Assembly: GCA_964615995.1 (NCBI GenBank)
Contig: CAZTSR010000011.1
Location: forward strand, 11,228 to 75,227
Length of the DNA: 64,000 nt
Direction: 5' to 3'
DNA from: an uncultured Bacteroidales bacterium
GTDB taxonomy: Bacteria > Bacteroidota > Bacteroidia > Bacteroidales > UBA10428
The translations under genes and the position numbers were made by a program. The notes under the pieces are model-generated. The model made no database searches, was not told the origin of the DNA, and was given only the letters and a program-made list of their open reading frames with translations. How positions within the stretch are numbered: the stretch's first letter is position 1; every line of letters begins with the position of its first letter. Shown piece after piece: positions 1 to 64,000 of the stretch.

Positions 1-1204
1 GTCGGGTTACTGCAGCAAGCTCTTTATTCTCCAGGCTTACCTTGTCAATTGTAAGCTGGGGCTTTGCAATAGTAGGGGTTGGTTTTACTGCCACACGGGC
101 AACAATGTCCTGTCCCGTTGTCAAACCACCTGTTATTCCTCCGGCATGGTTTGAAGTGAACTCAACTTTACCATCCTTAACCCGCATGGCATCGTTACAC
201 TGGCTGCCGGTCATTGTTGCAGCTTCCATACCGCATCCGATTTCAACAGCCTTAACGGTACCAATACTCATCAGACGGCCCAACTCGCCATCCAGTTTGT
301 TAAACACAGGCTCTCCCATTCCCGCCGGAACTCCTGTTACTACAACTTCCACAATACCTCCGGATGAATCTCCATCCTGCATGATGCGCAGTATTTCATT
401 ATACATGGCATCGGCAACATCCGCATCAGGACAGAATAATTTCGGGTTGATATCGTATTTCTTTCTTACATCATCCTCATTATAAACCGGTCTTTTGATA
501 TCCGGAATCCGTGTTTCAAGTTCTGCAAGAATGGCAGCCTTCTCAAAAAAACGCATGGAGGATTTCATTTTCCCCGAAGCGAACAATTCGAGATAAATCG
601 GATCATATAACTTCCGTACTGCACGATAAGCCTGAGCTTTCTTCTTAATTTCAGCAACAGGCATATCTTTCATCCGGATACCGGCAGCTTCCCTTACAAA
701 TGAAACCACCTCAATACCGTGATCTTTGAGTATTTTCTTTGCAATACAGCCGGCAGCAACTATGGATGAAGTATAACGACCGCTGAAGAATCCTGCTCCG
801 ATGGAATCATCCCATGAACCATATTTCATGTATGAGGCATATGATGCATGACCGGGGCGTGGTGTGCGGTTAGTCGACTGATATTGTTCGATATGTTCCA
901 GATGACGGTCGACATTTGGAATCAGAATCACCAGGGGAGTGCCATTAGTATATCCGGCATTCTTAAAGCCAGGCATGGTATCTGCTGCATTTACGCCACT
1001 GAAAATAATGGGAACATCTGCTTCGCGCCGTGGAGAGGTAAGCTCTCCCTGACCGGGTTTACGCAGCATAAGTTCTACATAGATCTCTTCTTCAGAAAAA
1101 TAGTATCCGGGCGGAACACCCTGAATGTTAATTGAAAGTCCTTCCTGATAGGAACCACCGGCAACAGTGGCCCGGAATAAATTACCATAAGTACATCCCA
1201 GCAT
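1..1204 (-). CDS. aroC: chorismate synthase; its 3' end runs off the left edge of the window
   Basis: Absent from the ORF track because no stop lies in the window. My reverse translation from the ATG at 1204..1202 stays open to position 2 (401 codons): MLGCTYGNLFRATVAGG...TPRPGHASYASYMKYG...QDGDSSGGIVEVVVTGVPAGMGEPVFNKLDGEL...SNHAGGITGG. The RPGHA, GDS.GG and GvPaGlGEPvF blocks are chorismate synthase hallmarks, and it sits next to aroA. Confidence 0.85.
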   Translation of the reverse strand, partial: MLGCTYGNLFRATVAGGSYQEGLSINIQGVPPGYYFSEEEIYVELMLRKPGQGELTSPRREADVPIIFSGVNAADTMPGFKNAGYTNGTPLVILIPNVDRHLEHIEQYQSTNRTPRPGHASYASYMKYGSWDDSIGAGFFSGRYTSSIVAAGCIAKKILKDHGIEVVSFVREAAGIRMKDMPVAEIKKKAQAYRAVRKLYDPIYLELFASGKMKSSMRFFEKAAILAELETRIPDIKRPVYNEDDVRKKYDINPKLFCPDADVADAMYNEILRIMQDGDSSGGIVEVVVTGVPAGMGEPVFNKLDGELGRLMSIGTVKAVEIGCGMEAATMTGSQCNDAMRVKDGKVEFTSNHAGGITGGLTTGQDIVARVAVKPTPTIAKPQLTIDKVSLENKELAAVTR

Positions 1205-1231
1205 AGTTATTTAGTTTAGATTGTTCCGGTT

Positions 1232-2494
1232 TTAAATCATCATAAAATCAGCACCCATCATTTTCATGTCTTCAACAAAGGTCGGAAATGTAACCGCTGC
1301 AGACTCAGCTGTATCAACAACAGTATTACCTGATGCTCCCAAACCTGCAATGGACAATGCCATTACAAGCCGGTGGTCATGATATCCGTTTACTTCCGCA
1401 CCGTTTAAGTTGCTTTGATGAATAATCAGGCCATCAGGTAATTCTTCAATACGGGCTCCCATTTTGGTCAATTCTTTAGCCATAGCCGCTATGCGATCGC
1501 ATTCTTTTATCCGAGCCTGAGGAACATTCAGCAACCTGGTGGTGCCCCTGGCATAACATCCTGCAACGGCCATCGCAGGTAATGCATCGGGGGTAGCGTT
1601 CATATCAATATCGATTCCTTGCAGACCGCGGCTACTTACCAGCACGCCATGTGGCAAATGCCTGATTTCCATTCCCATCATCCTGAAATATTCGAATACA
1701 GCTTTGTCTCCCTGATGATCTTCAAAATCCAACCCCTTGATTAAAACCTCGGAGTTTGTAATACCAGCAGCACAAAGTGGAAAAGTAGCAGATGAAAAAT
1801 CAGCAGGAATCTGCCTCTTAAATCCTGTATATTTTTGATTACCATATATTTTAAACCATTCAAGGCCTTTATGCTCAAACCTGATGTTCATCTTCCGAAG
1901 CCAGTCGAGTGTGATCTCAACATAAGGTTTTTCATTTAATTGCTCTACAGTGATTTCAGTATCCTGAGGAGCCAATGGTGCAGCAATTAACAGCGCAGTA
2001 AGAAACTGTGAACTGACTCCGCTAACGGCTGTTGTCCCTCCAACCAGGGGACCTTTTATGGTAAAGGGACATTTCCCGTTTGCAGAGTTCACCAACGTAA
2101 TACCCAGGTTTTCCAATGCATTGAGCAGAGGCATCATGGGGCGCTGCTGAATCGAATGATCTCCGTCAAACGACACGGGGTGGCTGCTTAAAGCACATAA
2201 TGCAGTAAGAATACGCAGCGAGGTGCCTGAATTGCCTACATCAATTTTTTTACAGCTCAAGCCTGGTGCACCTCCGATACCTTTAATAGACCAGTTCTTA
2301 CCTAACCTGACAGATGCGCCCATTTCTTTGGCGCCTAATATGGCGGATTTGGCATCTTCAGACATCAGGGGGTTAATCAGTGAAGAGCTGCCTTCTGCAA
2401 CAGCGGCGATAGCTATAGCGCGTATGGTGTGGGATTTTGAGGCGGGGATATGAATTTCACCACGCAGTGATGATTGAGTTGATTTCAGTTTCAC
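1232..2494 (-). CDS. aroA: 3-phosphoshikimate 1-carboxyvinyltransferase (EPSP synthase)
   Basis: 420-aa ORF. N-terminal IHIPASKSHTIRA (the P.SKS..R motif), GNSGTSLRIL, and DHRLVMALSIAGL near the C-terminus are typical EPSP synthase blocks. Adjacent to aroC. Confidence 0.9.
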   Translation of the reverse strand: MKLKSTQSSLRGEIHIPASKSHTIRAIAIAAVAEGSSSLINPLMSEDAKSAILGAKEMGASVRLGKNWSIKGIGGAPGLSCKKIDVGNSGTSLRILTALCALSSHPVSFDGDHSIQQRPMMPLLNALENLGITLVNSANGKCPFTIKGPLVGGTTAVSGVSSQFLTALLIAAPLAPQDTEITVEQLNEKPYVEITLDWLRKMNIRFEHKGLEWFKIYGNQKYTGFKRQIPADFSSATFPLCAAGITNSEVLIKGLDFEDHQGDKAVFEYFRMMGMEIRHLPHGVLVSSRGLQGIDIDMNATPDALPAMAVAGCYARGTTRLLNVPQARIKECDRIAAMAKELTKMGARIEELPDGLIIHQSNLNGAEVNGYHDHRLVMALSIAGLGASGNTVVDTAESAAVTFPTFVEDMKMMGADFMMI

Positions 2495-2576
2495 CGTATG
2501 TCAATTTGCGTCCAAAAGGGACGAAGATAATACATGAGGGGGTTAAATGCAAATCGGTTTCTGGCAGGTGCATTTA

Positions 2577-5252
2577 TTAAAATAAGGACATCTGCTCACC
2601 TTTGTCCCCGCCTTCAGGAAGTGTAGGTTTGTCTTCATCTTCTTCCAAACCGGTATTTTGAATTTCCGGCTCAGGATTTTGAGGCTCCTGTGGGGACTCT
2701 TTAAACCGGAGCGGCTCAAGCTCAGTAACAGTGGCAACTTCATATGAGCTTAATCGCCTTCCCCTTGCTTTATAGCTCTTAACTGCAATAAATTCTGCAG
2801 CGTCAATGATCTCGGGAATTCTTTTTTTATAGCTCCCGCCAAATTTTACTTCCAGCCTGGGGTAGTCGTTTTCAGAAATGTGCATGAATTTCGATCGCGG
2901 ATGCTCTTCGAAAAACCGTGATGGTTTTTCTGTAGACTCTGCCTGAAATCGCTTGATGTAGGTATATTTCTGATCACCGTCAAAATATACTGCCGTGAAA
3001 ACAGCGGCAGGGTCAAATTTCCGAATCAGCAGCACATCTTCTTCAAAATGCGTGGTGAGTTCATATCCCGACAAATAAAAAATGCCGGAACGTGTCATCG
3101 CCAATATTTTATCTTTTCCTGAAAATTCGCCCAGATACTCCCCTTTTCCGTCGTCATTGAGTCGCATAACTGCCGGATCCCACCAGATCTTTTTACCCCC
3201 CAGCGTAGAACCGCCCTTTTCCTTCAATTCAATTTTATGAATGGGATAACGGGTAAGAATATTACCAATGGAATTCCGACCTTTGATATCGGTGTTTCCG
3301 AATTCCACATCGAAGACCAGATTTTTCACCCTGGGCCTCGGTTTCAGCGTAACCTTTATGGTTTCTGCCTCCCCGTTCGGATTTACGGATAAATATAGAA
3401 TCCGCGAATCAGCTCCTTTCGACAAATCGTATTCTTTATCCCGCATCAATCCGGTTATGGAACACCGTTTAATATAATTGATGCCGGTTTCTCCATCCCG
3501 GTAAACTATGTTATAAATGGTACGCTCGTCATTTTTCTTGAATACACCGGCATACTCAATGTCCTTTCCTACAAATTGCTTATCTGTAACCTTTGTAATC
3601 AGGTATTTAGCGTTTTTCCGGATGATGAGGATATCGTCAATATCAGAGCAATCGCAGATATACTCATCCTTTTTCAAACCGGTCCCAATAAAGCCTTCTG
3701 ACCGGTTGATATAAAACTTCTCATTGGCTACAGCAACTTCAGTAGCCTGAATTACTTCAAATTCACGAATTTCAGTCTTTCTGTCCTTTCCTGCACCGTA
3801 TTTCTTTTTAATCTGCTTGTAATAATTAATGGTGTAGGGAATAATATGTGCCAGATCGTTTTTAACCGATTCCATCTCTGCTTCAGTCGCTTTGATGAAC
3901 TCATCCGATTTAAAGGCACTGAATTTTGAGATGCGTTTAATGGGTATTAAAGAAAGTTTTACCAGATCTTCATGCACAACGGCCCTGCGCAGCAATGATT
4001 TATATGGTTCAAGCCCTTTATCAATGGTTTCAAGAATCGCCTCTTCGGTTTTACATTCTTTAATAGGCTCATAAAGCTCATTTTCAATAAAAATCTTCTC
4101 CAGTGACGCATAGTGCCATTGTCCTTCCAGGTCTTCCAGTCTGATGTTCAGCTCCATGGTAAGAAGCGCGATGGTATTCTCTACAGATACTTTCAGAATC
4201 TCTGTGACGCCGATAAAATACGGCTTATCATCACGAATGATGCATGAATTGGGAGATATGGGAATTTCACAATCTGTAAATGCATACAGGGCATCAATGG
4301 TGATATCAGGATCCGTTCCGGGCAGCAGGTGAATGATAATTTCAACAGACCCGGCTGTATTATCATCGATCTTCCGGATTTTGATCTTGCCTTTTTCATT
4401 GGCCTTTAAAATGGAGTCGATCAGCGAAGTGGTGGTCTGACTAAAAGGCAGCTCATTGATGACCAGTGCCTTTTTTTCCAGCTTGGAAATTTTGGCACGG
4501 ATACGGACTGCTCCGCCCCGCAAGCCATCATTATACCTGGAAACATCGATATATCCTCCGGTAGGAAAATCAGGATAAAGCTCAAAAGGTTTGCCCTGAA
4601 GATGTGCAATGGAGGCATCAATAAGCTCATTAAAGTTGTGTGGTAATATTTTTGATGCAAGACCTACCGCAATTCCTTCCACACCTTGTGCCAGCAGCAG
4701 TGGAAATTTTACGGGCAATGTAATGGGCTCTTTATTTCTGCCGTCATAAGAAAGTTTCCAAGCGGTGGTACGGGGATTAAAGATGACTTCAAGGGCAAAT
4801 TTGGTAAGCCGCGCTTCGATATATCTGGCAGCCGCAGCACCGTCACCGGTATATATATTGCCCCAGTTTCCCTGGGTGTCGATCAGTAATCCTTTTTGTC
4901 CGAGTTGGACCAGCGCATCACCAATAGAGGCATCTCCATGGGGATGGTATTGCATGGTCTGCCCGATGATATTGGCCACCTTATTGAAACGCCCGTCCTC
5001 TATCTGCCGCATGGCATGCAGAATTCTGCGCTGAACAGGCTTTAATCCATCATGAATATAGGGAACGGCACGTTCCAGGATTACATACGAAGCATAATCC
5101 AAAAACCAGTCCTTATACTTTCCCGCCAGTTCTGTAACGTGTGTGGGTGTAAGCGCACGCTCATCAGATCCCGGATCGCCTTCAGGAAGTTCTTCTGCTC
5201 CCTGTCTGTCCTCTTCAAATTCTTCTGTTATATCAAAATCGTCAGATGCCAT
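2577..5252 (-). CDS. parC: type IIA topoisomerase subunit A, most likely topoisomerase IV ParC
   Basis: 891-aa ORF with DGLKPVQRRILHAM, the QYHPHGD motif, and the active-site region AAARYIEARLT. It pairs with a short (618 aa) B subunit, which favours topo IV over gyrase. It has an acidic, Pro-rich C-terminal tail. Confidence 0.75.
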   Translation of the reverse strand: MASDDFDITEEFEEDRQGAEELPEGDPGSDERALTPTHVTELAGKYKDWFLDYASYVILERAVPYIHDGLKPVQRRILHAMRQIEDGRFNKVANIIGQTMQYHPHGDASIGDALVQLGQKGLLIDTQGNWGNIYTGDGAAAARYIEARLTKFALEVIFNPRTTAWKLSYDGRNKEPITLPVKFPLLLAQGVEGIAVGLASKILPHNFNELIDASIAHLQGKPFELYPDFPTGGYIDVSRYNDGLRGGAVRIRAKISKLEKKALVINELPFSQTTTSLIDSILKANEKGKIKIRKIDDNTAGSVEIIIHLLPGTDPDITIDALYAFTDCEIPISPNSCIIRDDKPYFIGVTEILKVSVENTIALLTMELNIRLEDLEGQWHYASLEKIFIENELYEPIKECKTEEAILETIDKGLEPYKSLLRRAVVHEDLVKLSLIPIKRISKFSAFKSDEFIKATEAEMESVKNDLAHIIPYTINYYKQIKKKYGAGKDRKTEIREFEVIQATEVAVANEKFYINRSEGFIGTGLKKDEYICDCSDIDDILIIRKNAKYLITKVTDKQFVGKDIEYAGVFKKNDERTIYNIVYRDGETGINYIKRCSITGLMRDKEYDLSKGADSRILYLSVNPNGEAETIKVTLKPRPRVKNLVFDVEFGNTDIKGRNSIGNILTRYPIHKIELKEKGGSTLGGKKIWWDPAVMRLNDDGKGEYLGEFSGKDKILAMTRSGIFYLSGYELTTHFEEDVLLIRKFDPAAVFTAVYFDGDQKYTYIKRFQAESTEKPSRFFEEHPRSKFMHISENDYPRLEVKFGGSYKKRIPEIIDAAEFIAVKSYKARGRRLSSYEVATVTELEPLRFKESPQEPQNPEPEIQNTGLEEDEDKPTLPEGGDKGEQMSLF

Positions 5253-5270
5253 TCACAATCAATAAAAGTG

Positions 5271-7127
5271 TTATGCTGTCTCCAGCAAATCTGCCTCAAC
5301 GCGCAGGTTTTCAATAATAAAGTCCTGCCGCTCCGGGGTATTTTTTCCCATGAAAAAAGGAAGGATGTCCTGAACATGATCGCCTTTTTTCACACGAACA
5401 GGCTCGAGCCTGATATCTTTGCCAATAAAATGGCCAAACTCAGATGGCGAAATTTCTCCCAGGCCTTTAAACCGGGTGATTTCCGGGTTTGCGCCCACTT
5501 TCTTCAAAGCTGTTTCCTTTTCCTCATCACTGTAACAGTAGAAGGTCAGTTTCTTATTTCTAACACGGAACAGTGGTGTTTGCAAAATATAGAGATGCCC
5601 CTGTCTTACCAGATCCGGAAAAAACTGGAGGAAAAACGTCATCATAAGCAACCGGATGTGCATACCGTCTACATCGGCATCTGTGGCGATCACAATGTTG
5701 TTATACCGAAGGTTATCCAATCCGTCTTCTATATCCAAAGCAGCCTGAAGAAGGTTGAATTCCTCGTTTTCGTATACAATTTTTTTCGTCAGTCCGAATA
5801 CATTCAGAGGCTTTCCCTTCAGACTAAATACCGCTTGTGTAGCCACATCCCGGGTAGTGGTAATGGAACCACTGGCAGAGTCACCCTCAGTAATGAAAAG
5901 TGTGGATTCAAGCCGGCGCTCATGGTTGTCTGTCAGATGAATTTTGCAGTCGCGGAGTTTGCGGTTATGCAGACTTGATTTTTTTGCCCGCTCACGTGCC
6001 AGCTTTTGAATTCCCGATATGGCTTTCCGTTCTTTTTCCGATTCAATAATTTTCTTCAGCAGGATATCTGCGGTTTCTGAATGCTTATGAAGATAATTGT
6101 CGAGATGTTTTTTAAGAAAATCAGTAATGTAATTCCTAATGGATATGCCGTCGGGCGTCATTTCACGTGAGCCCAGCTTTGTTTTGGTTTGTGATTCAAA
6201 TACAGGTTCTTCTACTTTGATGCTCAGGGCAGCAATAATGGAAGTCCGGATATCAGAAGGATCAAAATCCTTTTTGTAAAATTCACGGATGGTTTTTACC
6301 AGGGCTTCCTTGAAAGCAGCCAGGTGCGTTCCGCCTTGTGTGGTGTGCTGTCCGTTTACAAAAGCGTAATATATCTCACCATATTGACTTCCATGTGTCA
6401 TGGCCAGTTCAATATCCTCGTCCTTAATCTGGATAATCGGATACAAACCGTCGCCATTCACGTTCTCGCGCAACAAATCTACCAGTCCTTCTTTTGAATA
6501 ATAAGCAGTTCCATTGAGATATATGGTAAGGCCTGAATTCAGGTACACATAATTCTTAATCATGGCTTCCACATAATCATCCAAAAACCTGAAGTGTCCA
6601 AACATCTTGGGATCAGGGAGGAAAGAAACCAGGGTTCCGTTTTTGGCATCTTCCGTGATTTCAGGATGGTCTGTTTGTATATTGCCTTCAGAAAAGCTGA
6701 TGGCTTTTACTTTGCCTTCGCGAAAGGATCTAATTTCAAAAAATGATGAAAGCGCATTCACGGCTTTGATACCCACGCCATTCAATCCAACCGATTTCTT
6801 AAAGACCCTGGAATCGTATTTTGCACCTGTGTTCATTTTGGATGCAACATCCAGCACCTTACCCAACGGAATGCCTCTTCCGTAATCCCTTACTTTTACA
6901 ATATTTTCGTTAATGGTAATTTCAATGGTCTTCCCATAACCCATCATGTACTCATCAATGGCATTATCCAGTACTTCTTTCAGCAATACATAGATTCCAT
7001 CGTCCTGGGATGAACCATCACCCAGCTTTCCGATATACATGCCGGGACGCTTCCGGATGTGCTCTTTCCAGTCAAGTGTGCGGATGGTATCTTCGGAATA
7101 ATTGGCAGTAGTCATACCCGTCATCAA
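5271..7127 (-). CDS. parE: type IIA topoisomerase subunit B, most likely topoisomerase IV ParE
   Basis: 618-aa ORF with the GHKL ATPase motifs ([31 protein letters not shown]) and the Toprim block LFITEGDSA...[12 protein letters not shown]. The size fits ParE rather than GyrB. Several Met codons near 7127..7115, so the exact start is uncertain. Confidence 0.75.
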
Positions 7128-7251
7128 TTTGACATCAAAATTAACATAAAGAAAATTCCCCGCTCCATTTCTTTTTCAACACGAAAATAACAGCCTGTAG
7201 CGGATTACAGAACGATTTGAATTGAACCTGATGGAATTAGCCTGTTTATAA

Positions 7252-8985
7252 TTAAATTTTGCCTAACCATTCTTCGGCTTCCTGAGGACTGATTCCCTTG
7301 AGTCCCAGCTTATTCTTTTTATTAAAGCCGTTCAGGTCGTTGGATAGTTTGCCGGATTTGACCTCCTTAAGTTTTTCGATGGTAATGTATCCTAATTTCT
7401 TAATGATGTCGGCCCATTCTGCAGGTATTCCAAGGGCAAGGTACTTTTCAGCTTCATCTTCCTTAATAGCAATTGCTTTCTCCGGTTTCATCTGCGGAAA
7501 GAAAAGCACATCCTGTATACTGGGCTGATTGGTCATGATCATGGTAAGCCGGTCGATTCCGATTCCCAATCCTGATGCAGGAGGCATTCCATATTCAAGT
7601 GCCCGCAAAAAGTCCTGATCAATAAACATAGCCTCATCATCCCCTTTTTCCGATAGCTTCAGCTGATCCTGAAACCGTTCACGCTGGTCAATAGGGTCAT
7701 TCAGCTCAGAATAGGCGTTGCATAATTCCTTTGAATTTACAATCAACTCAAAACGCTCAGTCAGTCCCGGGTCATTTCTGTGTTTTTTGCACAGAGGAGA
7801 CATTTCAACCGGGTAATCCATGATAAATGTAGGCTGTACCAGATGCGGCTCCACTTTTTCTCCGAAAATCTCATCAATCAGCTTTCCTTTACCCATGGTG
7901 CTGTCGGTTTCAATACCCATGGAGCGGCATGCGTCTGCTAACTGCTTTTCATCCATTGAGGTGATATCGATGTTGGCATACTGGCGGATTGCTTCAGCCA
8001 TGGTAAGCCGTTTAAACGGGCGTTTAAAGTCGATTACTGTGTTATTGTACGGAACTTTTGTTGTACCATGAAGATCAAGAGCAACCTTTTCAAGCATTTC
8101 CTCTACAAAATCCATCATCCATAAATAATCTTTCCAGGCGATATAGATTTCGAGTACCGTAAATTCAGGATTGTGTGTGCGGTCCATTCCTTCATTTCTG
8201 AAGTCCTTCGCAAATTCGTAAACGCCCTCGTAACCCCCTACCAAAAGTCGTTTAAGGTAAAGTTCGTTGGCAATGCGCAGATATAAGGGTATATCAAGGG
8301 AGTTATGATGGGTAATAAACGGACGTGCTGCAGCTCCTCCGGGGATGGGCTGTAAAACCGGTGTCTCAACTTCCAGATAACCTCTTGAATTATATAGGTC
8401 CCTCAGGGAATTAATAATTCTGGACCGCTTGATGAAGACTTCCCGGACTCCGGGATTCACAACCAGATCGACATATCTTTGTCTGTACCGGAATTCAGGA
8501 TCGGTGACCGCGTCATAAACCGTTCCGTCCTTTTCCTTCACAATCGGAAGGGGTTTCAGTGATTTTCCCAAAAGGGTAAATTCCTGGACATGGATCGAAA
8601 TTTCGCCCATCTGTGTAATAAAAACAAACCCTTTTACACCAATGAAATCGCCGATATCCAAAAGTTTTTTAAAAATAGTATTGTATATAGTTTTGTCTTC
8701 ATCCGGACAGAGATCGTCCCGGCGCAGATAAATCTGAATTCTTCCATGTTCATCCTGGATTTCAGCAAATGAAGCACTGCCCATGATCCGCTTGCTCATA
8801 AGCCGTCCGGCAAGAGCAACATTTTGAAAATTACCTTCCTCTCCTTTAAATCCTGAAATAATCTGACGGGTAGTGGTATTAACCGGATACATTGCTGCCG
8901 GATAGGGATCAATTCCCAGGTTTCGGAGTTCATCAAGAGCCTGTCTTCTGATCAGCTCCTGTTCGCTTAAATCGTGCTGAATCAT
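7252..8985 (-). CDS. lysS: lysine--tRNA ligase, class II, with a C-terminal extension
   Basis: 577-aa ORF with an OB anticodon-binding region and class II motifs ([15 protein letters not shown]; [14 protein letters not shown]). It carries an extra ~70-aa C-terminal tail. Confidence 0.93.
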
Positions 8986-9021
8986 TTTATAATGTAAATT
9001 TGCTGCAAAGATATATTTTTA

Positions 9022-9522
9022 ATGATCTACTTCATCATCGGATATAAGAACAGCGGGAAAACCACTTTTGGCAGGAAATTGGCTGAAAGATTGAATCTGG
9101 AATTTACAGATCTGGATGAATATATTGAGGAAAAAGAGGGCGATACCATTCCCAATATTTATGTGAAAGCCGGTGAAGAAAAATTCCGCCATATGGAGTG
9201 GAAGGCGTTAAAAGAAGTGGTAAAAAGAAAGAATCTTGTGGTTGCAACCGGCGGAGGGGTCCCCTGCAATTGCGACAGCATGTCTTTGATGGAAAAATGC
9301 GGAAAGGTGATTTACCTGAAGAGGGATAACAAATTGCTTGTGGAACGCCTGAAAAAAGCGTTACATGATCGTCCGATTGTCAAGGGAAAGAATGAAGACG
9401 AACTTGAACAATATATCTCAGACCTGAGACAAAGATGTGAACATCATTATCTCCGGGCCCATTACATTATTGATGAAGAAAATCCGGATATGGATGAAGT
9501 AATCCGGATGTTAAAAGGGTAA
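9022..9522 (+). CDS. aroK: shikimate kinase
   Basis: 166-aa ORF with a P-loop GYKNSGKTTFGRKLA followed by the DLD motif (FTDLDEYIE) and ATGGG. Size and motif order match AroK. Confidence 0.8.
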   Translation: MIYFIIGYKNSGKTTFGRKLAERLNLEFTDLDEYIEEKEGDTIPNIYVKAGEEKFRHMEWKALKEVVKRKNLVVATGGGVPCNCDSMSLMEKCGKVIYLKRDNKLLVERLKKALHDRPIVKGKNEDELEQYISDLRQRCEHHYLRAHYIIDEENPDMDEVIRMLKG

Positions 9523-9879
9523 ATCATTGGGCTCATCATCCCCCGAAGAACCTAGAGGTTCAAGTATATCAAACTGTGCCGGTGGCGGTACTTCCTGTTC
9601 AGAACCAGATGACAGATCAATTTTCCATGCCTTGAGATCGGTATACCATTTGCCATTGAATTCACGGGATTCGGCATTAAACGAAACATTTACCATAACA
9701 CCAGGCTTAAGCGATTTGACAACCGCAGTTTTGTCTCCCCATGCAGAAAAACACACTTTACGCGGGTATTGTTCCTGTGTTTCAATGATGAAATCCTGTT
9801 TCATCCATTGTCCGTTTTTTCCGGTTCCGGTCTGCTCCGGTAACACGAGAACCACTTTTCCTGAAATATCAAGTGCCAT
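9511..9879 (-). CDS. DUF3127-family small OB-fold-like protein
   Basis: 122-aa ORF. The N-terminal GKVVLVLPEQTGTGKNGQWMKQDFIIETQEQYPRKVCFSAWGDK pattern is what I recognise as DUF3127. Its 3' end overlaps the aroK 3' end by 12 nt in convergent orientation. Confidence 0.65.
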   Translation of the reverse strand: MALDISGKVVLVLPEQTGTGKNGQWMKQDFIIETQEQYPRKVCFSAWGDKTAVVKSLKPGVMVNVSFNAESREFNGKWYTDLKAWKIDLSSGSEQEVPPPAQFDILEPLGSSGDDEPNDLPF

Positions 9880-10035
9880 AACGTTAGAATTTTTAGATAA
9901 TTATGCGCTTAAAAGTAGAAATAAAAAGGCAATTAATAAGAGCAATAAAGCACAATTCAATCATTTCTCAAAGATGCTTCCGTCAATCAATTTGGATCGT
10001 ACGTGTAAATTCGTTCGTATATCTCAATAATTTAG

Positions 10036-10043
10036 TACTTTTG
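10036..10043 (+). promoter_or_regulatory. candidate Bacteroidota -7 promoter element (TAnnTTTG) for the 10099-20061 operon
   Basis: TACTTTTG matches TAnnTTTG 56 nt upstream of the ATG at 10099, inside a 219-nt AT-rich divergent intergenic region. I saw no clean -33 TTTG. Confidence 0.3.
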
Positions 10044-10098
10044 CATTTCTAAGGTTTTATTTTGCTTTATTAACACCCAAAAATAATCAAAAGCAAGC

Positions 10099-13000
10099 AT
10101 GAAAAAATCTTTCTTGGGGGTTCCCTTTTACAACCGTCAGGAAGTAACTTTGGTACTTCTGGTATCTATTCTTGCATTGCTGCTGGGTGCCTTTTTTTCT
10201 CTGTTTTCCATTGGTGCACATGTGCTGTTTTTGCAATCCTGGAAACCTGAACAACTTCCCCAGGCATTTATCATATCCGGGATTTTTGGAGCCGGATTCT
10301 TTTCTGCATATGGTGCCTTGAGCAGCCGGATGGGCTTCCGCAGGGTTTCTTTTCTGTTCCTTTTTGTTATTGCTGTAATTTGCGTCTCTTTATTCTTTTT
10401 CCATGATTATCTGATCGGGGTTCGCGTATTCGGTCTTTCATTGATGCTGCCTTTTACCCTGTGCATGCCGTTTACTTTTTTCATCGCAGTGTTTTTCCGG
10501 AGATTCACACTTCATGTATTCACCCCTTATCAGCACAGACGTTTTAATCCCATCACACGCGCCGCCTTTGTTGCAGGAATCATCGGATCGGGCTATTTGT
10601 TAGTACTCGCCCTTTTCATTTCATGGGACATATTGTATATTTTGGCATTAGATGCCATACTTATCTTTACAGCTATCCTGGTTTATATGATACTGAACCG
10701 GTTCAGGAAGAAGGCATCTTTTAAACACGTTCAGAGTAAAAGGGTTGCACCTTTGCGCTCCCGGTTCTATGAGCTTTTTTATACACGTTATACTTTATTA
10801 CTGCTGGGTTTTGTGGTGCTTTCCGCATTGATTGGTTTTATCATCCATTTTCATTTTGTACGCGAAACGCGGTTAAATTACCCCGACACCATAGGACTGG
10901 CAAAGTTTTTTGGCTTTTTCACCGGAACTATGTTTTTTTTCGTGTTCAGCGTTGAGCGGTTATTAGTTCGGAAAATTCTTTATGCATACGATTCTCCCTA
11001 TAGTTTGGTCATTGTTCCTGTGGTGATGATTCTGGCATCTGTCGCTGCCCTGATTGTTGACTTGCTGGTCGGACAATCGAATGCCATAGCAAGGTTTTCT
11101 TTCGGATTTCTGATGGTTGCCATGATGAAAATCGGTTATGAAACCACATTTGACGCCATTGAAATCCCTTCGTTACGTGTACTCTACAGAACCCTTGATC
11201 TGAGATTTTTAACCTCCATCAAACCCAGGCTGGAGGGTTCCTTCCGGATGGTATCACTTGTAATTGCAGGGTTGCTGATCAGCGGCTTTATGTTTATGAA
11301 TCTGAACCGAAGTTTGCATATAAATTTAATGATTCTGGTTTTGACCCTGATATGGTTTCCATTAGGCATTTTTCTGGTAAAAGCATATCAGGACGCACTC
11401 CGTGAATACATTCGAAGACTTCGGGCAAGTAAAAGGACAATCCGTCAGGACACCCAGAATATTGATGAAAAATCACATGCGCTCATTAACAACAATGATC
11501 CCTATAAATCCATCAATACATTATCTGTTATTGAAAGGCTTGAACCATTGACTCATCAGAAACACCTGGCATCGTTGCTTAAAACGGAATCCGTTCCACT
11601 CAAAAAATACCTGCTTGAACGCATTGATAGCAATGCATTATTTAGTTTTCTGCCTAATCTGAAAGAGCTTCAAATATCAGATCTTAAGCAGCAAAATGGC
11701 AGCCTGTCAAAGATCATCAATCGTTTTGAAATTAAGATCAATGCCGGCAGTACAAAAATGGCACTTGAAAATCTGGTAAATTCAAATACACTTACCGACA
11801 GGATATTGGCTGCTGAAATCATCGGAAATAGTGATATTAAGGGGTATGCTCCCTATCTGCTTCAGTTATCACGCGATTTTGAGCCCGAGGTAAAACTGGC
11901 TTCGATTAAGGCCATGGCGCGACTGGGGAACTCAAATCACAGTCATGTTTTAATCGGATTTCTTACCACTTCTGTTTACTATCCTTATGCCTTTGAAGCC
12001 TTGGTGAAAATTGGGGAACCCGCTATTCCGTTCATGGAAGAGTGTTTTCTTTTGCCCGACGTGGAAGATATTCTGCTCCTGAGAATTGTAAGAATTTACG
12101 GAAAAATCGGAACCCAAACAGCTATTGATGCCCTGCTTGCAAAAATTGAAAACCAGAATCGTGCTGTTTCCCGTCAGTCGATGCTTGCTCTTAAAGAGGC
12201 CAAATTTCAATCATCTCCCGCCAACATAAACCGTATTCTAAATGACATTGTGCGCCTCATCAATGTTATGTCATGGAATTTCGGAGCCTATGCAAGTATT
12301 AAAAACAATCCTCATTTTGAAATGCTTCAGGAGGCCTTGTCCGAGGAACTATCCGACAATTATGAAACTCTTTACAACCTGCTTTCGCTTGCATATAATT
12401 CTACATCAATCGGGAATATCAAGCAAATGCTGAATGAGGGGAATGATACGGATATCAGTTTTGCCATTGAACTGCTTGACCAGATTGTAAATGAAGAAAT
12501 CAAGCAGGTGTTTTTCCCTGTGGTTGAAAACATTCCGGTAAATGACCGGTTTAAACAATTACAGTATTTTTTCCAGGGCATAAAAGAAGACCCTGAAAAT
12601 CTGATACAGGACATTATTACGAGGGACTTTAATCAGATATCCCTGTATGTAAAGGCTTGCGCCCTATACAGTATACTAAAGCTTAACTCAAAACAACCCG
12701 GACAAGAGGTGATTTCCAGTATATTTCATCCAAACATGTTAATTATGGAAACAGCGGCCTTTGTGGTTCACTCGCTTCAGCCGGAAATGCTTGATTCGGT
12801 ATACGACCGCCTTCCCAGGGAAAAAGTTAATGACATTAAGTTGTCATTAAGTAAAATCCACGATGGAATACCCTTCTTATTACTCGACCGTATTCATTTT
12901 ATAAGATGCTGCGAACTGCTCAGGAATATCTCAGAAGATATTCTTATTGAGATATCAAGAGCCCTGGTGGTTCATCAGATGAAGGCCGATGAAGAATTTC

Positions 13001-13263
13001 TGATAAAACGTGAAGATGTACACTTTGCATTTATGATTATCATCGATGGTATGGCCCAAATCAATATTTCTTCAGGCAAAGTATCTACCTTTGTGAAAAA
13101 TGATATAATTTACAGCGATATTTTGGTAGAGGATAACACTTATTTGCTTAAGGCACTTACTGATCTGAAATTTTACAGTCTTGAACAGGAAGTTCTTAAC
13201 GCACTGATGTTCGATCACATTGAATTTAGAGATGCTGTTCTTGAAATTATTGAAGAATCATAA
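10099..13263 (+). CDS. polytopic membrane protein (~12 TM, MFS/TLC-transporter-like) fused to HEAT-like repeats and a C-terminal cNMP-binding-like domain
   Basis: 1054-aa ORF. About 12 hydrophobic helices by eye in aa 1-430, with a K/R-rich N-terminus. An alpha-solenoid region around aa 560-700 (ILAAEIIGNSDIKGYAPYLLQLSRDFEPEVKLASIKAMARLGN...) looks like HEAT repeats. The last ~130 aa follow the CAP/cNMP beta-roll pattern (FLIKREDVHFAFMIIIDGMAQINISSGK...), but the phosphate-binding cassette is degenerate. Confidence 0.55.
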   Translation: MKKSFLGVPFYNRQEVTLVLLVSILALLLGAFFSLFSIGAHVLFLQSWKPEQLPQAFIISGIFGAGFFSAYGALSSRMGFRRVSFLFLFVIAVICVSLFFFHDYLIGVRVFGLSLMLPFTLCMPFTFFIAVFFRRFTLHVFTPYQHRRFNPITRAAFVAGIIGSGYLLVLALFISWDILYILALDAILIFTAILVYMILNRFRKKASFKHVQSKRVAPLRSRFYELFYTRYTLLLLGFVVLSALIGFIIHFHFVRETRLNYPDTIGLAKFFGFFTGTMFFFVFSVERLLVRKILYAYDSPYSLVIVPVVMILASVAALIVDLLVGQSNAIARFSFGFLMVAMMKIGYETTFDAIEIPSLRVLYRTLDLRFLTSIKPRLEGSFRMVSLVIAGLLISGFMFMNLNRSLHINLMILVLTLIWFPLGIFLVKAYQDALREYIRRLRASKRTIRQDTQNIDEKSHALINNNDPYKSINTLSVIERLEPLTHQKHLASLLKTESVPLKKYLLERIDSNALFSFLPNLKELQISDLKQQNGSLSKIINRFEIKINAGSTKMALENLVNSNTLTDRILAAEIIGNSDIKGYAPYLLQLSRDFEPEVKLASIKAMARLGNSNHSHVLIGFLTTSVYYPYAFEALVKIGEPAIPFMEECFLLPDVEDILLLRIVRIYGKIGTQTAIDALLAKIENQNRAVSRQSMLALKEAKFQSSPANINRILNDIVRLINVMSWNFGAYASIKNNPHFEMLQEALSEELSDNYETLYNLLSLAYNSTSIGNIKQMLNEGNDTDISFAIELLDQIVNEEIKQVFFPVVENIPVNDRFKQLQYFFQGIKEDPENLIQDIITRDFNQISLYVKACALYSILKLNSKQPGQEVISSIFHPNMLIMETAAFVVHSLQPEMLDSVYDRLPREKVNDIKLSLSKIHDGIPFLLLDRIHFIRCCELLRNISEDILIEISRALVVHQMKADEEFLIKREDVHFAFMIIIDGMAQINISSGKVSTFVKNDIIYSDILVEDNTYLLKALTDLKFYSLEQEVLNALMFDHIEFRDAVLEIIEES

Positions 13264-13268
13264 GAAGA

Positions 13269-14726
13269 ATGAGTTTTGAACAAGACATATTTATAGCATT
13301 TGCTCCGTCATCCGGCAATGAAAACCAGGTAACTGCTGCCTGGACAGCAAAATTTTGTGAATATTTCAGTGTCTTAATGAACCGGATTGGAGAAAAGCAA
13401 CCAGTCATTCTTCTGCATGACGATTTGCGCGTGAGGCAGTCTGTTCTGGGTGATAATCCCGGCAGTGTTTATTCTAAAACCGGTGTTTACATAGTCATCC
13501 TTTCACCTGAATATGTAAAATCCAAAACATACATGAAAGAATTAGAGGACATGTATGAATGGATTGAACGCGAAAATGGCACATCCAAAAAACAACACCG
13601 GATATTTAAGGTTTATACCCAACCCTTAACTGCCAATGAACAACCTGCCTTTTTAAAAAACGAGTTGAGCTACGATTTTTATGAAATAAACAGATATAAC
13701 AAAAAGCCCGTCACATTTGAAACGGTTGTCAAAGACAACCCCAATGAGAAATTCTGGTCGAAACTTGTAGATTTAGCTTATGATATCTCCGATGTGCTTA
13801 ACAATCTTTCAGGTTTGTCGGAAAAAAAAGCAGAAACGCCAATGCCCTCCGTGTTTCTGGCTGAAACAACCTTTGACCAAACCGAAAATCGCGACCGGCT
13901 CAAACGGGAATTACAATATCTGGGATACCATGTTTTGCCAGCCTTGCCATTGCCTGATGATGCTGAGCATGCAAAACAAGCCATTGAAAAATGCCTGGAT
14001 GAATCTGTTGTAACCATCCATCTTTTGGGAGCCTGGTATGGTGATTTTATCAAAAACTCCAAGTTGTCATCCATCGATTTTCAAATTAAAACGGTAAAAG
14101 ATTACATTGCGGCTAAAGATAAAATCCATAAACCTTATCAGATCATCTGGATACCCAACGATATTAAACCTACTGATCAAAGACAATCTCTTTATCTGAA
14201 AAGGCTTCAGAGAGATGAAGCACAATATCTTACTGAAATTATAGAAACGCCCTTTGAAGTATTCAAAACCATTTTAAATACCCGGCTGGCCGATCTTTCA
14301 AATCCCAAAAACAAACCTCTGGCTGAAAAGAATAAGCTTTATGTGATTTATGAAAAATCATCGGAAGCTGTATTTGCAGAATATAATGAAATCATGCGCA
14401 AAAGAGGTTTTGAAGTTCTGCTGCACAACAGTAACGGGGAGGACTTTTTCCCATTATCAAGCCATATCAATAATCTGTTATGTGCAGATGCTGTTCTGAT
14501 ATATAAAGGAAATAGCACCATGGAATGGTTGAACAGCAAAATCCGGGATCTGGTAAAAACACCCGGTTTTGGTAAAAATAAGTCTTTCAGGGCTATAGAA
14601 ATTATTTCAACGCAAAAAACTGCTGATAAATCCATGCTGTTTTTAAAGAATGTTCCTGTAAACTGGGATGAAGAAATAAATACCGATGTGGTGAACCATT
14701 TTTTAGATTCTCTGGTAAAGAAATGA
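13269..14726 (+). CDS. soluble protein with three tandem TIR-like / DUF4062-like modules
   Basis: 485-aa ORF with no signal peptide or TM. Module 1 (aa 1-180) has DIFIAFAPS...VILLHDDL...VYIVILSPEYVKSKTYMKELEDM, which follows the TIR pattern (DvFiS...vvlSp.y..S.WC..EL) and keeps the Glu. Module 2 (aa 194-340) has VFLAETTFDQTENRDRLKRELQYLGYHV...HLLGAWYG, resembling DUF4062. Module 3 (aa 356-485) is TIR-like without the Glu. The gene starts 5 nt after the upstream stop. Confidence 0.6.
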   Translation: MSFEQDIFIAFAPSSGNENQVTAAWTAKFCEYFSVLMNRIGEKQPVILLHDDLRVRQSVLGDNPGSVYSKTGVYIVILSPEYVKSKTYMKELEDMYEWIERENGTSKKQHRIFKVYTQPLTANEQPAFLKNELSYDFYEINRYNKKPVTFETVVKDNPNEKFWSKLVDLAYDISDVLNNLSGLSEKKAETPMPSVFLAETTFDQTENRDRLKRELQYLGYHVLPALPLPDDAEHAKQAIEKCLDESVVTIHLLGAWYGDFIKNSKLSSIDFQIKTVKDYIAAKDKIHKPYQIIWIPNDIKPTDQRQSLYLKRLQRDEAQYLTEIIETPFEVFKTILNTRLADLSNPKNKPLAEKNKLYVIYEKSSEAVFAEYNEIMRKRGFEVLLHNSNGEDFFPLSSHINNLLCADAVLIYKGNSTMEWLNSKIRDLVKTPGFGKNKSFRAIEIISTQKTADKSMLFLKNVPVNWDEEINTDVVNHFLDSLVKK

Positions 14727-17700
14727 CAGAAAACCCGATTCGAAATATAAAAACCAATACGTATACCCTGGCGAACCCGTTCCCGGGACTTCGTCCATTC
14801 AGTGTGGATGAAAGCCACCTGTTTTTTGGCCGCGAAGGACAATGTGAAATTGTATTGAGCTATCTGGCCAAAAACCGGTTTGCGGCAGTTACAGGAGCTT
14901 CAGGCAGTGGAAAATCATCGTTGATTTATTGCGGTCTGATTCCGGCATTATATGGAGGTTTCATTACCAATGCCGGTTCAAAATGGAGGATTATCACTAC
15001 ACGGCCTGGTAACAGTCCGGTTGAGAACCTGGCTGAAGCCATTGCTGATAACGATATAGCAGGCAAAAAAGAAACCGACCTTCCACTGCATAAACAAATT
15101 ATTTATACGCTCCTTCGCAGAAGTTCTTTTGGATTGGTCGACGCAGTGAAGCAAATCAAGCTCAATCCGGGCGAAAATATATTGTTGATCCTTGACCAGT
15201 TTGAAGAACTCTTTCGTTTTAAGGAAAGCCGCAAAGATATTACTGTGGTTAACGAGACGGAAGCGTACATTAAAATGCTTGTAAATGCCATCCGGCAAAA
15301 AGATCAGCCTATCTATGTAGTGCTTACGATGCGGTCGGATTTTATCGGAGAATGTTCTCAGTTCCAGGAACTCACCAGGCTTATTAATAAAAGCAATTTT
15401 CTGATACCGCAGATGACCCGGGACGATTTCAAGGAAGCTGTTACAGGTCCATTGGCCGTTGGCGGAGCTGAGATTGATCCCCTTTTGCTTCAGCATCTGC
15501 TCAATGCCATTGAGGATAAAAATGACCAGTTACCGGTTTTGCAGCATGTGATGATGCGTACCTGGGAATTCTGGACACGCAGCAACGAGATTAACGCTCC
15601 CTTACGCATGCGTGATTATGAAGTAGCAGGAAGAATAGAGAATGCATTGTCAATGCATGCTAATGAAGCTTTTGAAGAACTCACTGAAGAAGGAAAGATC
15701 ATTTGCAAAGCGGTTTTCCGTTGCCTTACTGAAAAAGGAACAGACAATAAAGGTACGCGGCATCCTGCCACCGTCCGACATATTGCAGAAATTGCCCAGG
15801 TATCCGATCAGAAAGTAATTGATGTAGTAAGCAAGTTCAGAGCCAAAGGGCGGTCTTTTCTTACCCCGGGTGACGACGTTCAAATTGATACAGATACCGT
15901 GATTGATATATCCCATGAAAGCTTGATGCGTATCTGGGATAAACTGAAATCATGGGTTGATGAAGAATTTTCTTCCGTTCAAATGTATTTAAGACTGGCT
16001 GAAGCTTCCTCCCAGTATCAGGTAGGAAAAACCGGACTCTGGCGTCCTCCCGACCTGCAATTGGCACTCAACTGGAAGAAAACTCAAAAACCTACACTCG
16101 CATGGGCCAGAAAATACAATCCGGCTTTTGAAAAGGTCATGGTATTTTTGGATGCCAGTGAGAAAAAATTCCAGCAGGAAGAACAAAACAAAGTGCGCCT
16201 GCAACGCATGGAACTGAATCGTACCCGAAAATTTGCTGTTTCCTCCCTGCTTGCTGCTGTCGCTTTTCTGTTTATTTCAGTTTGGGGCTTCCAGCAACGT
16301 GCAGATGCCATTAAACAGGCACGCGAGGCTGAATCGTCAAGAGATGAAGCTGAATACAGAAAAAAAGAAGCCGACAGTCTGCGTGTAATTGCTGAAGGAA
16401 GTGCCACACAAGCTAACATTGAAAAATGGATGGCACAGATGAATGCTGATTCTTCTGAAAAAGAAAAGACCCTGGCTTATCTGCAATCCAAAGTTGCTGA
16501 ACAGGAAATGCAAATTGCCTACCAACAAGCAGAAGAAGCGGCCATAAAGAGCGCAACCTTCCGAAAGGAGAAGGAAGAAGCTGAAAAAACTGCCGAGCAT
16601 GCTATTGAACAACAATCAGTTACTGAGCGCGAGAAAATTCAGGAACTTAAAAAGAAAATGCTTTCCATTGCGCAGACCGTTGCTGTAAAATCCATACAGG
16701 CGGAAGACAGAAACCTGAAAGCTCTTCTGGCCTATCAATCTTATATTTTTAACCGCGACTATGACGGTCAATCCGATCATCCTGACACATACAATGCTCT
16801 GTATGGTGCCTTATGTGCATTTAACGGAGAAAATTACAATAACTTATCCGGACATATTGGTTCCGTGAAATCCATCGCTTTTCTTCCTTCATCCAACATA
16901 TTTTATAGTTCCGGCGTAGATGGCAAAATTTTGCGCTGGGATTTGGGAAGCAATGTGAAATCATACCGTACACTCATCAGCAACCCGTTTAACCGGTGTA
17001 TGGCCATTAGTCCAAATGGCCGGTGGCTTGCAAATGCAACTCCCACCTCAGGAATCCAGCTCTTTAATCTCAATACCAACAACCAGCCCGAATTGCTTCA
17101 GGGACATAAAAGCTGGATTGGCGTTCTGGCATTTACGCCTGACAGCAAGGGCCTGTTTTCTGCAAGTAATGACAAAACCATTATGTACTGGGATCTTGTA
17201 AACGGAGGAAATTCACAATTTATCTCTTTGCCTACAACCACCGTAAGATGTCTGGCTGTTTCCCCTGTGGGAAGATATCTTTTCGGAGGCACAGACGACG
17301 GCCGTCTGATTCGCTGGAATATCGATACCAAAGAAGAAACTGTGCTCTTCAGATCCGATAAAAACACCATATTTTCTATTGCTATTAATTCCACGGGTTC
17401 CCGACTGGCTTTTGTCGATAAAAATGGTTCCTTGCGCATTTTGGATGCGAGAAATAACAACATCATACGGACAATTGCTGCCCATTCCGTTCGTATTATG
17501 GATGTTAAATTCAGTCCGGACGATAAGCAAATTGCAACGTGCAGCTGGGATAAAACTGTTAAAATCTGGGATGCCATTAACTTAGGCAACAGGCCGATTA
17601 CCATTAACAAACATGAAAAATGGGCGCTGTCTGTAGCTTTCAGTCCCGATGGGAAATATCTGATTTCATCAGGTGAAGATGGCAAAATATACTATTGGCC

Positions 17701-17824
17701 TGCTCATGCCTCACAAATGGCCGACCAGATGTGCGGCAGAACAAACCGAAACCTGACCCAGCGGGAATGGGAATCCTATATCGGATATGATATCAACTAC
17801 CAAAAAACCTGTTCTAACAAATAA
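14723..17824 (+). CDS. STAND-type P-loop NTPase - TM helix - coiled coil - 7x WD40 protein
   Basis: 1033-aa ORF. Walker A is AVTGASGSGKSSL, preceded by FFGRE, and Walker B is ILLILDQFEELF. One hydrophobic helix (FAVSSLLAAVAFLFISVWGF, nt ~16231-16293) has R/K clustered on its N-side. A coiled coil of ~150 aa rich in E, K, A and Q follows, then seven WD40 units (GH...WD-type), then a RNLTQREWESYIG tail. The start overlaps the upstream stop (ATGA at 14723-14726). Confidence 0.75.
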   Translation: MTENPIRNIKTNTYTLANPFPGLRPFSVDESHLFFGREGQCEIVLSYLAKNRFAAVTGASGSGKSSLIYCGLIPALYGGFITNAGSKWRIITTRPGNSPVENLAEAIADNDIAGKKETDLPLHKQIIYTLLRRSSFGLVDAVKQIKLNPGENILLILDQFEELFRFKESRKDITVVNETEAYIKMLVNAIRQKDQPIYVVLTMRSDFIGECSQFQELTRLINKSNFLIPQMTRDDFKEAVTGPLAVGGAEIDPLLLQHLLNAIEDKNDQLPVLQHVMMRTWEFWTRSNEINAPLRMRDYEVAGRIENALSMHANEAFEELTEEGKIICKAVFRCLTEKGTDNKGTRHPATVRHIAEIAQVSDQKVIDVVSKFRAKGRSFLTPGDDVQIDTDTVIDISHESLMRIWDKLKSWVDEEFSSVQMYLRLAEASSQYQVGKTGLWRPPDLQLALNWKKTQKPTLAWARKYNPAFEKVMVFLDASEKKFQQEEQNKVRLQRMELNRTRKFAVSSLLAAVAFLFISVWGFQQRADAIKQAREAESSRDEAEYRKKEADSLRVIAEGSATQANIEKWMAQMNADSSEKEKTLAYLQSKVAEQEMQIAYQQAEEAAIKSATFRKEKEEAEKTAEHAIEQQSVTEREKIQELKKKMLSIAQTVAVKSIQAEDRNLKALLAYQSYIFNRDYDGQSDHPDTYNALYGALCAFNGENYNNLSGHIGSVKSIAFLPSSNIFYSSGVDGKILRWDLGSNVKSYRTLISNPFNRCMAISPNGRWLANATPTSGIQLFNLNTNNQPELLQGHKSWIGVLAFTPDSKGLFSASNDKTIMYWDLVNGGNSQFISLPTTTVRCLAVSPVGRYLFGGTDDGRLIRWNIDTKEETVLFRSDKNTIFSIAINSTGSRLAFVDKNGSLRILDARNNNIIRTIAAHSVRIMDVKFSPDDKQIATCSWDKTVKIWDAINLGNRPITINKHEKWALSVAFSPDGKYLISSGEDGKIYYWPAHASQMADQMCGRTNRNLTQREWESYIGYDINYQKTCSNK
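16850..17701 (+). repeat. seven WD40 repeats (protein level) of the STAND NTPase
   Basis: Units begin GHIGSVKSIAF, NPFNRCMAISP, GHKSWIGVLAF, TTTVRCLAVSP, DKNTIFSIAIN, AHSVRIMDVKF and KHEKWALSVAF. They end in RWD, FNL, YWD, RWN, ILD, IWD and YYW. Confidence 0.8.
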
Positions 17825-17830
17825 ACTGTA

Positions 17831-18880
17831 ATGCCTTATTCAATAATCCAAAAAACCGGCCTCGTGATCGTGCTGATTCTATGCCTGAATTGGATATGGA
17901 CTTTGCCGGCCTGCGCTCAGAATGACTGCTCTACCAAAATTCAGGAGGCACAAAAGTACTATGAACAAGGTATGATTGATGAAATCCCGGCCATGCTCGG
18001 CCCGTGTATGCAGGATGGCTTTACCCGCACGCAAAAAATTGAAGCATATAAGCTGGTTATCATGTCCTATTTGCTTGATGACGATCAGTTTGAAGCGGAA
18101 CGTACCATGCTGGAATTTCTGAAGAAATATCCCGAATACGAAATCATGCCAAATGATCCCGTCGAATTTGTATATCTTTTTGAATCCTACCGGACAGCAT
18201 CTGTGTTTTCCTTTGGTATCACAGGAGGTTTGAATTTTACCGATCCCCGGATTATTGAACCTTACTCTACATCCGATCTCAATACAGCAGACCTGAAGAA
18301 TACCATGCGCGGAGGATTTCAGTTTGCACTGGGAGTCGAGCGGTACCTTAACCGTAAATTTTTGCTCAATCTTGAATTAGCATTTGCAACCAATCAATAT
18401 CAGTTTACTGATAAAATATCCACTCCTGCAAACAGCAGTACTGTGAAATACCAGGAAAAAATTGTCAAGCTGGAATTGCCCCTGACGGTTGCTTATGAAT
18501 TTACAATCAAACAAACACATCTTTTTGCCAGGGCTGGCTTTTCTGTGGCCCATCTTTCAAAGGTCACCGGGGAACCCTCGCGTGAAACTCCCGGAAATAA
18601 TCAGACCGGTGCCGATCTGGATATGTCCGGCTACCGGAAAAGCATGCTATATAGCGGGATTGTTGGTGCCGGCGTACGCTATAAAGTTCCAAGAGGAATT
18701 CTCCTTGTGGATCTCAGAGCGAATCTGGGCCTGAACAATATTGTTAAATCCGAAAAGCGGTATCAAAATCCGGAATTATACAACAAGTATTTTTATCTGG
18801 ATGATGACTTCGCCCTGAATACGTTTTCGCTGTCAGTAGGATATTATTTTTCATTTTATAGCCCCCGTAAACAACGCTGA
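17831..18880 (+). CDS. outer-membrane beta-barrel protein with an N-terminal helical (TPR-like) domain
   Basis: 349-aa ORF with a signal peptide (...LNWIWTLPACA-QND). The first ~90 aa after it are helical, the C-terminal ~220 aa alternate hydrophobic and polar residues like barrel strands, and a terminal strand reads FSLSVGYYF. It starts 6 nt after the upstream stop. Confidence 0.55.
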   Translation: MPYSIIQKTGLVIVLILCLNWIWTLPACAQNDCSTKIQEAQKYYEQGMIDEIPAMLGPCMQDGFTRTQKIEAYKLVIMSYLLDDDQFEAERTMLEFLKKYPEYEIMPNDPVEFVYLFESYRTASVFSFGITGGLNFTDPRIIEPYSTSDLNTADLKNTMRGGFQFALGVERYLNRKFLLNLELAFATNQYQFTDKISTPANSSTVKYQEKIVKLELPLTVAYEFTIKQTHLFARAGFSVAHLSKVTGEPSRETPGNNQTGADLDMSGYRKSMLYSGIVGAGVRYKVPRGILLVDLRANLGLNNIVKSEKRYQNPELYNKYFYLDDDFALNTFSLSVGYYFSFYSPRKQR

Positions 18881-18882
18881 TT

Positions 18883-20061
18883 ATGAAAGTCCTCCATTTA
18901 TTCTGCATATGTCTGTTCATCACTCTGGTTTTTGCCTGTGATAAAGAAGAATTGTCCGATGCCCAATCTGAGAAGTTTGTTAAATATTATGCGAACTTCC
19001 CTGAATATACTGCTGCCGACGTAATCAACTATGAATCAGGATACGCTGTTTTGGGAACTGCTTTAACCGCTGATACCACAACACAAATTTGTCTGATCCT
19101 CACAGATGCTGAAGGAAATTCTATTGGCCAGGAAAAAGTATATGGAAGAGAGAAGAATGACCGTGCATATTGCTTAAAATCTTTGCCTGACGGTGGTTTT
19201 GTTATTATGGGGTCTTCTCAGCACCCCATTACTGATAAGCTTGAAGTAATGGTGATTAAAATCAACCGTGATGGAGAGCCGGTTTGGACACGCTTTATTT
19301 CTGAAGCCGGACAGAATGTAGAAGCTAAAAAGTTTGCTATTGGTGATAACGGCGCGATATACCTTGCCGGATATTGTTCCACAGCCGAAAAATCAAAAGA
19401 AATTTGGGTTTTTGCAATTAATTCAAATGGCAATGATTTATGGACGTCATCCAGAACTTTTGGCTACCAATGGGATGATGAAGCAGCATACCTGGATATA
19501 CTGGAAGATGGCGACTTATTAATGACAGGATACGTTACTCCAAATGGCACTGTAAATAATGCTTATTTGCTTAAAACCGACGCTGAAGGCAGCCTTGAAG
19601 CCTTTTTGCCCCTGATCTCAGTAGAAAATAAAGAAGGTTGTTCTGTAATTGCCCTGAATAACAACGATTTTCTTGTGCTAAGCACGCGTTCTGTCGGAGG
19701 TTACCAGGATATTGCCCTTGACATGATCGACTACGGCAATATGACCACAGTATGGACGCAAACTTATTTATCAGCAGCTGAAAATGAAATCAGCAAGGGC
19801 CTCATTCATTCCAACAATAAATACTATATCCTGAGTACAAAGAGTCCAAGTATTTCCAAATCTGTCATTTCCATCGTTACTGCTGATGCGGCAGGGAATA
19901 AACTTTCTGTAAACGATTTTGGATTGTCAACAGCATTGACCGCTTCTTCATTTCAAACAACCTCTGATGGAGGATTTATTATTGCCGGTACAAATGAAGT
20001 AAGCGAAGAGAACAATACTGCTCTTGCGCTTATTAAAACCAATGCAGCGCTGGGACTATAA
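18883..20061 (+). CDS. lipoprotein with ~7 repeated beta-propeller-like blades
   Basis: 392-aa ORF with a signal peptide and a plausible lipobox (LVFAC-D). Blade cores recur about every 45-50 aa: GYAVLGTA, GGFVIMGSS, GAIYLAGY, GDLLMTGY, DFLVLSTR, KYYILSTK, GGFIIAGT. It starts 2 nt after the upstream stop. Confidence 0.5.
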   Translation: MKVLHLFCICLFITLVFACDKEELSDAQSEKFVKYYANFPEYTAADVINYESGYAVLGTALTADTTTQICLILTDAEGNSIGQEKVYGREKNDRAYCLKSLPDGGFVIMGSSQHPITDKLEVMVIKINRDGEPVWTRFISEAGQNVEAKKFAIGDNGAIYLAGYCSTAEKSKEIWVFAINSNGNDLWTSSRTFGYQWDDEAAYLDILEDGDLLMTGYVTPNGTVNNAYLLKTDAEGSLEAFLPLISVENKEGCSVIALNNNDFLVLSTRSVGGYQDIALDMIDYGNMTTVWTQTYLSAAENEISKGLIHSNNKYYILSTKSPSISKSVISIVTADAAGNKLSVNDFGLSTALTASSFQTTSDGGFIIAGTNEVSEENNTALALIKTNAALGL

Positions 20062-20156
20062 TACACAGGTTATATTCCTGAAAATTTCCTGACCCATTAA
20101 GCCTCTTGCCTGCCATTTTTATGCAATTCATCAAATAGTTGGTTCCTTTTAGCTTG

Positions 20157-20172
20157 TATTTTTGTATTTTTG
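20157..20172 (+). promoter_or_regulatory. two tandem TATTTTTG (-7 type, TAnnTTTG) motifs upstream of the T9SS adhesin gene
   Basis: The sequence gTATTTTTGTATTTTTGtac gives perfect TAnnTTTG matches at 20157-20164 and 20165-20172, about 115 nt upstream of the likely ATG at 20286. Confidence 0.35.
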
Positions 20173-20285
20173 TACTTAGTATGGAACTCATGCCCATATG
20201 GTTATAATCTGAGGATTGTTCCATCTGACAAGTTTTCAACCGAACCTGAAATATCATGTCTAACACGCTGCCTGAACCGTTCACT

Positions 20286-23200
20286 ATGAAAAATTTCTAT
20301 ACCCAAAAAGTTGTTTTGTCTGTGATTCTCATTTCCGGGATGGCCCTTTGTGCTCAAAGTCAGTCGACTGTTGCTGCTGATGACGACTATGAGATGGAGG
20401 AAGGATCAGAACTTACAATTTCGGCCCCGGGTGTACTGGAAAACGACCTGTCTGAATTCTCATTAACAGCACATCCTGTATCTGAACCATCGCATGCTAA
20501 TGCTCCGTTCATTCTACAGGAAGACGGCTCTTTTGTATACCAGCACGATGGATCTGAAACTACGTCCGATGCATTTCAATATACAGCTTATGACGGCATA
20601 GAAGAAAGTGCCCCTGCCACTGTCAATATACAGATTATTCCGGTAAATGATGCCCCGCAGATTTCAGACATTCCTGATGTTACCACTAATAAAGGTGAAG
20701 AATTTGCTGTCATTGAGCTCGACAAGCTGGTAACTGATGCCGAGAACGATCCCGCTGACATGTCATGGACTGTTAACAGTACCGTAGACCTGGATGTATC
20801 TGTTGATGAGGAAACTCATTTTGCCAGCATTGACGTTCCATCTGAATCCTGGACAGGTTCTGAAACCATTACATTCACAGTTACAGATACCGAAAATGGT
20901 ACCGATTCTGATGAAGCAACTTTTACAGTGCTGAATGTGAATGCTCCTCCGGGCAATCTTTCTCTAAGTTCACACACACTGGATGAAAATGCACCTCCTT
21001 CTACCATCATTGGGAATCTTTCAGCAACAGATCCTGATGTGGGTGATGTCATCATTTTTTCACTCCCTGCAGGGGTACTGGACAATAATCTGTTTAACCT
21101 GAATGCCAATACAGGCGCACTCAGAAAGAATGTCAGTGCTGATTATGAAAACATAAAAACCTATACCGTAAGGGTTAGGGCAACAGATGCCATAAATGAA
21201 TATTCAGAGGCCGATTTTATCATTTCCATTACCAATGTGAATGAAGCACCGACCAACCTGACATTAAGCAACTCTTCGATTAATGAAGGCCTGCCGGCAC
21301 ATTCTGTAGTAGGTTCCTTTACAATCACGGATCCGGATGTCGGCGATCCTCATATGATTGTATTTACTGCAGGTGGTGCTGATAACAATAAATTTAATAT
21401 TGAAGGCAGCAACCTGACTACCAGTCAACCCCTTGACTTTGAATCTGATCCCTCGTTGCAAATTGAACTTTCAGTATCTGACTTGCAAGGTCTGAGCATT
21501 ACAAAGCAATTTAACATTACAGTTCTTGATGTTGCCGATGCCCCTACTGATATTTCGCTTTCACCTAATACAATTGCTGAGAATCAACCCATCAACACGT
21601 TAGTTGGCACACTGAGCAGCACCGATCCGGATGCCGGTGAAACATTTACCTACACTTTTGCTTCAGGTGGCGCAGATAATGCATCATTCAATATATCCGG
21701 AAACCAGTTACGGTCCAGCGCCATTTTTAATTTTGAAGCTGTAAGTTCCTATGTCATCAGAATCCGGACGACAGACAGCCAATCAAATTTCTTTGAAAAG
21801 GATCTTACCATAACCATTACCAACGTATTTGAAAAACCCACAGACATAGCACTGTCATCTGCTTCAATCGCTGAAAATCTTCCAGCCGGTACCGCGGTAG
21901 GGACGCTTACGGCAACCGACCCTGACATGTTTGAAACATTCACTTTTTCGCTTCCGTCCGGAACCCCTGACAATGCTTTCTTTACGATTTCCGGAAACGA
22001 ATTGCGCACTGCTGCGAAATTCGATTATGAAACCCTGCTGCCAAGCCACTCCTATTCAATCAATATCCGCTGTACAGACAACAACTCCCAATTTTTTGAC
22101 AAAGCATTTACCATAAATGTTACCGATGTAAATGAAGGAGTTGCTTCCATCACCGGAGGAGGAACCTTTTGCGCCGGAGCAGCTATGACCATCACGCTGA
22201 ACATTTCCGGAGGTAACGGCCCGTTTAATCTCACACTTACCCGCACACTGAGTACTTCCAATAAGGATACTTCCATAACATCGATCGGCACCCTGCCTTA
22301 TAATATCATTGTCCGGATTCCTGGGACCTATACCATTAAGGCTTTAACCGATAAGGATAACAACCCCGGTACATTTTCATTAACTCCGGTAGTTCTGGTG
22401 CAAAACCCCAGGGCAAAAGCCATACTTACGCCTGTTACCCAGGCTATTTGTAAGGATGGTGTATCTCTGGCAACGCTGCATGTGAATTTTACAGCTGGTG
22501 TTGGCCCTTACCAGATTAAAGTGCAAAGGGGCAATAATGCTTCAAATGATACTACCATTACCAGGGCTGCTGATTTTGATTTTCATTCGCGGGTGTTCGA
22601 CAACACCATTACCAGGCACCGGATCATTCAAATTCTGGATAAGGACAATTGTGCAGGGGATACAACAGGATCAGGCACTGCGTTGGTTTCATACAAGGCA
22701 TCTCCTGTTGCCACTATTTCAGGGACTGCCACCATTTGCCCGGGAGCCAGCACGCCGCTTACCATTACGCTTCAGGGAACTGCCCCGTGGAATATTGCAT
22801 ATCGCAAGGATGCCGGCAGCCCTCAGACCATTACCAATATTCAAACTTCACCGCATACTCTGAATGTTAATTCAGCCGGGCGATATACTTTATATTCAGT
22901 ACAGGATGCATCGTGTACAGGCACTGTTAGTGGCGAGGCCGTAATTACTGCCAATATTGTTCCGGTTGCTACCTTAAGCGGTAGCGCTACCATTTGTGAA
23001 CATACCACTGCAAATCTGAGTCTGGCTATTACAGGCTCTAACAGCCCCTGGAAGTTTTATTATAAATTAAATTCCGGAGATTCCATTATTGTGGATGGTA
23101 TTGGAACCAGTCCTGCTTCCATCCCGGTTTCTAAAGCAGGTAATTATTCGGCACTGAAAATTGTCGACAAAAACAATTGTGTGGGAACAGTTTCAGGGAA

Positions 23201-25529
23201 TCCGGCAATAACGGTTACCCCTGCTCCCAATGTAACTGTTAGTGGCCTGCTTCCGGCTTATAACAAAGATGTTTTACGTGTTCCCGTAAGTGTTAATCCT
23301 TCAAGTTCATTCCACATTGCTCATCCTGCACTATTTCCATATGAAAATGTACTGCATTTCTGGCCGACCCTTGCTACCATAGGAACTCATAATCTCGTAT
23401 TTTATTATGAAGATCCCGGTACACATTGTGTTGGCTATGATACTGCAACCGTCAGGGTACTTGCTGCACAATCTCAGATATTTTTTGAAAAAGAAAAAAC
23501 CACCTATTGTACCAATGACGGACCCTTTAAGGTTACCGGCGTGAATGTCCCCAATAAAATAGGTACATTTACAATTCAGGGTGGAATCGGACTTGTAGAT
23601 CATGGCGATAATACGGCGACTGTTTATCCGAAACAATTAACTGCCAATACTTACAAGATAACATATACGTATATTCAAGATGGTGTGCCCCTTTCGGTCT
23701 CAAATAATCTCGATATCGGCAACAAACCTGTTGCCAATTTCGCATGGGCTACGGAATGCTATCAACAGGGTCAGTCCATTTCATTTACCAATATTTCAGT
23801 GTCGCCTTATGGCGCATTTACAGATACCAGTTATTTCTGGAAGATATATGGCGCTTCATCCTTTATTTCAAAAACCACCAGAAACATTACACATGCTTTT
23901 GAACAGGCGGGGAATCAAACCATTGAATTGCAAATTGAAAATTCATATGGCTGTGCAGATACCATTGTAAAAATATTTCCCTTACGCCCGACCATTGATT
24001 TGATGGATGATTATTCTGAAAGTTTTGAAGGTCCTGCACTGGGTTGGAAAAGCGGTAATTCTGAAACTGTAAACAGCTGGCAGCTGGGTACTCCGACATC
24101 CGGATACATACCTGGCAGTACAAAATGCTGGTATACAAAGATCACATCAACAGTTCCTCCCAGTGAACATTCATGGGTTACCAGTCCTTGTTACGATTTT
24201 ACGCATGCGGATAAACCCATGGTGAAAATGAACATATGGCGTTTATTTAATCTCAACACCAATGCAGACGGTGCTAATCTTCAGTTTTCTGCCGACAGCG
24301 GAAAAACATGGACTCTGGTTGGCGATATAGCGGATGGGAAAAACTGGTATAATAGCTATATTATTACAGGCTTGCCAGGAGGATCGGGTATTGGCTGGTC
24401 GAATGTGAAGGATGCCTCATGGATTGATTCACGCCATTCACTGGATATGTTAAAGGGTAAAAAATGGGTTCAGTTCCGAATCACTTATGGGTCGGATTCA
24501 AGAGTTCGCAATACAAACGGTATTGCCTTTGACGATTTTTCGATTATAGATCGCTCCCGAATGTCATTGATTGAACACTTCACAAATTCATCTGATACGG
24601 ATACTGAAATAGCCGATGCTTTGCTGGATACCTTCACGAACAATAACCTTGCTCATGTGATCAACATCCAATACCATACTTCAAATCCTGCAGGTGATCC
24701 GTTCTATACAGATAACACCCAGGTTACAAATTTGCGTCAGTTTTACTACGGATTGTCAGCAGCGCCTTATGCATTATTAAACGGAGGCACGTCTGTTTCT
24801 CAACGTTTTGACTATGTTGATGGCTCTAAACCGCTGAACACCAATACCGTTATTATTGAATCGCTGGACGACAGCAAGTTTGAGATCAATATGGATTCAA
24901 AAATAGATCAGGTATTGCGAACAAAAGTTCAGGTGGGAGCCCGTGCTAACATCTCTGCAAGCAATATCTCTGTTAAAATTGCCGTAATTGAAAGGATTAT
25001 AAACAGTGTTCCCGGCCAAAACGGAGATCAGGAATTTATGAATGTAGTGAAAGCCATGCTCCCAAGTCCTTCCGGAACCATCTATAACCGCGCATGGTCA
25101 AAGGATGAAGTGGTAGAAATTGAAAAAACATGGGAACTTCAGCATGTATATAATGCCAATGAGCTTAGGGTGGTTGCTTTTATTCAGAACGAGCAGACTC
25201 ATGAAATATACCAGGCTGCAATGGATACCATTGGTATTATCATATATGATGATATCAAAGATCCGCAGGCTTTTGATGAGGCTGGTTTTACAATTTACCC
25301 CAATCCTGCCAATCAGCATGCAACAGTATTGTTTAATGAAGAAACCAAAGAAGACCTGAAAATTGAACTTTTCAACAGTACGGGTAAACTGGTGCATTCC
25401 ACGGTTATTTCTGCCGGTGAATCGTCTGTTGATATACCACTGGATGCCTATCCTGATGGGTTATATTTGATGAGGCTTGTAACCGAGGACCGGTTACTGG
25501 GAATCCGAAAATTAGTCATCTCCCGATAA
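20286..25529 (+). CDS. giant T9SS-secreted adhesin: cadherin-like repeats, Cys-bracketed Ig-like modules, PKD-like, MAM/lectin-like and Omp28/thioredoxin-like regions, and a type-A T9SS C-terminal domain
   Basis: The ORF track starts at 20256. The Met at 20286 gives a proper signal peptide (MKNFYTQKVVLSVILISGMALCA-QSQ). Four cadherin-type units carry DENAPP...TDPDVGD. The C-terminus is a T9SS CTD: IYPNPANQHATVLF...GLYLMRLVTEDRLLGIRKLVISR. Confidence 0.8.
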   Translation: MKNFYTQKVVLSVILISGMALCAQSQSTVAADDDYEMEEGSELTISAPGVLENDLSEFSLTAHPVSEPSHANAPFILQEDGSFVYQHDGSETTSDAFQYTAYDGIEESAPATVNIQIIPVNDAPQISDIPDVTTNKGEEFAVIELDKLVTDAENDPADMSWTVNSTVDLDVSVDEETHFASIDVPSESWTGSETITFTVTDTENGTDSDEATFTVLNVNAPPGNLSLSSHTLDENAPPSTIIGNLSATDPDVGDVIIFSLPAGVLDNNLFNLNANTGALRKNVSADYENIKTYTVRVRATDAINEYSEADFIISITNVNEAPTNLTLSNSSINEGLPAHSVVGSFTITDPDVGDPHMIVFTAGGADNNKFNIEGSNLTTSQPLDFESDPSLQIELSVSDLQGLSITKQFNITVLDVADAPTDISLSPNTIAENQPINTLVGTLSSTDPDAGETFTYTFASGGADNASFNISGNQLRSSAIFNFEAVSSYVIRIRTTDSQSNFFEKDLTITITNVFEKPTDIALSSASIAENLPAGTAVGTLTATDPDMFETFTFSLPSGTPDNAFFTISGNELRTAAKFDYETLLPSHSYSINIRCTDNNSQFFDKAFTINVTDVNEGVASITGGGTFCAGAAMTITLNISGGNGPFNLTLTRTLSTSNKDTSITSIGTLPYNIIVRIPGTYTIKALTDKDNNPGTFSLTPVVLVQNPRAKAILTPVTQAICKDGVSLATLHVNFTAGVGPYQIKVQRGNNASNDTTITRAADFDFHSRVFDNTITRHRIIQILDKDNCAGDTTGSGTALVSYKASPVATISGTATICPGASTPLTITLQGTAPWNIAYRKDAGSPQTITNIQTSPHTLNVNSAGRYTLYSVQDASCTGTVSGEAVITANIVPVATLSGSATICEHTTANLSLAITGSNSPWKFYYKLNSGDSIIVDGIGTSPASIPVSKAGNYSALKIVDKNNCVGTVSGNPAITVTPAPNVTVSGLLPAYNKDVLRVPVSVNPSSSFHIAHPALFPYENVLHFWPTLATIGTHNLVFYYEDPGTHCVGYDTATVRVLAAQSQIFFEKEKTTYCTNDGPFKVTGVNVPNKIGTFTIQGGIGLVDHGDNTATVYPKQLTANTYKITYTYIQDGVPLSVSNNLDIGNKPVANFAWATECYQQGQSISFTNISVSPYGAFTDTSYFWKIYGASSFISKTTRNITHAFEQAGNQTIELQIENSYGCADTIVKIFPLRPTIDLMDDYSESFEGPALGWKSGNSETVNSWQLGTPTSGYIPGSTKCWYTKITSTVPPSEHSWVTSPCYDFTHADKPMVKMNIWRLFNLNTNADGANLQFSADSGKTWTLVGDIADGKNWYNSYIITGLPGGSGIGWSNVKDASWIDSRHSLDMLKGKKWVQFRITYGSDSRVRNTNGIAFDDFSIIDRSRMSLIEHFTNSSDTDTEIADALLDTFTNNNLAHVINIQYHTSNPAGDPFYTDNTQVTNLRQFYYGLSAAPYALLNGGTSVSQRFDYVDGSKPLNTNTVIIESLDDSKFEINMDSKIDQVLRTKVQVGARANISASNISVKIAVIERIINSVPGQNGDQEFMNVVKAMLPSPSGTIYNRAWSKDEVVEIEKTWELQHVYNANELRVVAFIQNEQTHEIYQAAMDTIGIIIYDDIKDPQAFDEAGFTIYPNPANQHATVLFNEETKEDLKIELFNSTGKLVHSTVISAGESSVDIPLDAYPDGLYLMRLVTEDRLLGIRKLVISR
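20941..22137 (+). repeat. four tandem ~100-aa cadherin-like repeats (protein level, diverged at DNA level)
   Basis: Each unit has the pattern N(V/E)(N/A)(E/D)APT(N/D)(L/I)(T/S)LS...(I/L)(D/N/A)EN.P....VG.L(S/T)(A/T)TDPD.G(D/E)...F.......DN..F.I.G..L.....(F/D)(D/N)(Y/F)E and ends in (I/V)T(N/D)V. Confidence 0.75.
22138..23246 (+). repeat. four ~93-aa Cys-bracketed Ig-like modules
   Basis: Units begin ITGGGTFCAG, LTPVTQAICKDG, ISGTATICPGA and LSGSATICEHT. Each has a G..GP(F/Y/W) core and, in the last three, a distal D(K/A).(N/S)C.G motif (the first module has no second Cys). Confidence 0.6.
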
Positions 25530-25537
25530 CTTTTTAA

Positions 25538-25573
25538 CCCTGTCTGTGTTTTATGGACAGGGTTTTTTGTTTG
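25538..25573 (+). terminator. rho-independent terminator after the giant adhesin gene
   Basis: A 7-bp GC-rich stem CCCTGTC (25538-25544) pairs with GACAGGG (25556-25562) across an 11-nt loop. It is followed by TTTTTTGTTTG. Confidence 0.7.
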
Positions 25574-25609
25574 ATCCCCCGATAAAAGATTTTTGTAAAT
25601 GGTTACGAT

Positions 25610-27808
25610 ATGGCTGTTGGAAAATTTTTCAATCCGGGAAGGATTTTTTGGGCGGAGGTTCTCATTCTGTTTTCAAATTCTTTGCCTGCAACCGGAAAGC
25701 ATCAGATAGCAATTATTTATGACAATGATTCATCTGCTTGCTATGAAGCATCTGCTGTTAAAATGATTGAAGGCGGTGCATTTATTGAGTTTGATAACAA
25801 CCGTAAGCAATACTGTCATAATGAACCTCCATTCGGAATACGTGGCCTTAATTTATTGTCAGACGAACCGGGATCATTTACAATAAGTGGCGGGGTCGGC
25901 CTCACTGATCATGGAAACAACAGGGCCACTATTGATCCTTCGAAGCTGAATCCTGGAGTTTATACGATAACTTATTCTGCCCCCGATAATGCACCTGTTT
26001 CGGAAGATTTTGAAATTGGCGCATCTATTGTAGCAGATTTTTCATGGGACAAAGCATGTTTTCAGCAAGGAACATCAGTGTCTTTTTCTGATCGCACCGC
26101 ATCTCCATACGGATCACTCAATGCAGACAGTTATCATTGGCGCGTTCATAACGGAACTTTAATAGCTGAATTTCATACGGCTCAAATCCAGTATAAGTTT
26201 CCTGCAGCAGGAAAGTACAATGTGGAACTTATGGTGGAAAATTCTATGGGTTGCATGGATTCTATAATAAAGGCCTTTCCTTTAAGCAAAATTATAACGC
26301 TGACAGAAAATTCATACACTGAGAATTTTGAATCAGGTTCGTCAAACTGGAACAGCGGTGCTGAAATTCAGACTACAAGAAACAGCTGGACACTGGGAGA
26401 TCCTGAACAGGGTTTCACTGCACCCTACTCCGGTTCAAAAGCCTGGTATACCAAAATAAATCCGTCTTCCATTCCGGCAGAAAAATCATGGGTGACAAGT
26501 CCTTGTTTCGACTTACGCGGATCAAGCCCATTGGTCTTATCGGCAAAGATATGGCGCTTGTTCTCTAACGATAAAGATGGCGTATGTTTACAGGCATCCA
26601 TAGATAACGGTAAGACATGGAGCACTTTGGGTTCTGTTTTTAGCGGTGCAAACTGGTACAATGATAATTATGGGAATGCCCAGCGGCCAGGGTGGACAAA
26701 CTTCAGCGATGCGGACTGGATTGAAGCACGACATACTCTGGGTCAACTTACAGGGAAAAATCCCGTTCAGTTCCGGTTTTTCTATGAAGCTGGTGGAACT
26801 GCAACAGGAAATCAGGGATTTGCTTTTGACGATTTTAAGATTGCAGGTTCCAGAAATAAATCCATCATGGAATATTTTACAAATTCTTCCAACTCATTAA
26901 GTTTAAAAGCTGATTCGATTGTTGACCAGTTTGCAATTAAAAACAATGCTTCAGTAATTGATTTGCAATATCATACTTCTGCGCCAGAAAATGATCCGTT
27001 CCATCAGGATAACCCGACCGTTCCTTCAACGCGCCAGTTATATTACGGATTGAACCTGGCTCCATACGCTATTTTGAATGGAGGTTCGCAGTCAAACCAG
27101 AAATATGATTTTGCAAACGAAACCCCTTCATTAAGCATTTCACAGCCGCTCATTGACAGTAAATTTGACATACAGGTTTACACCATGATTCAAACCGATA
27201 TGCTGTATGTAAAAGTCGTGTTGAAAGCACTGCAGGATATTCCGGCGCATGATCTGGCATTAAGAATTGCCGTTTATGAACCCTTAATCAATACAGTTTC
27301 CGGATTAAATGGGGACAAATCATTCCGGAATGTTGTAAAAACAATGATACCGGGTGCAGGCGGGATCAATTATACAGAACCCTGGAATAAATCAGATTCT
27401 GTTGTAGTTGTGGAATCCTGGGAAATGGAAAATGTATATGTAACAGGCAGTATTAAAGCAGCTGCTTTTATTCAGGACGAAGATACACATGAAATATATC
27501 AGGCAGCTTCAGATATAAGAGGCTTGTTTACAGATGTTGATGATCCTGTTGAGCATCTGTTAACCGCTAGTCTCATTTATCCGAATCCCGCAAATTATTC
27601 ATTTACACTAAACCTGAGGGAAAATCATGAAGAAACATCGGTTGACCTGATCAACAACCTCGGTCAGCTTATAAAAACCATACAAATCAGTAAAGGAACA
27701 AATCACATGCTGATTCCTGTGAATGATTTGCCTGCAGGTGCATATTTATTGCGTATTCAGGAAAAAAGATTGCAGCCGGAGATTCTGAAAGCAGTTATTT
27801 CAAGATAG
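25610..27808 (+). CDS. T9SS-sorted protein, paralog of the C-terminal ~740 aa of the upstream adhesin (PKD-like, MAM/lectin-like, Omp28-like, T9SS CTD)
   Basis: 732-aa ORF collinear with the upstream protein: WVTSPCFDL vs WVTSPCYDF, HEIYQAASD vs HEIYQAAMD, IYPNPANYSFTLNL vs IYPNPANQHATVLF. An in-frame TAA at 25583 blocks any upstream extension. The N-terminus is only a marginal signal peptide. Confidence 0.7.
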   Translation: MAVGKFFNPGRIFWAEVLILFSNSLPATGKHQIAIIYDNDSSACYEASAVKMIEGGAFIEFDNNRKQYCHNEPPFGIRGLNLLSDEPGSFTISGGVGLTDHGNNRATIDPSKLNPGVYTITYSAPDNAPVSEDFEIGASIVADFSWDKACFQQGTSVSFSDRTASPYGSLNADSYHWRVHNGTLIAEFHTAQIQYKFPAAGKYNVELMVENSMGCMDSIIKAFPLSKIITLTENSYTENFESGSSNWNSGAEIQTTRNSWTLGDPEQGFTAPYSGSKAWYTKINPSSIPAEKSWVTSPCFDLRGSSPLVLSAKIWRLFSNDKDGVCLQASIDNGKTWSTLGSVFSGANWYNDNYGNAQRPGWTNFSDADWIEARHTLGQLTGKNPVQFRFFYEAGGTATGNQGFAFDDFKIAGSRNKSIMEYFTNSSNSLSLKADSIVDQFAIKNNASVIDLQYHTSAPENDPFHQDNPTVPSTRQLYYGLNLAPYAILNGGSQSNQKYDFANETPSLSISQPLIDSKFDIQVYTMIQTDMLYVKVVLKALQDIPAHDLALRIAVYEPLINTVSGLNGDKSFRNVVKTMIPGAGGINYTEPWNKSDSVVVVESWEMENVYVTGSIKAAAFIQDEDTHEIYQAASDIRGLFTDVDDPVEHLLTASLIYPNPANYSFTLNLRENHEETSVDLINNLGQLIKTIQISKGTNHMLIPVNDLPAGAYLLRIQEKRLQPEILKAVISR

Positions 27809-27814
27809 TCAGAT

Positions 27815-29026
27815 CTAAGCCTCAACAAGGTAACGGGCAAAATTGCGTCCGAATTCGACCATTTGGCGATGCTTTTCTTCATGATCGGGAGAAAACTTAC
27901 TGCTGAAGCCATCCATGACCACATTTAATTTCAATGCACGCAATTGATTTTCGATGAGCTTTACTGCTTCACCGCTCCATCCAAACGAGCCAAAGGCGGC
28001 TGCTTTTTTTCCTTTATCCCGCAAGGGATTGATCACGGCAAACATCCGGTAAACCGGGAACAAAGTATTCTGATTGATGGTAGGAGAACCCACGAGTATG
28101 GATTTGCTGCGCACAATCAACTCCTCCAGATCTCCCAGTAATATTTTCTCAATATCTACGAGATGAATCTGGTAATCAACCGTTTCACGGATGCCATCGG
28201 CAATAGCTTCAGCCATTTGGCGTGTGTAGCCATATGCAGAAACATAGGTAATTAATATGTTATTGTCTTTACATAATGAATCTGCTATGTATTGTTCTGC
28301 ATATTTCTCAGAAGTCTGAATTTTTTCTTTCCAGGTAGAACGCAATATCGGGCCATGGCCGGGACAAATTGCCTTTATGGATAAAGGTCTGATTTTCTCG
28401 ATTGCCTTTACCATAAAGTTGCTGAATGGCTTCAAAATGACATCGAAATAATATTTGAACGACGCATCATAATTTCCCACCAGATCATCAAACATGGCTT
28501 CACGGCAAAAATGGGCTCCAAAAGAATCGCAGGTAAAAAGCAATTGATCTTCATTCAGATATGCATAGATGGAATCAGGCCAATGCAAATTAGGTGCGGA
28601 AATAAAGGTGATTTTTTTGTTGCCCAGATCGAGTACATCGCCATCCTTGACAAATACAAACTGAAACGGTTTATTAACCATATCCTGAAGGTAATTGATT
28701 GCCTGACGGCTTCCGTATACCACAGCATTGGGAGAAAGATCCAGCAAATATTTCAGACTTCCTGAATGGTCCGGTTCAGTATGTGTGACAATGATATAAT
28801 CTATACGGGATGTATCGGCAACAGATTTCAGTTTGTTCAGAAAAACATCATGAAATTCATCCTTCACGGTGTCGACCACCACTTTCTTTTCGGCATTGAT
28901 AAAATAGGAATTGTAGGTTGTCCCTTCCTGAGTTTCCATAACTATGTCAAAAGTGACAATGTCTTTATCTAAAACACCAATCCAGCTTACATCGTCGGAA
29001 ACCTTCAGTACCTTATCGTCTGCCAT
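27815..29026 (-). CDS. A-type flavodiiron protein (FprA / rubredoxin:oxygen oxidoreductase family)
   Basis: 403-aa ORF with a metallo-beta-lactamase-like N-domain carrying the diiron ligand motif THTEPDHSGS, and a C-terminal flavodoxin-like domain (ILVGSPTINQN...FGSFGWSGEA). Confidence 0.85.
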   Translation of the reverse strand: MADDKVLKVSDDVSWIGVLDKDIVTFDIVMETQEGTTYNSYFINAEKKVVVDTVKDEFHDVFLNKLKSVADTSRIDYIIVTHTEPDHSGSLKYLLDLSPNAVVYGSRQAINYLQDMVNKPFQFVFVKDGDVLDLGNKKITFISAPNLHWPDSIYAYLNEDQLLFTCDSFGAHFCREAMFDDLVGNYDASFKYYFDVILKPFSNFMVKAIEKIRPLSIKAICPGHGPILRSTWKEKIQTSEKYAEQYIADSLCKDNNILITYVSAYGYTRQMAEAIADGIRETVDYQIHLVDIEKILLGDLEELIVRSKSILVGSPTINQNTLFPVYRMFAVINPLRDKGKKAAAFGSFGWSGEAVKLIENQLRALKLNVVMDGFSSKFSPDHEEKHRQMVEFGRNFARYLVEA

Positions 29027-29083
29027 ATTTTTAATATTTAATTTGCAAAATTAACATGTTTTCACGAATTCCCATAAAATAGA

Positions 29084-29111
29084 AAGCCCCGCATTTTGGA
29101 ACGCAGGGCTT
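29084..29111 (-). terminator. candidate terminator hairpin for the small Cys/His-rich gene
   Basis: An imperfect hairpin, AAGCCCcGC...GCaGGGCTT. On the minus strand it is followed by a T-rich tract (TTTCTATTTT). Confidence 0.4.
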
Positions 29112-29134
29112 AAAATTTGAAATAAAAACCCGAT

Positions 29135-29458
29135 TTACTTCTTTTCAGCTTTGCTGGCATCAGCAGTACTCTTATGATGCTTGCAGGTTTCAGATTTCTT
29201 ACAATCGGCTGAAGCTGTTTTGCCTTCTTCTTTGCAACATTTTTTTGCATCTCCGTTTGCATTTGCGGCATGTTTTTCACATGTTTTAGTGGTATCAGAG
29301 GCGGCTGCATGATTTTCACATGTTTTGGTGGTATCACAGGCGGCTGCATGATTTTCACATTTATGTTTTTTTGGATCGCCATCGGTAAAAGACATCACTG
29401 TAAGCGCCAATACTGCTACGACCATGAATGAAGCGAAAAATGCCAGAAACTTTTTCAT
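29135..29458 (-). CDS. small secreted Cys/His/Lys-rich repeat protein, function unknown
   Basis: The track ORF is 29135-29500. The Met at 29458 gives a signal peptide (MKKFLAFFASFMVVAVLALTVMS). The mature part has three K.CE(N/K)HAA units and then a CC/C.K-rich tail. Confidence 0.55.
   Translation of the reverse strand: MKKFLAFFASFMVVAVLALTVMSFTDGDPKKHKCENHAAACDTTKTCENHAAASDTTKTCEKHAANANGDAKKCCKEEGKTASADCKKSETCKHHKSTADASKAEKK
29268..29360. repeat. 39-nt tandem direct repeat, about 2.4 copies
   Basis: Copy 1 is 29268-29306, copy 2 is 29307-29345 (3 mismatches to copy 1), and a partial copy 3 is 29346-29360. The unit is GCATGATTTTCACATGTTTTGGTGGTATCACAGGCGGCT. It encodes the TKTCENHAAA(C/S)DT repeats on the minus strand. 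Confidence 0.85.
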
Positions 29459-29625
29459 AATAATTTTTGTTTTTGTTCTGTACGAAATTAAACATTTCAT
29501 ACACCAAATTTGTTAACAGGATGTTAAAGAATAGTATATCAGCATGAAACTGTTCTAACGCCGGATCGTAGCTTGCAAAAAGCACGGGATTATTTATCTT
29601 TACAAACACAGCCTTTGCCACCAAC

Positions 29626-29838
29626 ATGAGAATCCTTCGCAACATATTCCATTTCTATTACGATGGTTTTAAAAGTATGGATGTGGGCAAAAAATTATGG
29701 CTGATCATCCTGATAAAAATCTTCATTTTATACGCTATACTTAAAGTATTCTTCTTTCCTGATTTTCTGAATGAGCATTTTAAGAATGACCGGGAAAGAG
29801 GTGATTATGTCATTGAACAATTATCAAATGAACACTAA
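29626..29838 (+). CDS. DUF4492-family small membrane protein (cyd-associated)
   Basis: 70-aa ORF with one hydrophobic helix (KLWLIILIKIFILYAILKVFFF), ending 3 nt before cydA. This position and sequence pattern match the DUF4492 genes that precede cydAB in Bacteroidota. Confidence 0.65.
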   Translation: MRILRNIFHFYYDGFKSMDVGKKLWLIILIKIFILYAILKVFFFPDFLNEHFKNDRERGDYVIEQLSNEH

Positions 29839-29841
29839 CTT

Positions 29842-31389
29842 ATGTTCGAAAACTTTGATTTTTCACTGATCAACTGGTCACGCGGCCAATTTGCCCTGAC
29901 AGCAATGTATCACTGGTTATTTGTGCCATTAACGCTGGGCTTATCCTTTATTGTTGCGTTTATGGAAACCTTGTATGTCCGCACCGGTCAGGAACAATGG
30001 AAACGGATCACCAAATTCTGGATGACCCTTTTTGGGATCAATTTTGCAATTGGAGTGGCAACAGGTATCATTCTGGAATTCGAATTTGGTACTAACTGGT
30101 CCAATTATTCCTGGTTTGTCGGGGATATCTTTGGAGCTCCGCTTGCTATTGAAGGAATTCTGGCCTTTTTTCTGGAGTCTACCTTTATAGCCGTGATGTT
30201 TTTTGGATGGAACCGCGTTGGTAAAAGGTTTCACCTTGTTTCTACATGGCTTGTGGCATTTGGGTCGAATTTGTCAGCCCTTTGGATCCTGGTTGCCAAT
30301 GCATGGATGCAACATCCTGTAGGAATGCATTTTAACCCGGATACAGCGCGAAATGAGATGCTGAATTTCTGGGATGTATTGCTATCACCGGTTGCCATAA
30401 ATAAATTTTTGCATACCATAACTTCGGGATATGTGTTGGCATCTGTTTTTGTCGTAGGAATCAGTTCATGGTTTATTCTGAAGCAACGGGAATTAAATCT
30501 TGCAAAAAGAAGCATTCTGATTGCTGCTGTTTTTGGCCTTTTATCCTCCGTGTTCTTAATTGTTACCGGTGATGGATCTGCAAAACAGGTTGCCCGGGTA
30601 CAGCCCATGAAATTTGCTGCCCTGGAAGGATTATACGAAGGGAAGGAAGGAGCCCCTCTAGTGGCTGTTGGATTGCTTAAAAATGAATCTGAATCAGAGA
30701 AGGGAAAGCACGATTTCCGGTTCAAAATTGAAATACCGAACCTGCTTTCATTTATGGCATTTGGAGATATGCAGGCTTATGTTCCGGGTATTAAGGATTT
30801 GTTATCCGGAAATCCTGAAAAAGGAATTCTTTCAACGCAGGAAAAAATTGAAAGAGGCAAAATTGCGCGCCAGGCACTTGCCGGCTTGAAGAAAGCACGG
30901 GCAGACAGCGATACAGCGACCTATCAAACGCTTATAAGTCAGTTTAACAGCGCATCATTTAAGAATGATTATGTCCGGTATTTTGGATATGGCTTTTTTT
31001 CAGATCCCTCACAAACCATTCCCAATATTCCCATTTCATTCTACAGTTTCCATATCATGGTGGTGCTGGGCTTTTTCTTTGTTTTGCTATTTATTATAGT
31101 TCTGATAGAATTATACCTGCAGCGCATTCAAACAAACCGGTTTGTATTGCGGCTTGCGCTGTGGAGCATTCCGCTTACATACATTGCATCAGAATCCGGA
31201 TGGGTGCTGGCAGAGGTAGGGCGTCAGCCATGGGTAATACAGGACTTATTACCTACCATGGCTGCAGTGTCGCAGATTAACACCTCGTCCGTGCAGGTAA
31301 CATTTTTCCTGTTTGCTGCGCTCTTCACGGGACTGCTTATTGCAGAAGTCAGCATCATGATAAGACAAATAAAAAACGGTCCTAAATAG
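29842..31389 (+). CDS. cydA: cytochrome bd ubiquinol oxidase subunit I
   Basis: 515-aa ORF: LSRWQF-type N-terminus (NWSRGQFALTAMYHWLFVPLTLG), GWNRVGKRFH, a Q-loop, and the GWVLAEVGRQPWVIQ motif. Confidence 0.93.
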   Translation: MFENFDFSLINWSRGQFALTAMYHWLFVPLTLGLSFIVAFMETLYVRTGQEQWKRITKFWMTLFGINFAIGVATGIILEFEFGTNWSNYSWFVGDIFGAPLAIEGILAFFLESTFIAVMFFGWNRVGKRFHLVSTWLVAFGSNLSALWILVANAWMQHPVGMHFNPDTARNEMLNFWDVLLSPVAINKFLHTITSGYVLASVFVVGISSWFILKQRELNLAKRSILIAAVFGLLSSVFLIVTGDGSAKQVARVQPMKFAALEGLYEGKEGAPLVAVGLLKNESESEKGKHDFRFKIEIPNLLSFMAFGDMQAYVPGIKDLLSGNPEKGILSTQEKIERGKIARQALAGLKKARADSDTATYQTLISQFNSASFKNDYVRYFGYGFFSDPSQTIPNIPISFYSFHIMVVLGFFFVLLFIIVLIELYLQRIQTNRFVLRLALWSIPLTYIASESGWVLAEVGRQPWVIQDLLPTMAAVSQINTSSVQVTFFLFAALFTGLLIAEVSIMIRQIKNGPK

Positions 31390-31397
31390 CTATTCCC

Positions 31398-32555
31398 ATG
31401 TTTGAAACCATGTCATATTATGCCTTACAACAATACTGGTGGTGTATTGTATCATTACTCGGAGCGTTACTGGTTTTCCTTTTGTTTGTTCAGGGAGGGC
31501 AAACTTTATTGTATACGATTGGCAAAACTCCCGATGAAAGAACCCTGCTGGTTAATTCATTGGGCCGGAAATGGGAACTGACATTTACTACCCTGGTTAC
31601 CTTTGGGGGTGCCCTGTTTGCATCATTTCCTTTGTTTTATGCTACGAGCTTCAGCGGAGCCTATTGGGTGTGGATGTGCATTCTTTTTTGCTTCATCATT
31701 CAGGCCGTATCCTATGAATTTCGTTCAAAACCCTCCAATATTTTTGGTTCGCGCACTTATGAAATATTTATGCTGATCAATGGCGCAGCCGGGACTATCT
31801 TACTTGGAACAGCGGTTGGAACATTTTTCACCGGTTCTGCATTCGATGTAAATTTTAGCAATATAGCCCAGGAATCCAACGTGGTGATTTCACAATGGCA
31901 TAACCCGTTCCGTGGACTGGAAGCTGTTGCCGATTTCAGGAACGTGGCATTGGGCCTTGTTTTGTTTTTTCTGGCCCGGATATTAAGCCTTCTTTACTTT
32001 ATCAACAACATAGACGAACCCAACATTGTTGCCCGTTCGATACGCGGAATATTGCATAATGCCATACCGTTTCTCCTGGTACTGCTTCTTTTTCTGATAT
32101 CCTTGTTCTTAAGCAGTGGATTTGCAGTAAATCCGGAAACAGGCATGGTTACCACTGAAAAATTCAAGTATTTGCACAATTTATTGGAAATGCCCCTTGT
32201 AGCGCTATTGTTTTTTGCCGGAGCTGTTCTTATTCTGTTTGGGATCATCCGGACACTGATGGTAAAAACATTTACAGGAGGAATCTGGTATTCGGGAATG
32301 GGAACGGTACTTTTTGCTTTCAGTTTGTTGTTGATAGCCGGATTAAACAATACGTCCTACTATCCGTCGAATTATAATTTGCAAAGCTCCCTCACCATAG
32401 TAAACAGCTCCTCCAGCAAATATACACTTGTAGCAATGAGCTATGTTTCTTTATTTGTACCCATAGTATTCGGGTATATATTTTATTCATGGCGACAGAT
32501 GAACCGGGAAAAGATCAGCTCAAAGGAACTTCAAAATCATACACACATTTATTAG
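31398..32555 (+). CDS. cydB: cytochrome bd ubiquinol oxidase subunit II
   Basis: 385-aa polytopic ORF immediately after cydA, with a typical CydB N-terminus (LQQYWWCIVSLLGALLVFLLFVQGGQ). Confidence 0.9.
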   Translation: MFETMSYYALQQYWWCIVSLLGALLVFLLFVQGGQTLLYTIGKTPDERTLLVNSLGRKWELTFTTLVTFGGALFASFPLFYATSFSGAYWVWMCILFCFIIQAVSYEFRSKPSNIFGSRTYEIFMLINGAAGTILLGTAVGTFFTGSAFDVNFSNIAQESNVVISQWHNPFRGLEAVADFRNVALGLVLFFLARILSLLYFINNIDEPNIVARSIRGILHNAIPFLLVLLLFLISLFLSSGFAVNPETGMVTTEKFKYLHNLLEMPLVALLFFAGAVLILFGIIRTLMVKTFTGGIWYSGMGTVLFAFSLLLIAGLNNTSYYPSNYNLQSSLTIVNSSSSKYTLVAMSYVSLFVPIVFGYIFYSWRQMNREKISSKELQNHTHIY

Positions 32556-32561
32556 CATATT

Positions 32562-32696
32562 ATGCATACCTATTCCCTGATAATGCTTGCAAGCTGGCCC
32601 CTGATCATCATATCAGGCTGGTATCTTATCCGGTGGGCTCTGAAAAAATATGAGCAAAAAGAACAGAAGCGCGAATCACAACAACCTGACGCTTAG
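32562..32696 (+). CDS. candidate 44-aa single-TM small protein downstream of cydB (CydX/CydS-like by position only)
   Basis: Below the ORF-track length cutoff; found by hand. The ATG at 32562 is 6 nt after the cydB stop: MHTYSLIMLASWPLIIISGWYLIRWALKKYEQKEQKRESQQPDA. It has one hydrophobic helix and then a basic/polar tail. Confidence 0.35.
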   Translation: MHTYSLIMLASWPLIIISGWYLIRWALKKYEQKEQKRESQQPDA

Positions 32697-32697
32697 C

Positions 32698-33450
32698 CTA
32701 CTCCATCTTCACATAAAAGTTGTTGACGAGGGAAATCAGGATATACAACAGGATAACGGGAGCGAGTCCTGGCAATCCATAGCATATAATAATCACGACT
32801 GACAGGGCCAAAAACAGGTAACGGAGGAAATTTTTCCTGAAGTCATAAGTGGAAAATTTCAATGAAAACATTCCGATATTGGAAACCAATAGAAAGCAGG
32901 AAATCGCTGTGGCGATTAAAATAAATGCCTTTGAAAACAGGATTTCCGTGCCTGGTAATATATCCGATTCAGCAGCAAAGCCAATGGCTGCAAAAAATAT
33001 CGCATTTGCCGGAACAGGCAGTCCTCTGAAATTTTTGGTCTGCTTTGGATCGAGGTTAAATTTTGCAAGACGCAGTGCAGAGAAAACGGCTATCAGAAAA
33101 GTGCTGTAAAGAACGATCGACCTGAAAATGCCGGGATTCAAAAGATCGAAATTTGCCTCAGGGGAACTATTCACATAAGACAGCAGCATCAGCCGGTACA
33201 GGATCATGGAAGGAGCTACACCAAAACTCACCACATCAGACAATGAGTCGAGTTCCTTTCCAAATGCACTGACATTATTTACCAGCCGGGCTACAAATCC
33301 ATCGACAAAATCGAAGACCGCAGCGATAAGTATGAAATAGCCCGCTAATGTGAGATTACCGGATATCGTAGCAATAACAATTGAGATACAACCAGATACC
33401 AGTCCTAGAGAAGTAAAAAAGCTGGGTAATGACTTCCTGATGCTTTCCAT
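32698..33450 (-). CDS. pssA: CDP-diacylglycerol--serine O-phosphatidyltransferase
   Basis: 250-aa polytopic ORF with the CDP-alcohol phosphatidyltransferase motif DFVDGFVARLVNNVSAFGKELDSLSDVVSFG (D.2DG.2AR.8G.3D.3D). Confidence 0.8.
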   Translation of the reverse strand: MESIRKSLPSFFTSLGLVSGCISIVIATISGNLTLAGYFILIAAVFDFVDGFVARLVNNVSAFGKELDSLSDVVSFGVAPSMILYRLMLLSYVNSSPEANFDLLNPGIFRSIVLYSTFLIAVFSALRLAKFNLDPKQTKNFRGLPVPANAIFFAAIGFAAESDILPGTEILFSKAFILIATAISCFLLVSNIGMFSLKFSTYDFRKNFLRYLFLALSVVIIICYGLPGLAPVILLYILISLVNNFYVKME

Positions 33451-33517
33451 GTGAGAAAAATTAAATGATAGTTCTTGTAGCCTTTTACAAATGTACTTCG
33501 AAATTCATTAAATTATC

Positions 33518-33525
33518 TAATTTTG
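33518..33525 (+). promoter_or_regulatory. candidate TAnnTTTG -7 element
   Basis: TAATTTTG lies 38 nt upstream of the ATG at 33563. Confidence 0.3.
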
Positions 33526-33562
33526 TAAAATACATATCACTCAAAATAATTGTAAAGCCACT

Positions 33563-33988
33563 ATGAAAATCGCAGTTGATTTTGACGGAACAATTGTAGA
33601 GCATCGTTATCCACAAATTGGTGAAGATAAATTATTTGCATTTGAAACAATGAAACAACTGCAGAAGCTTGGTCATCACCTCATCCTATGGACATTCAGA
33701 CATGGAAAAGAGTTGACTGAAGCAGTCGAATATTGCAAAAAGAAAGGGATTGATTTTTATGCTGTGAATAAAAGTTACCCTGAAGAAGTTTTCGATACAG
33801 ACAGCGTCAGCCGCAAAATTGATGTGGACATTTTTATTGATGACCGAAATGTGGGTGGATTTCCCGGATGGAGTGAAATATGGCAGATTCTGAACCCGGA
33901 GTACGCAGATTCAGAGTTCAGTGAACTCAGCAATCTGGCAAAAGGCAATACCAAAGTGGGTAGCCGGTTGAAGAAGTTATTCCAGTAA
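33563..33988 (+). CDS. small HAD-superfamily-like protein
   Basis: 141-aa ORF with the N-terminal motif I IAVDFDGTIV (DxDxT) and a later FIDDRN acidic motif. The specific function is not recognisable. Confidence 0.5.
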   Translation: MKIAVDFDGTIVEHRYPQIGEDKLFAFETMKQLQKLGHHLILWTFRHGKELTEAVEYCKKKGIDFYAVNKSYPEEVFDTDSVSRKIDVDIFIDDRNVGGFPGWSEIWQILNPEYADSEFSELSNLAKGNTKVGSRLKKLFQ

Positions 33989-34007
33989 ATTTATCTGATT
34001 ATCTTTT

Positions 34008-35111
34008 ATGCATACGTTCAGGCAGGTTATAAGACTTTCTTTTCTCACCGGCATGATCGTTCTTTTGCTAAGTTGTTGCCGCAAAAACACGCCTCAACGG
34101 TTACAAAAAGAACCTGAAACGCCCTCTGTTGTGCGATTGGTCTCACCAAACGCAGGACAAGTTTACCATTGCGGCGATTCAGTCAAAATTTCCTATGTTT
34201 TGCAGAATCAATTGGTACAGATAGATTCACTCACATTATTTGAAGGCAGAAATTTTGCCGGATCCCGGAAAGACCATTCCGGAAGTATCACCTGGCATAC
34301 ACAGAATTGCCGGACCGGTCAGACCACCCTTCGTTTGACCTTTTATTTTAATGACAGCCTGACAGAATCCCATAATATCAATGTTGTGTTGCTTTCAGAT
34401 ATTGTGCCTGTAAATTATAAATACCGGGTCATTGCTAAATACCATCACGATAATCAGGCCTATACGCAGGGGTTGATTTATGACGAAGGGATTTTATATG
34501 AAAGCACAGGGCTGGAAGGCAAATCATCGGTTCGTATTGTAGACATCAAAACCGGAAATCCCCAAAAATATACTGCGCTTGCTCCCCAATATTTTGGTGA
34601 AGGCATTGCGCTGTTTAAAGATCAGATTTATCAGATTACCTATAAATCACAGGTGGGATTCATCTATGAAAAAAACACCCTGAATCAGATCCGTACCTTT
34701 GATTATCAGATTGCCGAAGGCTGGGGCCTGACATCAGACGGTAAACAACTGATTATGAGCGATGGCTCTTCACAGCTGTTCTTCATTGAACCGGAATATT
34801 TTACACAAGTCGATCGGATCCATGTTTTCGACAATAAAGGGATGATTGACGCTCTTAATGAACTTGAATATATCAATGGCAAAATTCTAGCCAATGTATA
34901 CGGACAGACCTATATTGTGGTGGTTGACCCGGCCACCGGAAAGGTTACCGGAAAAATAGAAATGGAATCCCTGATGCCCGAAGGATTAAAAAAAGATGAT
35001 TACAGCACCGTTTTAAATGGAATTGCCTACAATAAAAGCAACGGCCATTTATATGTCACAGGTAAAAACTGGCCCGTGCTTTATGAGCTGGAACTCATCC
35101 CTGCGCTCTAG
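34008..35111 (+). CDS. glutaminyl-peptide cyclotransferase (beta-propeller, plant/bacterial type) with an extra N-terminal domain; probable lipoprotein
   Basis: 367-aa ORF with a lipobox-like LLLSCC. The C-terminal ~240 aa carry AYTQGLIYDEGILYESTGLEGKSSV, FGEGIALFKDQIYQITYKSQVGFIY and EGWGLTSDGKQLIMSDGSS, which match the glutamine cyclotransferase propeller family. Confidence 0.75.
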   Translation: MHTFRQVIRLSFLTGMIVLLLSCCRKNTPQRLQKEPETPSVVRLVSPNAGQVYHCGDSVKISYVLQNQLVQIDSLTLFEGRNFAGSRKDHSGSITWHTQNCRTGQTTLRLTFYFNDSLTESHNINVVLLSDIVPVNYKYRVIAKYHHDNQAYTQGLIYDEGILYESTGLEGKSSVRIVDIKTGNPQKYTALAPQYFGEGIALFKDQIYQITYKSQVGFIYEKNTLNQIRTFDYQIAEGWGLTSDGKQLIMSDGSSQLFFIEPEYFTQVDRIHVFDNKGMIDALNELEYINGKILANVYGQTYIVVVDPATGKVTGKIEMESLMPEGLKKDDYSTVLNGIAYNKSNGHLYVTGKNWPVLYELELIPAL

Positions 35112-35319
35112 AATAAATCACATTCCCTTCTATCCTTATGCGTTATGAACCAGTTATGAAACAGAGTTATTAATATCTAAATAATTGTTTTACTGCAACA
35201 TAACCTACTTTATTAACAGTCAGCTCCATAAATAGTATTGTTAATAACTTGTTTGTAAATGCAAAATTATTGTTTACAAAAGGGTTGTAGAAATAAAAAT
35301 GGATGGACTTTTTAAATTG

Positions 35320-35327
35320 TATTTTTG
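35320..35327 (+). promoter_or_regulatory. candidate TAnnTTTG -7 element for parAB
   Basis: TATTTTTG lies 47 nt upstream of the parA ATG at 35374. Confidence 0.35.
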
Positions 35328-35373
35328 AACCCGTTGATTGTGCTTTTACACAGAAAATGCAAAGTTTTTTTAC

Positions 35374-36174
35374 ATGGGAAAAATTATAGCCATTGCGAAT
35401 CAGAAAGGTGGAGTTGGAAAAACCACCACTACCATTAACCTGGCAGCCAGCCTGGCGGTATTGGAAAAGAAAGTGCTTATGATTGATGCAGATCCGCAGG
35501 CAAATGCGACATCCGGATCAGGATTCGATCTGAAAAATATCAAAACAGGCATATATGAGTGTCTGATTGACGAAGTGAATCCAAACGATGTCATTCTGAA
35601 TACTGAAATTGAAGGGATGGATTTATTGCCTTCCAGTATTGATCTTGTTGGAGCCGAAATTGAAATGCTGAATATGCCCAACAGAGAAAGAATGCTGAAA
35701 TCGGTGATCGATAAAATTGAAAAGAAATACGATTATATTTTGCTCGATTGTTCTCCTTCACTGGGCCTGATTACAGTAAACTCATTAACAGCAGCAAATT
35801 CCATTATGATTCCCGTGCAGTGTGAATATTTTGCATTGGAAGGACTTGGTAAATTACTCAATACCATAAAAATAATTCAGAGCAGACTCAATCCCGATCT
35901 GGAAATCGAAGGTTTTGTGCTGACCATGTATGATTCCCGGTTGCGTTTGTCAAACCAGGTTGTTGAAGAAGTAAGGCGTCACTTTCAACAGATGGTATTT
36001 GATACCATTATTCAACGTAATATTAAAATCAGCGAAGCCCCCAGTTTTGGAAAGCCTGTAATTATGTATGATGCCGAATCAAAAGGGTCATTGAACTATC
36101 TGAACCTGGCCAGGGAAGTGCTGCAGAAAAACGGAGATACCAAGATCCCCGAAAGTAAAAAAATTATTGAGTAG
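35374..36174 (+). CDS. parA: chromosome partitioning ATPase ParA/Soj
   Basis: The track ORF starts at 35338. The Met at 35374 gives the canonical MGKIIAIANQKGGVGKTTTTINLA deviant Walker A N-terminus. Confidence 0.9.
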   Translation: MGKIIAIANQKGGVGKTTTTINLAASLAVLEKKVLMIDADPQANATSGSGFDLKNIKTGIYECLIDEVNPNDVILNTEIEGMDLLPSSIDLVGAEIEMLNMPNRERMLKSVIDKIEKKYDYILLDCSPSLGLITVNSLTAANSIMIPVQCEYFALEGLGKLLNTIKIIQSRLNPDLEIEGFVLTMYDSRLRLSNQVVEEVRRHFQQMVFDTIIQRNIKISEAPSFGKPVIMYDAESKGSLNYLNLAREVLQKNGDTKIPESKKIIE

Positions 36175-36177
36175 ACT

Positions 36178-37068
36178 ATGGCAAAAAAGAATGTATTAGG
36201 AAGAGGATTGGGAGCGTTGATAGAAGAAGCGGGACCAAATAATGAAGTTCTTGTAGAAAAATCCATTACAGGTGGTACCGATGTCGACATCAACCGGGTT
36301 GATACCAACCCGTTTCAGCCTCGCACCATATTTGATGAAGAAGCCTTGAATGAACTCGCTTCTTCAATTAAAGAAATAGGCGTGATACAGCCTATCACTG
36401 TCCGTGAAATGGAAAATGGCCGGTATCAGCTTATTACAGGCGAACGCCGTTTCAGAGCATCACGGATTGCCGGATTGCAACGTATCCCTGCTTACATCCG
36501 CACAGCAGACGATCAGGGTATGCTCGAAATGGCACTGGTTGAAAATATTCAACGTGAGGACCTCAATGCTATTGACATTGCAATTACATATCAGCGACTG
36601 GTAGAAGAATGTTCACTTACCCAGGAGAACCTCAGTACCCGCGTAGGTAAAAAAAGAGCTACCGTTGCCAATTATTTGAGACTGCTGAAACTCCCTGCCG
36701 AAATTCAGGTGGGATTAAAGGAAGCCAAAATATCCATGGGTCACGCACGCGCACTGGTAGCCGTTGAAGACCCTCACGATCAGCTGAAACTCTTTTACAG
36801 AATCGTCGAAGAGGAGCTTTCGGTGAGAAAGACTGAAGAACTGGCCCGAAAAGTGGAAACCGACCTGATCAAACAGGCAAAAGAAGTTATTGAAGAAAAA
36901 GAACAGTCTCAGCCCTATGAAGACCTTAAAAATCAGCTGTCTGACTTCTTTAGTGCCCGCGTTTCTTTCCAGCATAACCACAATGGATCTGGAAAAATTG
37001 TAATCCCCTTTCGATCAGATGATGAACTCGAAAGAATTATAGGTATATTTGACCGGCTAAAAGAATAA
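36178..37068 (+). CDS. parB: chromosome partitioning protein ParB/Spo0J
   Basis: 296-aa ORF with the ParB box GERRFRASRIAG, NPFQPR, and the HTH region LTQENLSTRVGKKRATVANYLRLL. Confidence 0.9.
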   Translation: MAKKNVLGRGLGALIEEAGPNNEVLVEKSITGGTDVDINRVDTNPFQPRTIFDEEALNELASSIKEIGVIQPITVREMENGRYQLITGERRFRASRIAGLQRIPAYIRTADDQGMLEMALVENIQREDLNAIDIAITYQRLVEECSLTQENLSTRVGKKRATVANYLRLLKLPAEIQVGLKEAKISMGHARALVAVEDPHDQLKLFYRIVEEELSVRKTEELARKVETDLIKQAKEVIEEKEQSQPYEDLKNQLSDFFSARVSFQHNHNGSGKIVIPFRSDDELERIIGIFDRLKE

Positions 37069-37073
37069 ACCGG

Positions 37074-37694
37074 TTGATCTTGATATCGAATTCGTTAAAA
37101 AGTCATAGGAGGTCCCCTTTCGGTTTTGTCTTCCGGCTTACTGTTGCCGGGTTGTTATTCATTTGCTCTTTTGCTCACGCACAGGAACAGGATAGTATTT
37201 TTTTTAATTCCGGGGATACGCTGTCCGTTATTCCAGACACCCTGGTGCGCAACCATTCACCTCGTAAAGCATTAATGTATTCTTTAATTTGTCCGGGATT
37301 GGGACAGGTTTATAATAAGAAATACTGGAAAATTCCGTTTATATACGGTGCCGGTGGTGCATTTTTGTATTTTATCAATTACAACCAGACAAAATATAAA
37401 AAATTCCGTGATGCAAGGTTTGACGAAAGAGTGACAAAACGGACTGTGGTGATTGATGGGTACGCCTATCAGTATGACAATCTTGAGATCGCTCAGGATT
37501 ATTTCCGAAGATACCGGGATCTTAGTATTGCCGGATTTGCGGCTATATACCTTATTAGTGCCATAGATGCCATGGTTGACGCACATTTCTTTTATTATGA
37601 TATTTCGGAAAATTTATCCATGAGAATTCAACCAGCTGTTGAAAATCCCGGATACTTTGCTACATTAGGCTTTAAGATTAACTTTGGCTTTTAG
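37074..37694 (+). CDS. DUF5683-family protein
   Basis: 206-aa ORF with a signal peptide (...LLFICSFAHA-QEQ) and the block ALMYSLICPGLGQVYNKKYWKIPFIYG typical of DUF5683. It conserves the position after parB. It needs a non-ATG (TTG) start at 37074 or 37080, because the first in-frame ATG lies after the signal peptide. Confidence 0.6.
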   Translation: MILISNSLKSHRRSPFGFVFRLTVAGLLFICSFAHAQEQDSIFFNSGDTLSVIPDTLVRNHSPRKALMYSLICPGLGQVYNKKYWKIPFIYGAGGAFLYFINYNQTKYKKFRDARFDERVTKRTVVIDGYAYQYDNLEIAQDYFRRYRDLSIAGFAAIYLISAIDAMVDAHFFYYDISENLSMRIQPAVENPGYFATLGFKINFGF

Positions 37695-37711
37695 TTTTTA
37701 AACCTGACACC

Positions 37712-39289
37712 ATGAAGCAATTGATATGTACTGCTTTCCTGCTCACCTCTTTGCTAAACTCTTTCTCCTCCTTCGGTAGTCCATTAGATACAATACCCAT
37801 CCAGATAGCAGAAGACACCACTATTTCAGATATTAATTTCGATGAAAACCTGGATAGCTTATTGAATCTTTATTATGTCGGGCAATCTGTTGCCAACGAT
37901 CCTGATTTCTGGAAAAACGCTGCGGATAACAATATTCCCGAATTTTCCGATTCTGTATATATAGCGCGGCTGAAGAATATCCCAACAGTTGTGGATCTTA
38001 CCTATAATTCAATTGTTAGAAGATATATTGAAGTATATACCAAGGAAAAAAGGGCTTCTGTAGGCGTAATGCTTGGCCTTGCCCAGTATTATTTCCCTTT
38101 GTTTGATGAGATATTCGACTATTACGATGTCCCTAATGAAATGAAATACATGTCGATTATTGAATCGGCACTAAATCCCCGCGCTTATTCGCGAACCCGT
38201 GCAGTCGGGTTGTGGCAGTTCATGTATGGGACCGGCAGGTTATACGGACTTAATGTAAACTCCCTGGTTGATGAACGCCGCGATCCTATTAAATCCACAC
38301 ACGCTGCAGCACGCTTTTGCAAAGACCTGTATAGTATTTATAACGACTGGATTCTTGTAATAGCCGCCTATAATTGCGGTCCGGGTAATGTTAACAAGGC
38401 CATCCGCCGTTCAGGGGGGAAAAGGAATTACTGGGATATTTATTACTACCTCCCCAAAGAAACCCGTGGCCATGTGCCTGCTTTTATTGCCGCCACCTAT
38501 ATGATGAATTATTACAGGGAGCATAACCTGACACCCGTACCAATTACTTTTCCTGTCGGCAGTGATACCATTATGATCACAAAGAATTTACATCTCTCAC
38601 AGGTCTCTGAAGTCCTGGGTGTCCCCTTACAATTGCTTCGTGATATGAACCCTCAATATAGAGTAGATATCATTCCGGTCACTGATAAGCCAATGACTCT
38701 GCGACTGCCTTTGGACATGGCCGGTAAATTCATTGACCGTGAAAAAGAGATTTATGCTTTTAAGGATTCTGTATATTTTAACCCGGAAAAAGTAATTACC
38801 AGCCCCACCGCCTTTGACGCCTCATCGAGCGAACCTCCTCCCGGCAACCAGGCTAAGCTTACTTACACCGTAAAAAACGGCGATAACCTTGGGTTTATTT
38901 CTATGTGGTACAATGTAAGAGTTTCTGACATTCGCTACTGGAACAACATCCGGAATAATAAAATTCGTGCAGGACAGAAACTTATCATTTATGTTCCCCG
39001 AAACAAGGTGAGCCGGTATGAAGACATTAATTCTCTTTCATTTTCCGAAAAACAGGCACGTGTAGGCGCTCCGGCTGCCAATACTGCGGCCGCACCTGTT
39101 TCAAAACCTTCTGTAACAGCTAATTCGGGTGATTATGTTGTATATACCGTTAAATCGGGAGATACGATCTGGGATATTCTGAAGAAATATCCGGGAGTCA
39201 CTGAATCTGAAATTATCAGGTTGAACAATCTTTCAAGTTCAGCTAAAATTCAGGCAGGTCAAAAGTTAAAGATCAAACCAAAATCCTGA
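37712..39289 (+). CDS. lytic murein transglycosylase (SLT domain) with two C-terminal LysM domains, MltD-like
   Basis: 525-aa ORF with a signal peptide and an SLT catalytic block MSIIESALNPRAYSRTRAVGLWQFM...AAYNCGPGNV. The two LysM units are YTVKNGDNLGFISMWYNV...AGQKLIIYV and YTVKSGDTIWDILKKY...AGQKLKI. Confidence 0.85.
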   Translation: MKQLICTAFLLTSLLNSFSSFGSPLDTIPIQIAEDTTISDINFDENLDSLLNLYYVGQSVANDPDFWKNAADNNIPEFSDSVYIARLKNIPTVVDLTYNSIVRRYIEVYTKEKRASVGVMLGLAQYYFPLFDEIFDYYDVPNEMKYMSIIESALNPRAYSRTRAVGLWQFMYGTGRLYGLNVNSLVDERRDPIKSTHAAARFCKDLYSIYNDWILVIAAYNCGPGNVNKAIRRSGGKRNYWDIYYYLPKETRGHVPAFIAATYMMNYYREHNLTPVPITFPVGSDTIMITKNLHLSQVSEVLGVPLQLLRDMNPQYRVDIIPVTDKPMTLRLPLDMAGKFIDREKEIYAFKDSVYFNPEKVITSPTAFDASSSEPPPGNQAKLTYTVKNGDNLGFISMWYNVRVSDIRYWNNIRNNKIRAGQKLIIYVPRNKVSRYEDINSLSFSEKQARVGAPAANTAAAPVSKPSVTANSGDYVVYTVKSGDTIWDILKKYPGVTESEIIRLNNLSSSAKIQAGQKLKIKPKS

Positions 39290-39388
39290 AACGCTTTATT
39301 GAATCTGCCGTATACTTGAAACCATACTGACTATCTGCCCGCTTTTGCAGATAAAGTCCAGTAAGGCCTTACTTTTAAACTACTTTAA

Positions 39389-40831
39389 ATGAGACCTTCA
39401 GGTGTCCTCTTTTTCCTGTTACTGGTTTTTGGTTTGCTCTTTGCCATTGCTTTCATATTTCCTACTGAAGGGATCCAGCTTTCGGAAAACATAAAAATTG
39501 ACTTCTATTCAAAAAACGATATTCTGGGCTCAAATACGGTGAAATATGCCGATATCCATAAAATTCTGGATCAGCAAAAGCTCCTTAACGATACCGTCAT
39601 TACGGCCATGGCACTGGGCGACTCCATCCGAAAAATCAGTGCCGACAGTCTCAGTAAAAGCATTACACAAATTGAATATCCTCCAAATGATGGTACACTT
39701 CTTTATTCCTTTTTCAAATCTTTGAGAAACCTGCCATCTTCAGGTGAACTGATCCGCATCATGCATTATGGCGATTCCCAGATTGAAGATGACCGGATTA
39801 CTTCATTGCTCCGGAACCGCCTTCAGACAAAATTCGGAGGCTCAGGAGTCGGTTTAATCCCCGCATCCCAACTTTATCCATACGCCTTTTCAATGAAACA
39901 GGTCAGTTCAGACAACTGGTCGAGATACATTGGCTTTGGCCGTATGGATACCGGAGTTAAGCACAATCGTTACGGCGCTTTGGCCAGCTTCTGCTCTTTT
40001 ACTCCTGCCGGAACGACCAGTCGTGACACTCTTGAAGCATGGGTTCGTTTTGAAGTTTCGCCTTACGCTTATCAAAATACAAAATCATTTACGCAATGCA
40101 GGGTATTTTATGGACATAACACTGAGCCCTTCCTGAACGAACTGCATATCGACCGTCAGTTGGCTGATGCTGATTTCTTTCCCCCCTCAGCAGAAATGGG
40201 CACCATCCGATGGACGTTGAACAGTCCGGCTAAAGAACTCATGCTTAAGTTCAAAGGGCAGTCCAGTCCGGAGATATACGGAATCGCTCTCGATGCTCAA
40301 AAAGGAATTGCCGTAGATAACATTCCGCTCAGAGGATGTTCCGGACTTTTTTTCACCGCCCTGGATGAAGCCTTGCTTGCCAGCATGTATAAGGAACTGA
40401 ACGTGAAGCTTTTTATACTTCAGTTTGGAGGAAATTTTGTGCCATCGGGACTTGAAAATTTTACCGGTTATGAAAACTGGTTTTACAGTCAGATCATACG
40501 GATCAAAAAATTATGCCCGTCTGCAAAAATTCTGGTCATCGGTGTGGCCGATATGTCCATGAAACAGAAAAATAGCTATATTTCCAACCCTAATGTTGAA
40601 AAAGTACGGGATGCACTAAAATCTGCTTCCTTTAAAGCAGGAGCTGCATTCTGGGATATGTATAAAGCTATGGGCGGAGAAAACTCAATGCCTTCATGGG
40701 TTTTTGCCGATCCCCCTCTGGCTTCAGATGATTTTGTGCATTTCAATCCGCGGGGAGCTAAAATAATGGCTCAGATGTTTTATAATGCGTTCATGCTCGA
40801 ATATCATAAATATGAAAAATATGCGCAGTAG
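39389..40831 (+). CDS. membrane-anchored SGNH/GDSL-family hydrolase or acyltransferase
   Basis: 480-aa ORF with an N-terminal TM anchor. SGNH blocks: I HYGDSQIEDD, III LQFGGNF, V DDFVHF (DxxH). Confidence 0.65.
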   Translation: MRPSGVLFFLLLVFGLLFAIAFIFPTEGIQLSENIKIDFYSKNDILGSNTVKYADIHKILDQQKLLNDTVITAMALGDSIRKISADSLSKSITQIEYPPNDGTLLYSFFKSLRNLPSSGELIRIMHYGDSQIEDDRITSLLRNRLQTKFGGSGVGLIPASQLYPYAFSMKQVSSDNWSRYIGFGRMDTGVKHNRYGALASFCSFTPAGTTSRDTLEAWVRFEVSPYAYQNTKSFTQCRVFYGHNTEPFLNELHIDRQLADADFFPPSAEMGTIRWTLNSPAKELMLKFKGQSSPEIYGIALDAQKGIAVDNIPLRGCSGLFFTALDEALLASMYKELNVKLFILQFGGNFVPSGLENFTGYENWFYSQIIRIKKLCPSAKILVIGVADMSMKQKNSYISNPNVEKVRDALKSASFKAGAAFWDMYKAMGGENSMPSWVFADPPLASDDFVHFNPRGAKIMAQMFYNAFMLEYHKYEKYAQ

Positions 40832-42086
40832 TTGGGTACTCTTTGCCTTGCTTATTTTTCAAACCGTTTCTGGTCAATATATGCCTACTGAACCGGAATC
40901 TGCCGGATTTCCATTTATACAATATCAGTCAAACCGTTTTGAAGGGGTTCAGAATAACCCCTACTACCAGGATCTGTATGCCAAATTCGACAGTCTGATC
41001 AAAAAAGGAGACAACCAAATCCATATCGTTCACATTGGAGGTTCACATATTCAGGCAGATATATATACACATCGTATCCGGCAGGATCTGCAGAGCTTGA
41101 ATCCCGGAATTCTCGGTTCAAGGGGGTTCTTTTTCCCTTACAAAATTGCCAAAACCAACAGCCCCTCGAACCTTTCCATTCAATACACCGGGGAATGGCT
41201 CACTTCCAAAAACACACAAGCCACTCCGGAATACACACTGGGCCTGTCAGGGATGACATCCCAGCTTGCTTCACAAAAAGGAAGTCTTCAGATTTTTGCC
41301 CGCTTCGACTCATCACACGCCTATGACTTTAACCGGCTGAGGATTTTCTGCAATATCAGCGACATTCAAAAGGCACCCGAAATTGAACCTCAGGGTATTG
41401 TTGACCGGATCACCATTAACAAGGAAGGCGCCTATGTTCAATACAATCTGAAAGGTTATTTGGATACCCTTAAAATCAGCATCATCCGGGACAGCGCTTC
41501 TGCCCCCTTTGAGCTTTATGGAATAAGTATGGAAAGCGATGATCCGGGCGTCATCTATAATACTATCGGCGTAAATGGGGCCATGCTGAAATCATACCTG
41601 CGATGCGGACTCTTCAAACAACAATTAAAGGCTTTGGAACCCGATTGGATTATCCTATCCATAGGAACAAACGAAGGAAACACTTTTGAATTTAATGAAA
41701 CAGCATACCGTACCGAATACCTCAGACTGCTGGATTCCATCCGGTCTGTTGCTCCAAATGCGGCCATTCTGCTTACTGTTCCAAACGACTGTTACCTCCG
41801 CAAAAGGTATGTAAATCATAATACTGAGCGCATCAGACAAATCATATTTGATATAGCCGGAACTGGAAATTACGGGGTATGGGATTTTTATACGATCATG
41901 GGGGGACTGAATTCAGTAAAATCATGGTATTCAAGCGGACTTATGAGTGCCGATCACATTCATTTCAGCAAACCGGGATATCTGATTAAAGGAGACCTGT
42001 TCTTTTCGGCATTTATGAACAGCTGGGGCGATTATGAGCAATCTCCGCCGATCCCGGAAGAAAAGACGTTATCTGCAACAAAATAA
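40812..42086 (+). CDS. secreted SGNH-family hydrolase or acyltransferase
   Basis: The track ORF starts at 40785. The Met at 40812 (or 40821) gives a signal peptide (...WVLFALLIFQTVSG-QYM) and overlaps the upstream stop. SGNH blocks: I HIGGSHIQAD, III LSIGTNEGN, V ADHIHF. Confidence 0.65.
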   Translation: MKNMRSSWVLFALLIFQTVSGQYMPTEPESAGFPFIQYQSNRFEGVQNNPYYQDLYAKFDSLIKKGDNQIHIVHIGGSHIQADIYTHRIRQDLQSLNPGILGSRGFFFPYKIAKTNSPSNLSIQYTGEWLTSKNTQATPEYTLGLSGMTSQLASQKGSLQIFARFDSSHAYDFNRLRIFCNISDIQKAPEIEPQGIVDRITINKEGAYVQYNLKGYLDTLKISIIRDSASAPFELYGISMESDDPGVIYNTIGVNGAMLKSYLRCGLFKQQLKALEPDWIILSIGTNEGNTFEFNETAYRTEYLRLLDSIRSVAPNAAILLTVPNDCYLRKRYVNHNTERIRQIIFDIAGTGNYGVWDFYTIMGGLNSVKSWYSSGLMSADHIHFSKPGYLIKGDLFFSAFMNSWGDYEQSPPIPEEKTLSATK

Positions 42087-42124
42087 ACTTCTAAAAACCC
42101 ATTGAACTAATTGAATCTTATAGC

Positions 42125-44623
42125 ATGAAAACCCTTTCTCTGATTTCCTTTATGGTAGCCGTATCTGCGTTTTTCCTCCCAGAAAAAGTTTGGGCACAGC
42201 AAAATCCTGATACTCTGGCCTCCATGCCATTCAGGCAAATTATAACAGGTGAAAATTTTAACCATGCCGGATATTCCGGTGATGTGCTGCAATTGATTTC
42301 AGGTGTAGCACCCGGATTGAGTTATACCAAAAAAGGCAGCGATCCGAATGTGCCTGCAACAATTTCTGTAAGAGGATATACTTCTGAGGATGATCCATCC
42401 GGAGTCTTTTGCATTATTGACGGTGTATACGGAGCTGATCCCCGCTGGCTTTCACCTGAGGATATTGAAAGCTTTGAAGTAATTACCGATGCCGCTGCTG
42501 CCGCAGCCTATGGAAGCAGAGGGAGATCGGGCGTGATCGTGATTAAAACCAAATCACATCAGGGTAACCGGAAATTTGGGGTGAATTTCGCCACCACCAT
42601 CTCTTTGAATAAGCCAACAAAAAAATTGGATGTGCTTTCTGCAGATGAATTCCGAACCATCGAATCTGCTATTGACGAAGGCGGATCTACGGACTGGCAG
42701 GAAGAAATATTCAGAAACTCCGTATCACAAAATTATAATTTGGGTTTTTCAGGCAATCTGAATCAAACCAACTACAGAATCTCAGTTTTTCATAGAAATA
42801 ACCAGGGTATTGTGCGCGCATCCGGGGCTAGAAATACGGGTGTCTACCTGAATCTTTCGCATAAGGCTTTGCAGAACCGCCTTACATTAGGAACCACCTT
42901 GCACTTCTCCCAGGGTAAAAACGAGATTTTGCCTAACTACGCAACGTCTGATATAAGAAATAACATATTCTTAAACGCGCTTTATCGAAATCCTACATAT
43001 CCTGTACGTAATCCGGATGGTTCATTTCACGAATTGCTTTACTACAATCCTGTTGCCATTCTTGAGTATACCCATAATGATAGCACAACAAATAATGCCC
43101 TGATGAGCATTAACGGACAATATCAAATTACTGAAAATATCCAGTTCGGCTTTAATACAGGCTTTTCAAACTCAAAGTCTGAAAGAGATTTTTATCAACC
43201 TTATAATTATCCCTCCGAAAGATATTATGATGGCATGCATCATTCCAAAAGGTTCAATTGGGAAGCCCATCTTTCGTTTCAGAAAAATATCAACGATCAC
43301 AATTTCAATCTAAGATTCAAATACCTGGGAATTCAGGAAAACACAGAAATTGATGATGAAGGAACAGATGAATTCACCATCATGGATCGTAATCGAACCA
43401 TCACACAACTGGTTCCTCAAATCGACTACCGGTATCACAATTTTTTCTTATCTGCACAGATAAACACTGAGTTTCTTAAAAATGATTACACCATTCATGA
43501 AGCCTATCATGAAGATGGTACATATTATAATATAAGTTATCCTAAAAAAGAAAAATTGAAAGGTTTCTTTCCTGCCATTCATGCTGGAATTGACTTGTCA
43601 CAAGAAATCGGCTATTTTGATAAGTTCATGGTGACTGCAGGCTATGGAATTGTGGGACATATAAGCAATGAAGTATTAGAAAACATTATGTCTGATGTGG
43701 ATATGGAACGAACGGGTGAGATCACAGCAGGTATAAACTATGAACTTCCAGGTCAGAGATTTTCCGGCTCTCTGCTCTATTTTAGCAGAAATACTAAAAA
43801 TCAGATCAGGGAAATATGGCAGGATTTGGGTGGATTTTTATATGTATTTGGACCGACAAATGATCTGAGAATCCGAAATAGTGGTTTCGAAGCAATGGTC
43901 CATGCAATACCTGTTAAAACAGAGAAAATCAAGTGGAATACCTCGTTTTGTTTCTTCACCAATAAAAGCCTCGTAAAATCTACTAAATCAGGCCTGGATG
44001 ATGAAAGGGTTGGAAGCTATTATTATCATGGCGATTTAAGCGCAGTCCAGGTCATTAAACCTGGAAATGCTTATCCCAGCTTTTACATGCCGGAAATAAC
44101 CGGATATGATGAATATGGAAACCCTACTTATAAAACCAATTCGTATGGCCGCATTTTCTTTATCAAGGGACAACCCCAACCAAAAATTGAAATGGGCTGG
44201 AATAACCATTTGTGTATTGCTGAAAAGCTGACGATATCAATAAGTTTGAGATACGCTGGAGGCTATGCCATTTTCAATGCAACGAAGTCGAATCTTTCTG
44301 AACCATTTAATCTTCCCGATCAAAATATGAATCATAACGGATTGGCAAATTATGAATTAGATCACTTTAGCTCCCCATATGATGCCAAATATCTGGAAAA
44401 TGCTTCATTTCTCCGGTTGGAAAATGTGACCATAGGTTACACATTCCAACCAAAAAGCAGTGATGCATCCGGAAATCTGACTGTATTCATGGGTGCTGAC
44501 AATCTGTTTACATGGACCAATTATGATGGATACGACCCTGCCGGGTATAGTGACGGCATTGATGCGTTCAATGTTTATCCGCTCGCCCGGACCTACAATT
44601 TCGGATTGAGAATGAATCTTTGA
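42125..44623 (+). CDS. TonB-dependent-receptor-like outer membrane beta-barrel
   Basis: 832-aa ORF with a signal peptide (...PEKVWA-QQN) and a plug-like region (VRGYTS...IIDGVYG...EDIESFEVITDAAAAAAYGSRGRSGVIVIKTK). A long barrel rich in Y, N and G ends in ARTYNFGLRMNL. Confidence 0.7.
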   Translation: MKTLSLISFMVAVSAFFLPEKVWAQQNPDTLASMPFRQIITGENFNHAGYSGDVLQLISGVAPGLSYTKKGSDPNVPATISVRGYTSEDDPSGVFCIIDGVYGADPRWLSPEDIESFEVITDAAAAAAYGSRGRSGVIVIKTKSHQGNRKFGVNFATTISLNKPTKKLDVLSADEFRTIESAIDEGGSTDWQEEIFRNSVSQNYNLGFSGNLNQTNYRISVFHRNNQGIVRASGARNTGVYLNLSHKALQNRLTLGTTLHFSQGKNEILPNYATSDIRNNIFLNALYRNPTYPVRNPDGSFHELLYYNPVAILEYTHNDSTTNNALMSINGQYQITENIQFGFNTGFSNSKSERDFYQPYNYPSERYYDGMHHSKRFNWEAHLSFQKNINDHNFNLRFKYLGIQENTEIDDEGTDEFTIMDRNRTITQLVPQIDYRYHNFFLSAQINTEFLKNDYTIHEAYHEDGTYYNISYPKKEKLKGFFPAIHAGIDLSQEIGYFDKFMVTAGYGIVGHISNEVLENIMSDVDMERTGEITAGINYELPGQRFSGSLLYFSRNTKNQIREIWQDLGGFLYVFGPTNDLRIRNSGFEAMVHAIPVKTEKIKWNTSFCFFTNKSLVKSTKSGLDDERVGSYYYHGDLSAVQVIKPGNAYPSFYMPEITGYDEYGNPTYKTNSYGRIFFIKGQPQPKIEMGWNNHLCIAEKLTISISLRYAGGYAIFNATKSNLSEPFNLPDQNMNHNGLANYELDHFSSPYDAKYLENASFLRLENVTIGYTFQPKSSDASGNLTVFMGADNLFTWTNYDGYDPAGYSDGIDAFNVYPLARTYNFGLRMNL

Positions 44624-44640
44624 ACCTGATTGAACAGACG

Positions 44641-46299
44641 ATGCTGGAACAACTCAAACAAATATTCCTCTTCAATTCCGATACGCCGCTTATTTTTACG
44701 CAGCTCTATTTCTGGGGATTTTTCCTGGTTGTTCTGTTAGTCTATTCATTTGTCTACAAGCAAAAGCCCGTAAGAAACACCTACCTGTGGCTTGTTTCCA
44801 TGTTTTTTTATTACAAAACCGGAGGACTTTTTCTTATAATCCTTCTGGCTTCTACCATTATTGATTTCTTTATCGGGAAGGCTATTTATCACGCAGATTC
44901 ACAGGCTAAAAAGAAAGCATGGCTTTCGTTAAGCCTTACCATCACACTGTCTGTTCTCGCCTTTTTTAAATACGATATCTTTTTCACAGAAACCCTCAAC
45001 GCCCTGCTCGGAACAAATTTTTCCGTCGTCAATCACGGTGCCGCATGGTCGAACGCTATATTGGGAACGCATTTCGATATTGGAAAACTCCTTCCCCCCG
45101 TAGGAATCTCGTTTTTCACTTTCCAAACCATCAGCTATGCCATTGATGTTTACAGGGGACAAGTGAAACCTGTAGAAAAGCTTACGGATTATGGCTTTTT
45201 TGTTTCTTTCTTCCCCCAATTGGTTGCCGGTCCTATTGTCAGAGCTTCCCAGTTCATTCCTCAAATCTATAAAGATTATTCTGTAAGCCGCGAAGAATTC
45301 GGACTGGCCCTGTTTATGATTCTCCAGGGACTCTTTAAAAAGCTCTTTATTGGCGATTATATAGCCTTGAACCTGATCGACCGGGTTTTTGCAAATCCGG
45401 TTTCCTATACAGGGTTTGAAAATCTGATGAGCCTTTATGGATATTCGCTTCAGGTATACTGTGATTTTTCGGGTTACACCGATATGGCTACCGGTCTGGC
45501 TTTGCTGATGGGATTTCGTTTACCAAAGAATTTCAATTCTCCGTACAAGGCCAAAAATACGGGTGAATTCTGGAAACGCTGGCATATGTCGCTTTCCTCC
45601 TGGCTTAAAGACTATTTATACATCCCAATGGGCGGAAACAGAGGTGCTTCTCCATTCACCTATATCAGCATTATTCTGGTTCTCGGCTTTCTTGTTCTTC
45701 TTTCCGGCAACTGGCTTTTATTGCCCATTTTTTTGATGCTTATGATCATCACAGGCATTCTGATGCGGTTTTTTCCGGCACTCAGCCTGAATGTCAGCAC
45801 CAACATCAACCTGATGATGACCATGCTGATTGGCGGATTGTGGCATGGTGCCAGCTGGATGTTCATCATATGGGGCGGATTGAATGGCGTAGGCATCATT
45901 GTTTATAAATTCTGGCGCAAAATCAGTCCATATGAAAACTCACAACACTGGGCCGCCACATTCTGGAAGATATTCCTGACCTTTAACTTTATCACATTCA
46001 CACGGATCTGGTTCCGGGGCGAATCCATGCAGGGCATATCAGATCTGCTCGGCCAGATTGCATCCAACTTTGGATGGCAACAGGTGCCTGCAATGATTAT
46101 GGCATACCATAAGGTATTCCTGGTAATTATATTGGGTTTTGTTTTACATTGGCTGCCCGGCTCCTTCAAAACAAACTGGACGAACCGCTTTATTGCTTCA
46201 CCGTTCTACGTGAAAGCCATCATCAGCACCCTGGTTGTATTCGTCGTATATCAATCGCTTTCTGCAGATCTGCAGCCGTTTATTTACTTCCGGTTTTAA
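44641..46299 (+). CDS. MBOAT-family membrane O-acyltransferase (AlgI/PatA/DltB-like)
   Basis: The track ORF uses a TTG at 44620 that overlaps the upstream stop. The ATG at 44641 gives MLEQLKQIFLFNSDTPLIF. Typical MBOAT blocks are present: GISFFTFQTISYAIDVYRG, FWKRWHMSLSSWLKDYLYIPMGGNR, and the conserved His in GGLWHGASW. Confidence 0.85.
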   Translation: MLEQLKQIFLFNSDTPLIFTQLYFWGFFLVVLLVYSFVYKQKPVRNTYLWLVSMFFYYKTGGLFLIILLASTIIDFFIGKAIYHADSQAKKKAWLSLSLTITLSVLAFFKYDIFFTETLNALLGTNFSVVNHGAAWSNAILGTHFDIGKLLPPVGISFFTFQTISYAIDVYRGQVKPVEKLTDYGFFVSFFPQLVAGPIVRASQFIPQIYKDYSVSREEFGLALFMILQGLFKKLFIGDYIALNLIDRVFANPVSYTGFENLMSLYGYSLQVYCDFSGYTDMATGLALLMGFRLPKNFNSPYKAKNTGEFWKRWHMSLSSWLKDYLYIPMGGNRGASPFTYISIILVLGFLVLLSGNWLLLPIFLMLMIITGILMRFFPALSLNVSTNINLMMTMLIGGLWHGASWMFIIWGGLNGVGIIVYKFWRKISPYENSQHWAATFWKIFLTFNFITFTRIWFRGESMQGISDLLGQIASNFGWQQVPAMIMAYHKVFLVIILGFVLHWLPGSFKTNWTNRFIASPFYVKAIISTLVVFVVYQSLSADLQPFIYFRF

Positions 46300-46444
46300 T
46301 CCGCATAAATAAGCTACCTAATAGAGTATTATCCTGATATAAATGCTTTTAAAAATTAACTATTTTTAATGGCGCAATTCGCTTCATTTGTTTGGAATAA
46401 ACATCCATGGGCTTATTGAAATCTATTAAATCCGCTATCAACTG

Positions 46445-48754
46445 ATGTCTGAAAAATCCAAAAACCTCCTTGGTATAGTTTCAGTATGCTTTCTCACCTT
46501 TTTTATAAGCTGCGCTTATTTTGGAAACTTATTCGACAAGCTGAATCGTGTAAGCTTCGCAACCGGCGGAGACGGAGTTCAAAGTTATATCAATATGGAA
46601 TATCATATCCGATATGACAGCACTTATATGCGGTGCAATTCCATGAACTATCCTTATGGCGAACATGTCTTCTTTACCAACAATCAACCTTTAATCAGCA
46701 ACAGCATCCGTTTTATTTCCGGGAACTTTGTGGATATATCCGGATACACCCTTGGGATTCTGAATTTTATTATGTTGTTGTCTTTGTTTATTACACCACT
46801 CATCATTTATGGCATATTCCGGCATCTTAAAACAGGTCGCGTATTGTCTGTCATATCATCCATTCCAATAGCCTTTCTCACGCCTCAGATGGACCGTCTC
46901 GGCGGGCATTATAATTTAAGCTATGTCTGTGCGATTCCGTTAATGATCCTTCTTTTACTTAAGTTTTTCCAAAAGCCTTCAATACTGCTGTCTGTTCTTA
47001 TCTTTCTGACCATGATGGCCGGCGCACTTACTCATTTTTATTTTTATGGTTTCTTCGCATTGCTCCTGATATTTCTTTATGCCAATGCGTTTTACCATAA
47101 AAAGACATTTAGTAGCAACCTCGTGGCTCTGTCTCATCTGTTTGTTCAACTCATCCTGCCTTTCCTGATTTTGCAAATCTTTTATATCAGTGATCATATT
47201 ACAGACCGGCCCGGATACCCATGGGGCTTTTTGCTTTATCGCGCATTTCCGCTCAGTATATTTTTGCCTTTAGATAAGCCATACGGCCAGTTCATTCATT
47301 CCATTTACTTTCTGAACACGGGTAAAATCAATTGGGAAGGCTATGCCATTATCGGAACAACAGCAAGTTTTGGTACTTTGTATTTCGTCTTGAACTTTGC
47401 AGATAAAATAATTAAGAAAAAATACAGATCCTTATGGAAAGTCGTTGACAACCGGTTGTTGAATATCATTTTTTGGGCTTCGGTTGCAGGTTTATTATAT
47501 TCCTTTGGTCTGCCTTTTATTTTTGGGCTTCAGGGATTGGTTGACCTGATTGGTCCAATCCGGCAGATGAGAGGCATTGGCAGGTTCGCGTGGATATTTT
47601 ATTATGTAATCAACATTGTAACCATTTATTGGCTATGGTGCTGGTGGAAATCTGAAAAGAGAAAAATCACTCTGGTAATTACCACCGTGGCAATTTTTAT
47701 CCTTTATCTGGATACCTGGTACAATATCCATAACAGGGGTGAGTTACTCGAAAATGAACTGCCTGTAATCTCTGACAGCGCATTAAGTTTGCCTGAAAAT
47801 CAATGGATTAATCGCGTTAATATAAAAGATTACCAGGCTTTTATCCCTTTGCCCTATTTCCATGTCGGATCTGAAAATATATGGATTGATGGGGGATGTG
47901 ATATCGTAAAACAAAGCTTCACTGTCATCAAAAACTCAGGGCTGCCTTGTATGGGTGTAATGCTCAGCCGCACTTCCATCAGTCAAACGTTGGAAAATGT
48001 CTCTTCCATTACAAGTCCCACATGCGACCATCTTGAAATGCAAAGATTCCCTTCTGAAAAGCCGTTCTTATTATTGGTTGCAAAATGTGAAATACCAAAC
48101 TGGCACGAAAAAGAATTGATCCGGCATGCACAACGGGTTGATTCTTCCGGTGCTTTCGATATTTATCATTTGCCTTTTCATGCTTTTCTGGAAATACAGG
48201 ATTCACTCAACAAAACCGTTTATAAAGAATTCACTGATAAAAACCTTTTCAGGTATGAAGCCTGCTTTTCTTCCGATTCATCACGATCTTTTGTATTTCT
48301 GAATTATGACAGGTTCATCAATGTGTCAATGTATGGAAAAGGTTGTCTTACAGGCAAGGCAAAAGACAGAACTGTTCTTTATTCAGGTCCAATCCCGGTT
48401 AGCGACACAGTCGGGACTTTTGTGCTCTCTTTTTGGATCAATGATATAAAAAAGGATTTATACCCCCGGACAGAAATTACCATTTCAGAAATGGATTCCA
48501 CCGGAAAGCAGATTTACGAATTAAATTTCCCTGTATTCAGACAGATTGTTCAGGTTTCCCAAAACAAGGCGCTGATTGAATATAAATTTAAAAAACAGGA
48601 ACTTTCCAAAAATATCACCATCAGCGCTAATAATACGACACTCCGAAATAAGGAAATTGAATTTGACAATTTTCTCCTGCGCCCTGATCCGATGAATATT
48701 TACTTTGATGACGCAAAGTATGTATGGAAAAACAACTACTATTATTGTAAGTAA
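46445..48754 (+). CDS. polytopic membrane protein with a large C-terminal extracytoplasmic domain, GT-C-like (YfhO/ArnT-like) candidate
   Basis: 769-aa ORF with about 11-13 hydrophobic helices in aa 1-420 and then a ~340-aa soluble domain. The family call rests on architecture and context only. Confidence 0.4.
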   Translation: MSEKSKNLLGIVSVCFLTFFISCAYFGNLFDKLNRVSFATGGDGVQSYINMEYHIRYDSTYMRCNSMNYPYGEHVFFTNNQPLISNSIRFISGNFVDISGYTLGILNFIMLLSLFITPLIIYGIFRHLKTGRVLSVISSIPIAFLTPQMDRLGGHYNLSYVCAIPLMILLLLKFFQKPSILLSVLIFLTMMAGALTHFYFYGFFALLLIFLYANAFYHKKTFSSNLVALSHLFVQLILPFLILQIFYISDHITDRPGYPWGFLLYRAFPLSIFLPLDKPYGQFIHSIYFLNTGKINWEGYAIIGTTASFGTLYFVLNFADKIIKKKYRSLWKVVDNRLLNIIFWASVAGLLYSFGLPFIFGLQGLVDLIGPIRQMRGIGRFAWIFYYVINIVTIYWLWCWWKSEKRKITLVITTVAIFILYLDTWYNIHNRGELLENELPVISDSALSLPENQWINRVNIKDYQAFIPLPYFHVGSENIWIDGGCDIVKQSFTVIKNSGLPCMGVMLSRTSISQTLENVSSITSPTCDHLEMQRFPSEKPFLLLVAKCEIPNWHEKELIRHAQRVDSSGAFDIYHLPFHAFLEIQDSLNKTVYKEFTDKNLFRYEACFSSDSSRSFVFLNYDRFINVSMYGKGCLTGKAKDRTVLYSGPIPVSDTVGTFVLSFWINDIKKDLYPRTEITISEMDSTGKQIYELNFPVFRQIVQVSQNKALIEYKFKKQELSKNITISANNTTLRNKEIEFDNFLLRPDPMNIYFDDAKYVWKNNYYYCK

Positions 48755-48755
48755 G

Positions 48756-50243
48756 ATGCATTTCCCAAACAACGAAGCCATCATGCGCCCAAGATTCGTT
48801 ATAACCTTAATAATAACTTTGGCTTTATGCTACTTCCCCTTATGTTATCGGATCGATGCTCTGAGTGTCCGGCAATGGGATGAATCGCGCAATGCAGTGA
48901 ATGCGCTTGAAATGCACCATAATCATAATTATATCGTAAGATATTATGATGGTATGCCTGAAAACTGGGAAACAAAACCCCCGTTGCTGATATGGCTGCA
49001 AGTTGCAAGCATGAAGGTATTTGGAATGAACGAACTGGCCATCCGTTTTCCGACCTTACTGGCAACAATGGCAACTGTATTTCTACTGATCTTTTATTTT
49101 CGCCGGAGTACACCTTTTTATACGGGTTGTATTGCCGCACTGGTTTTGGTTGCATCGAACGGATACATTGACCGGCATATAGCCCGTACGGGCGATCATG
49201 ATGCTTTGCTGATCTTTTTTTTACTGGCTTTGATATTGCTCTTTTTCCGGTATATCAAGGCAACAAACCCGCAGAAATATCTGATGCCGTTCATGGCTCT
49301 TTTATTTACCCTGGCAGTATTTACCAAAAGCGTCGCGGTTCTTTTTATTTTGCCTGGCCTGGCCATCAATCTGTTCTTATTCAAATCGGGGAAAAAGCTC
49401 TTTAAAGATGCATTTTTTTATTTTCCGGCATTAGCATCTGTTGTTGTAATAGGTGCCTATTATGTTATCAGGGAACATTTTCAACCTGGATATCTATCCC
49501 TGGTGTGGCATGAAGAATTTTTGCGTTATACCAATCCTGAAGGGCGCTTCGACTCAGGCACTCCATGGTATTACCTGATCAATTTTCTGCAAGGACGGTT
49601 TATCCCCTGGATTTATATTCTAATTCCGGCATGCTTTGTTTTACCTCATATACTACCCTCATCTGAAAAGCCTTTCTTCCGATATATTTTAATCAATGCA
49701 ACTGTTTTTTTCCTCCTCATATCTATGGGAAGTAAAAACCTTTGGTATGACGGCCTGCTTTATCCGCTGTTTGCCATTATGCTTGCATTGTTTCTTGTTT
49801 ACGGAGCTGAATATCTGATCATCCGGTTTCCTGCAATTCCCCTGAGAAAATTTATCTGGATCCCGTTGCTGTTGATCATTCTTTTTCCATATACATCAGT
49901 GGTAAAAAGAATCGGCAATACCCATGAATACCCCTGGGACCGCGAGATATATTCCATGTCTTATGTTCTGCGGGATCCGGCTCTGCTGTCTCAACTGCCC
50001 GGACCACTAATTGTGGTATACAACGGCTATCCCGCACATCTTTTATTTTATGTGAAAATGAATCAATCTGCAGGGAATCATGTGCAGTTACAACCAACGA
50101 ACGAATTAGAGCCCGGTCAGACAGTCATGTTTTCTCAAACTGCCATCGGAGATAGCATTCAGCAACATTTTACGCTGGATACATTGCTTAAAAAAGACCC
50201 TGTAGTAGTGGGAACCATCAGAAGTATTTCACCAAACCGGTAA
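48756..50243 (+). CDS. GT-C fold glycosyltransferase, ArnT/PMT (GT39/GT83)-like
   Basis: The track ORF starts at 48705 inside the upstream gene. The ATG at 48756 (1 nt after the upstream stop) or at 48783 is more plausible. The N-terminal loop WDESRNAVNALEM...TKPPLLIWLQVASMKVFGMNELAIRFPTLL matches the ArnT/PMT first-loop and helix pattern. The protein is polytopic. Confidence 0.6.
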   Translation: MHFPNNEAIMRPRFVITLIITLALCYFPLCYRIDALSVRQWDESRNAVNALEMHHNHNYIVRYYDGMPENWETKPPLLIWLQVASMKVFGMNELAIRFPTLLATMATVFLLIFYFRRSTPFYTGCIAALVLVASNGYIDRHIARTGDHDALLIFFLLALILLFFRYIKATNPQKYLMPFMALLFTLAVFTKSVAVLFILPGLAINLFLFKSGKKLFKDAFFYFPALASVVVIGAYYVIREHFQPGYLSLVWHEEFLRYTNPEGRFDSGTPWYYLINFLQGRFIPWIYILIPACFVLPHILPSSEKPFFRYILINATVFFLLISMGSKNLWYDGLLYPLFAIMLALFLVYGAEYLIIRFPAIPLRKFIWIPLLLIILFPYTSVVKRIGNTHEYPWDREIYSMSYVLRDPALLSQLPGPLIVVYNGYPAHLLFYVKMNQSAGNHVQLQPTNELEPGQTVMFSQTAIGDSIQQHFTLDTLLKKDPVVVGTIRSISPNR

Positions 50244-50247
50244 TGAT

Positions 50248-51195
50248 TCAGATCCTTTCATCCACAATATAGCGGGGACGCCTTTTTACTTCTTTATATA
50301 TTTTACCGAGATATTCCCCGATAATTCCAATGCAGAGTATTTGGATGCCTCCCAGAAAATAAAACGGAAGCACCGTTGAAAACCAACCCGGGACCGTATC
50401 ATGTCTCAGGTACGACATAAGGGCATAAACACTGAGGCACAAACATGCCAGAAAAACGATAAACCCCAGAATGGTAATGGCTCTAAGAGGAACAGTGCTG
50501 AATGAAGTAATGCCATCCAATGCCAGGGAAAACATTTTGCGTAAAGGATATTTTGTTTTACCGGCCATTCTTGGCTTACGGTCGTAATAAACAAGAGCCG
50601 TCTCAAATCCCATCAGTGGAAATAACCCTCTTAAGTAAAGATTTACCTCACTATAATTACGGAAGGCCTCCACAACTTTTTGACTGGCAAGTCTGAAATC
50701 GGCATGATTAAAAAGCACTTCCCGGCTAAAAATCCGAAGCATCCTATAAAAAAACTGGGCACTGGCTCTTTTGAAAAAACCATCGCTTTGCCTGCTTTTC
50801 CTTATACCATATACCACTTCATTTCCCTGATTGAACTTACGGATCATTTCGCTGATTACGGAAATATCATCCTGCAAATCGGCATCGACCGAAATCAGAC
50901 AGTCGGCCATCATATTAAATTCCAGTAATCCGGCCAGTAATGCATATTGATGCCCCTTGTTAGCGGAAAGTCTGATTGCCCGTATACGGTGATCCACTGA
51001 AGAACTGCTCTTAATGATATTCCATGTTTTATCCCTGCTGCGATCATCAATCAGCGCAATAAAACTGTTTTCTGTGATCTGATGTTCCTGATTGAGCGTT
51101 TCCAACAGACTCAGCAAACTGTTTATTGTGGAAGGCAATACCTCTGCTTCATTGTAGCAGGGAACGACAATTCCTATTGTTACCGGTTTATCCAT
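50248..51195 (-). CDS. GT2 polyprenyl-phosphate glycosyltransferase (GtrB/ArnC/DPM1-like)
   Basis: 315-aa ORF: IVVPCYNEAEVL, DDRSRDKT, DADLQDD, and two C-terminal TM helices. This is the classic lipid-carrier sugar synthase architecture. Confidence 0.8.
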   Translation of the reverse strand: MDKPVTIGIVVPCYNEAEVLPSTINSLLSLLETLNQEHQITENSFIALIDDRSRDKTWNIIKSSSSVDHRIRAIRLSANKGHQYALLAGLLEFNMMADCLISVDADLQDDISVISEMIRKFNQGNEVVYGIRKSRQSDGFFKRASAQFFYRMLRIFSREVLFNHADFRLASQKVVEAFRNYSEVNLYLRGLFPLMGFETALVYYDRKPRMAGKTKYPLRKMFSLALDGITSFSTVPLRAITILGFIVFLACLCLSVYALMSYLRHDTVPGWFSTVLPFYFLGGIQILCIGIIGEYLGKIYKEVKRRPRYIVDERI

Positions 51196-51205
51196 GGCTC
51201 CAGAA

Positions 51206-52864
51206 TTATTGGGAATATGACATTCGTGTAGATCCGGTAACCCCGTCTACCGGTGTGGCTCTGAAAGTATAAACGGCTTCCTTTGTTTCATCATAAACAA
51301 ACAATGGCCTAAAGTCGAGGATATACTTAATGCTGTCTGAATTTAATGCCGTCCGGATTCCTTCCAGCTGCTCTTCAGAAAAATCTCCTATATAAAGTGT
51401 ATAATCCATATCCGGCTTCAAAAATTCAGAAGGCGTTACGGCCTTATTGGCATCGAAAAAGGTATTCATCCAGGGAAGGTACATAATGGTTTCAGGATAT
51501 TTTTTGCGATACACTTCTGCAATGTCATTGCTGTGGCGTCCCGACTCATGGAGTCCGAAAAACAAACCATATTCATCCGCAGAACTTCTGTAGTAGTTCG
51601 GGCAAATAATTTTAGGTGAACCGGAAAGAAAAGGCTGAAGTGTTTCACTTGCGTTGGAATGAACTGATTTTAGCGTTCGCAGTTCATTTAATTGACGACC
51701 CATTTTCGGAAGTACCAGAATAAATAAAATAATAATAAACCCTATAAATATACCGCCGGCCAGTTTCCTGATCAAACCATTTTCAAACATGCCAAGCAAG
51801 TAATAAACCATAAAGCCTGTAAATACACACAACAACAATGAGGGCGTCAGATAATAAAAAGCATATTGTTTGGCGATCAAAACAATCTGAAAAAACAACA
51901 ATGCAACCAGTCCAAAACCGATCCGTATAGCAATACTTTTCCTGTTCTTCATTAAGTGATACAGCGCCAGGAGTAAAAGAATGAATGCCGGAATAAGCAA
52001 TTGCAAAGAGCTTTTGATAATTGTTTTCAGACTTTCCAGGAAAACGGCCCCATTTATAATTCCCGGATCACCGGTTCCATAATTCCCTGTATGAATAAAA
52101 TTAGCGGTTAACCAATGGATATATCTTGGAAAATCGAACAAAACCGGAAATGCAAACACAAAGAATGACAATACTGCTGTAATTGTGAAACGCAGCCTCA
52201 ATTTCCAGTCGGGCAGAATTATGACTACCAGCAAAAAATATGGCAGAAAAGTAATTTTCGTGGCCATACTCAAACCCAGTAATACACCGAAAATCAAACT
52301 GTACTTTTTATAGTTTATCAGGGATGGATTTTGATAAATGAGCCTGACAAGAATGATGATCCAGCATGAGGCAAGCGATAGCATGATCATTTCGGGCATC
52401 ATCCGGCGTGACAATTCAAGCGTCATTAAGAAGGCAAACGGCGTAGCTTGTAAGGCCAGAGACACCAAAATGTTTTTTGAATTCCTGTAAACAAGACGGC
52501 CAACCAGGTATAAAAAAACGGTATTTATGATATTGCCTGCAATGATGGTTGCCTTGATATAAACTTCAGGATGCGCCATCACGTCTTCCCATAGTGGCAA
52601 TCCCGGTCTGAAAAGATGCACCACCCTTGAAACGATGGCAATCAGCACTTGAACCGGGGTTCCGGGATGTAAAATATGATAGGCATCGGGATGGAGATGT
52701 GCCAGGATGATTCCGTTAAACAGATAGGCATATTCAGGATCTACCCCTAACAAATGAATGGTACCAGCACTGAAATTATAGACCAGGGCAGTCATCAAAA
52801 AACAAAGCGGGATGGCTAAAAATGATATTGAAATCAGGCGTTCTTTATTGAAAACAGTTTTCAT
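51206..52864 (-). CDS. polytopic membrane protein, GT-C/ArnT-like candidate with a C-terminal soluble domain
   Basis: 552-aa ORF with about 11 helices and then a ~150-aa soluble tail. It ends 10 nt upstream of the GT2 gene on the same strand. Confidence 0.45.
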   Translation of the reverse strand: MKTVFNKERLISISFLAIPLCFLMTALVYNFSAGTIHLLGVDPEYAYLFNGIILAHLHPDAYHILHPGTPVQVLIAIVSRVVHLFRPGLPLWEDVMAHPEVYIKATIIAGNIINTVFLYLVGRLVYRNSKNILVSLALQATPFAFLMTLELSRRMMPEMIMLSLASCWIIILVRLIYQNPSLINYKKYSLIFGVLLGLSMATKITFLPYFLLVVIILPDWKLRLRFTITAVLSFFVFAFPVLFDFPRYIHWLTANFIHTGNYGTGDPGIINGAVFLESLKTIIKSSLQLLIPAFILLLLALYHLMKNRKSIAIRIGFGLVALLFFQIVLIAKQYAFYYLTPSLLLCVFTGFMVYYLLGMFENGLIRKLAGGIFIGFIIILFILVLPKMGRQLNELRTLKSVHSNASETLQPFLSGSPKIICPNYYRSSADEYGLFFGLHESGRHSNDIAEVYRKKYPETIMYLPWMNTFFDANKAVTPSEFLKPDMDYTLYIGDFSEEQLEGIRTALNSDSIKYILDFRPLFVYDETKEAVYTFRATPVDGVTGSTRMSYSQ

Positions 52865-52876
52865 TACCGGAAATAT

Positions 52877-54460
52877 TTAGTTTTGGGATGAGAAACTCTG
52901 AGCTTTCGGAGGAATTCTGAAGATATAAACTTCTTCAAATCTGCAGTACAAATCTTTCAGATAGGGTTGGAACGGCTTATATTTTAAAGCAGAATCCACC
53001 CGGTTTGTAATGAAATAATGTGCCCCGTTTTCTACTGCTTTTTGCATTGCGATACTGTCATTTGACATCACCTCCTGATCGGGATTTTCCTTGTCGCTGA
53101 TCACCCATCCTTTTAAATTCATGAGGTATAAAGGACGGATATAGTGGCCCGGATAAAAAACGATGGTATCGTTCACTGTGATGCCATGCTCACTGAGCCA
53201 GGGATGAATGTGATATAAACCCAGGTTTTGGTTATAGTCGTTCATCCAATCCACTTCATACCGGCGTTCGTGGCGGTCACCGCCATAAATGATATTAAGC
53301 ACAGCAAATACAACGAAGACGACCTGAACAGCCCTGACAGCAATTCGGGGCAAAGCCCATTGTCTGAACAGGTAAAATACATTGATAAAAACCAGTGCCG
53401 GCAGTATATAGAAACTGATATAAAAGTAATCATGATCACCCAGGTTCGCGAAAAATAAAAGCGAATAAACAGCCCATCCGGCTATAAGACATGCTGATGA
53501 AAACATCAGTATGCGGTGAGATCGTTTATGGAATAGAAACATCAGGATAATTCCTGCCAGCATAAAGTAAAAGGTTGCCGGATAAAAGTATTCCGGGAAC
53601 CAGATGTCGTGCATTTTATGCAGGGTAAACTTTATATCGGCCATGCTCATATCCCAGATAGGAACCGTATAGGTCATGAATTGCCCTGAACTGTGTAGCT
53701 GGTTATAATGCCTGGCATAAATGATCCAGCCGGCATAAAGGACATATGTGGATAAAAGCAGGATAAGCTTTAAGTTTATATGCTTCTCCTTAACAACCTG
53801 AAAGGGCATCAAGCGGAATCTTTCTGCCAGAAATATCATAAGGATAATGGTAACGCTGGCAAATTCAGTAACCTTCATCATGCAAGCCAGAGCGAAAAAA
53901 ACGATGGCTTTTACAAAAGCGCTGGTTTTACCACTTTCGTAATAGCAATAAAAAAAATACCAGCCAATGAAAGTGAATGATAATGCAGCTGTGTTGGGAA
54001 GGAAATTATTGCCATAATAAATCAGTACCGGACTTGAAAACATGAATATCAACACCAGTGCTGAGAAAAAAATATCTTTTAAAATTTTGAAAGTGAGTTT
54101 GTAAAGGAAGAAAAGTCCCAAATAAAACAACAACAAATTTACAATCCGGAAGACCATCTCATGAGGACCAAAGATATGGTACAGAAAAGCGTTAAAGTAA
54201 TACAATACCGGAACTTCACTGGGTGCTGAGTAACCTGTTGTATTGCCATCAGAATGAAGCATATGCGTCTGAGGCTTAAAAAAATGCATCCCCTCCTGGT
54301 AATAGCTTAATGTCAGGGATAATCCGTCACATTGGCGCCAGTTGTGAACCGACTGGGGCCTTTTAACAATAGTTTGCGGATAATGGAAAACGAATGACAG
54401 ACCTGCAATAATAAGAATAAACAGTGCTACCTGCAGGATATGGCTTTTTGCCAGGTTCAT
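52877..54460 (-). CDS. polytopic membrane protein, GT-C/ArnT/PMT-like candidate
   Basis: 527-aa ORF with the first-loop pattern VHNWRQCDGLSLTLSYYQEGMHFFKPQTHML, many helices, and a soluble C-terminal ~110 aa. Its start overlaps the upstream stop (ATGA at 54457-54460). Confidence 0.5.
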   Translation of the reverse strand: MNLAKSHILQVALFILIIAGLSFVFHYPQTIVKRPQSVHNWRQCDGLSLTLSYYQEGMHFFKPQTHMLHSDGNTTGYSAPSEVPVLYYFNAFLYHIFGPHEMVFRIVNLLLFYLGLFFLYKLTFKILKDIFFSALVLIFMFSSPVLIYYGNNFLPNTAALSFTFIGWYFFYCYYESGKTSAFVKAIVFFALACMMKVTEFASVTIILMIFLAERFRLMPFQVVKEKHINLKLILLLSTYVLYAGWIIYARHYNQLHSSGQFMTYTVPIWDMSMADIKFTLHKMHDIWFPEYFYPATFYFMLAGIILMFLFHKRSHRILMFSSACLIAGWAVYSLLFFANLGDHDYFYISFYILPALVFINVFYLFRQWALPRIAVRAVQVVFVVFAVLNIIYGGDRHERRYEVDWMNDYNQNLGLYHIHPWLSEHGITVNDTIVFYPGHYIRPLYLMNLKGWVISDKENPDQEVMSNDSIAMQKAVENGAHYFITNRVDSALKYKPFQPYLKDLYCRFEEVYIFRIPPKAQSFSSQN

Positions 54461-55623
54461 TTGGAAATGGGTTGGGCATAATTCAGCACGTCGTCTGCTG
54501 ATATTTCCTTATCACTTAAAATAATCAAGCGTTCCAATACATTTCTGAATTCGCGGATGTTACCTGTCCAGTTGATTTTCTGAAGTTCCAGAATGGCATC
54601 AGGAGTAAGCAAGGTTTTTGGGCGGCCGTATTCACCGCAAATCTGCTCAATAAAATAATCTGCCAGCAGGGGTAAGTCATCAATCCTTTCATTCAGAGAA
54701 GGCACATGAATAATAATTACAGATAGCCTGTGGTATAAGTCTTCTCTGAAATTTTTAAGTGCTATTTCCTCCTTAAGATTCTTATTGGTGGCGGCAACAA
54801 CCCTTACATCCACTTCAATATCTTTATCACTACCGACTCTGGATATTTTATGTTCCTGTAACGCACGCAATACTTTTGCCTGAGCGGATAAGCTCATATC
54901 ACCCACTTCATCAAGGAAAAGGGTGCCTTCGTGGGCCTGCTCGAATTTTCCTTTACGTTGTTTTATGGCAGATGTAAAAGCACCTTTCTCATGGCCAAAC
55001 AATTCACTTTCTATAAGCTCGGAAGGAATGGCGGCGCAATTCACTTCAACGAACGGCATAGGGGCCCTGGGACTCTTTTCATGAAGCCATCGGGCTACAA
55101 GTTCCTTTCCGGTGCCATTATCACCGGTGATTAACACGCGGGCATCGGTAGGGGCTACCCTTTCGATCATCTCCTTAACTTTTGCTATGGATGGTGATTC
55201 ACCAACAATGTCATAAGTCTTGCTGATCTTACGTTTGAGAACTTTTGTTTCTGATACCAGGTCATTTCTTTCTGCCGCATTGCGCATGGAAACCAAAAGC
55301 CGGTTCAGATCGAGTGGCTTCTCAATAAAGTCATACGCCCCTTTTTTGATTGCTTCAACAGCGGTATCAATATTGCCATGACCTGAAATCATAATAATGG
55401 GCACGTCGTTTGCTTTCTCATGTAATTTTTCCAGCACCTCAATGCCATCCATACCTGGCATTTTAATGTCGCACAATACCACATCGTATGAATTGGTGCT
55501 AAAGAGTTCAATCCCTTCAGTCCCATTGGTTGCCAGATCTACCTTATGATTTTCGTATTCCAGAACTTCCTTCAGGGTATTGCGGATGCTTTTCTCATCA
55601 TCAATTACCAGAATTGTAGCCAT
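54457..55623 (-). CDS. sigma-54-dependent response regulator (receiver + AAA+), apparently without a C-terminal HTH
   Basis: 388-aa ORF with a REC domain (ILVIDDE...VLCDIKMPGMDG), AAA+ Walker A GDNGTGKE, a GAFTSA loop (variant of GAFTGA), Walker B LFLDEVGDM, and FREDLYHRLSV. The protein ends ~25 aa after NIREFRNVLERL. Confidence 0.8.
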   Translation of the reverse strand: MATILVIDDEKSIRNTLKEVLEYENHKVDLATNGTEGIELFSTNSYDVVLCDIKMPGMDGIEVLEKLHEKANDVPIIMISGHGNIDTAVEAIKKGAYDFIEKPLDLNRLLVSMRNAAERNDLVSETKVLKRKISKTYDIVGESPSIAKVKEMIERVAPTDARVLITGDNGTGKELVARWLHEKSPRAPMPFVEVNCAAIPSELIESELFGHEKGAFTSAIKQRKGKFEQAHEGTLFLDEVGDMSLSAQAKVLRALQEHKISRVGSDKDIEVDVRVVAATNKNLKEEIALKNFREDLYHRLSVIIIHVPSLNERIDDLPLLADYFIEQICGEYGRPKTLLTPDAILELQKINWTGNIREFRNVLERLIILSDKEISADDVLNYAQPISK

Positions 55624-55629
55624 AATGGA

Positions 55630-56577
55630 TTATAGCGTAACAGTCTTCAAATTGAGAACTTCGTGAACCACTCCTTCTTTTAATGAGAAATTTGATTGAA
55701 TGAGCCTGGTCAGCTTGAACTTCTGGAGCACAAATTTCATAATTAAAGTGGCTACCACGATCATTTCAAGTCTCATACTTTCAAGGCCCTTCATTTGTTT
55801 GCGCTCTTTTAAAGTAGAATTGATCAACTTCTGATACAGGTTTTCGAAGTCGGTAAGATCAATTTCTACAGATTCGGGATTGAGACCAAATTCAGATTCG
55901 AATGAGGGTTCATCTGCACGAATCATTGCAATTATGGTTTCAAAAGAACCCGAAGCACCGATCAGTGTATTAATTTTATATTTTCTGAAGGCTTCTGAAA
56001 GGTCAGAAAGCCGTTCCTCAAGATAATTGGAAATAAATTCAATTTCATCAATAGAAATAGGATCGGAGGGCCTGAACTTGGCAAGTAATCTGGCAACGCC
56101 CAGGGGATAGCTTTTCTTCCAGAATATGGTATCCATATCTGCGATAATAAATTCAATGCTGCCTCCACCGATATCCAGGATCAGGTTCTTTTCAGAACCT
56201 AAATTAATGGCTTGTTTTACGCCGTAATAGATCAGTTCTGCTTCCCGGTCTCCCGTTATGATCTCCACTTCCAGGTTAAAGCGCTGCTGAATCATTTTAA
56301 CAAACTGATCTCCGTTTTTTGCACTTCGAATGCCAGAGGTAGCTATCGCAAAAGTTCTGTCAGCACCATGTTCCTTAATGGTATTTAAATGGCGCTCAAT
56401 GGCATTCAATCCGCGGGTAATGGCATCCGGACGGATTTCTTTTTTATCGATTCCACTTTTACCAAGCTTAACAGGTAATTTATTATTGTAAAGAATTCGA
56501 TAACACTGGTCATCTCCGACTTCAACCACCAGGAGATTAAATGTGTTGGTACCCAGGTCAATTACAGCAATACGCAT
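55630..56577 (-). CDS. Ppx/GppA-family phosphatase (exopolyphosphatase-like)
   Basis: 315-aa ORF with MRIAVIDLGTNTFNLLVVEV, ATSGIRSAKNG and LDIGGGSIEF, which are ASKHA-fold Ppx/GppA motifs. Confidence 0.8.
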   Translation of the reverse strand: MRIAVIDLGTNTFNLLVVEVGDDQCYRILYNNKLPVKLGKSGIDKKEIRPDAITRGLNAIERHLNTIKEHGADRTFAIATSGIRSAKNGDQFVKMIQQRFNLEVEIITGDREAELIYYGVKQAINLGSEKNLILDIGGGSIEFIIADMDTIFWKKSYPLGVARLLAKFRPSDPISIDEIEFISNYLEERLSDLSEAFRKYKINTLIGASGSFETIIAMIRADEPSFESEFGLNPESVEIDLTDFENLYQKLINSTLKERKQMKGLESMRLEMIVVATLIMKFVLQKFKLTRLIQSNFSLKEGVVHEVLNLKTVTL

Positions 56578-56670
56578 TTTTTCAGGAATGAAATAGCAAA
56601 GTTGTTAACTCTGCTAAAATACAGAATTTTACCCGGAAAAAAAAACGATGGTCCTGAATACACAAACTGT

Positions 56671-58047
56671 CTAATACCTGATCCACTTCCAAAGCTCGGC
56701 ATAGCTCACTTTCTTCCCGTACATCAGGATGCCTGTACGGTAAATTTTAGCGGCCAGCCAAATGGTAAAAATAAATGTAGCAACCAGCAGGGTCATGGAT
56801 AAAATCAATTGTCCGGCAGGCACACCGAATGGTATACGGGCCATCATCACAATGGGAGATGTAAGTGGAATAATGGAGAACCATACTGCAAGCTGACCTG
56901 AAGGATTTAAAAACGAATTGATCATGACGAACAATGCCAGAATCAACGGTATGGTAATGGGCACCATAAATTGCTGCGTGTCCGCTTCACTGTCTACCGC
57001 TGCGCCTATGGCTGCGAAAAGTGAACCATAAAGCAGGTATCCGCCCAGGAAGTAAAACAGGAAAGCAACAACTACAAAAATGATATTGCTTTTAGCAAGT
57101 CCGTCAATCAGATTATTCACCATCGATCCGTCCATCTGGCTCTGTGCAACCTGTTCTGTAGCTGCCTGTTGCTCCGCAGACATCAGATTGGCAGGTGCCT
57201 GCTGTTCTGTGGCAATCTTTGCAGGACTGGGAGTAATCAATGTTTTGGTTACAAATGTAATCCCCGCAGTAAGAACCAGCCATATAACAAACTGGGTAAG
57301 TGCAATAAGACCAATCCCTACCACTTTGCCCATCATCAGCTGAAACGGTTTTACCGAAGAAATAATAACCTCCACAATACGGCTTGTCTTCTCCTCCAGA
57401 ATTCCGCGCATTACCTGAGCACCGAACATAAATATAAACATGTATATTAAAAATCCGGATACATAACCAATGCCTCTCTTCAGGTCGGTGGTGTCTTCCT
57501 GCTTGTTGGGCCAGTTTTTCCAGTTAATGCGTGAAAGATTTACATTGGTTTCAAGCGATTCTATAAACTCAGAAGGTATGTCTTTTGCCAGGAGGCGGTT
57601 GTTGAACAAAACTTTCTCGAGTGACTTTGAAATATGGGTTTCCAACCCTATGCCGGGAGGTTCCCTGTAATAAAACTCAACGGTAGCCTGCTGTCCTGCC
57701 GACATCAGCGATTGCTGTAAAAACAATACGCCATCATAACTGCTGGCTTCAAAGGCTTTCAATATTACAGGCAACTCTGCATTATCAAGGTAGGTAAACT
57801 TAATGTTATCCTTATTGGGGATGACATCTCTGAAAAACTGCTCCGAGGCCGGAACAGGTTGGCCATTTCTGTCATATTCCACAACTGCTATTTCCTGCAG
57901 TTTTTTATCATCAAGTGTGGCCATCCATCCTGGCAAAACAATCAATGCGGCAAATAAAACCGGACCTAAGATGGTCATGATAATGAAAGATTTCTTTCTA
58001 ACCCGGGTAAGGTATTCCCGCCAGATGATCAATCCGATCTTATTCAT
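56671..58047 (-). CDS. ABC-2-type transporter permease
   Basis: The track ORF starts at 58101 inside the ATPase gene. The Met at 58047 gives MNKIGLIIWREYLTRVRKKSFIIMTILGP, the typical ABC-2 N-terminus. A large extracytoplasmic loop is followed by 5 TM helices. Confidence 0.75.
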   Translation of the reverse strand: MNKIGLIIWREYLTRVRKKSFIIMTILGPVLFAALIVLPGWMATLDDKKLQEIAVVEYDRNGQPVPASEQFFRDVIPNKDNIKFTYLDNAELPVILKAFEASSYDGVLFLQQSLMSAGQQATVEFYYREPPGIGLETHISKSLEKVLFNNRLLAKDIPSEFIESLETNVNLSRINWKNWPNKQEDTTDLKRGIGYVSGFLIYMFIFMFGAQVMRGILEEKTSRIVEVIISSVKPFQLMMGKVVGIGLIALTQFVIWLVLTAGITFVTKTLITPSPAKIATEQQAPANLMSAEQQAATEQVAQSQMDGSMVNNLIDGLAKSNIIFVVVAFLFYFLGGYLLYGSLFAAIGAAVDSEADTQQFMVPITIPLILALFVMINSFLNPSGQLAVWFSIIPLTSPIVMMARIPFGVPAGQLILSMTLLVATFIFTIWLAAKIYRTGILMYGKKVSYAELWKWIRY

Positions 58048-58048
58048 G

Positions 58049-58981
58049 CTACTTGGTTTTTTGATTGTTTTGGGATTGGACAACATGAATGAAAATTTCA
58101 TTCATACTGGGTATCATTTCATTAAAGGAAGTAATGGTAACAACAGGAAGTATCCGCGACAGCAATTCATTTCCGTTCAGCTGATCTTCAATTTTCACCT
58201 TAATTACATGACCTTCCTTGTTTTCAGATTGATCTACAACCTGGCAATGACCGTCGAGTCCTTTGATCATTTCTTCAGGAGAACCCCGATAACCAATCTC
58301 AAAGGTATTGGTCTTGTTTTTCATTTTGATATCATAAACGCTGCCTTCAAGAATCGATTTCGATTTATTGATCAGCGTAATATAATCGCAGAGTTCTTCA
58401 ACAGAGCCCATATCGTGCGTGGAAAAGATTATGGTAGCTCCGTTTTTCTTCAGCTCGAGGATTTCATTCTTTAGCAAATTGGCATTGATGGGATCAAAGC
58501 CACTAAAGGGCTCATCGAAAATGAGCAGCTTGGGATTGTGTATGATGGTGGTAATGAATTGTACCTTTTGTTGCATCCCCTTTGACAATTCTTCGACTTT
58601 TTTATTCCACCATGCCTGTATTTCAAATTTTACAAACCAGTGTTTCAAAGCTGCCATGGCCTGCGACTTGCTCATACCCTTGAGTTGGGCCAGATACAGG
58701 GCCTGTTCGCCTACTTTCATTTTTTTGTACAGGCCTCTTTCCTCAGGCAGATATCCGATGGTAGCAACATCATCGGGCATGAATTTCCTGCCTTTGTAAA
58801 TCAGCTCACCTTCATCCGGTCCCGTTATCTGGTTAATGATTCGAAGAAGTGTTGTTTTTCCTGCTCCATTTGGTCCAAGAAGTCCGTAAATACTGCCTTC
58901 CGGAACATTAACAGTAACATGGTCAAGCGCAAGATGCTCTGCATATCGCTTAACGATATTGCTTGCCGTAAATAAGTACAT
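58049..58981 (-). CDS. ABC transporter ATP-binding protein
   Basis: 310-aa ORF with Walker A GPNGAGKTT, the signature LSKGMQQK, and Walker B LLIFDEP. Confidence 0.9.
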   Translation of the reverse strand: MYLFTASNIVKRYAEHLALDHVTVNVPEGSIYGLLGPNGAGKTTLLRIINQITGPDEGELIYKGRKFMPDDVATIGYLPEERGLYKKMKVGEQALYLAQLKGMSKSQAMAALKHWFVKFEIQAWWNKKVEELSKGMQQKVQFITTIIHNPKLLIFDEPFSGFDPINANLLKNEILELKKNGATIIFSTHDMGSVEELCDYITLINKSKSILEGSVYDIKMKNKTNTFEIGYRGSPEEMIKGLDGHCQVVDQSENKEGHVIKVKIEDQLNGNELLSRILPVVTITSFNEMIPSMNEIFIHVVQSQNNQKTK

Positions 58982-59018
58982 ATTTGTCAGGGTTTAGAAA
59001 GGGTCAAATTTATATGAT

Positions 59019-60179
59019 TTACTCGAAATAGTTTTTCATGCGGTCAAAAAAGTTGCGGTCGCCGCTGCCGGGATTGGGCTTAAAGTTTTCCGATTCCTCA
59101 AGTTTCTCAAGAACTTTACGTTCTTCGCGACTCAGGTTTTTAGGTATCCAAACATTAATGCTTACCAGCAAATCACCTTTACCGTAATTATTTACCTCTG
59201 GCAATCCCTTTCCACGGAGCCTGAGAATTTTTCCCGGTTGGGTTCCGGCCTCAATCTTGATTTTTACTTTACCATCAAGCGTAGGAATTTCAACCTGAGC
59301 GCCCAGAGAAGCCTGTGTCACTGATACATACAGGTTATACAATAAGTCATTACCATCCCTGATGAGTTCCGCATGTTTATCTTCCTCGATAATCACCAGC
59401 AGATCGCCGTTAATTCCGCCTCTTCGTGCAGCGTTTCCTTTTCCTGAAACAGAAAGTTGCATTCCTTCAGCTACACCGGCCGGGATACGGACAGAGATCA
59501 CTTCCTCGCCCCGCATCACTCCTTCTCCGGAACACTTAGGGCATTTGTTGGTTATGATTTTCCCTTCTCCGTCACAGGAAGGACAAACCTGGGTAGTCTG
59601 CATCTGTCCAAGGAACGTATTGGTTACACGGGTAACCTGGCCCGATCCTCTGCATGTGGTGCATGTTGAATGGGAACTTCCGTCTTTAGCTCCTGTTCCT
59701 GAGCATAAATCACATGCGATATATTTAGATACTTTAAGTTTCTTTTCTACGCCTTTTTCAATTTCTTCCAGGTTCAGCTTAACTTTGACCCTCAGATTGG
59801 AACCACGGGCAACATTTCTGCCTCTGTTTCCGCCACGGCTGTTGAAACCGCCTCCGAAGCCTCCGAATCCAAAATCGCTGAAGATGTCGCCAAAATGAGA
59901 AAAAATGTCATCCATGGACATACCTCCGCCATTGAATCCTCCACCTGCAGCACTTCCCACTCCTGCATGGCCGTATTGATCGTACCGTGCCTTCTTTTGT
60001 GGATCGCTGAGCACCTCATAAGCTTCTGCGGCTTCCTTAAATTTATCCTCCGCCGACTTATCTCCCTGATTCCGGTCGGGATGATATTTTAAAGCCTGTT
60101 TTCTGTAAGCTTTTTTTATCTCATCAGCAGAAGCATTCTTTGACACTTCCAGAATTTCATAAAAATCACGTTTTGCCAT
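59019..60179 (-). CDS. dnaJ: molecular chaperone DnaJ
   Basis: 386-aa ORF with a J domain (DFYEILEV...YHPDRN), a G/F-rich linker, and four CxxCxGxG zinc motifs. Confidence 0.95.
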
Positions 60180-60215
60180 GTAATTTGACCTTTTTTACCT
60201 TTTGGGCATTTGAAC

Positions 60216-60833
60216 CTATTCTCCAACTACAACTTTAGGATACCGGATCACCTTATCGTGCAACAGATACCCTTTTTCAATCACATCCAATACCTTGCCC
60301 TTCTGGCTCTCTTCGGCTGCAGGAATTTTAGTGACAGCTTCATGAAAATCCGTGTTGAACTCCTGGTTTAATGCTTCAATTTCTTTCACGCCATTGAGCT
60401 GCAGAAAATCTTTAAATCTGCTATAAATCAGCTCCATCCCCGTTTTGATAGCCTCAAAATCCTGAGTGCTATTCATGGCATTCAGCCCTCTTTCAATATC
60501 ATCCACAAAGGGGATTATTTTGATCATCAGATCTTCTGATGCAGTTTTAATCAGTTCAGCTTTCTCTTTAAGCGTTCTCTTTCTGTAATTATCAAACTCA
60601 GCAGATAAGCGCAGGTATTTATCATGAAGTTCCTGCGTCTTTTCTTCAAACGCTTTTAACTCATTCTGTAATTCGTTGGATTTTTCTTCAAAGGCTTTCA
60701 GCTCTTCCTGCAACTGCTCTTTGTCCCGGCTGTCATTCTCCTGCACCGGTTTCTCCTGATGCCTGGTGTCTTCCTTCTTATTCTTAACCATATGGCTATT
60801 TTTACTGGACTCTTTTTTATGTTTTTCTGACAT
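60216..60833 (-). CDS. grpE: nucleotide exchange factor GrpE
   Basis: The track ORF starts at 60890. The Met at 60833 (MSEKHKKE...) is more plausible. It has a coiled-coil N-part, RLSAEFDNYRKRT, and a C-terminal beta-domain (VLDVIEKGYLLHDKVIRYPKVVV). Confidence 0.9.
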   Translation of the reverse strand: MSEKHKKESSKNSHMVKNKKEDTRHQEKPVQENDSRDKEQLQEELKAFEEKSNELQNELKAFEEKTQELHDKYLRLSAEFDNYRKRTLKEKAELIKTASEDLMIKIIPFVDDIERGLNAMNSTQDFEAIKTGMELIYSRFKDFLQLNGVKEIEALNQEFNTDFHEAVTKIPAAEESQKGKVLDVIEKGYLLHDKVIRYPKVVVGE

Positions 60834-60963
60834 GATTAAACAATATGCAATAAAAATAATATCACTGTACCTTAACAAAATGTTTGCCATAGTCGGCCGA
60901 GCGACAAAATGTCAGGATAACGTGTGGTGGCGACTACCGCTAATGGCGGACAGACTCAAGCTT

Positions 60964-63147
60964 TTACTGCAAAGGTTTTGAATTCCGGGCAATCTCAATA
61001 TCATACGCCACTTCTTCTGTAAAATTGGCCCATGAAAATTTGGTTCCCGGACGCTTGTTGCCTCCATTATTAAAACGATCACCCAAATGAAGAAGCGGAA
61101 TTTCATTCATATACCTGCTTGTAATGGCAACAACCTCTTTCCAGTATTTTAGAGCCTCTTCCAGGTGCCTTATGCTTTCTTCTTTCTGAGCAGGATCTCC
61201 TTTTATCCTGTATTTCTGCAAGGCAGTACCCCCTCTCAGTTTAGCAGCAAAGTAAAGCCCCATATACGACCAGGTTCTGATATCATCCATTTCATACTTC
61301 AACGCAGGATCATCTGTTTTCAAATTGTTTACGATTTCAAGAGCTTTGCGTGAATCCTGTTCAAGTCCTGCGGCAAGCATCAGCGGTGTAATTTTGTCTG
61401 CACCCCTGTATTTTCCTGCAATATAATCCTGAATCGATACATAAGAAGTATCCAATGTTACGGACCCGATCAGTTCGTCCACTGAAATCAAAGGGGATAT
61501 GCTATCGTAATAACAGGGATTGTTTGATTTATAACCCGCAAGGAATCCTTCTGAATAAAGCGTGAAATCCCATGTGGCAGCATAATAAGAAGCCAGTTTC
61601 AAAGGCATCTTGTCTGCCAGATTGTGAGCCTTCATAAGCTTGTCACCAAAGTTGATGTGATATTTCTGGTTAAAGGCATTTGCAAATACCTCATCACCTG
61701 TGGTTCCGTCATACATAAGCCGGCCCCAGACTTTATAAAACAGCCATTGCTTTTCAAAAGCATACTTCCATGTCAGATATGGCCCGGGTTTGGTTATGTA
61801 TTCCTTAGCAGGAATGTAGGTTTCAGAACCAATTTTGAATCCTCCCAGGTAATCCTGATTGTTTTCTTTGAGCACTTCGCGTACAAAATCAGACTGGCCC
61901 CAACGGAGAACAAAAAAATCCTCATTCCGCATGGTATAAACCATCTTGTAATTTTTTGGAGCCGGATCCCACAATACCGTAGAAGTAGATCCACCATGAA
62001 TATACATGAGCTTCGGTGCGCTATGCGCATGCGACCAGTTGAACTTGACAGGAACCCATACTTTTCCAAGCCGGTATGCATTATCTTCAATAGCCTTTCG
62101 CGTGAGTTCGGGTGCAGGATGCGTATGTGCCCGCATTACAAATTCAATCTTGCGACTTGCATTGTCCATGGCATCAAAATAGGTGTCTACAATCCAATCC
62201 TGCCATACCTGCTCCTCCACTCCTTCCATTCGTTCGTTCTGGCTTGCACCAAAGCCTGTAAGCTCAGGATATTCATCTATCACCTGCGTGATGCATTCGC
62301 GGTTATATTGTTGAACAATGGGAGAATAATCGCCCTTGCCAAAATATTCCTTCCCTTCCATTTCCGGAAGACAATAATCTGCTACATGATACTTTTCTGC
62401 AAAAGAGGGCGATACAAAAATATTCCAGTTAAAAATAAACGTTTTAATCCCGCGCTCTTTGGCCATACCGAGTAACCCATGCCAGAAATCCTGCCATTCC
62501 TTCAGCTCTTCATCGGTAAAGGGACATGCTTCCGGAAAGTTCTTTGGCCGGATCATATATGGAAAGGGATGGAGATTCCAAAGGGTAAGGACATTGAATC
62601 TGTTTTCAACCATCATATCCAGAAAGTGCTCCCAGAAATCCAGACTGCGAACGGTTTCAGTATGCAATTGAAGACTTTCATGCACACGGTAAGAATTCCA
62701 GGGAAGGTTGAATTTTATGGCACGAAACAGGTATTTGGGATTCACTTTTTTCTCCCGGAGACTTTTCAGATTCTTCCCCATTTCAAACTGTTCGCCCATT
62801 TCCAATATTCCGTACATACATCCGCTGGGATCTTTGGCAGCAATGGCCATTTTTTTCGAAGCAATCCTTACAATCGCAAAACCTTCTTCCGTAATTTCCC
62901 GGTAAGTTTCAGATACATTGAATTCTTTGCTGAGCGTATCGGACAGAATCAATACCAGCTGTGCATCACCTGGCTGATCCACGCGTTCAACAGCAAGATC
63001 TTTTTTAAGGATATTGAGCGCATATTGAATCGGGCTGCTCTCATTTTCATAATATACTTTCAGGCTCTTCTGCTTTCCGGAACATCCTGTCAGAAGAATC
63101 CCCATCAGTAGAATACCGGCAAATGAATGAATCGCTTTTCTGATCAT
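60964..63147 (-). CDS. lipoprotein, putative glycoside hydrolase (GH20b/GH67N-like N-domain plus a TIM-barrel-like core)
   Basis: 727-aa ORF with a lipobox ILLTGC-SG. The N-domain ends in EEGFAIV...IAAKDPSGCMYGILEMGEQ, a pattern seen at the N-termini of GH20/GH67/GH115-type enzymes. The family is not identified. Confidence 0.35.
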   Translation of the reverse strand: MIRKAIHSFAGILLMGILLTGCSGKQKSLKVYYENESSPIQYALNILKKDLAVERVDQPGDAQLVLILSDTLSKEFNVSETYREITEEGFAIVRIASKKMAIAAKDPSGCMYGILEMGEQFEMGKNLKSLREKKVNPKYLFRAIKFNLPWNSYRVHESLQLHTETVRSLDFWEHFLDMMVENRFNVLTLWNLHPFPYMIRPKNFPEACPFTDEELKEWQDFWHGLLGMAKERGIKTFIFNWNIFVSPSFAEKYHVADYCLPEMEGKEYFGKGDYSPIVQQYNRECITQVIDEYPELTGFGASQNERMEGVEEQVWQDWIVDTYFDAMDNASRKIEFVMRAHTHPAPELTRKAIEDNAYRLGKVWVPVKFNWSHAHSAPKLMYIHGGSTSTVLWDPAPKNYKMVYTMRNEDFFVLRWGQSDFVREVLKENNQDYLGGFKIGSETYIPAKEYITKPGPYLTWKYAFEKQWLFYKVWGRLMYDGTTGDEVFANAFNQKYHINFGDKLMKAHNLADKMPLKLASYYAATWDFTLYSEGFLAGYKSNNPCYYDSISPLISVDELIGSVTLDTSYVSIQDYIAGKYRGADKITPLMLAAGLEQDSRKALEIVNNLKTDDPALKYEMDDIRTWSYMGLYFAAKLRGGTALQKYRIKGDPAQKEESIRHLEEALKYWKEVVAITSRYMNEIPLLHLGDRFNNGGNKRPGTKFSWANFTEEVAYDIEIARNSKPLQ

Positions 63148-63246
63148 GGCTTTTAAATGAATGAAGAAACATAAAGATAATAAAAGACATCAATCCCGCA
63201 GGAATCAAACAACATAAATGACCGGTCAAACAGAAACTGATTTCAT

Positions 63247-63254
63247 TATCTTTG
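63247..63254 (+). promoter_or_regulatory. candidate TAnnTTTG -7 element
   Basis: TATCTTTG lies 16 nt upstream of the ATG at 63270, which implies a very short leader. Confidence 0.3.
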
Positions 63255-63269
63255 ACAAAAAATCACACC

Positions 63270-64000
63270 ATGTCTGTTTTCGTAGATGTTTTTGATTCAC
63301 TCAGTGAGCACATAAAAAAGAATTTCCTTCAGCATATTGAAGCTGAAAAGAAAAACCAGGACCGCCCGGTTCGGAAGGTCTGTGAACTGTGCATGAAATA
63401 CCTGGATTACGGAGAATTGTTCTATTCGAAAATGGAGGAAGGCATTGAAGAAATAGACCGGATCAAGACCGGTAAAGAGCCGTTCCATATGCTGCTGCTG
63501 GCCATATTGCATGATCCGCTGGATGAAAACGAAATCGTCATTCAAAATCTGGAACAATTCAAAAAGGCTTCGCCACATATTCCCTTTTACCAGGAGTTGG
63601 ATGATTTCATCACCATTGCCCGGTTTATGAGCCTGAATGAAACATCATTGATGGAACATGCCTGTGAAATCATTGTTGAACGTTACGTCAATGAGCAGAA
63701 TGTTGCTGAAGTGATTTCAAATTTATACCTCAAGGAAGAAAATGAAGATCACATCCCGATGTTTTTAAAAGTCCTGACCCAGGCAAAGCAGCGTTTTCCC
63801 GAAAGCAATTCTGTGGACAGTCTGAGTGCTTTTTTAAATATTAAGAGAAAAAATTATATGGAAGCCCTGGCTTCTTTTTTAACGATAAAAAACCGCCTGG
63901 AAAAAAATCCTGCCAATCCCTATTTCAATCATAACATGGCCACCACGTGGGACCAGATTGCCGGATGTTACATGAAAATGGAAGATGCTGAAAAAACTTT
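63270..64000 (+). CDS. hypothetical helical protein (TPR-like towards the end); its 3' end runs off the window
   Basis: Absent from the ORF track because no stop lies in the window. My translation from the ATG at 63270 stays open to the window end: MSVFVDVFDSLSEHIKKNFLQHIEAEKKNQDRPVRKVCELCMKYLDYGELFYSKMEEG...YMEALASFLTIKNRLEKNPANPYFNHNMATTWDQIAGCYMKMEDAEKT. The 93-aa minus-strand track ORF at 63297-63578 is its antisense shadow. Confidence 0.55.
   Translation, partial: MSVFVDVFDSLSEHIKKNFLQHIEAEKKNQDRPVRKVCELCMKYLDYGELFYSKMEEGIEEIDRIKTGKEPFHMLLLAILHDPLDENEIVIQNLEQFKKASPHIPFYQELDDFITIARFMSLNETSLMEHACEIIVERYVNEQNVAEVISNLYLKEENEDHIPMFLKVLTQAKQRFPESNSVDSLSAFLNIKRKNYMEALASFLTIKNRLEKNPANPYFNHNMATTWDQIAGCYMKMEDAEKT

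Follow-up and report, generated by a model that had tools for sequence, protein, structure and literature searches.

Gene A of the window (the whole stretch of 64,000 nucleotides analysed here, from an uncultured Bacteroidales bacterium) encodes an inner-membrane protein in which a nucleotide-transporter-like domain is joined to HEAT repeats and a CNB-like domain without nucleotide-contact residues. It belongs to the known, uncharacterised NTT-HEAT-cNBD fusions, among which it forms a strongly diverged branch. Gene A is a component of a conserved, chromosomally fixed gene cassette, with gene B between A and C in Bacteroidales (A-B-C-D-E-F) and without it in Cytophagales (A-C-D-E-F). Across Bacteroidota, A almost always has genes for a membrane-anchored, NLR-like STAND ATPase and for outer-membrane partners behind it, an arrangement that suggests a signalling system across the envelope not described before.

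Domain architecture of the gene A protein

The open reading frame occupies exactly 10099..13263 of the forward strand, begins with ATG, and gives a product of 1054 aa. About 65 full-length orthologs with identities of 42-84% were found. The exhaustive profile search returned 1351 cluster representatives of the family at E<=1e-30, and among the best 150 of these nearly all were full length, at about 1050 aa. Gene A is a real, conserved gene. The features of the gene and its product are as follows.

10034..10041, forward strand: candidate Bacteroidetes-type -7 promoter element, TACTTTTG, read from the sequence
10099..13263, forward strand: gene A, 1054-aa NTT(TLC)-HEAT-CNB-like fusion protein (ORF, orthologs, AF2 model)
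10099..11433, forward strand: residues 1-445, 12-TM MFS-fold domain of NTT/TLC type (Foldseek, Pfam TLC in P0300, motif alignment)
11458..12963, forward strand: residues 454-955, cytoplasmic all-alpha HEAT/ARM-type solenoid (Pfam, profiles, AF2)
12871..13260, forward strand: residues 925-1054, CNB-homology domain, beta-roll and C-terminal helices (profile against PDB, Foldseek)
13099..13164, forward strand: residues 1001-1022, phosphate-binding cassette remnant, NDIIYSDILVEDNTYLLKALTD (family alignment, HMMER against PfPKG)

The candidate promoter element lies about 58 nt upstream of the ATG and fits TAnnTTTG, the -7 promoter consensus of Bacteroidetes. No Rfam family was matched across 9300-10400, the region 5' of gene A and its start.

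In the AF2 model of A (pLDDT 85, pTM 0.76), residues 13-443 form 12 long helices and residues 454-955 an all-alpha solenoid; a beta-roll at 957-1028 leads into two helices at the C-terminus. The preliminary description had read this ORF as a 12-TM transporter-like domain fused to HEAT repeats and a cNMP-binding-like domain with a degenerate cassette. The observation as a whole was confirmed, and AF2, Foldseek, Pfam, and the profiles show that the architecture, with a TLC-type TM part, was read correctly. When the window protein itself was searched against Pfam, HEAT_2 was the sole match, and TLC, MFS, and cNMP_binding each gave no match at E<=0.1. The orthologs are labelled 'ATP:ADP antiporter, AAA family' by JGI pipelines.

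In the Foldseek search, AtNTT1 and C. pneumoniae NTT1 (CpNTT1; PDB 9j3j-9j3o) ranked first (E 7e-7, TM-score 0.67-0.74), with 9j3l, 9j3m, and 9j3n as the top structures for residues 1-445, and LacY and MdfA ranked below them. The common feature is the 12-TM MFS-type fold; traces of the TLC signature and the PLD..K.K..ID motif are also shared. However, the identity to these transporters is 14-15%, the signature Trp-Gly and Lys are replaced in A, and AtNTT1 and CpNTT1 have no cytoplasmic extension. The family profile search gave no sequence-level match to them. Among the relatives P0300 and P0320 (E 1e-143 and 1e-137 against the family profile), the Pfam gathering scores are exceeded for TLC (31.3 bits against 21), which is passed by P0300, and for cNMP_binding (33.3 bits against 27.5).

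In the motif alignment, the window clade has a decayed TLC signature, with FFRR...TPYQHRR instead of FWG...LRQGKR. Because of this degradation, and because the window protein stays below the Pfam TLC/MFS scores, the carrier domain may have lost transport or may act on quite a different substrate. The family has kept each of the 12 TM helices, along with a group of conserved polar residues inside them, namely H41, Y71, Q145, Q196, H250, K269, E348, R369, R377, and R383. The invariant, clade-specific motifs of the cytoplasmic loops include TLDLRF and LYSYDSPYS, the latter at residues 294-302 in the form LY(A/S)YDSPYS.

The solenoid of about 500 aa carries the HEAT_2 match at residues 561-623 (E 1e-7), and alphaRep HEAT proteins match the A profile at E 7e-15. 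It is the best conserved part of A, with 58% against 48.5% for the TM part.

The CNB-like domain and its phosphate-binding cassette

The profile search for a cNMP fold at the C-terminus gave a match: the C-terminal family profile found CNB domains of PKG at E 3.4e-10, and KCNH channels were matched through their CNBHD with E values from 2e-4 to 1e-3. Foldseek superposed PKA-R 5k8s on the same domain with an rmsd of 3.8 across 127 columns. The degenerate phosphate-binding cassette proved to be real, and it is kept across the clade in the family alignment and in the HMMER alignment to PfPKG. Tyr1005-Ser1006 occupy the Gly-Glu positions, and the Arg-Ser/Thr pair is absent; in the alignment to PfPKG by HMMER, N-D-I-I-Y1005-S1006-D of A pairs with K-N-D-Y-F-G-E-R, and a gap falls at the P-R-T-A stretch. 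As judged from the alignments, the CNB domain of A lacks the residues that contact cAMP or cGMP.

The state of the phosphate-binding cassette differs within the family. Stand-alone genes (L078/79, L163) have the canonical GE..R(T/N)A; members linked to a STAND gene keep FGE with Arg replaced by Asn; and members with STAND plus TIR genes have lost both Gly-Glu and Arg. The decay thus appears to track gene context, a correlation with few independent evolutionary events behind it. Gly-Glu is completely lost where gene B is present, a coincidence based on a single phylogenetic split, and this is the part that is compatible with the earlier idea of A as a receptor for a TIR-made nucleotide.

The CNBHD of KCNH (EAG/hERG) channels is likewise a CNB fold without cassette residues, independent of cAMP and cGMP, and in both cases the domain is a C-terminal cytoplasmic regulatory domain on a membrane transport protein. 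In KCNH channels the pocket is filled by an intrinsic-ligand strand following helix C, whereas A ends with helix C. No close relationship is indicated, as PKG domains score higher.

Major, Embley and Williams (2017, Genome Biol Evol, PMC5381601) described the NTT-HEAT-cNBD architecture. These fusions and A have the same three parts in the same order, namely NTT/TLC carrier, HEAT, and CNB. The distant relative P0067 (21% identity) resembles these fusions in having all three Pfam domains, and its phosphate-binding cassette is canonical (FGEMALL..PRSATIVA). In contrast, A has diverged too far for Pfam TLC and cNMP_binding, and its cassette is destroyed. The A branch of Bacteroidota also differs in being locked in an operon with a STAND NTPase and outer-membrane proteins, and with TIR/NIR in Bacteroidales; no such operon link is mentioned in the passages of PMC5381601 consulted.

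The conserved gene cassette

Gene A is followed on the same strand by five genes.

13269..14726, forward strand: gene B, 485-aa cytoplasmic protein with three alpha/beta domains (Pfam on orthologs, profiles, AF2, Foldseek)
14723..17824, forward strand: gene C, 1033-aa nSTAND1 NTPase with TM helix, coiled coil, and WD40 (Pfam, sequence, conservation)
16232..16291, forward strand: residues 504-523 of C, single predicted TM helix (hydrophobicity in orthologs)
17831..18880, forward strand: gene D, 349 aa, signal peptide, helical N-domain, and outer-membrane beta-barrel (Pfam OMP_b-brl_2 E 2e-17, sequence)
18883..20061, forward strand: gene E, 392-aa predicted lipoprotein (LVFAC followed by DKEE) with beta-propeller-type repeats (NCBIfam, lipobox)
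20256..25529, forward strand: gene F, 1757-aa cadherin/Ig-repeat protein with T9SS C-terminal sorting domain (Pfam Cadherin, Big_9, Por_Secre_tail)

The genes are tightly spaced, with gaps of 5 nt, 6 nt, and 2 nt and a B-C overlap of 4 nt. In about 60 Bacteroidales species the order is fixed as A-B-C-D-E-F; A-B-C is the same in every Bacteroidales locus with enough DNA, and D and E are present in all of them except a clade of about 27% identity. Cytophagales, including cultured Fulvivirga, have A-C-D-E-F without B, and the complete genome of Fulvivirga ligni has the same order. An nSTAND1-WD40 gene directly follows A in 53/67 Cytophagales-type loci, and gene B occurs in 0/67; the other 14 of the 67 are without C, so A can occur without a STAND partner. 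D was present in 34/34 Cytophagales-type loci with available DNA downstream of C. The E position is conserved across both subfamilies, and E has NCBIfam delta-60 repeat and SBBP matches and an acidic stretch after the lipid-modified Cys. A giant same-strand ORF follows E in 41/50 loci and is found in most loci of both subfamilies; in Fulvivirga ligni the giant at the F position is a PKD/Por_Secre_tail protein. The two subfamilies of A share this gene cassette, and the TLC signature is intact in the Cytophagales one.

The gene-order survey in Bacteroidales found homologs of A strictly linked to STAND and TIR-like genes rather than isolated. Since the Cytophagales module A-C-D-E-F has no B, A pairs with STAND independently of the TIR gene, and the pairing probably came first. 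The locus is surrounded by housekeeping genes; dozens of species have it in synteny beside aroK and aroA, and no mobile or defence genes were found among the neighbours. PADLOC gave no match for A or B, and C had marginal P-loop-sized matches. A classical mobile phage-defence role for the gene cassette seems unlikely.

A TIR-module neighbour of A had been claimed, and the TIR-like gene B indeed adjoins it. Across 29 B orthologs, Pfam matched DUF4062 in 24, TIR_2 in 15, and TIR in 7; plant TIRs were matched by the B profile; and the AF2 model (pLDDT 80) gave Foldseek matches to SARM1, TIR-STING, MyD88, SNC1, Rcl, and MilB. Residues 1-150 are TIR-like, with E91 at the catalytic position, which is kept in most orthologs and replaced by Asp in 4/30 and by Val or Tyr in 2/30. 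Residues 190-345 are DUF4062/NIR-like with invariant S267, D270, and Q272, and residues 355-485 form the third alpha/beta domain. In DUF4062 the positions of Asp270 and Gln272 are both Glu, and the catalytic residue should be one of these two.

No gene of the cassette is better conserved than C (43-84% identity), which has Pfam matches to nSTAND1 (E 5.5e-90) and WD40. The NTPase spans residues 19-434; after it come a highly conserved juxtamembrane region (435-500), a coiled coil at about 525-690, and, at about 700-1010, a WD40 propeller. Because only 18 residues precede the NTPase, C carries no effector of its own. The TM stretch, preceded by the conserved basic stretch LNRTRK, is hydrophobic in 50 orthologs and the window protein. 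Hydropathy over 19 aa peaks at residues 507-517 in 43/43 Cytophagales-type orthologs, with maxima of 2.26-3.21, so that the helix is conserved in both subfamilies. The topology predicted from this one helix and the positive-inside rule is N-in with a periplasmic WD40.

The series TIR-like/DUF4062, STAND NTPase, and WD40 of B plus C is also that of TEP1, NWD1 (DUF4062(NIR)-NACHT-WD40), and NIR-type Avs/NLR-like proteins, but here it is split over two overlapping genes. In contrast to these proteins, C has nSTAND1 rather than NACHT and is membrane-anchored, with its WD40 predicted outside the cytoplasm, and B has Asp/Gln where Glu is expected. The gene cassette of the window is not in a defence island and includes a transporter fusion and outer-membrane proteins.

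Proposed role of A in an envelope-spanning STAND cassette

The best overall explanation, tentative and with somewhat less than even chances, is that A is a carrier with a HEAT/CNB regulatory module in an envelope-spanning STAND cassette. We infer that A is the inner-membrane partner or output of the STAND switch, the operon linkage being the sole link of A to C and B. The HEAT solenoid and CNB-homology domain would form the cytoplasmic regulatory module of a 12-TM NTT/TLC carrier in the inner membrane. On the periplasmic side, C would use its coiled coil and WD40 to read the state of a D/E/F surface complex, and the cytoplasmic NTPase of C would then switch or oligomerise. This switch would be received by A via its HEAT and CNB-homology module, because A is the only other cytoplasm-facing protein in the ancestral gene cassette. 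The CNB-like domain may serve as a ligand-independent or non-cNMP conformational switch, as in KCNH channels. The carrier domain would change its activity as a result, and the solute would most plausibly be of adenine-nucleotide type because of the NTT ancestry of A. In Bacteroidales, the TIR/NIR-like B would have been inserted between A and C as an additional cytoplasmic component that binds or cleaves NAD, and with this insertion the CNB-like domain may have lost its last cassette residues.

A precedent for a carrier gated by a CNB module, as proposed for A, is the sperm Na+/H+ exchanger SLC9C1 (PDB 8pd7 and others), a secondary transporter under a C-terminal cytoplasmic CNB domain that appears via this domain in the Foldseek list of A. 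SLC9C1 differs in its NhaA-type carrier, its functional, cAMP-binding CNB, and a voltage-sensor domain in place of HEAT. As a counterpoint to the proposed role, the combination of TIR/NIR, STAND, and WD40 is typical of immune architectures.

Alternative explanations

NLR-like abortive infection is the first alternative, and it is unlikely. The STAND protein would sense an invader and activate B, B would make an NAD-derived nucleotide that binds the degenerate CNB-like domain of A, and A would then kill or arrest the cell via nucleotide efflux or membrane permeabilisation. The TIR and DUF4062 domains of B, the conservation of E91 in most orthologs, and the coincidence of full Gly-Glu loss with B are consistent with it. 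Some NTT family members carry NAD, and nSTAND1 is known from predicted conflict systems. Recent work has shown that DUF4062/NIR serves as NADase effector in defence systems, those of Avs type among them, and in TEP1 (DUF4062-NTPase-WD40) (2026 bioRxiv preprints 10.64898/2026.05.01.722283; 10.64898/2026.09.04.749371).

The architecture in the preliminary description stands, but its view of A as receptor or effector for a TIR-made nucleotide is not well supported, for four reasons that also weigh against abortive infection. The STAND pairing exists without the TIR gene, as in Cytophagales A-C-D-E-F, and the cassette Arg is already lost there. The locus is syntenic by aroK/aroA, housekeeping-flanked, strongly conserved, and without PADLOC support beyond the marginal matches of C, unlike a mobile defence island. 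The STAND sensor, in the best conserved protein, has a predicted periplasmic position, and its gene lies with those of outer-membrane proteins, which is unexpected for a sensor of phage proteins in the cytoplasm. The DUF4062-like domain of B has Asp270/Gln272 instead of Glu; against abortive infection, the replacements of E91 in some orthologs are added. The analogy behind the earlier idea is with Pycsar/CBASS-type CNB membrane effectors, which also combine TM segments and a CNB-type sensor beside an immune-type enzyme gene. However, A has no PADLOC match, no cyclase gene, a dead cassette, and a chromosomally fixed locus, and where those effectors have 2-4 TM helices it has a carrier fold of 12.

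In a second alternative, rather improbable, the 12-TM part would be a pseudo-transporter acting as anchor or transceptor, and HEAT would be a platform docking the STAND NTPase (and B) at the membrane. Within A, conservation is highest in the HEAT region and lowest in the TM part, the TLC signature is degraded with no Pfam TLC/MFS match in the window protein, and the cytoplasmic loops carry the clade-specific invariant motifs. NTT-HEAT genes elsewhere also adjoin signalling genes, namely STAS and FHA-GAF-SpoIIE (L004) and HAMP-SpoIIE (L081). However, 12 helices and several intramembrane polar/charged residues are kept over more than a thousand clusters, far less is needed for a mere anchor, and the Cytophagales subfamily has an intact TLC signature in the same gene cassette.

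Trans-envelope uptake, in which the lipoprotein E at the surface and the barrel D take in a nucleotide-type nutrient from outside the cell, C passes it on or reports it through its periplasmic part, and A imports it, is the least probable: the NTT-like A (Foldseek, Pfam TLC in a relative), its conserved polar TM residues, one operon with an outer-membrane barrel, a predicted lipoprotein acidic after its lipidated Cys, and an inner-membrane carrier, and the housekeeping-like location with vertical inheritance would fit, but D is a small OMP_b-brl_2-type barrel and not a TonB-dependent transporter, the WD40 STAND NTPase and the giant T9SS adhesin have no obvious role, the TIR/NIR protein of Bacteroidales is unexplained, and the window clade has a degraded TLC signature. 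With uptake, the STAND NTPase and CNB-like domain would merely tune transport, and the locus would be in the style of Bacteroidota polysaccharide-utilisation systems.

Gene A and its product

Gene A encodes the NTT(TLC)-HEAT-CNB-like fusion and is accompanied by B (TIR/DUF4062(NIR)-like protein), C (nSTAND1 NTPase with a TM helix and WD40 repeats), D (outer-membrane beta-barrel), E (lipoprotein propeller) and F (giant T9SS surface protein). P-numbers denote relatives of A, and L-numbers denote the loci around them. The main features are:

9511-9879, minus strand: DUF3127 gene (Pfam E 2e-32), also called in homologous loci
10099-13263, plus strand: gene A
13269-14726: gene B, with its DUF4062-like second domain
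16232-16291: the single hydrophobic helix of C
20256-25529: gene F

The reading frame of A was found exactly where the preliminary description had placed it, with an ATG start and 1054 codons. About 65 full-length orthologs, with 42-84% identity and all about 1050 aa, were retrieved by a word-indexed search; those bearing an organism name are all Bacteroidales metagenome-assembled genomes. An exhaustive profile search covering 1.84 billion representatives gave 6690 relatives at E<=1e-3, of which 1351 reached E<=1e-30, and the best 150 were nearly all full length. Gene A is real and conserved. No riboswitch was found upstream of A (Rfam, E<=1). A plus-strand ORF immediately upstream of A (9527-10030, 167 aa, TTG start) is probably spurious and was set aside; it overlaps the minus-strand DUF3127 gene.

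HEAT_2 was the sole match of A in single-sequence Pfam, NCBIfam and PADLOC scans (residues 561-623, Pfam E 1e-7), and no TLC, MFS_1 or cNMP_binding match was obtained in Pfam at E<=0.1. The homology of the TM and C-terminal domains was therefore shown via profiles, relatives and structure. An AlphaFold2 model from 28 family members (mean pLDDT 85, pTM 0.76) has 12 long helices within residues 13-443, an uninterrupted alpha-solenoid at 454-955, and a beta-roll at 957-1028 with two helices after it. The proposed three-part architecture of carrier, HEAT and CNB was confirmed by fold matches, profiles and relatives that pass the Pfam thresholds. One polypeptide carries the NTT domain, the HEAT repeats and, at the C-terminus, the CNB domain, in this order.

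The transporter domain

The 12-TM MFS-type fold of A is nearest to the solved NTT structures. The top three PDB structure matches were the ATP/ADP translocators AtNTT1 and Chlamydia pneumoniae NTT1 (Foldseek E 7e-7 to 4e-6, TM-score 0.67-0.74), and the generic MFS carriers LacY and MdfA ranked below them. The NTT1 chains were not reached by the family profile among PDB sequences, only by the fold search and the relative P0069. The TLC threshold (PF03219) was reached by P0300 (31.3 bits vs threshold 21; family profile E 1e-143) and not by the window protein, so the TLC membership of A is only transitive. PF03219 is also present in the more distant relatives P0067-P0070, and many A orthologs carry the JGI pipeline label 'ATP:ADP antiporter, AAA family'.

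The TLC signature after TM4 is FW..aN.I....eAKRfY, and the other motif compared is PLD..K.K.K..ID. At these sites the window clade has FFRRFTLHVFTPYQHRRF and TLDLRFLTSIKPRLEG, in which the Gln and the dibasic pair are kept and Trp-Gly is lost. The clade reads FFRR...TPYQHRR, whereas the Cytophagales subfamily and the members with a canonical phosphate-binding cassette retain FWG...LRQGKR. A clade-invariant loop, LY(A/S)YDSPYS, stands in place of YGLK.

The HEAT region and the CNB-like domain

The middle region of A matches designed and natural HEAT proteins (alphaRep, E 7e-15; PP2A PR65 by fold). It is the most conserved part of A, with 58% mean identity to the window protein vs 48.5% for the TM part.

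The C-terminal 130 residues (925-1054), searched as a family profile, gave matches to the CNB domains of cGMP-dependent protein kinase (PKG; E 3.4e-10) and to the ligand-free CNB-homology domains of KCNH1 and KCNH2 (E 2e-4 to 1e-3). The domain superimposes on PKA-R (5k8s) with an rmsd of 3.8 A (Foldseek). The CNB fold in A is thus recognized by the beta-roll 957-1028 with its flanking helices and by the PKG profile match. The window protein itself has no match to Pfam cNMP_binding (PF00027), which is passed by its relative P0320 (33.3 bits vs 27.5).

The phosphate-binding cassette of this domain is degenerate, as the preliminary description had stated, with Y1005-S1006 in place of Gly-Glu. In the HMMER alignment, K-N-D-I-I-Y1005-S1006-D-I-L pairs with K-N-D-Y-F-G-E-R-A-L of PfPKG, and the P-R-T-A stretch is gapped. 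Throughout the Bacteroidales clade Gly-Glu is replaced and the Arg site is either variable or falls in a gap; Tyr1005 is nearly invariant. A role of A as a classical cAMP or cGMP receptor was rejected on these residues. The KCNH CNB-homology domains resemble A in having a cassette without the cNMP-contact residues. They differ in an intrinsic-ligand segment that follows helix C and fills the pocket, whereas A ends at 1054 and nothing follows its last helix (1041-1053) in the model.

Canonical phosphate-binding cassettes were found in the distant members P0067, P0264, P0315 and P0337. P0067 has all three Pfam domains and the textbook stretch FGEMALL..PRSATIVA. Three states of this cassette were distinguished within the family.

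State of the phosphate-binding cassette and genomic context in the NTT-HEAT family
Canonical GE...R(T/N)A: stand-alone; no STAND or TIR gene close by in L078/79 or L163, L080 too short to tell
FGE kept, Asn in place of Arg (GQFIGEML..P.F.N(T/S)N): STAND-linked Cytophagales subfamily
Gly-Glu lost as well: Bacteroidales clade, with both STAND and TIR linkage

This series, which consists of few independent events, suggests that decay of the phosphate-binding cassette follows context linkage. It is also suggestive of a regulatory domain shifting from cyclic-nucleotide sensing to the sensing of a partner or another ligand.

Major, Embley and Williams (2017, PMC5381601) describe monophyletic NTT-HEAT and NTT-HEAT-cNBD fusions of unknown function, widespread in bacteria, and place such fusions also in Chlamydia, cyanobacteria and oomycetes. 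No later functional work on NTT-HEAT fusions was found in the literature searched. The order NTT, HEAT, CNB is shared by A and the fusions described there, so the architecture itself was already known. The window protein is linked to the members with three Pfam domains by profile and by phmmer (P0067, E 3.7e-8), and it is probably a very diverged branch of the NTT-HEAT-cNBD kind.

Two further contexts were also observed. In L078 (49-13319), a 2545-aa two-module NRPS immediately precedes P0264 and a saccharopine-dehydrogenase-like gene comes after it; type IV pilus genes (pilMNO, secretin) are located downstream of these, and STAND and TIR genes are absent from the vicinity. In L004 (7200-14210), the order is a STAS protein, an 806-aa TLC protein, the TLC-HEAT protein P0069 and an FHA-GAF-SpoIIE phosphatase. 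The latter suggests, for NTT-HEAT proteins elsewhere, a tie to partner-switching signalling and not to STAND NTPases.

Genes B and C

B is a protein of 485 aa with three alpha/beta domains (AF2 pLDDT 80). The first domain is TIR-like: SPEY.KS..YLKELE is aligned by profile to the plant TIR motif SK.YA.S.WCL.ELVEI, and the structure matches are SARM1, TIR-STING, MyD88 and SNC1 (Foldseek). Pfam found DUF4062 in 24 of 29 B orthologs (best E 3.5e-7), TIR_2 in 15 and TIR in 7. Glu91 occupies the TIR catalytic position in most orthologs (Asp in 4/30, Val or Tyr in 2). Since this residue is mostly kept, an NAD-processing step is possible in Bacteroidales. The third domain (355-485) has invariant W420, K424, D427, G433 and G435, and no family match was found for it.

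The second domain has invariant S267, D270 and Q272 (SxIDFQ vs S.TE.E in DUF4062), and Asp270 and Gln272 occupy the positions of the two DUF4062 Glu residues. The Gln position is the one that we take to be catalytic, by the GT..E nucleophile motif of nucleoside deoxyribosyltransferases. Changing the catalytic Glu to Gln abolishes PsAvs2 defence (2026 bioRxiv DUF4062/NIR preprint). From its residues, this second domain may be a pseudoenzyme that binds NAD or ADPR without catalysis.

C is a protein of 1033 aa with an nSTAND1 NTPase (19-434, E 5.5e-90) and a WD40 propeller (Pfam). Between them lie a basic stretch, a single hydrophobic helix (504-523) and a long coiled coil. The helix stays hydrophobic in 50 orthologs and the window protein; in 43/43 C orthologs from the distant subfamily, 19-residue hydropathy peaks at residues 507-517, with maxima of 2.26-3.21. 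By the positive-inside rule, the NTPase is predicted to be cytoplasmic, and the coiled coil and WD40 periplasmic. C is the best conserved gene of the gene cassette (43-84% identity), and its juxtamembrane segment 435-500, on the cytoplasmic side, has the highest conservation in the operon (87% mean identity). Only 18 residues precede the NTPase, and C has no effector domain of its own. The operon fits the STAND module pattern, in which C supplies nSTAND1 and WD40 and the TIR/DUF4062 protein is encoded next to it by B, with a 4-nt overlap of the two genes.

Three 2026 bioRxiv preprints place DUF4062 proteins in phage defence. In two of them, DUF4062 ('NIR') was shown to be a TIR-like NADase in Swarozyc, Avs2, other NLR-like defence proteins and human TEP1, and prokaryotic DUF4062 was found to be patchily distributed and enriched near defence genes (10.64898/2026.05.01.722283, 10.64898/2026.09.04.749371). 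In human TEP1, NWD1 and NWD2, DUF4062 stands beside a NACHT ATPase, and several also have WD40 repeats (2026 DUF4062/NIR preprints). B and C echo this TEP1-type domain series, split over two overlapping genes. However, they belong to another STAND clade and have a membrane anchor and a core-genome location, and their locus is the opposite of the patchy, defence-enriched distribution in the preprints.

Genes D to F and the surrounding locus

Five genes follow the aroK/DUF3127 pair in tight succession: the intergenic gaps measure 5, 6 and 2 nt, and one junction is a 4-nt overlap. D combines a signal peptide with a helical N-domain and an outer-membrane beta-barrel. E has a lipoprotein signal (LVFAC/DKEE, cleavage at the slash) and propeller-type repeats. 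F, a 1757-aa cadherin/Ig/Omp28 protein with cadherin/Ig repeats, carries a T9SS sorting domain (Por_Secre_tail). Housekeeping genes make up the remainder of the window (aroA, topoisomerase IV, class II tRNA synthetase, cytochrome bd), and no mobile or defence genes were found there. A mobile defence island was rejected on the synteny and these neighbours.

Conservation of the gene arrangement

In orthologous loci at 71%, 62%, 42% and 25% identity, the order A-B-C was found in all four, D and E in the three closer ones, and shikimate-pathway genes adjoin each. A scan with one genome per species gave 70 loci, all from uncultured Bacteroidales or Bacteroidota. A was followed by B and then C in every locus with enough downstream DNA (tblastn), D and E were found in all but a clade of about 27% identity, and aroK or aroA was adjacent in most. 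Gene order and the aroK/aroA neighbourhood are alike across about 60 species-level genomes. The suggested linkage of A homologs to TIR and STAND genes is thus upheld, in the same order, in dozens of Bacteroidales loci.

One Bacteroidales lineage is arranged differently: in L081, the locus of P0207 (27% identity), a HAMP-SpoIIE (PP2C) phosphatase gene lies between A and B (13309-15291), a second HAMP-SpoIIE gene follows the gene cassette (22394-23156), and an AbiEii gene is located just upstream of A.

P0320, 23% identical to the window protein, is directly followed by an nSTAND1-WD40 gene and an outer-membrane barrel, with no B. Named members of its subfamily are Fulvivirga species, Cyclobacteriaceae and Ohtaekwangia (Cytophagales). 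Metagenomes were scanned for this type with a 17-sequence subfamily alignment, giving 80 loci. Among the 67 with >=2.5 kb downstream of A, C lies directly after A in 53, and B in none. D follows C in 34/34 Cytophagales-type loci and E is next in most; a giant same-strand ORF follows E in 41/50 loci of both subfamilies. The complete genome of Fulvivirga ligni (CP089979.1) has A-C-D-E and then a 2842-aa PKD/Por_Secre_tail protein. The gene cassette common to both subfamilies is A-C-D-E-F. B, found in none of these Cytophagales-type loci, is most simply explained as an insertion in the Bacteroidales branch. An ECF sigma factor upstream of P0320 was dropped as a partner, being conserved in 0/61 loci.

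In 14 Cytophagales-type loci (L091, L097, L098, L100-L105, L112, L120, L129, L138 and L155), A has no C downstream and is followed by nothing obviously operonic. Their phosphate-binding cassette is of the same type as in the STAND-linked copies (GQFIGEML..NTN). These copies of A could be paralogous second copies.

Proposed role of A and alternative explanations

The domain identities, the dead phosphate-binding cassette, the fixed gene cassette and the conserved TM helix in C are established here. The mechanism, and with it which operon protein acts as the effector, we infer from gene linkage and topology predictions. The A-(B)-C-D-E-F system would span the envelope. The D/E/F surface complex would be sensed in the periplasm by the coiled coil and WD40 of C, after which the NTPase of C would switch in the cytoplasm. 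The switch would reach A through its HEAT and CNB-homology module and change the activity of the NTT-type carrier. Because C is without its own effector and A is the sole other cytoplasm-facing protein of the ancestral gene cassette, A is most simply read as the membrane partner or output of the STAND switch; we give this role slightly less than an even chance.

A wider reading is offered more tentatively. A-(B)-C-D-E-F could be an undescribed, Bacteroidota-wide, vertically inherited trans-envelope signalling machine, in which a STAND protein anchored in the membrane uses its periplasmic WD40 to read the giant T9SS protein, the outer-membrane barrel and the lipoprotein. A would be the inner-membrane output, a nucleotide-type carrier gated by a CNB domain whose sensing shifted in evolution from cNMP to a partner. 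If true, this would be the first functional context for the NTT-HEAT family, and NLR-type logic would serve outside-in signalling, not cytoplasmic immunity.

The preliminary description had instead named A a candidate receptor or effector for a non-canonical nucleotide signal, next to a TIR-module protein; the rival built on this is a TIR-signal defence system. The architecture and linkage in the description held, but its receptor logic became doubtful, as the gene cassette exists without B. Glu91 of B, retained in most orthologs, speaks for defence. Against it stand the syntenic locus, the housekeeping context, the conserved and probably periplasmic sensor of C, and the invariant Asp270 and Gln272 of B at the places of two DUF4062 Glu residues. 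PADLOC likewise gave no match for A, B, D or E, and only two marginal matches of about 20 residues each on C. TIR-signal defence is therefore unlikely. That A is a non-transporting scaffold is improbable; all 12 TM helices are retained in the family, and retained intramembrane polar residues are H41, Y71, Q145, Q196, H250, K269, E348, R369, R377 and R383. A trans-envelope uptake route is still more improbable.

Returning to A as output of the STAND switch, an operon-level system of NTT-HEAT-CNB, membrane STAND-WD40, outer-membrane barrel, lipoprotein and T9SS giant, with or without TIR/NIR, appears to be undescribed in the literature searched. The locking of an NTT-HEAT fusion to a membrane-anchored STAND NTPase and envelope proteins in Bacteroidota, together with the accompanying decay of its phosphate-binding cassette, provides a concrete, testable functional context, and Fulvivirga (F. 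ligni, F. imtechensis) and Ohtaekwangia are cultured hosts of the NTT-HEAT-STAND gene cassette. An NLR-like and TIR/NIR module in a conserved core-genome locus, with its sensor predicted outside the cytoplasm, is unlike the usual phage-defence setting.

Genes downstream of the gene cassette

A second T9SS cargo (Por_Secre_tail), a 732-aa PKD protein, lies after the operon at 25610-27808. The repeat types of the giant gene after E differ between lineages. A few genes downstream of the gene cassette, an ODP/metallo-beta-lactamase-flavodoxin gene of the flavodiiron type is located at 27815-29026 on the minus strand, followed by the cytochrome bd oxidase genes at 29842-32555. The same flavodiiron-type gene lies directly after C in L003 (13544-14749).

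Follow-up and report, generated by a model that had tools for sequence, protein, structure and literature searches.

A predicted trans-envelope nSTAND1-WD40 protein paired with a tandem TIR-like gene in a conserved operon of Bacteroidota

Gene C, encoded in a stretch of 64,000 nucleotides from an uncultured Bacteroidales bacterium (the window), joins an nSTAND1 NTPase to a WD40 propeller, and the two halves are separated by a single, conserved hydrophobic helix. Sequence features strongly support an N-in/C-out topology, in which the NTPase would reside in the cytoplasm and the stalk and the WD40 propeller would lie outside the inner membrane. Such a membrane-split nSTAND1-WD40 layout, which may recur in thousands of bacterial protein clusters, appears to be undescribed so far. 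Gene C has a TIR-like partner, gene B, and in Bacteroidota both are found with genes A, D and E (Table 1). We consider it reasonably probable that gene C is a trans-envelope STAND receptor that works with B and is linked to A, D and E in this phylum.

Table 1 Features of the gene A to gene E region (positions in the window).
Feature	Position	Strand	Basis or remark
Gene A, NTT-HEAT-cNBD polytopic inner-membrane protein	10099-13263	+	profile search, Pfam
Gene B, three tandem TIR-like domains, predicted cytoplasmic	13269-14726	+	Pfam, AF2, Foldseek
Gene B domains: TIR_2-like, aa 1-181; DUF4062/NIR-like, aa 194-344; third, aa 356-484			
Gene C, predicted bitopic nSTAND1-TM-stalk-WD40 protein	14723-17824	+	1033 aa, ATG start
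nSTAND1 NTPase module, aa 19-434, predicted cytoplasmic	14777-16024	+	PF20703
Walker A GASGSGKSS, aa 58-66	14894-14920	+	
Walker B LLILDQFEELF, aa 154-164	15182-15214	+	
Juxtamembrane helices, aa 435-503, ending in R/K-rich flank	16025-16231	+	conservation
R/K-rich flank RLQRMELNRTRK, aa 492-503	16196-16231	+	
Single predicted transmembrane helix, aa 504-525	16232-16297	+	hydrophobicity, conservation
Helical stalk, aa 526-667, predicted periplasmic, 142 aa	16298-16723	+	AF2, composition, length
Pre-propeller helices and seven-blade WD40 propeller, aa 668-994, predicted periplasmic	16724-17704	+	Pfam, AF2
C-terminal helical tail, C(1004)...RNLTQREWESYIG...C(1030)	17705-17821	+	conservation
Gene D, outer-membrane beta-barrel with ~90-aa conserved N-terminal domain, predicted periplasmic	17831-18880	+	OMP_b-brl_2
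Gene E, lipoprotein with delta-60/SBBP beta-propeller repeats	18883-20061	+	NCBIfam, lipobox

The NTPase half was assigned by Pfam nSTAND1 (PF20703), which matches with 303.2 bits (cutoff 27.1, E 5.5e-90) over profile positions 1-373 of 379. The Walker A and Walker B motifs named in the initial annotation were both located and fit the patterns GxxxxGK[ST] and hhhhD followed by an acidic or polar residue; none of 47 orthologs deviates at G58-S66 or D158-F164. Identity of the NTPase module is 53% in the most distant orthologs, and the juxtamembrane helices are the most conserved region of gene C, with 88% identity in near, 65% in middle and 56% in far orthologs. No N-terminal effector or effector-associated domain was found on the gene C polypeptide, in which just 18 residues precede the NTPase module. 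Gene C is present in one copy in the window, and the suspicion that its family is broader was right and even understated: the NTPase half matches 43,086 representative clusters (50% identity) at E values up to 0.001. WD40 or TPR arrays are found in relatives.

The hydrophobic helix, which had been placed at aa ~503-525, is the sole Kyte-Doolittle peak in gene C. Windows of 19 residues exceed 1.6 solely at starts aa 502-506 (peak 2.13), where the hydrophobic FAVSSLLAAVAFLFISVWGF is found (aa 504-523), and the uncharged core comprises aa 504-525; across relatives this core has 19-28 residues (median 22-23). The helix is kept in 119/119 scored orthologs and, at the equivalent position, in 149 of 150 distant representatives, which are the best-matching clusters formed at 50% identity and are 38-55% identical to the query. 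The identity of the helix sequence is just 22-43%, and its hydrophobicity is conserved in 267 homologs. Since hydrophobicity is retained while the sequence drifts, chance does not account for the helix.

An N-in orientation is predicted because the NTPase domain has to face the cytoplasm, and the charges around the helix fit this orientation. The four arginines and one lysine pointed out on its N-side were confirmed in RLQRMELNRTRK, the 15-residue N-flank contains 6-7 K/R and 0-1 D/E, and the net charge is about +5 on the N-side versus about 0 to +1 on the C-side. K+R of the N-flank exceeds that of the C-flank in 100% of the orthologs and 95.9% of the distant representatives. The C-side had been described as net acidic; this holds for aa 525-705, i.e. 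stalk and pre-propeller (net -7), but not for the first 15 residues past the helix, which are neutral (3 K/R and 3 D/E), nor for the entire C-terminal half (net +3). In addition, one relative (P0222) carries a Peptidase_M74 (MepA) murein endopeptidase domain C-terminal to the helix. Helix conservation, charge bias, the M74 relative and the compartment-wise rates described below all agree with the early prediction that stalk and WD40 propeller are outside the cytoplasm.

The AlphaFold2 model of gene C has helices from aa 468 to 701, with moderate confidence at the hydrophobic segment and low confidence for aa 525-580; the stalk helices are at aa 538-572 and 578-659. The stalk consists to 65% of A, E, K, Q and R and to 0.7% of Pro and Gly. 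Its length among orthologs is 139 +/- 5 aa and falls into classes of 122/123, 136/137, 143/144 and 151; identity is about 25%, yet the length varies in seven-residue steps. In all likelihood the stalk serves as a fixed-length coiled-coil spacer, roughly 20 nm long if extended, the coiled coil being suggested by the seven-residue length steps. A coiled coil of ~150 aa had been proposed before; a helical stalk of about this size and the length steps fit this, but the heptad signal in the sequence itself is weak, as is the 3.5-residue periodicity.

Pfam WD40-type propeller models match gene C at about aa 746-1018. The seven blades that had been counted in the sequence are reproduced in the AlphaFold2 model, with 28 strands at aa 707-993 and a pLDDT mostly >90. 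The closest structural match is the WD40 domain of PkwA (TM 0.90), and a profile matches 2ymu and the WD40 domains of Apaf-1. In the tail that follows, RNLTQREWESYIG occupies aa 1009-1021; C1004 and C1030 show no variation in alignment A1 and are 91-92% conserved among 79 orthologs. Many relatives from this clade have related tails, as do distant WD40-type members, in line with the initial annotation, which named the motif for other WD40-STAND proteins.

The initial annotation overlooked the TIR-like gene B, which is the most constant partner of gene C. Its stop codon overlaps the start codon of gene C (ATGA), and the two genes are translationally coupled. The AlphaFold2 model of gene B (pLDDT 80.6) has three beta-alpha domains, and the top Foldseek matches in the PDB include TIR-1/SARM1, RPP1, MyD88 and PdTIR. 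The match of gene B to DUF4062 (PF13271) is weak, with 20.5 bits below the cutoff of 24.7; in one ortholog (L081) TIR_2 and DUF4062 are both above the cutoff (PF13271 at 25.4 bits), and several database orthologs carry precomputed matches to PF13271 and PF13676. In DUF4062/NIR NADases the catalytic Glu is in an 'E-Y' motif about 76 residues past an N-terminal aromatic residue. This Glu is absent at the inferred site in gene B of the window, where F196+76 is Q272, the equivalence of Q272 being based on spacing (Eva01 F11/E87) and the end of the Pfam match rather than derived from aligning B with a proven NADase. Gln is found in nearly all B homologs, other phyla included, and Glu in two only (L035, L039). 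The TIR motif S-x-W-C-x-x-E-L reads SKTYMKEL in the window, with the Glu kept (E91); relatives outside Bacteroidota have SEWCLREL, keeping the motif SEWCLxEL. Overall, the catalytic Glu of the TIR domain is kept in 15/36 B sequences and is lost in most Cytophagales. Because of the Gln in the DUF4062-like site and the loss of the TIR Glu in many Cytophagales, a nucleotide signal as output of gene B is uncertain.

Outside the Bacteroidota operon, a TIR_2/DUF4062 gene is directly upstream of the nSTAND1 gene in 8/8 contexts, five of which show a 4-bp overlap between the two genes. These pairs have neither D nor E alongside, and in one case (L089) the pair is inside a composite transposon. Since B lies directly upstream of relatives of C in several phyla and once in a transposon, the B-C pair is regarded as the core module and, judged from gene order, is a two-gene module found across phyla. 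Some Bacteroidota operons are without gene B (e.g. L028, L030, L057), so that B is not an obligatory output in this phylum.

Around gene C in 84 Bacteroidota loci, D is directly downstream in 80, and A and B are upstream in 69 and 65, respectively. Similarity to gene E is detectable at 41 of the 84 loci, and in 5 of 16 listed loci a gene of ~400 aa occupies its slot, with no tblastn similarity to E. The order and position of the operon are conserved across Bacteroidales, Cytophagales and Flavobacteriales, with synteny retained to flanking housekeeping genes (aroK, tRNA synthetase, parC/E-like), and no mobile or defence genes were found near it. From this distribution the operon is taken to be inherited vertically. 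At some loci a HAMP-PP2C gene is inserted, which fits with a signalling role. An outer-membrane barrel and a propeller lipoprotein had been named immediately downstream of gene C, and genes D and E are in line with this: D matches OMP_b-brl_2 (E 2.3e-17) and has a signal-peptide-like N-terminal hydrophobic segment, as have 75/76 of its homologs; E matches the NCBIfam models delta_60_rpt and Lepto_SBBP_lipo, acidic residues come after its lipobox Cys, and a lipobox is found in 28/38 homologs. For gene A, a profile of 29 orthologs was compared with PDB sequences and gave matches to NTT ADP/ATP carriers at aa 64-427 (9j3j, E 5.7e-20), to HEAT repeats at aa 547-700 and to cNMP-binding domains at aa 926-1048 (PKG, E 4.7e-27; PycTIR). 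With Pfam, HEAT_2 is detected in gene A of the window, and the ortholog L030 has both HEAT_2 and cNMP_binding above the cutoff. By these matches, gene A has the order NTT, HEAT, cNBD of a fusion family.

The two halves of gene C co-vary with different partners, the WD40 half with the barrel D and the NTPase half with the cytoplasmic partners. Partial Mantel tests gave r = 0.60 for D and WD40 given the NTPase half (NOD) versus 0.21 for D and NOD given WD40, 0.76 for B and NOD given WD40 versus 0.07 for B and WD40 given NOD, and 0.90 for the cytoplasmic part of A and NOD given WD40, values to which shared phylogeny adds and which may mirror compartment-specific rates and not contact.

In the model that we favour, the nSTAND1 nucleotide-binding and oligomerisation module and the juxtamembrane helix bundle would be in the cytoplasm, one helix would span the membrane, and a rigid helical stalk of ~140 residues would carry the seven-blade propeller through the periplasm to a place close to the outer membrane. 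There, the propeller may be bound or clustered by D/E or by an envelope-derived ligand. As the sensor would be unable to fold back onto the NTPase as in Apaf-1, the signal would have to cross the membrane via an altered oligomeric state of stalk and helix. This could lead to NTP-dependent assembly of the cytoplasmic modules, by which B would be organised or activated, and gene A may be a nucleotide-responsive membrane output. Domain content, the conserved helix, the charge bias, gene order and co-variation are observations in this model, and the topology, the contact with D/E, the signalling direction and the output are predictions. In other phyla, where B has the canonical TIR motif and the pair is sometimes mobile, B-C would be an immune receptor of the NLR/TLR type with its repeat sensor turned outward; in Bacteroidota the pair would have become fixed in a vertically inherited operon with A, D and E. 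The Bacteroidota pathway was probably domesticated from a mobile, immune-type module. It is tempting to go further and to speculate, although we doubt that all of it applies, that B-C proteins are widespread bacterial receptors combining TLR and NLR logic, with an outside WD40/TPR sensor on a measured stalk, a helix, a STAND NTPase and a tandem-TIR partner; that a formerly mobile immune module was domesticated phylum-wide in Bacteroidota; that D/E report the state of the cell surface; and that the output acts through the cNMP-binding domain of an NTT-type nucleotide (ATP/NAD+) transporter to gate it.

A different assumption is that the hydrophobic segment is a buried or peripheral helix and that all of gene C, the WD40 propeller too, resides in the cytoplasm as canonical STAND proteins do. 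STAND sensors in the cytosol typically consist of WD40 or TPR_10/TPR_12 arrays, and WD40 repeats of the canonical type have, to our knowledge, seldom been reported in the periplasm. The query segment contains several Ser, Ala and Gly, its hydrophobicity (KD 2.13) is the lowest of the family, a rough Hessa-scale sum is -0.14, and the AlphaFold2 confidence is moderate there. However, KD is 2.3-3.3 in most relatives, the uncharged core adjoins a conserved poly-basic N-side, drift of sequence with hydrophobicity kept is typical of lipid-facing and not of buried helices, and one relative has the murein endopeptidase domain past the helix, so that a wholly cytoplasmic gene C is highly improbable; for a re-entrant hairpin the segment is too short. 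Less improbable, albeit still quite unlikely, is a mainly structural or mechanical function, in which gene C would be a TolA-like tether, with a stalk that fixes or gauges how far apart the inner and outer membranes are and that anchors a D/E complex in the outer membrane, the NTPase merely controlling assembly. The membrane anchor, the long A/E/K/Q-rich helix, the C-terminal globular domain, the adjoining genes for outer-membrane proteins, a stalk conserved in length and not in sequence, and vertical inheritance across the phylum would all be expected of such a tether. But a STAND switch of 500 aa, TIR-like partners and a cNMP-binding domain are parts of signalling and not of structure, Pfam and NCBIfam revealed no TolQR/ExbBD-type motor genes in the operon, and the B-C pairs of other phyla do without D or E.

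Gene C could also be an active anti-phage, abortive-infection NLR-like receptor in this organism: the periplasmic WD40 would sense a phage component or envelope damage at adsorption or injection, the NTPase would oligomerise, the TIR of B would deplete NAD+ or make a signal, and A would turn into a lethal membrane effector. The B-C pairs of other phyla are indeed immune-like, with a canonical TIR motif including the catalytic Glu; one is beside LSDAT-SLATT and TPR-CHAT genes, one has a PIN gene nearby and one is the pair within the composite transposon. The window gene B retains E91 where canonical TIR domains have their Glu, Avs2, Swarozyc and related systems use DUF4062/NIR domains as NADase effectors, and the cNMP-binding domain of gene A resembles that of Pycsar effectors, as seen from the PycTIR match. 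At this locus, however, PADLOC gave nothing for A, B, D and E and only a marginal 14-bit P-loop match to mad8 (E 0.0057) for C, the operon keeps its gene order and its position amid housekeeping genes in three orders, there is a single copy in the window, the inferred catalytic site of the DUF4062-like domain has Gln, and the propeller co-varies with D and E, its dedicated partners in the outer membrane, suggesting a self ligand. The framing of gene C as an NLR-like phage sensor thus fits the relatives in other phyla but not this vertically inherited locus, for which we regard an anti-phage function as unlikely.

Gene C shares its NTPase module with the nSTAND1 conflict-system NTPases (Kaur, Burroughs, Iyer and Aravind, eLife 2021, PMC8195603), for which superstructure-forming repeats after the NTPase, such as WD40 in gene C, have been described. 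Those systems have N-terminal effector or adaptor domains (EADs, Death-like), whereas gene C has none; instead, its NTPase is followed by a predicted transmembrane helix, and its TIR-like partner is encoded by a gene of its own that is translationally coupled. When the text of that paper and of Kaur et al. 2020 (PMC7159879; nSTAND1 is not defined there) was searched, a transmembrane helix was not mentioned for nSTAND1. TIR-like/DUF4062, STAND and WD40/TPR parts are also combined in Avs2-NIR and in human TEP1, NWD1 and NWD2 (DUF4062-NACHT-WD40; bioRxiv 10.64898/2026.05.01.722283 and 10.64898/2026.09.04.749371), but there all parts are on one cytosolic chain and the Glu is active, whereas in B-C the TIR-like part is split off and has Gln at the inferred DUF4062-like site, the NTPase is nSTAND1 and not NACHT or Avs, and a membrane is predicted between NTPase and repeats. 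Avs and other bacterial NLR-like defence systems are patchy and mobile in defence islands, unlike the gene C locus but like some of its relatives in other phyla. Apaf-1 has a NOD and a seven-blade WD40 as gene C has, and Foldseek aligns about 1080 columns; in the apoptosome protein, however, autoinhibition comes about as the WD40 folds back on the NOD in one compartment, which would be topologically impossible in gene C given the helix. A precedent for predicted periplasmic, STAND-linked sensors are the DGR-diversified STAND/NACHT-CLec 'antigen sensors' of Thiohalocapsa (Dore et al., PNAS 2024, PMC10907252), but there the sensor is a retroelement-diversified CLec from few loci of one organism, the nSTAND1 targets are predicted to be cytoplasmic, and WD40, a fixed-length stalk and outer-membrane partners are lacking.

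By function, the predicted arrangement of B-C is analogous to Toll-like receptors, with an extracytoplasmic repeat sensor, a single helix and cytoplasmic TIR-type signalling; the sensor and membrane parts are not homologous to C, and B-C interposes a STAND NTPase and has the TIR-like chain as a separate protein. A further functional analogy is with TolA/TonB and the RcsF-OMP-IgaA relay, in which an inner-membrane anchor reaches barrel or lipoprotein partners in the outer membrane, and domain II of TolA is helical and A/E/K-rich like the stalk. Gene C has no homology to these proteins, no PMF motor partner and no phosphorelay, its cytoplasmic part is an NTPase switch, and Pfam and NCBIfam found no TolA/TonB C-terminal domain homology in the operon proteins. 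Gene A has exactly the three-part architecture of the NTT-HEAT-cNBD fusion proteins, for which the passages retrieved from Major, Embley and Williams 2017 (PMC5381601) give neither a function nor a link to STAND or TIR.

The switch models for STAND/NLR proteins known to us (Apaf-1, plant and animal NLRs, bacterial Avs) all assume that sensor and NTPase touch in one compartment. In the clade described here, i.e. in 149 of the best 150 of 43,086 clusters, a membrane is predicted between sensor and NTPase, and a clade with this topology must use another activation principle, closer to receptor clustering. This would extend surveillance of the NLR type to the periplasm or the cell surface. The operon provides the first genomic context for NTT-HEAT-cNBD transporters and for the tandem TIR/DUF4062-like family, and it defines a five-gene envelope operon in Bacteroidota, cultured Cytophagales included, that is open to genetics. 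Mobile versions that keep the TIR Glu and fixed, decaying versions together offer a test case for the domestication of an immune module.

The initial annotation had proposed that gene C encodes a STAND NTPase with a periplasmic WD40 sensor, and the positions it gave for the Walker motifs, the basic stretch, the hydrophobic segment and the tail were all confirmed (see the table). Windows of 19 residues exceed a Kyte-Doolittle score of 1.6 only at the hydrophobic segment of C, with a peak of 2.13. Among 120 orthologs from Bacteroidales MAGs (57-96% identity) the sequence of this segment diverges (FAVSSLLAAVAFLFISVWG, FAAVSVVIAVLVMALLFVV, FALSMAGVLFFVVMLLFIV) and its hydrophobicity is held at 1.8-3.3. 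When 1.84 billion cluster representatives (50% identity) were searched with aa 1-560 of C, 43,086 clusters matched at E ≤0.001; of the best 150, which are 38-55% identical to C, 149 carry the helix immediately behind the NTPase module, between aa ~475 and 570 and nearly always within 485-527, and the sole exception scores 1.58 at the same position. In the single relative P0125, the helix lies just past the nSTAND1 match, near the C terminus; this protein is also predicted to have four TM helices preceding nSTAND1, and a TIR_2 gene lies upstream of it.

The uncharged core of the helix has a median length of 23 residues (range 19-28) in 148 representatives, and their 15-residue flanks hold 6.6 K+R on the N-side versus 3.2 on the C-side, with net charges of +4.7 versus +0.3. 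The N-flank is the richer in K+R in 95.9% of them and in 100% of the orthologs. An NTPase domain needs ATP, which the periplasm does not supply, so the N-terminal domain is placed on the cytoplasmic side. On the other side of the helix, phmmer found WD40 repeats in 107 of the 150 representatives, and a Pfam scan of 39 others added six more; the remaining scanned proteins mostly have TPR arrays. The acidobacterial relative P0222 (Pyrinomonadaceae) has in place of repeats a Peptidase_M74 (MepA) murein endopeptidase domain, as is characteristic of periplasmic proteins. An unlikely rival reading is that the helix is not membrane-spanning. The AlphaFold2 model of C (alignment of 47 orthologs, mean pLDDT 74.9) draws a single unbroken helix from aa 468 to 534 through the hydrophobic segment, with more helices up to aa 701. 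Taken jointly, the conserved helix, the charge bias, the NTPase energetics and the domains after the helix make N-in/C-out by far the likeliest topology predicted for C, and they support the proposal that the WD40 domain lies outside the cytoplasmic membrane.

The stalk after the helix consists to 65% of A/E/K/Q/R, is nearly devoid of Pro and Gly and is only ~25% identical between distant orthologs. Its length is tightly conserved: in 79 orthologs it measures 139 ± 5 residues and falls into classes of 122/123, 136/137, 143/144 and 150/151, spaced by seven residues, and the same classes were found again in 49 representative clusters. Such whole-heptad indels are the signature of a coiled coil with constrained register and length, a heptad-quantised 'ruler'; the coiled-coil assignment is drawn from these classes, the 3.5-residue periodicity in a Fourier test of the single sequence being weak or ambiguous. 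Fully extended, ~137 residues at 1.5 Å each would span ~20 nm, which is close to the width of the Gram-negative periplasm. The model is compatible with an extended stalk as well as with one folded back at breaks near aa 535, 575 and 660.

As modelled, the propeller is a canonical WD40 domain of seven blades, with 28 strands between aa 707 and 993 (pLDDT mostly >90), and the chain ends in a pair of short helices. The structure most similar to the propeller is the WD40 domain of PkwA (TM 0.90), and Foldseek aligns Apaf-1 to the model over ~1080 columns; the PDB sequence search returned only WD40 proteins and Apaf-1. Propellers dominate the Foldseek matches of the full model, which held nothing informative on the NTPase half (NOD) or the stalk. 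The juxtamembrane bundle (aa 435-503) is exceptionally conserved, with 56-88% identity. Two cysteines of the C-terminal tail, C1004 and C1030, are invariant in alignment A1 and kept in 91-92% of the wider ortholog set; they would be compatible with a disulfide, which we do not count as evidence on topology. A strict regular expression for the tail motif matches 78 of 120 orthologs and 26 of 150 representatives. The occurrence of the tail in other WD40-STAND proteins, as stated in the initial annotation, is confirmed within the TM-helix clade.

Features of the A-E operon, its surroundings and related loci (window positions unless a locus is named)
Feature	Position	Strand	Residues	Description
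ORF between aroK and A	9527-10030		167 aa	TTG start
Gene A	10099-13263	+	1054 aa	NTT-type nucleotide transporter domain, then HEAT repeats, then cNMP-binding domain
Gene B	13269-14726	+	485 aa	three TIR-like domains
Gene C	14723-17824	+	1033 aa	nSTAND1-TM-stalk-WD40 ORF
C, STAND NTPase			aa 19-434	nSTAND1, Pfam E 5.5e-90
C, Walker A			aa 58-66	GASGSGKSS
C, Walker B			aa 154-164	LLILDQFEELF
C, basic stretch			aa 492-503	RLQRMELNRTRK
C, hydrophobic segment			aa 504-523	
C, stalk	16298-16723		aa 526-667	
C, propeller			~aa 746-1018	WD40-type, Pfam models
C, tail			aa 1009-1021	RNLTQREWESYIG
Gene D	17831-18880	+		OMP_b-brl_2 barrel with signal peptide; N-terminal periplasmic domain of ~90 aa
Gene E	18883-20061	+		lipoprotein with beta-propeller repeats
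T9SS cargo genes	20256-25529; 25610-27808			cadherin/Ig/PKD domains and Por_Secre_tail
HAMP-SpoIIE gene	L018:3593-5599; L025:3390-5408; also L021, L022, L024, L027, L047, L048, L053, L058, L072		~670 aa	PP2C phosphatase, between A and B
LSDAT-SLATT gene	L085:4439-6196			upstream of B-C pair
TPR-CHAT gene	L085:12012-15140			downstream of B-C pair
Inverted IS copies	L089:4401-5814; L089:10361-11774			Transposase_mut, 1414 nt each
P0125	L092:4528-7944			nSTAND1 relative of C

C is the third of five tightly packed genes: B follows A closely, the B stop overlaps the C start (ATGA), and C-D and D-E are spaced by 6 and 2 nt. A, B and C matched no NCBIfam family. Some NTTs transport NAD+. The architecture of A is that of the uncharacterised NTT-HEAT-cNBD fusion family (Major et al. 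2017, PMC5381601), and the constant association of A with a STAND/TIR-like pair in Bacteroidota seems to be a context not reported so far. D gave a generic OMP_b-brl_2 match and no PorT-type match, and its identification as PorT was rejected. No part of D is more conserved than its periplasmic N-terminal domain (mean distance 1.12 versus 2.08 for the barrel), and evolution at about half the barrel rate is as expected for a putative protein-protein interface. The same domain (aa 30-120) has two cysteines (NDC...GPC) and a weak TssQ-like match. Acidic residues follow the lipobox Cys in E and its homologs (CDKEE, CDNYD, CDDDY) and resemble the signal by which Bacteroidota export lipoproteins to the cell surface; E may sit on the cell surface instead of in the periplasm.

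Scanning one genome per species gave at least 595 loci. The best 80, in which full-length C is 38-79% identical, are nearly all from Bacteroidota, namely Bacteroidales, Cytophagales (Fulvivirga, Chryseosolibacter, Ohtaekwangia, Ekhidna, Sporocytophaga and others) and Flavobacteriales; a few are labelled otherwise (Thiohalospira, Chloroflexota, Roseobacteraceae MAGs). D lies directly downstream of C in 80 of 84 loci, A and B upstream in 69 and 65, and E is recognisable in 41; at five of 16 listed loci a gene of ~400 aa without tblastn similarity to E occupies its position. Missing D, A or B mostly reflects contig ends, and six longer loci (e.g. L028, L030, L057) truly lack B. Some lineages have an extra HAMP-SpoIIE gene. 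Similarity to the two large T9SS cargo genes that follow the operon was seen downstream in 16 of 84 loci and may be mere synteny, and the small ORF upstream of A has no Pfam match.

Could the operon be an active anti-phage system in this genome? Its relatives in other phyla, discussed below, lend something to this reading. However, synteny with aroK and Asp/Lys-tRNA synthetase is retained in several genomes, the window flanks hold EPSP synthase, topoisomerase IV-like genes, a tRNA synthetase, T9SS cargo proteins and cytochrome bd oxidase, and no mobile or defence genes were seen among the annotated genes of window positions 1-35 kb. PADLOC returned no meaningful match at the locus, which is therefore not assigned to any known defence system. 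Together, these observations identify the locus as a vertically inherited core operon and not a defence island. C also falls outside the known defence families by the criteria applied. It is a genuine member of the nSTAND1 NTPases, although it lacks their N-terminal effector/adaptor domain.

Outside the Bacteroidota operon, a TIR_2/DUF4062 gene lies directly upstream of the nSTAND1-TM gene in all eight relatives compared (two are acidobacterial), and in five of them the two genes overlap by 4 bp; A, D and E are absent from all eight. The TM helix, whose presence in other phyla the initial annotation had left to be checked, is found there too, and the B-C pair is the cross-phylum core. The upstream gene encodes 364 aa in L089 and 486-526 aa in the other seven. 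The surroundings look like those of conflict systems: on the Pyrinomonadaceae contig L085 the pair is flanked by an LSDAT-SLATT and a TPR-CHAT gene, in L091 a PIN gene is nearby, and in L089 two perfect inverted IS copies enclose exactly one B-like and one nSTAND1-WD40 gene, the arrangement of a composite transposon. The LSDAT-SLATT protein, a nucleotide sensor with a membrane effector, parallels the design of A (cNMP-binding plus membrane).

In the four aligned proteins of L085-L088 the N-terminal TIR domain of B has retained both canonical motifs, DxFISYAH and SEWCLxEL, and with them the catalytic Glu; the shorter L089 gene lacks this domain. In Bacteroidota the motif decays: the window protein retains the Glu (SKTYMKEL, E91), which is lost in most Cytophagales. 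The PDB sequence search with B gave only weak TIR matches (E 0.3-0.8), none of them to a DUF4062 structure. According to 2026 preprints including bioRxiv 10.64898/2026.05.01.722283 and 10.64898/2026.09.04.749371, the DUF4062 domain (now called NIR) is a NADase related to TIR that serves as effector in Avs2, Swarozyc and Evangelion and is present in human TEP1 and NWD1 (DUF4062-NACHT-WD40). In Eva01, 76 residues separate F11 from the catalytic E87, and in B the same step from F196 leads to Q272; by this spacing, Q272 would be the counterpart of the Glu. The position is Gln in almost every homolog of every phylum, with Glu only in L035 and L039, which suggests that the DUF4062-like domain is a conserved pseudo-enzyme or has an altered chemistry. 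At this 'E-Y' Glu site (aa 267-273), the motif S-[IV]-[VI]-[DE]-x-Q-N is conserved across L001-L089 apart from these two.

Do the two halves of C keep different company? Pairwise distances of each protein part were compared in 44 loci with all four proteins (A-D) by partial Mantel tests (2000 permutations), whose p values overstate significance where phylogeny is shared. D follows the WD40 half with NOD controlled (partial r 0.60, p 0.0005) more than NOD with WD40 controlled (0.21, p 0.0010). B follows NOD (0.76, p 0.0005) and not the WD40 half (0.07, p 0.2), and the cytoplasmic part of A follows NOD (0.90, p 0.0005) more than the WD40 half (0.23, p 0.0010). The propeller evolves about as fast as B and the cytoplasmic part of A, whose distances nevertheless track the slow NOD, which argues against a simple rate-class effect. 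This pattern would be expected if the halves of C occupy different compartments with different partners, and is supportive only. A purely structural tether is a less likely rival to a signalling role, one that a stalk of conserved length would suit; the STAND NTPase, the TIR-like partner and the cNMP-binding domain are signalling parts and speak against it.

From what is observed, namely the parts in their order, a conserved helix with its charge bias, the operon and the co-variation, we infer a signalling mechanism. C would be a bitopic receptor that holds its propeller ~20 nm away from the inner membrane, in contact with D, E or a ligand of the envelope. Given the predicted topology, Apaf-1-type autoinhibition is impossible; because the sensor cannot fold back onto NOD, activation would pass through stalk, helix and juxtamembrane bundle, likely through altered oligomerisation. 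Once assembled, the NODs would organise the TIR-like domains of B, with A as a candidate nucleotide-responsive output.

To the initial annotation, the topology had seemed unexplored. Within an incomplete search of the literature for membrane-anchored or periplasmic STAND or NLR-like WD40 proteins, the sole precedent found is the prediction of periplasm-facing sensors for a few DGR-targeted NACHT-CLec proteins (Dore et al., PMC10907252). Text searches of the Aravind-group papers PMC8195603, which defines nSTAND1, and PMC7159879 gave no mention of a TM helix for nSTAND1. The ancestral mobile B-C module resembles an immune receptor whose sensor faces outward, similar to the logic of TLRs, and the operon of Bacteroidota appears to be its domesticated descendant, which would serve envelope signalling. 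The case is computational throughout, and C bears on the mechanisms of NLRs and on the envelope of Bacteroidota.
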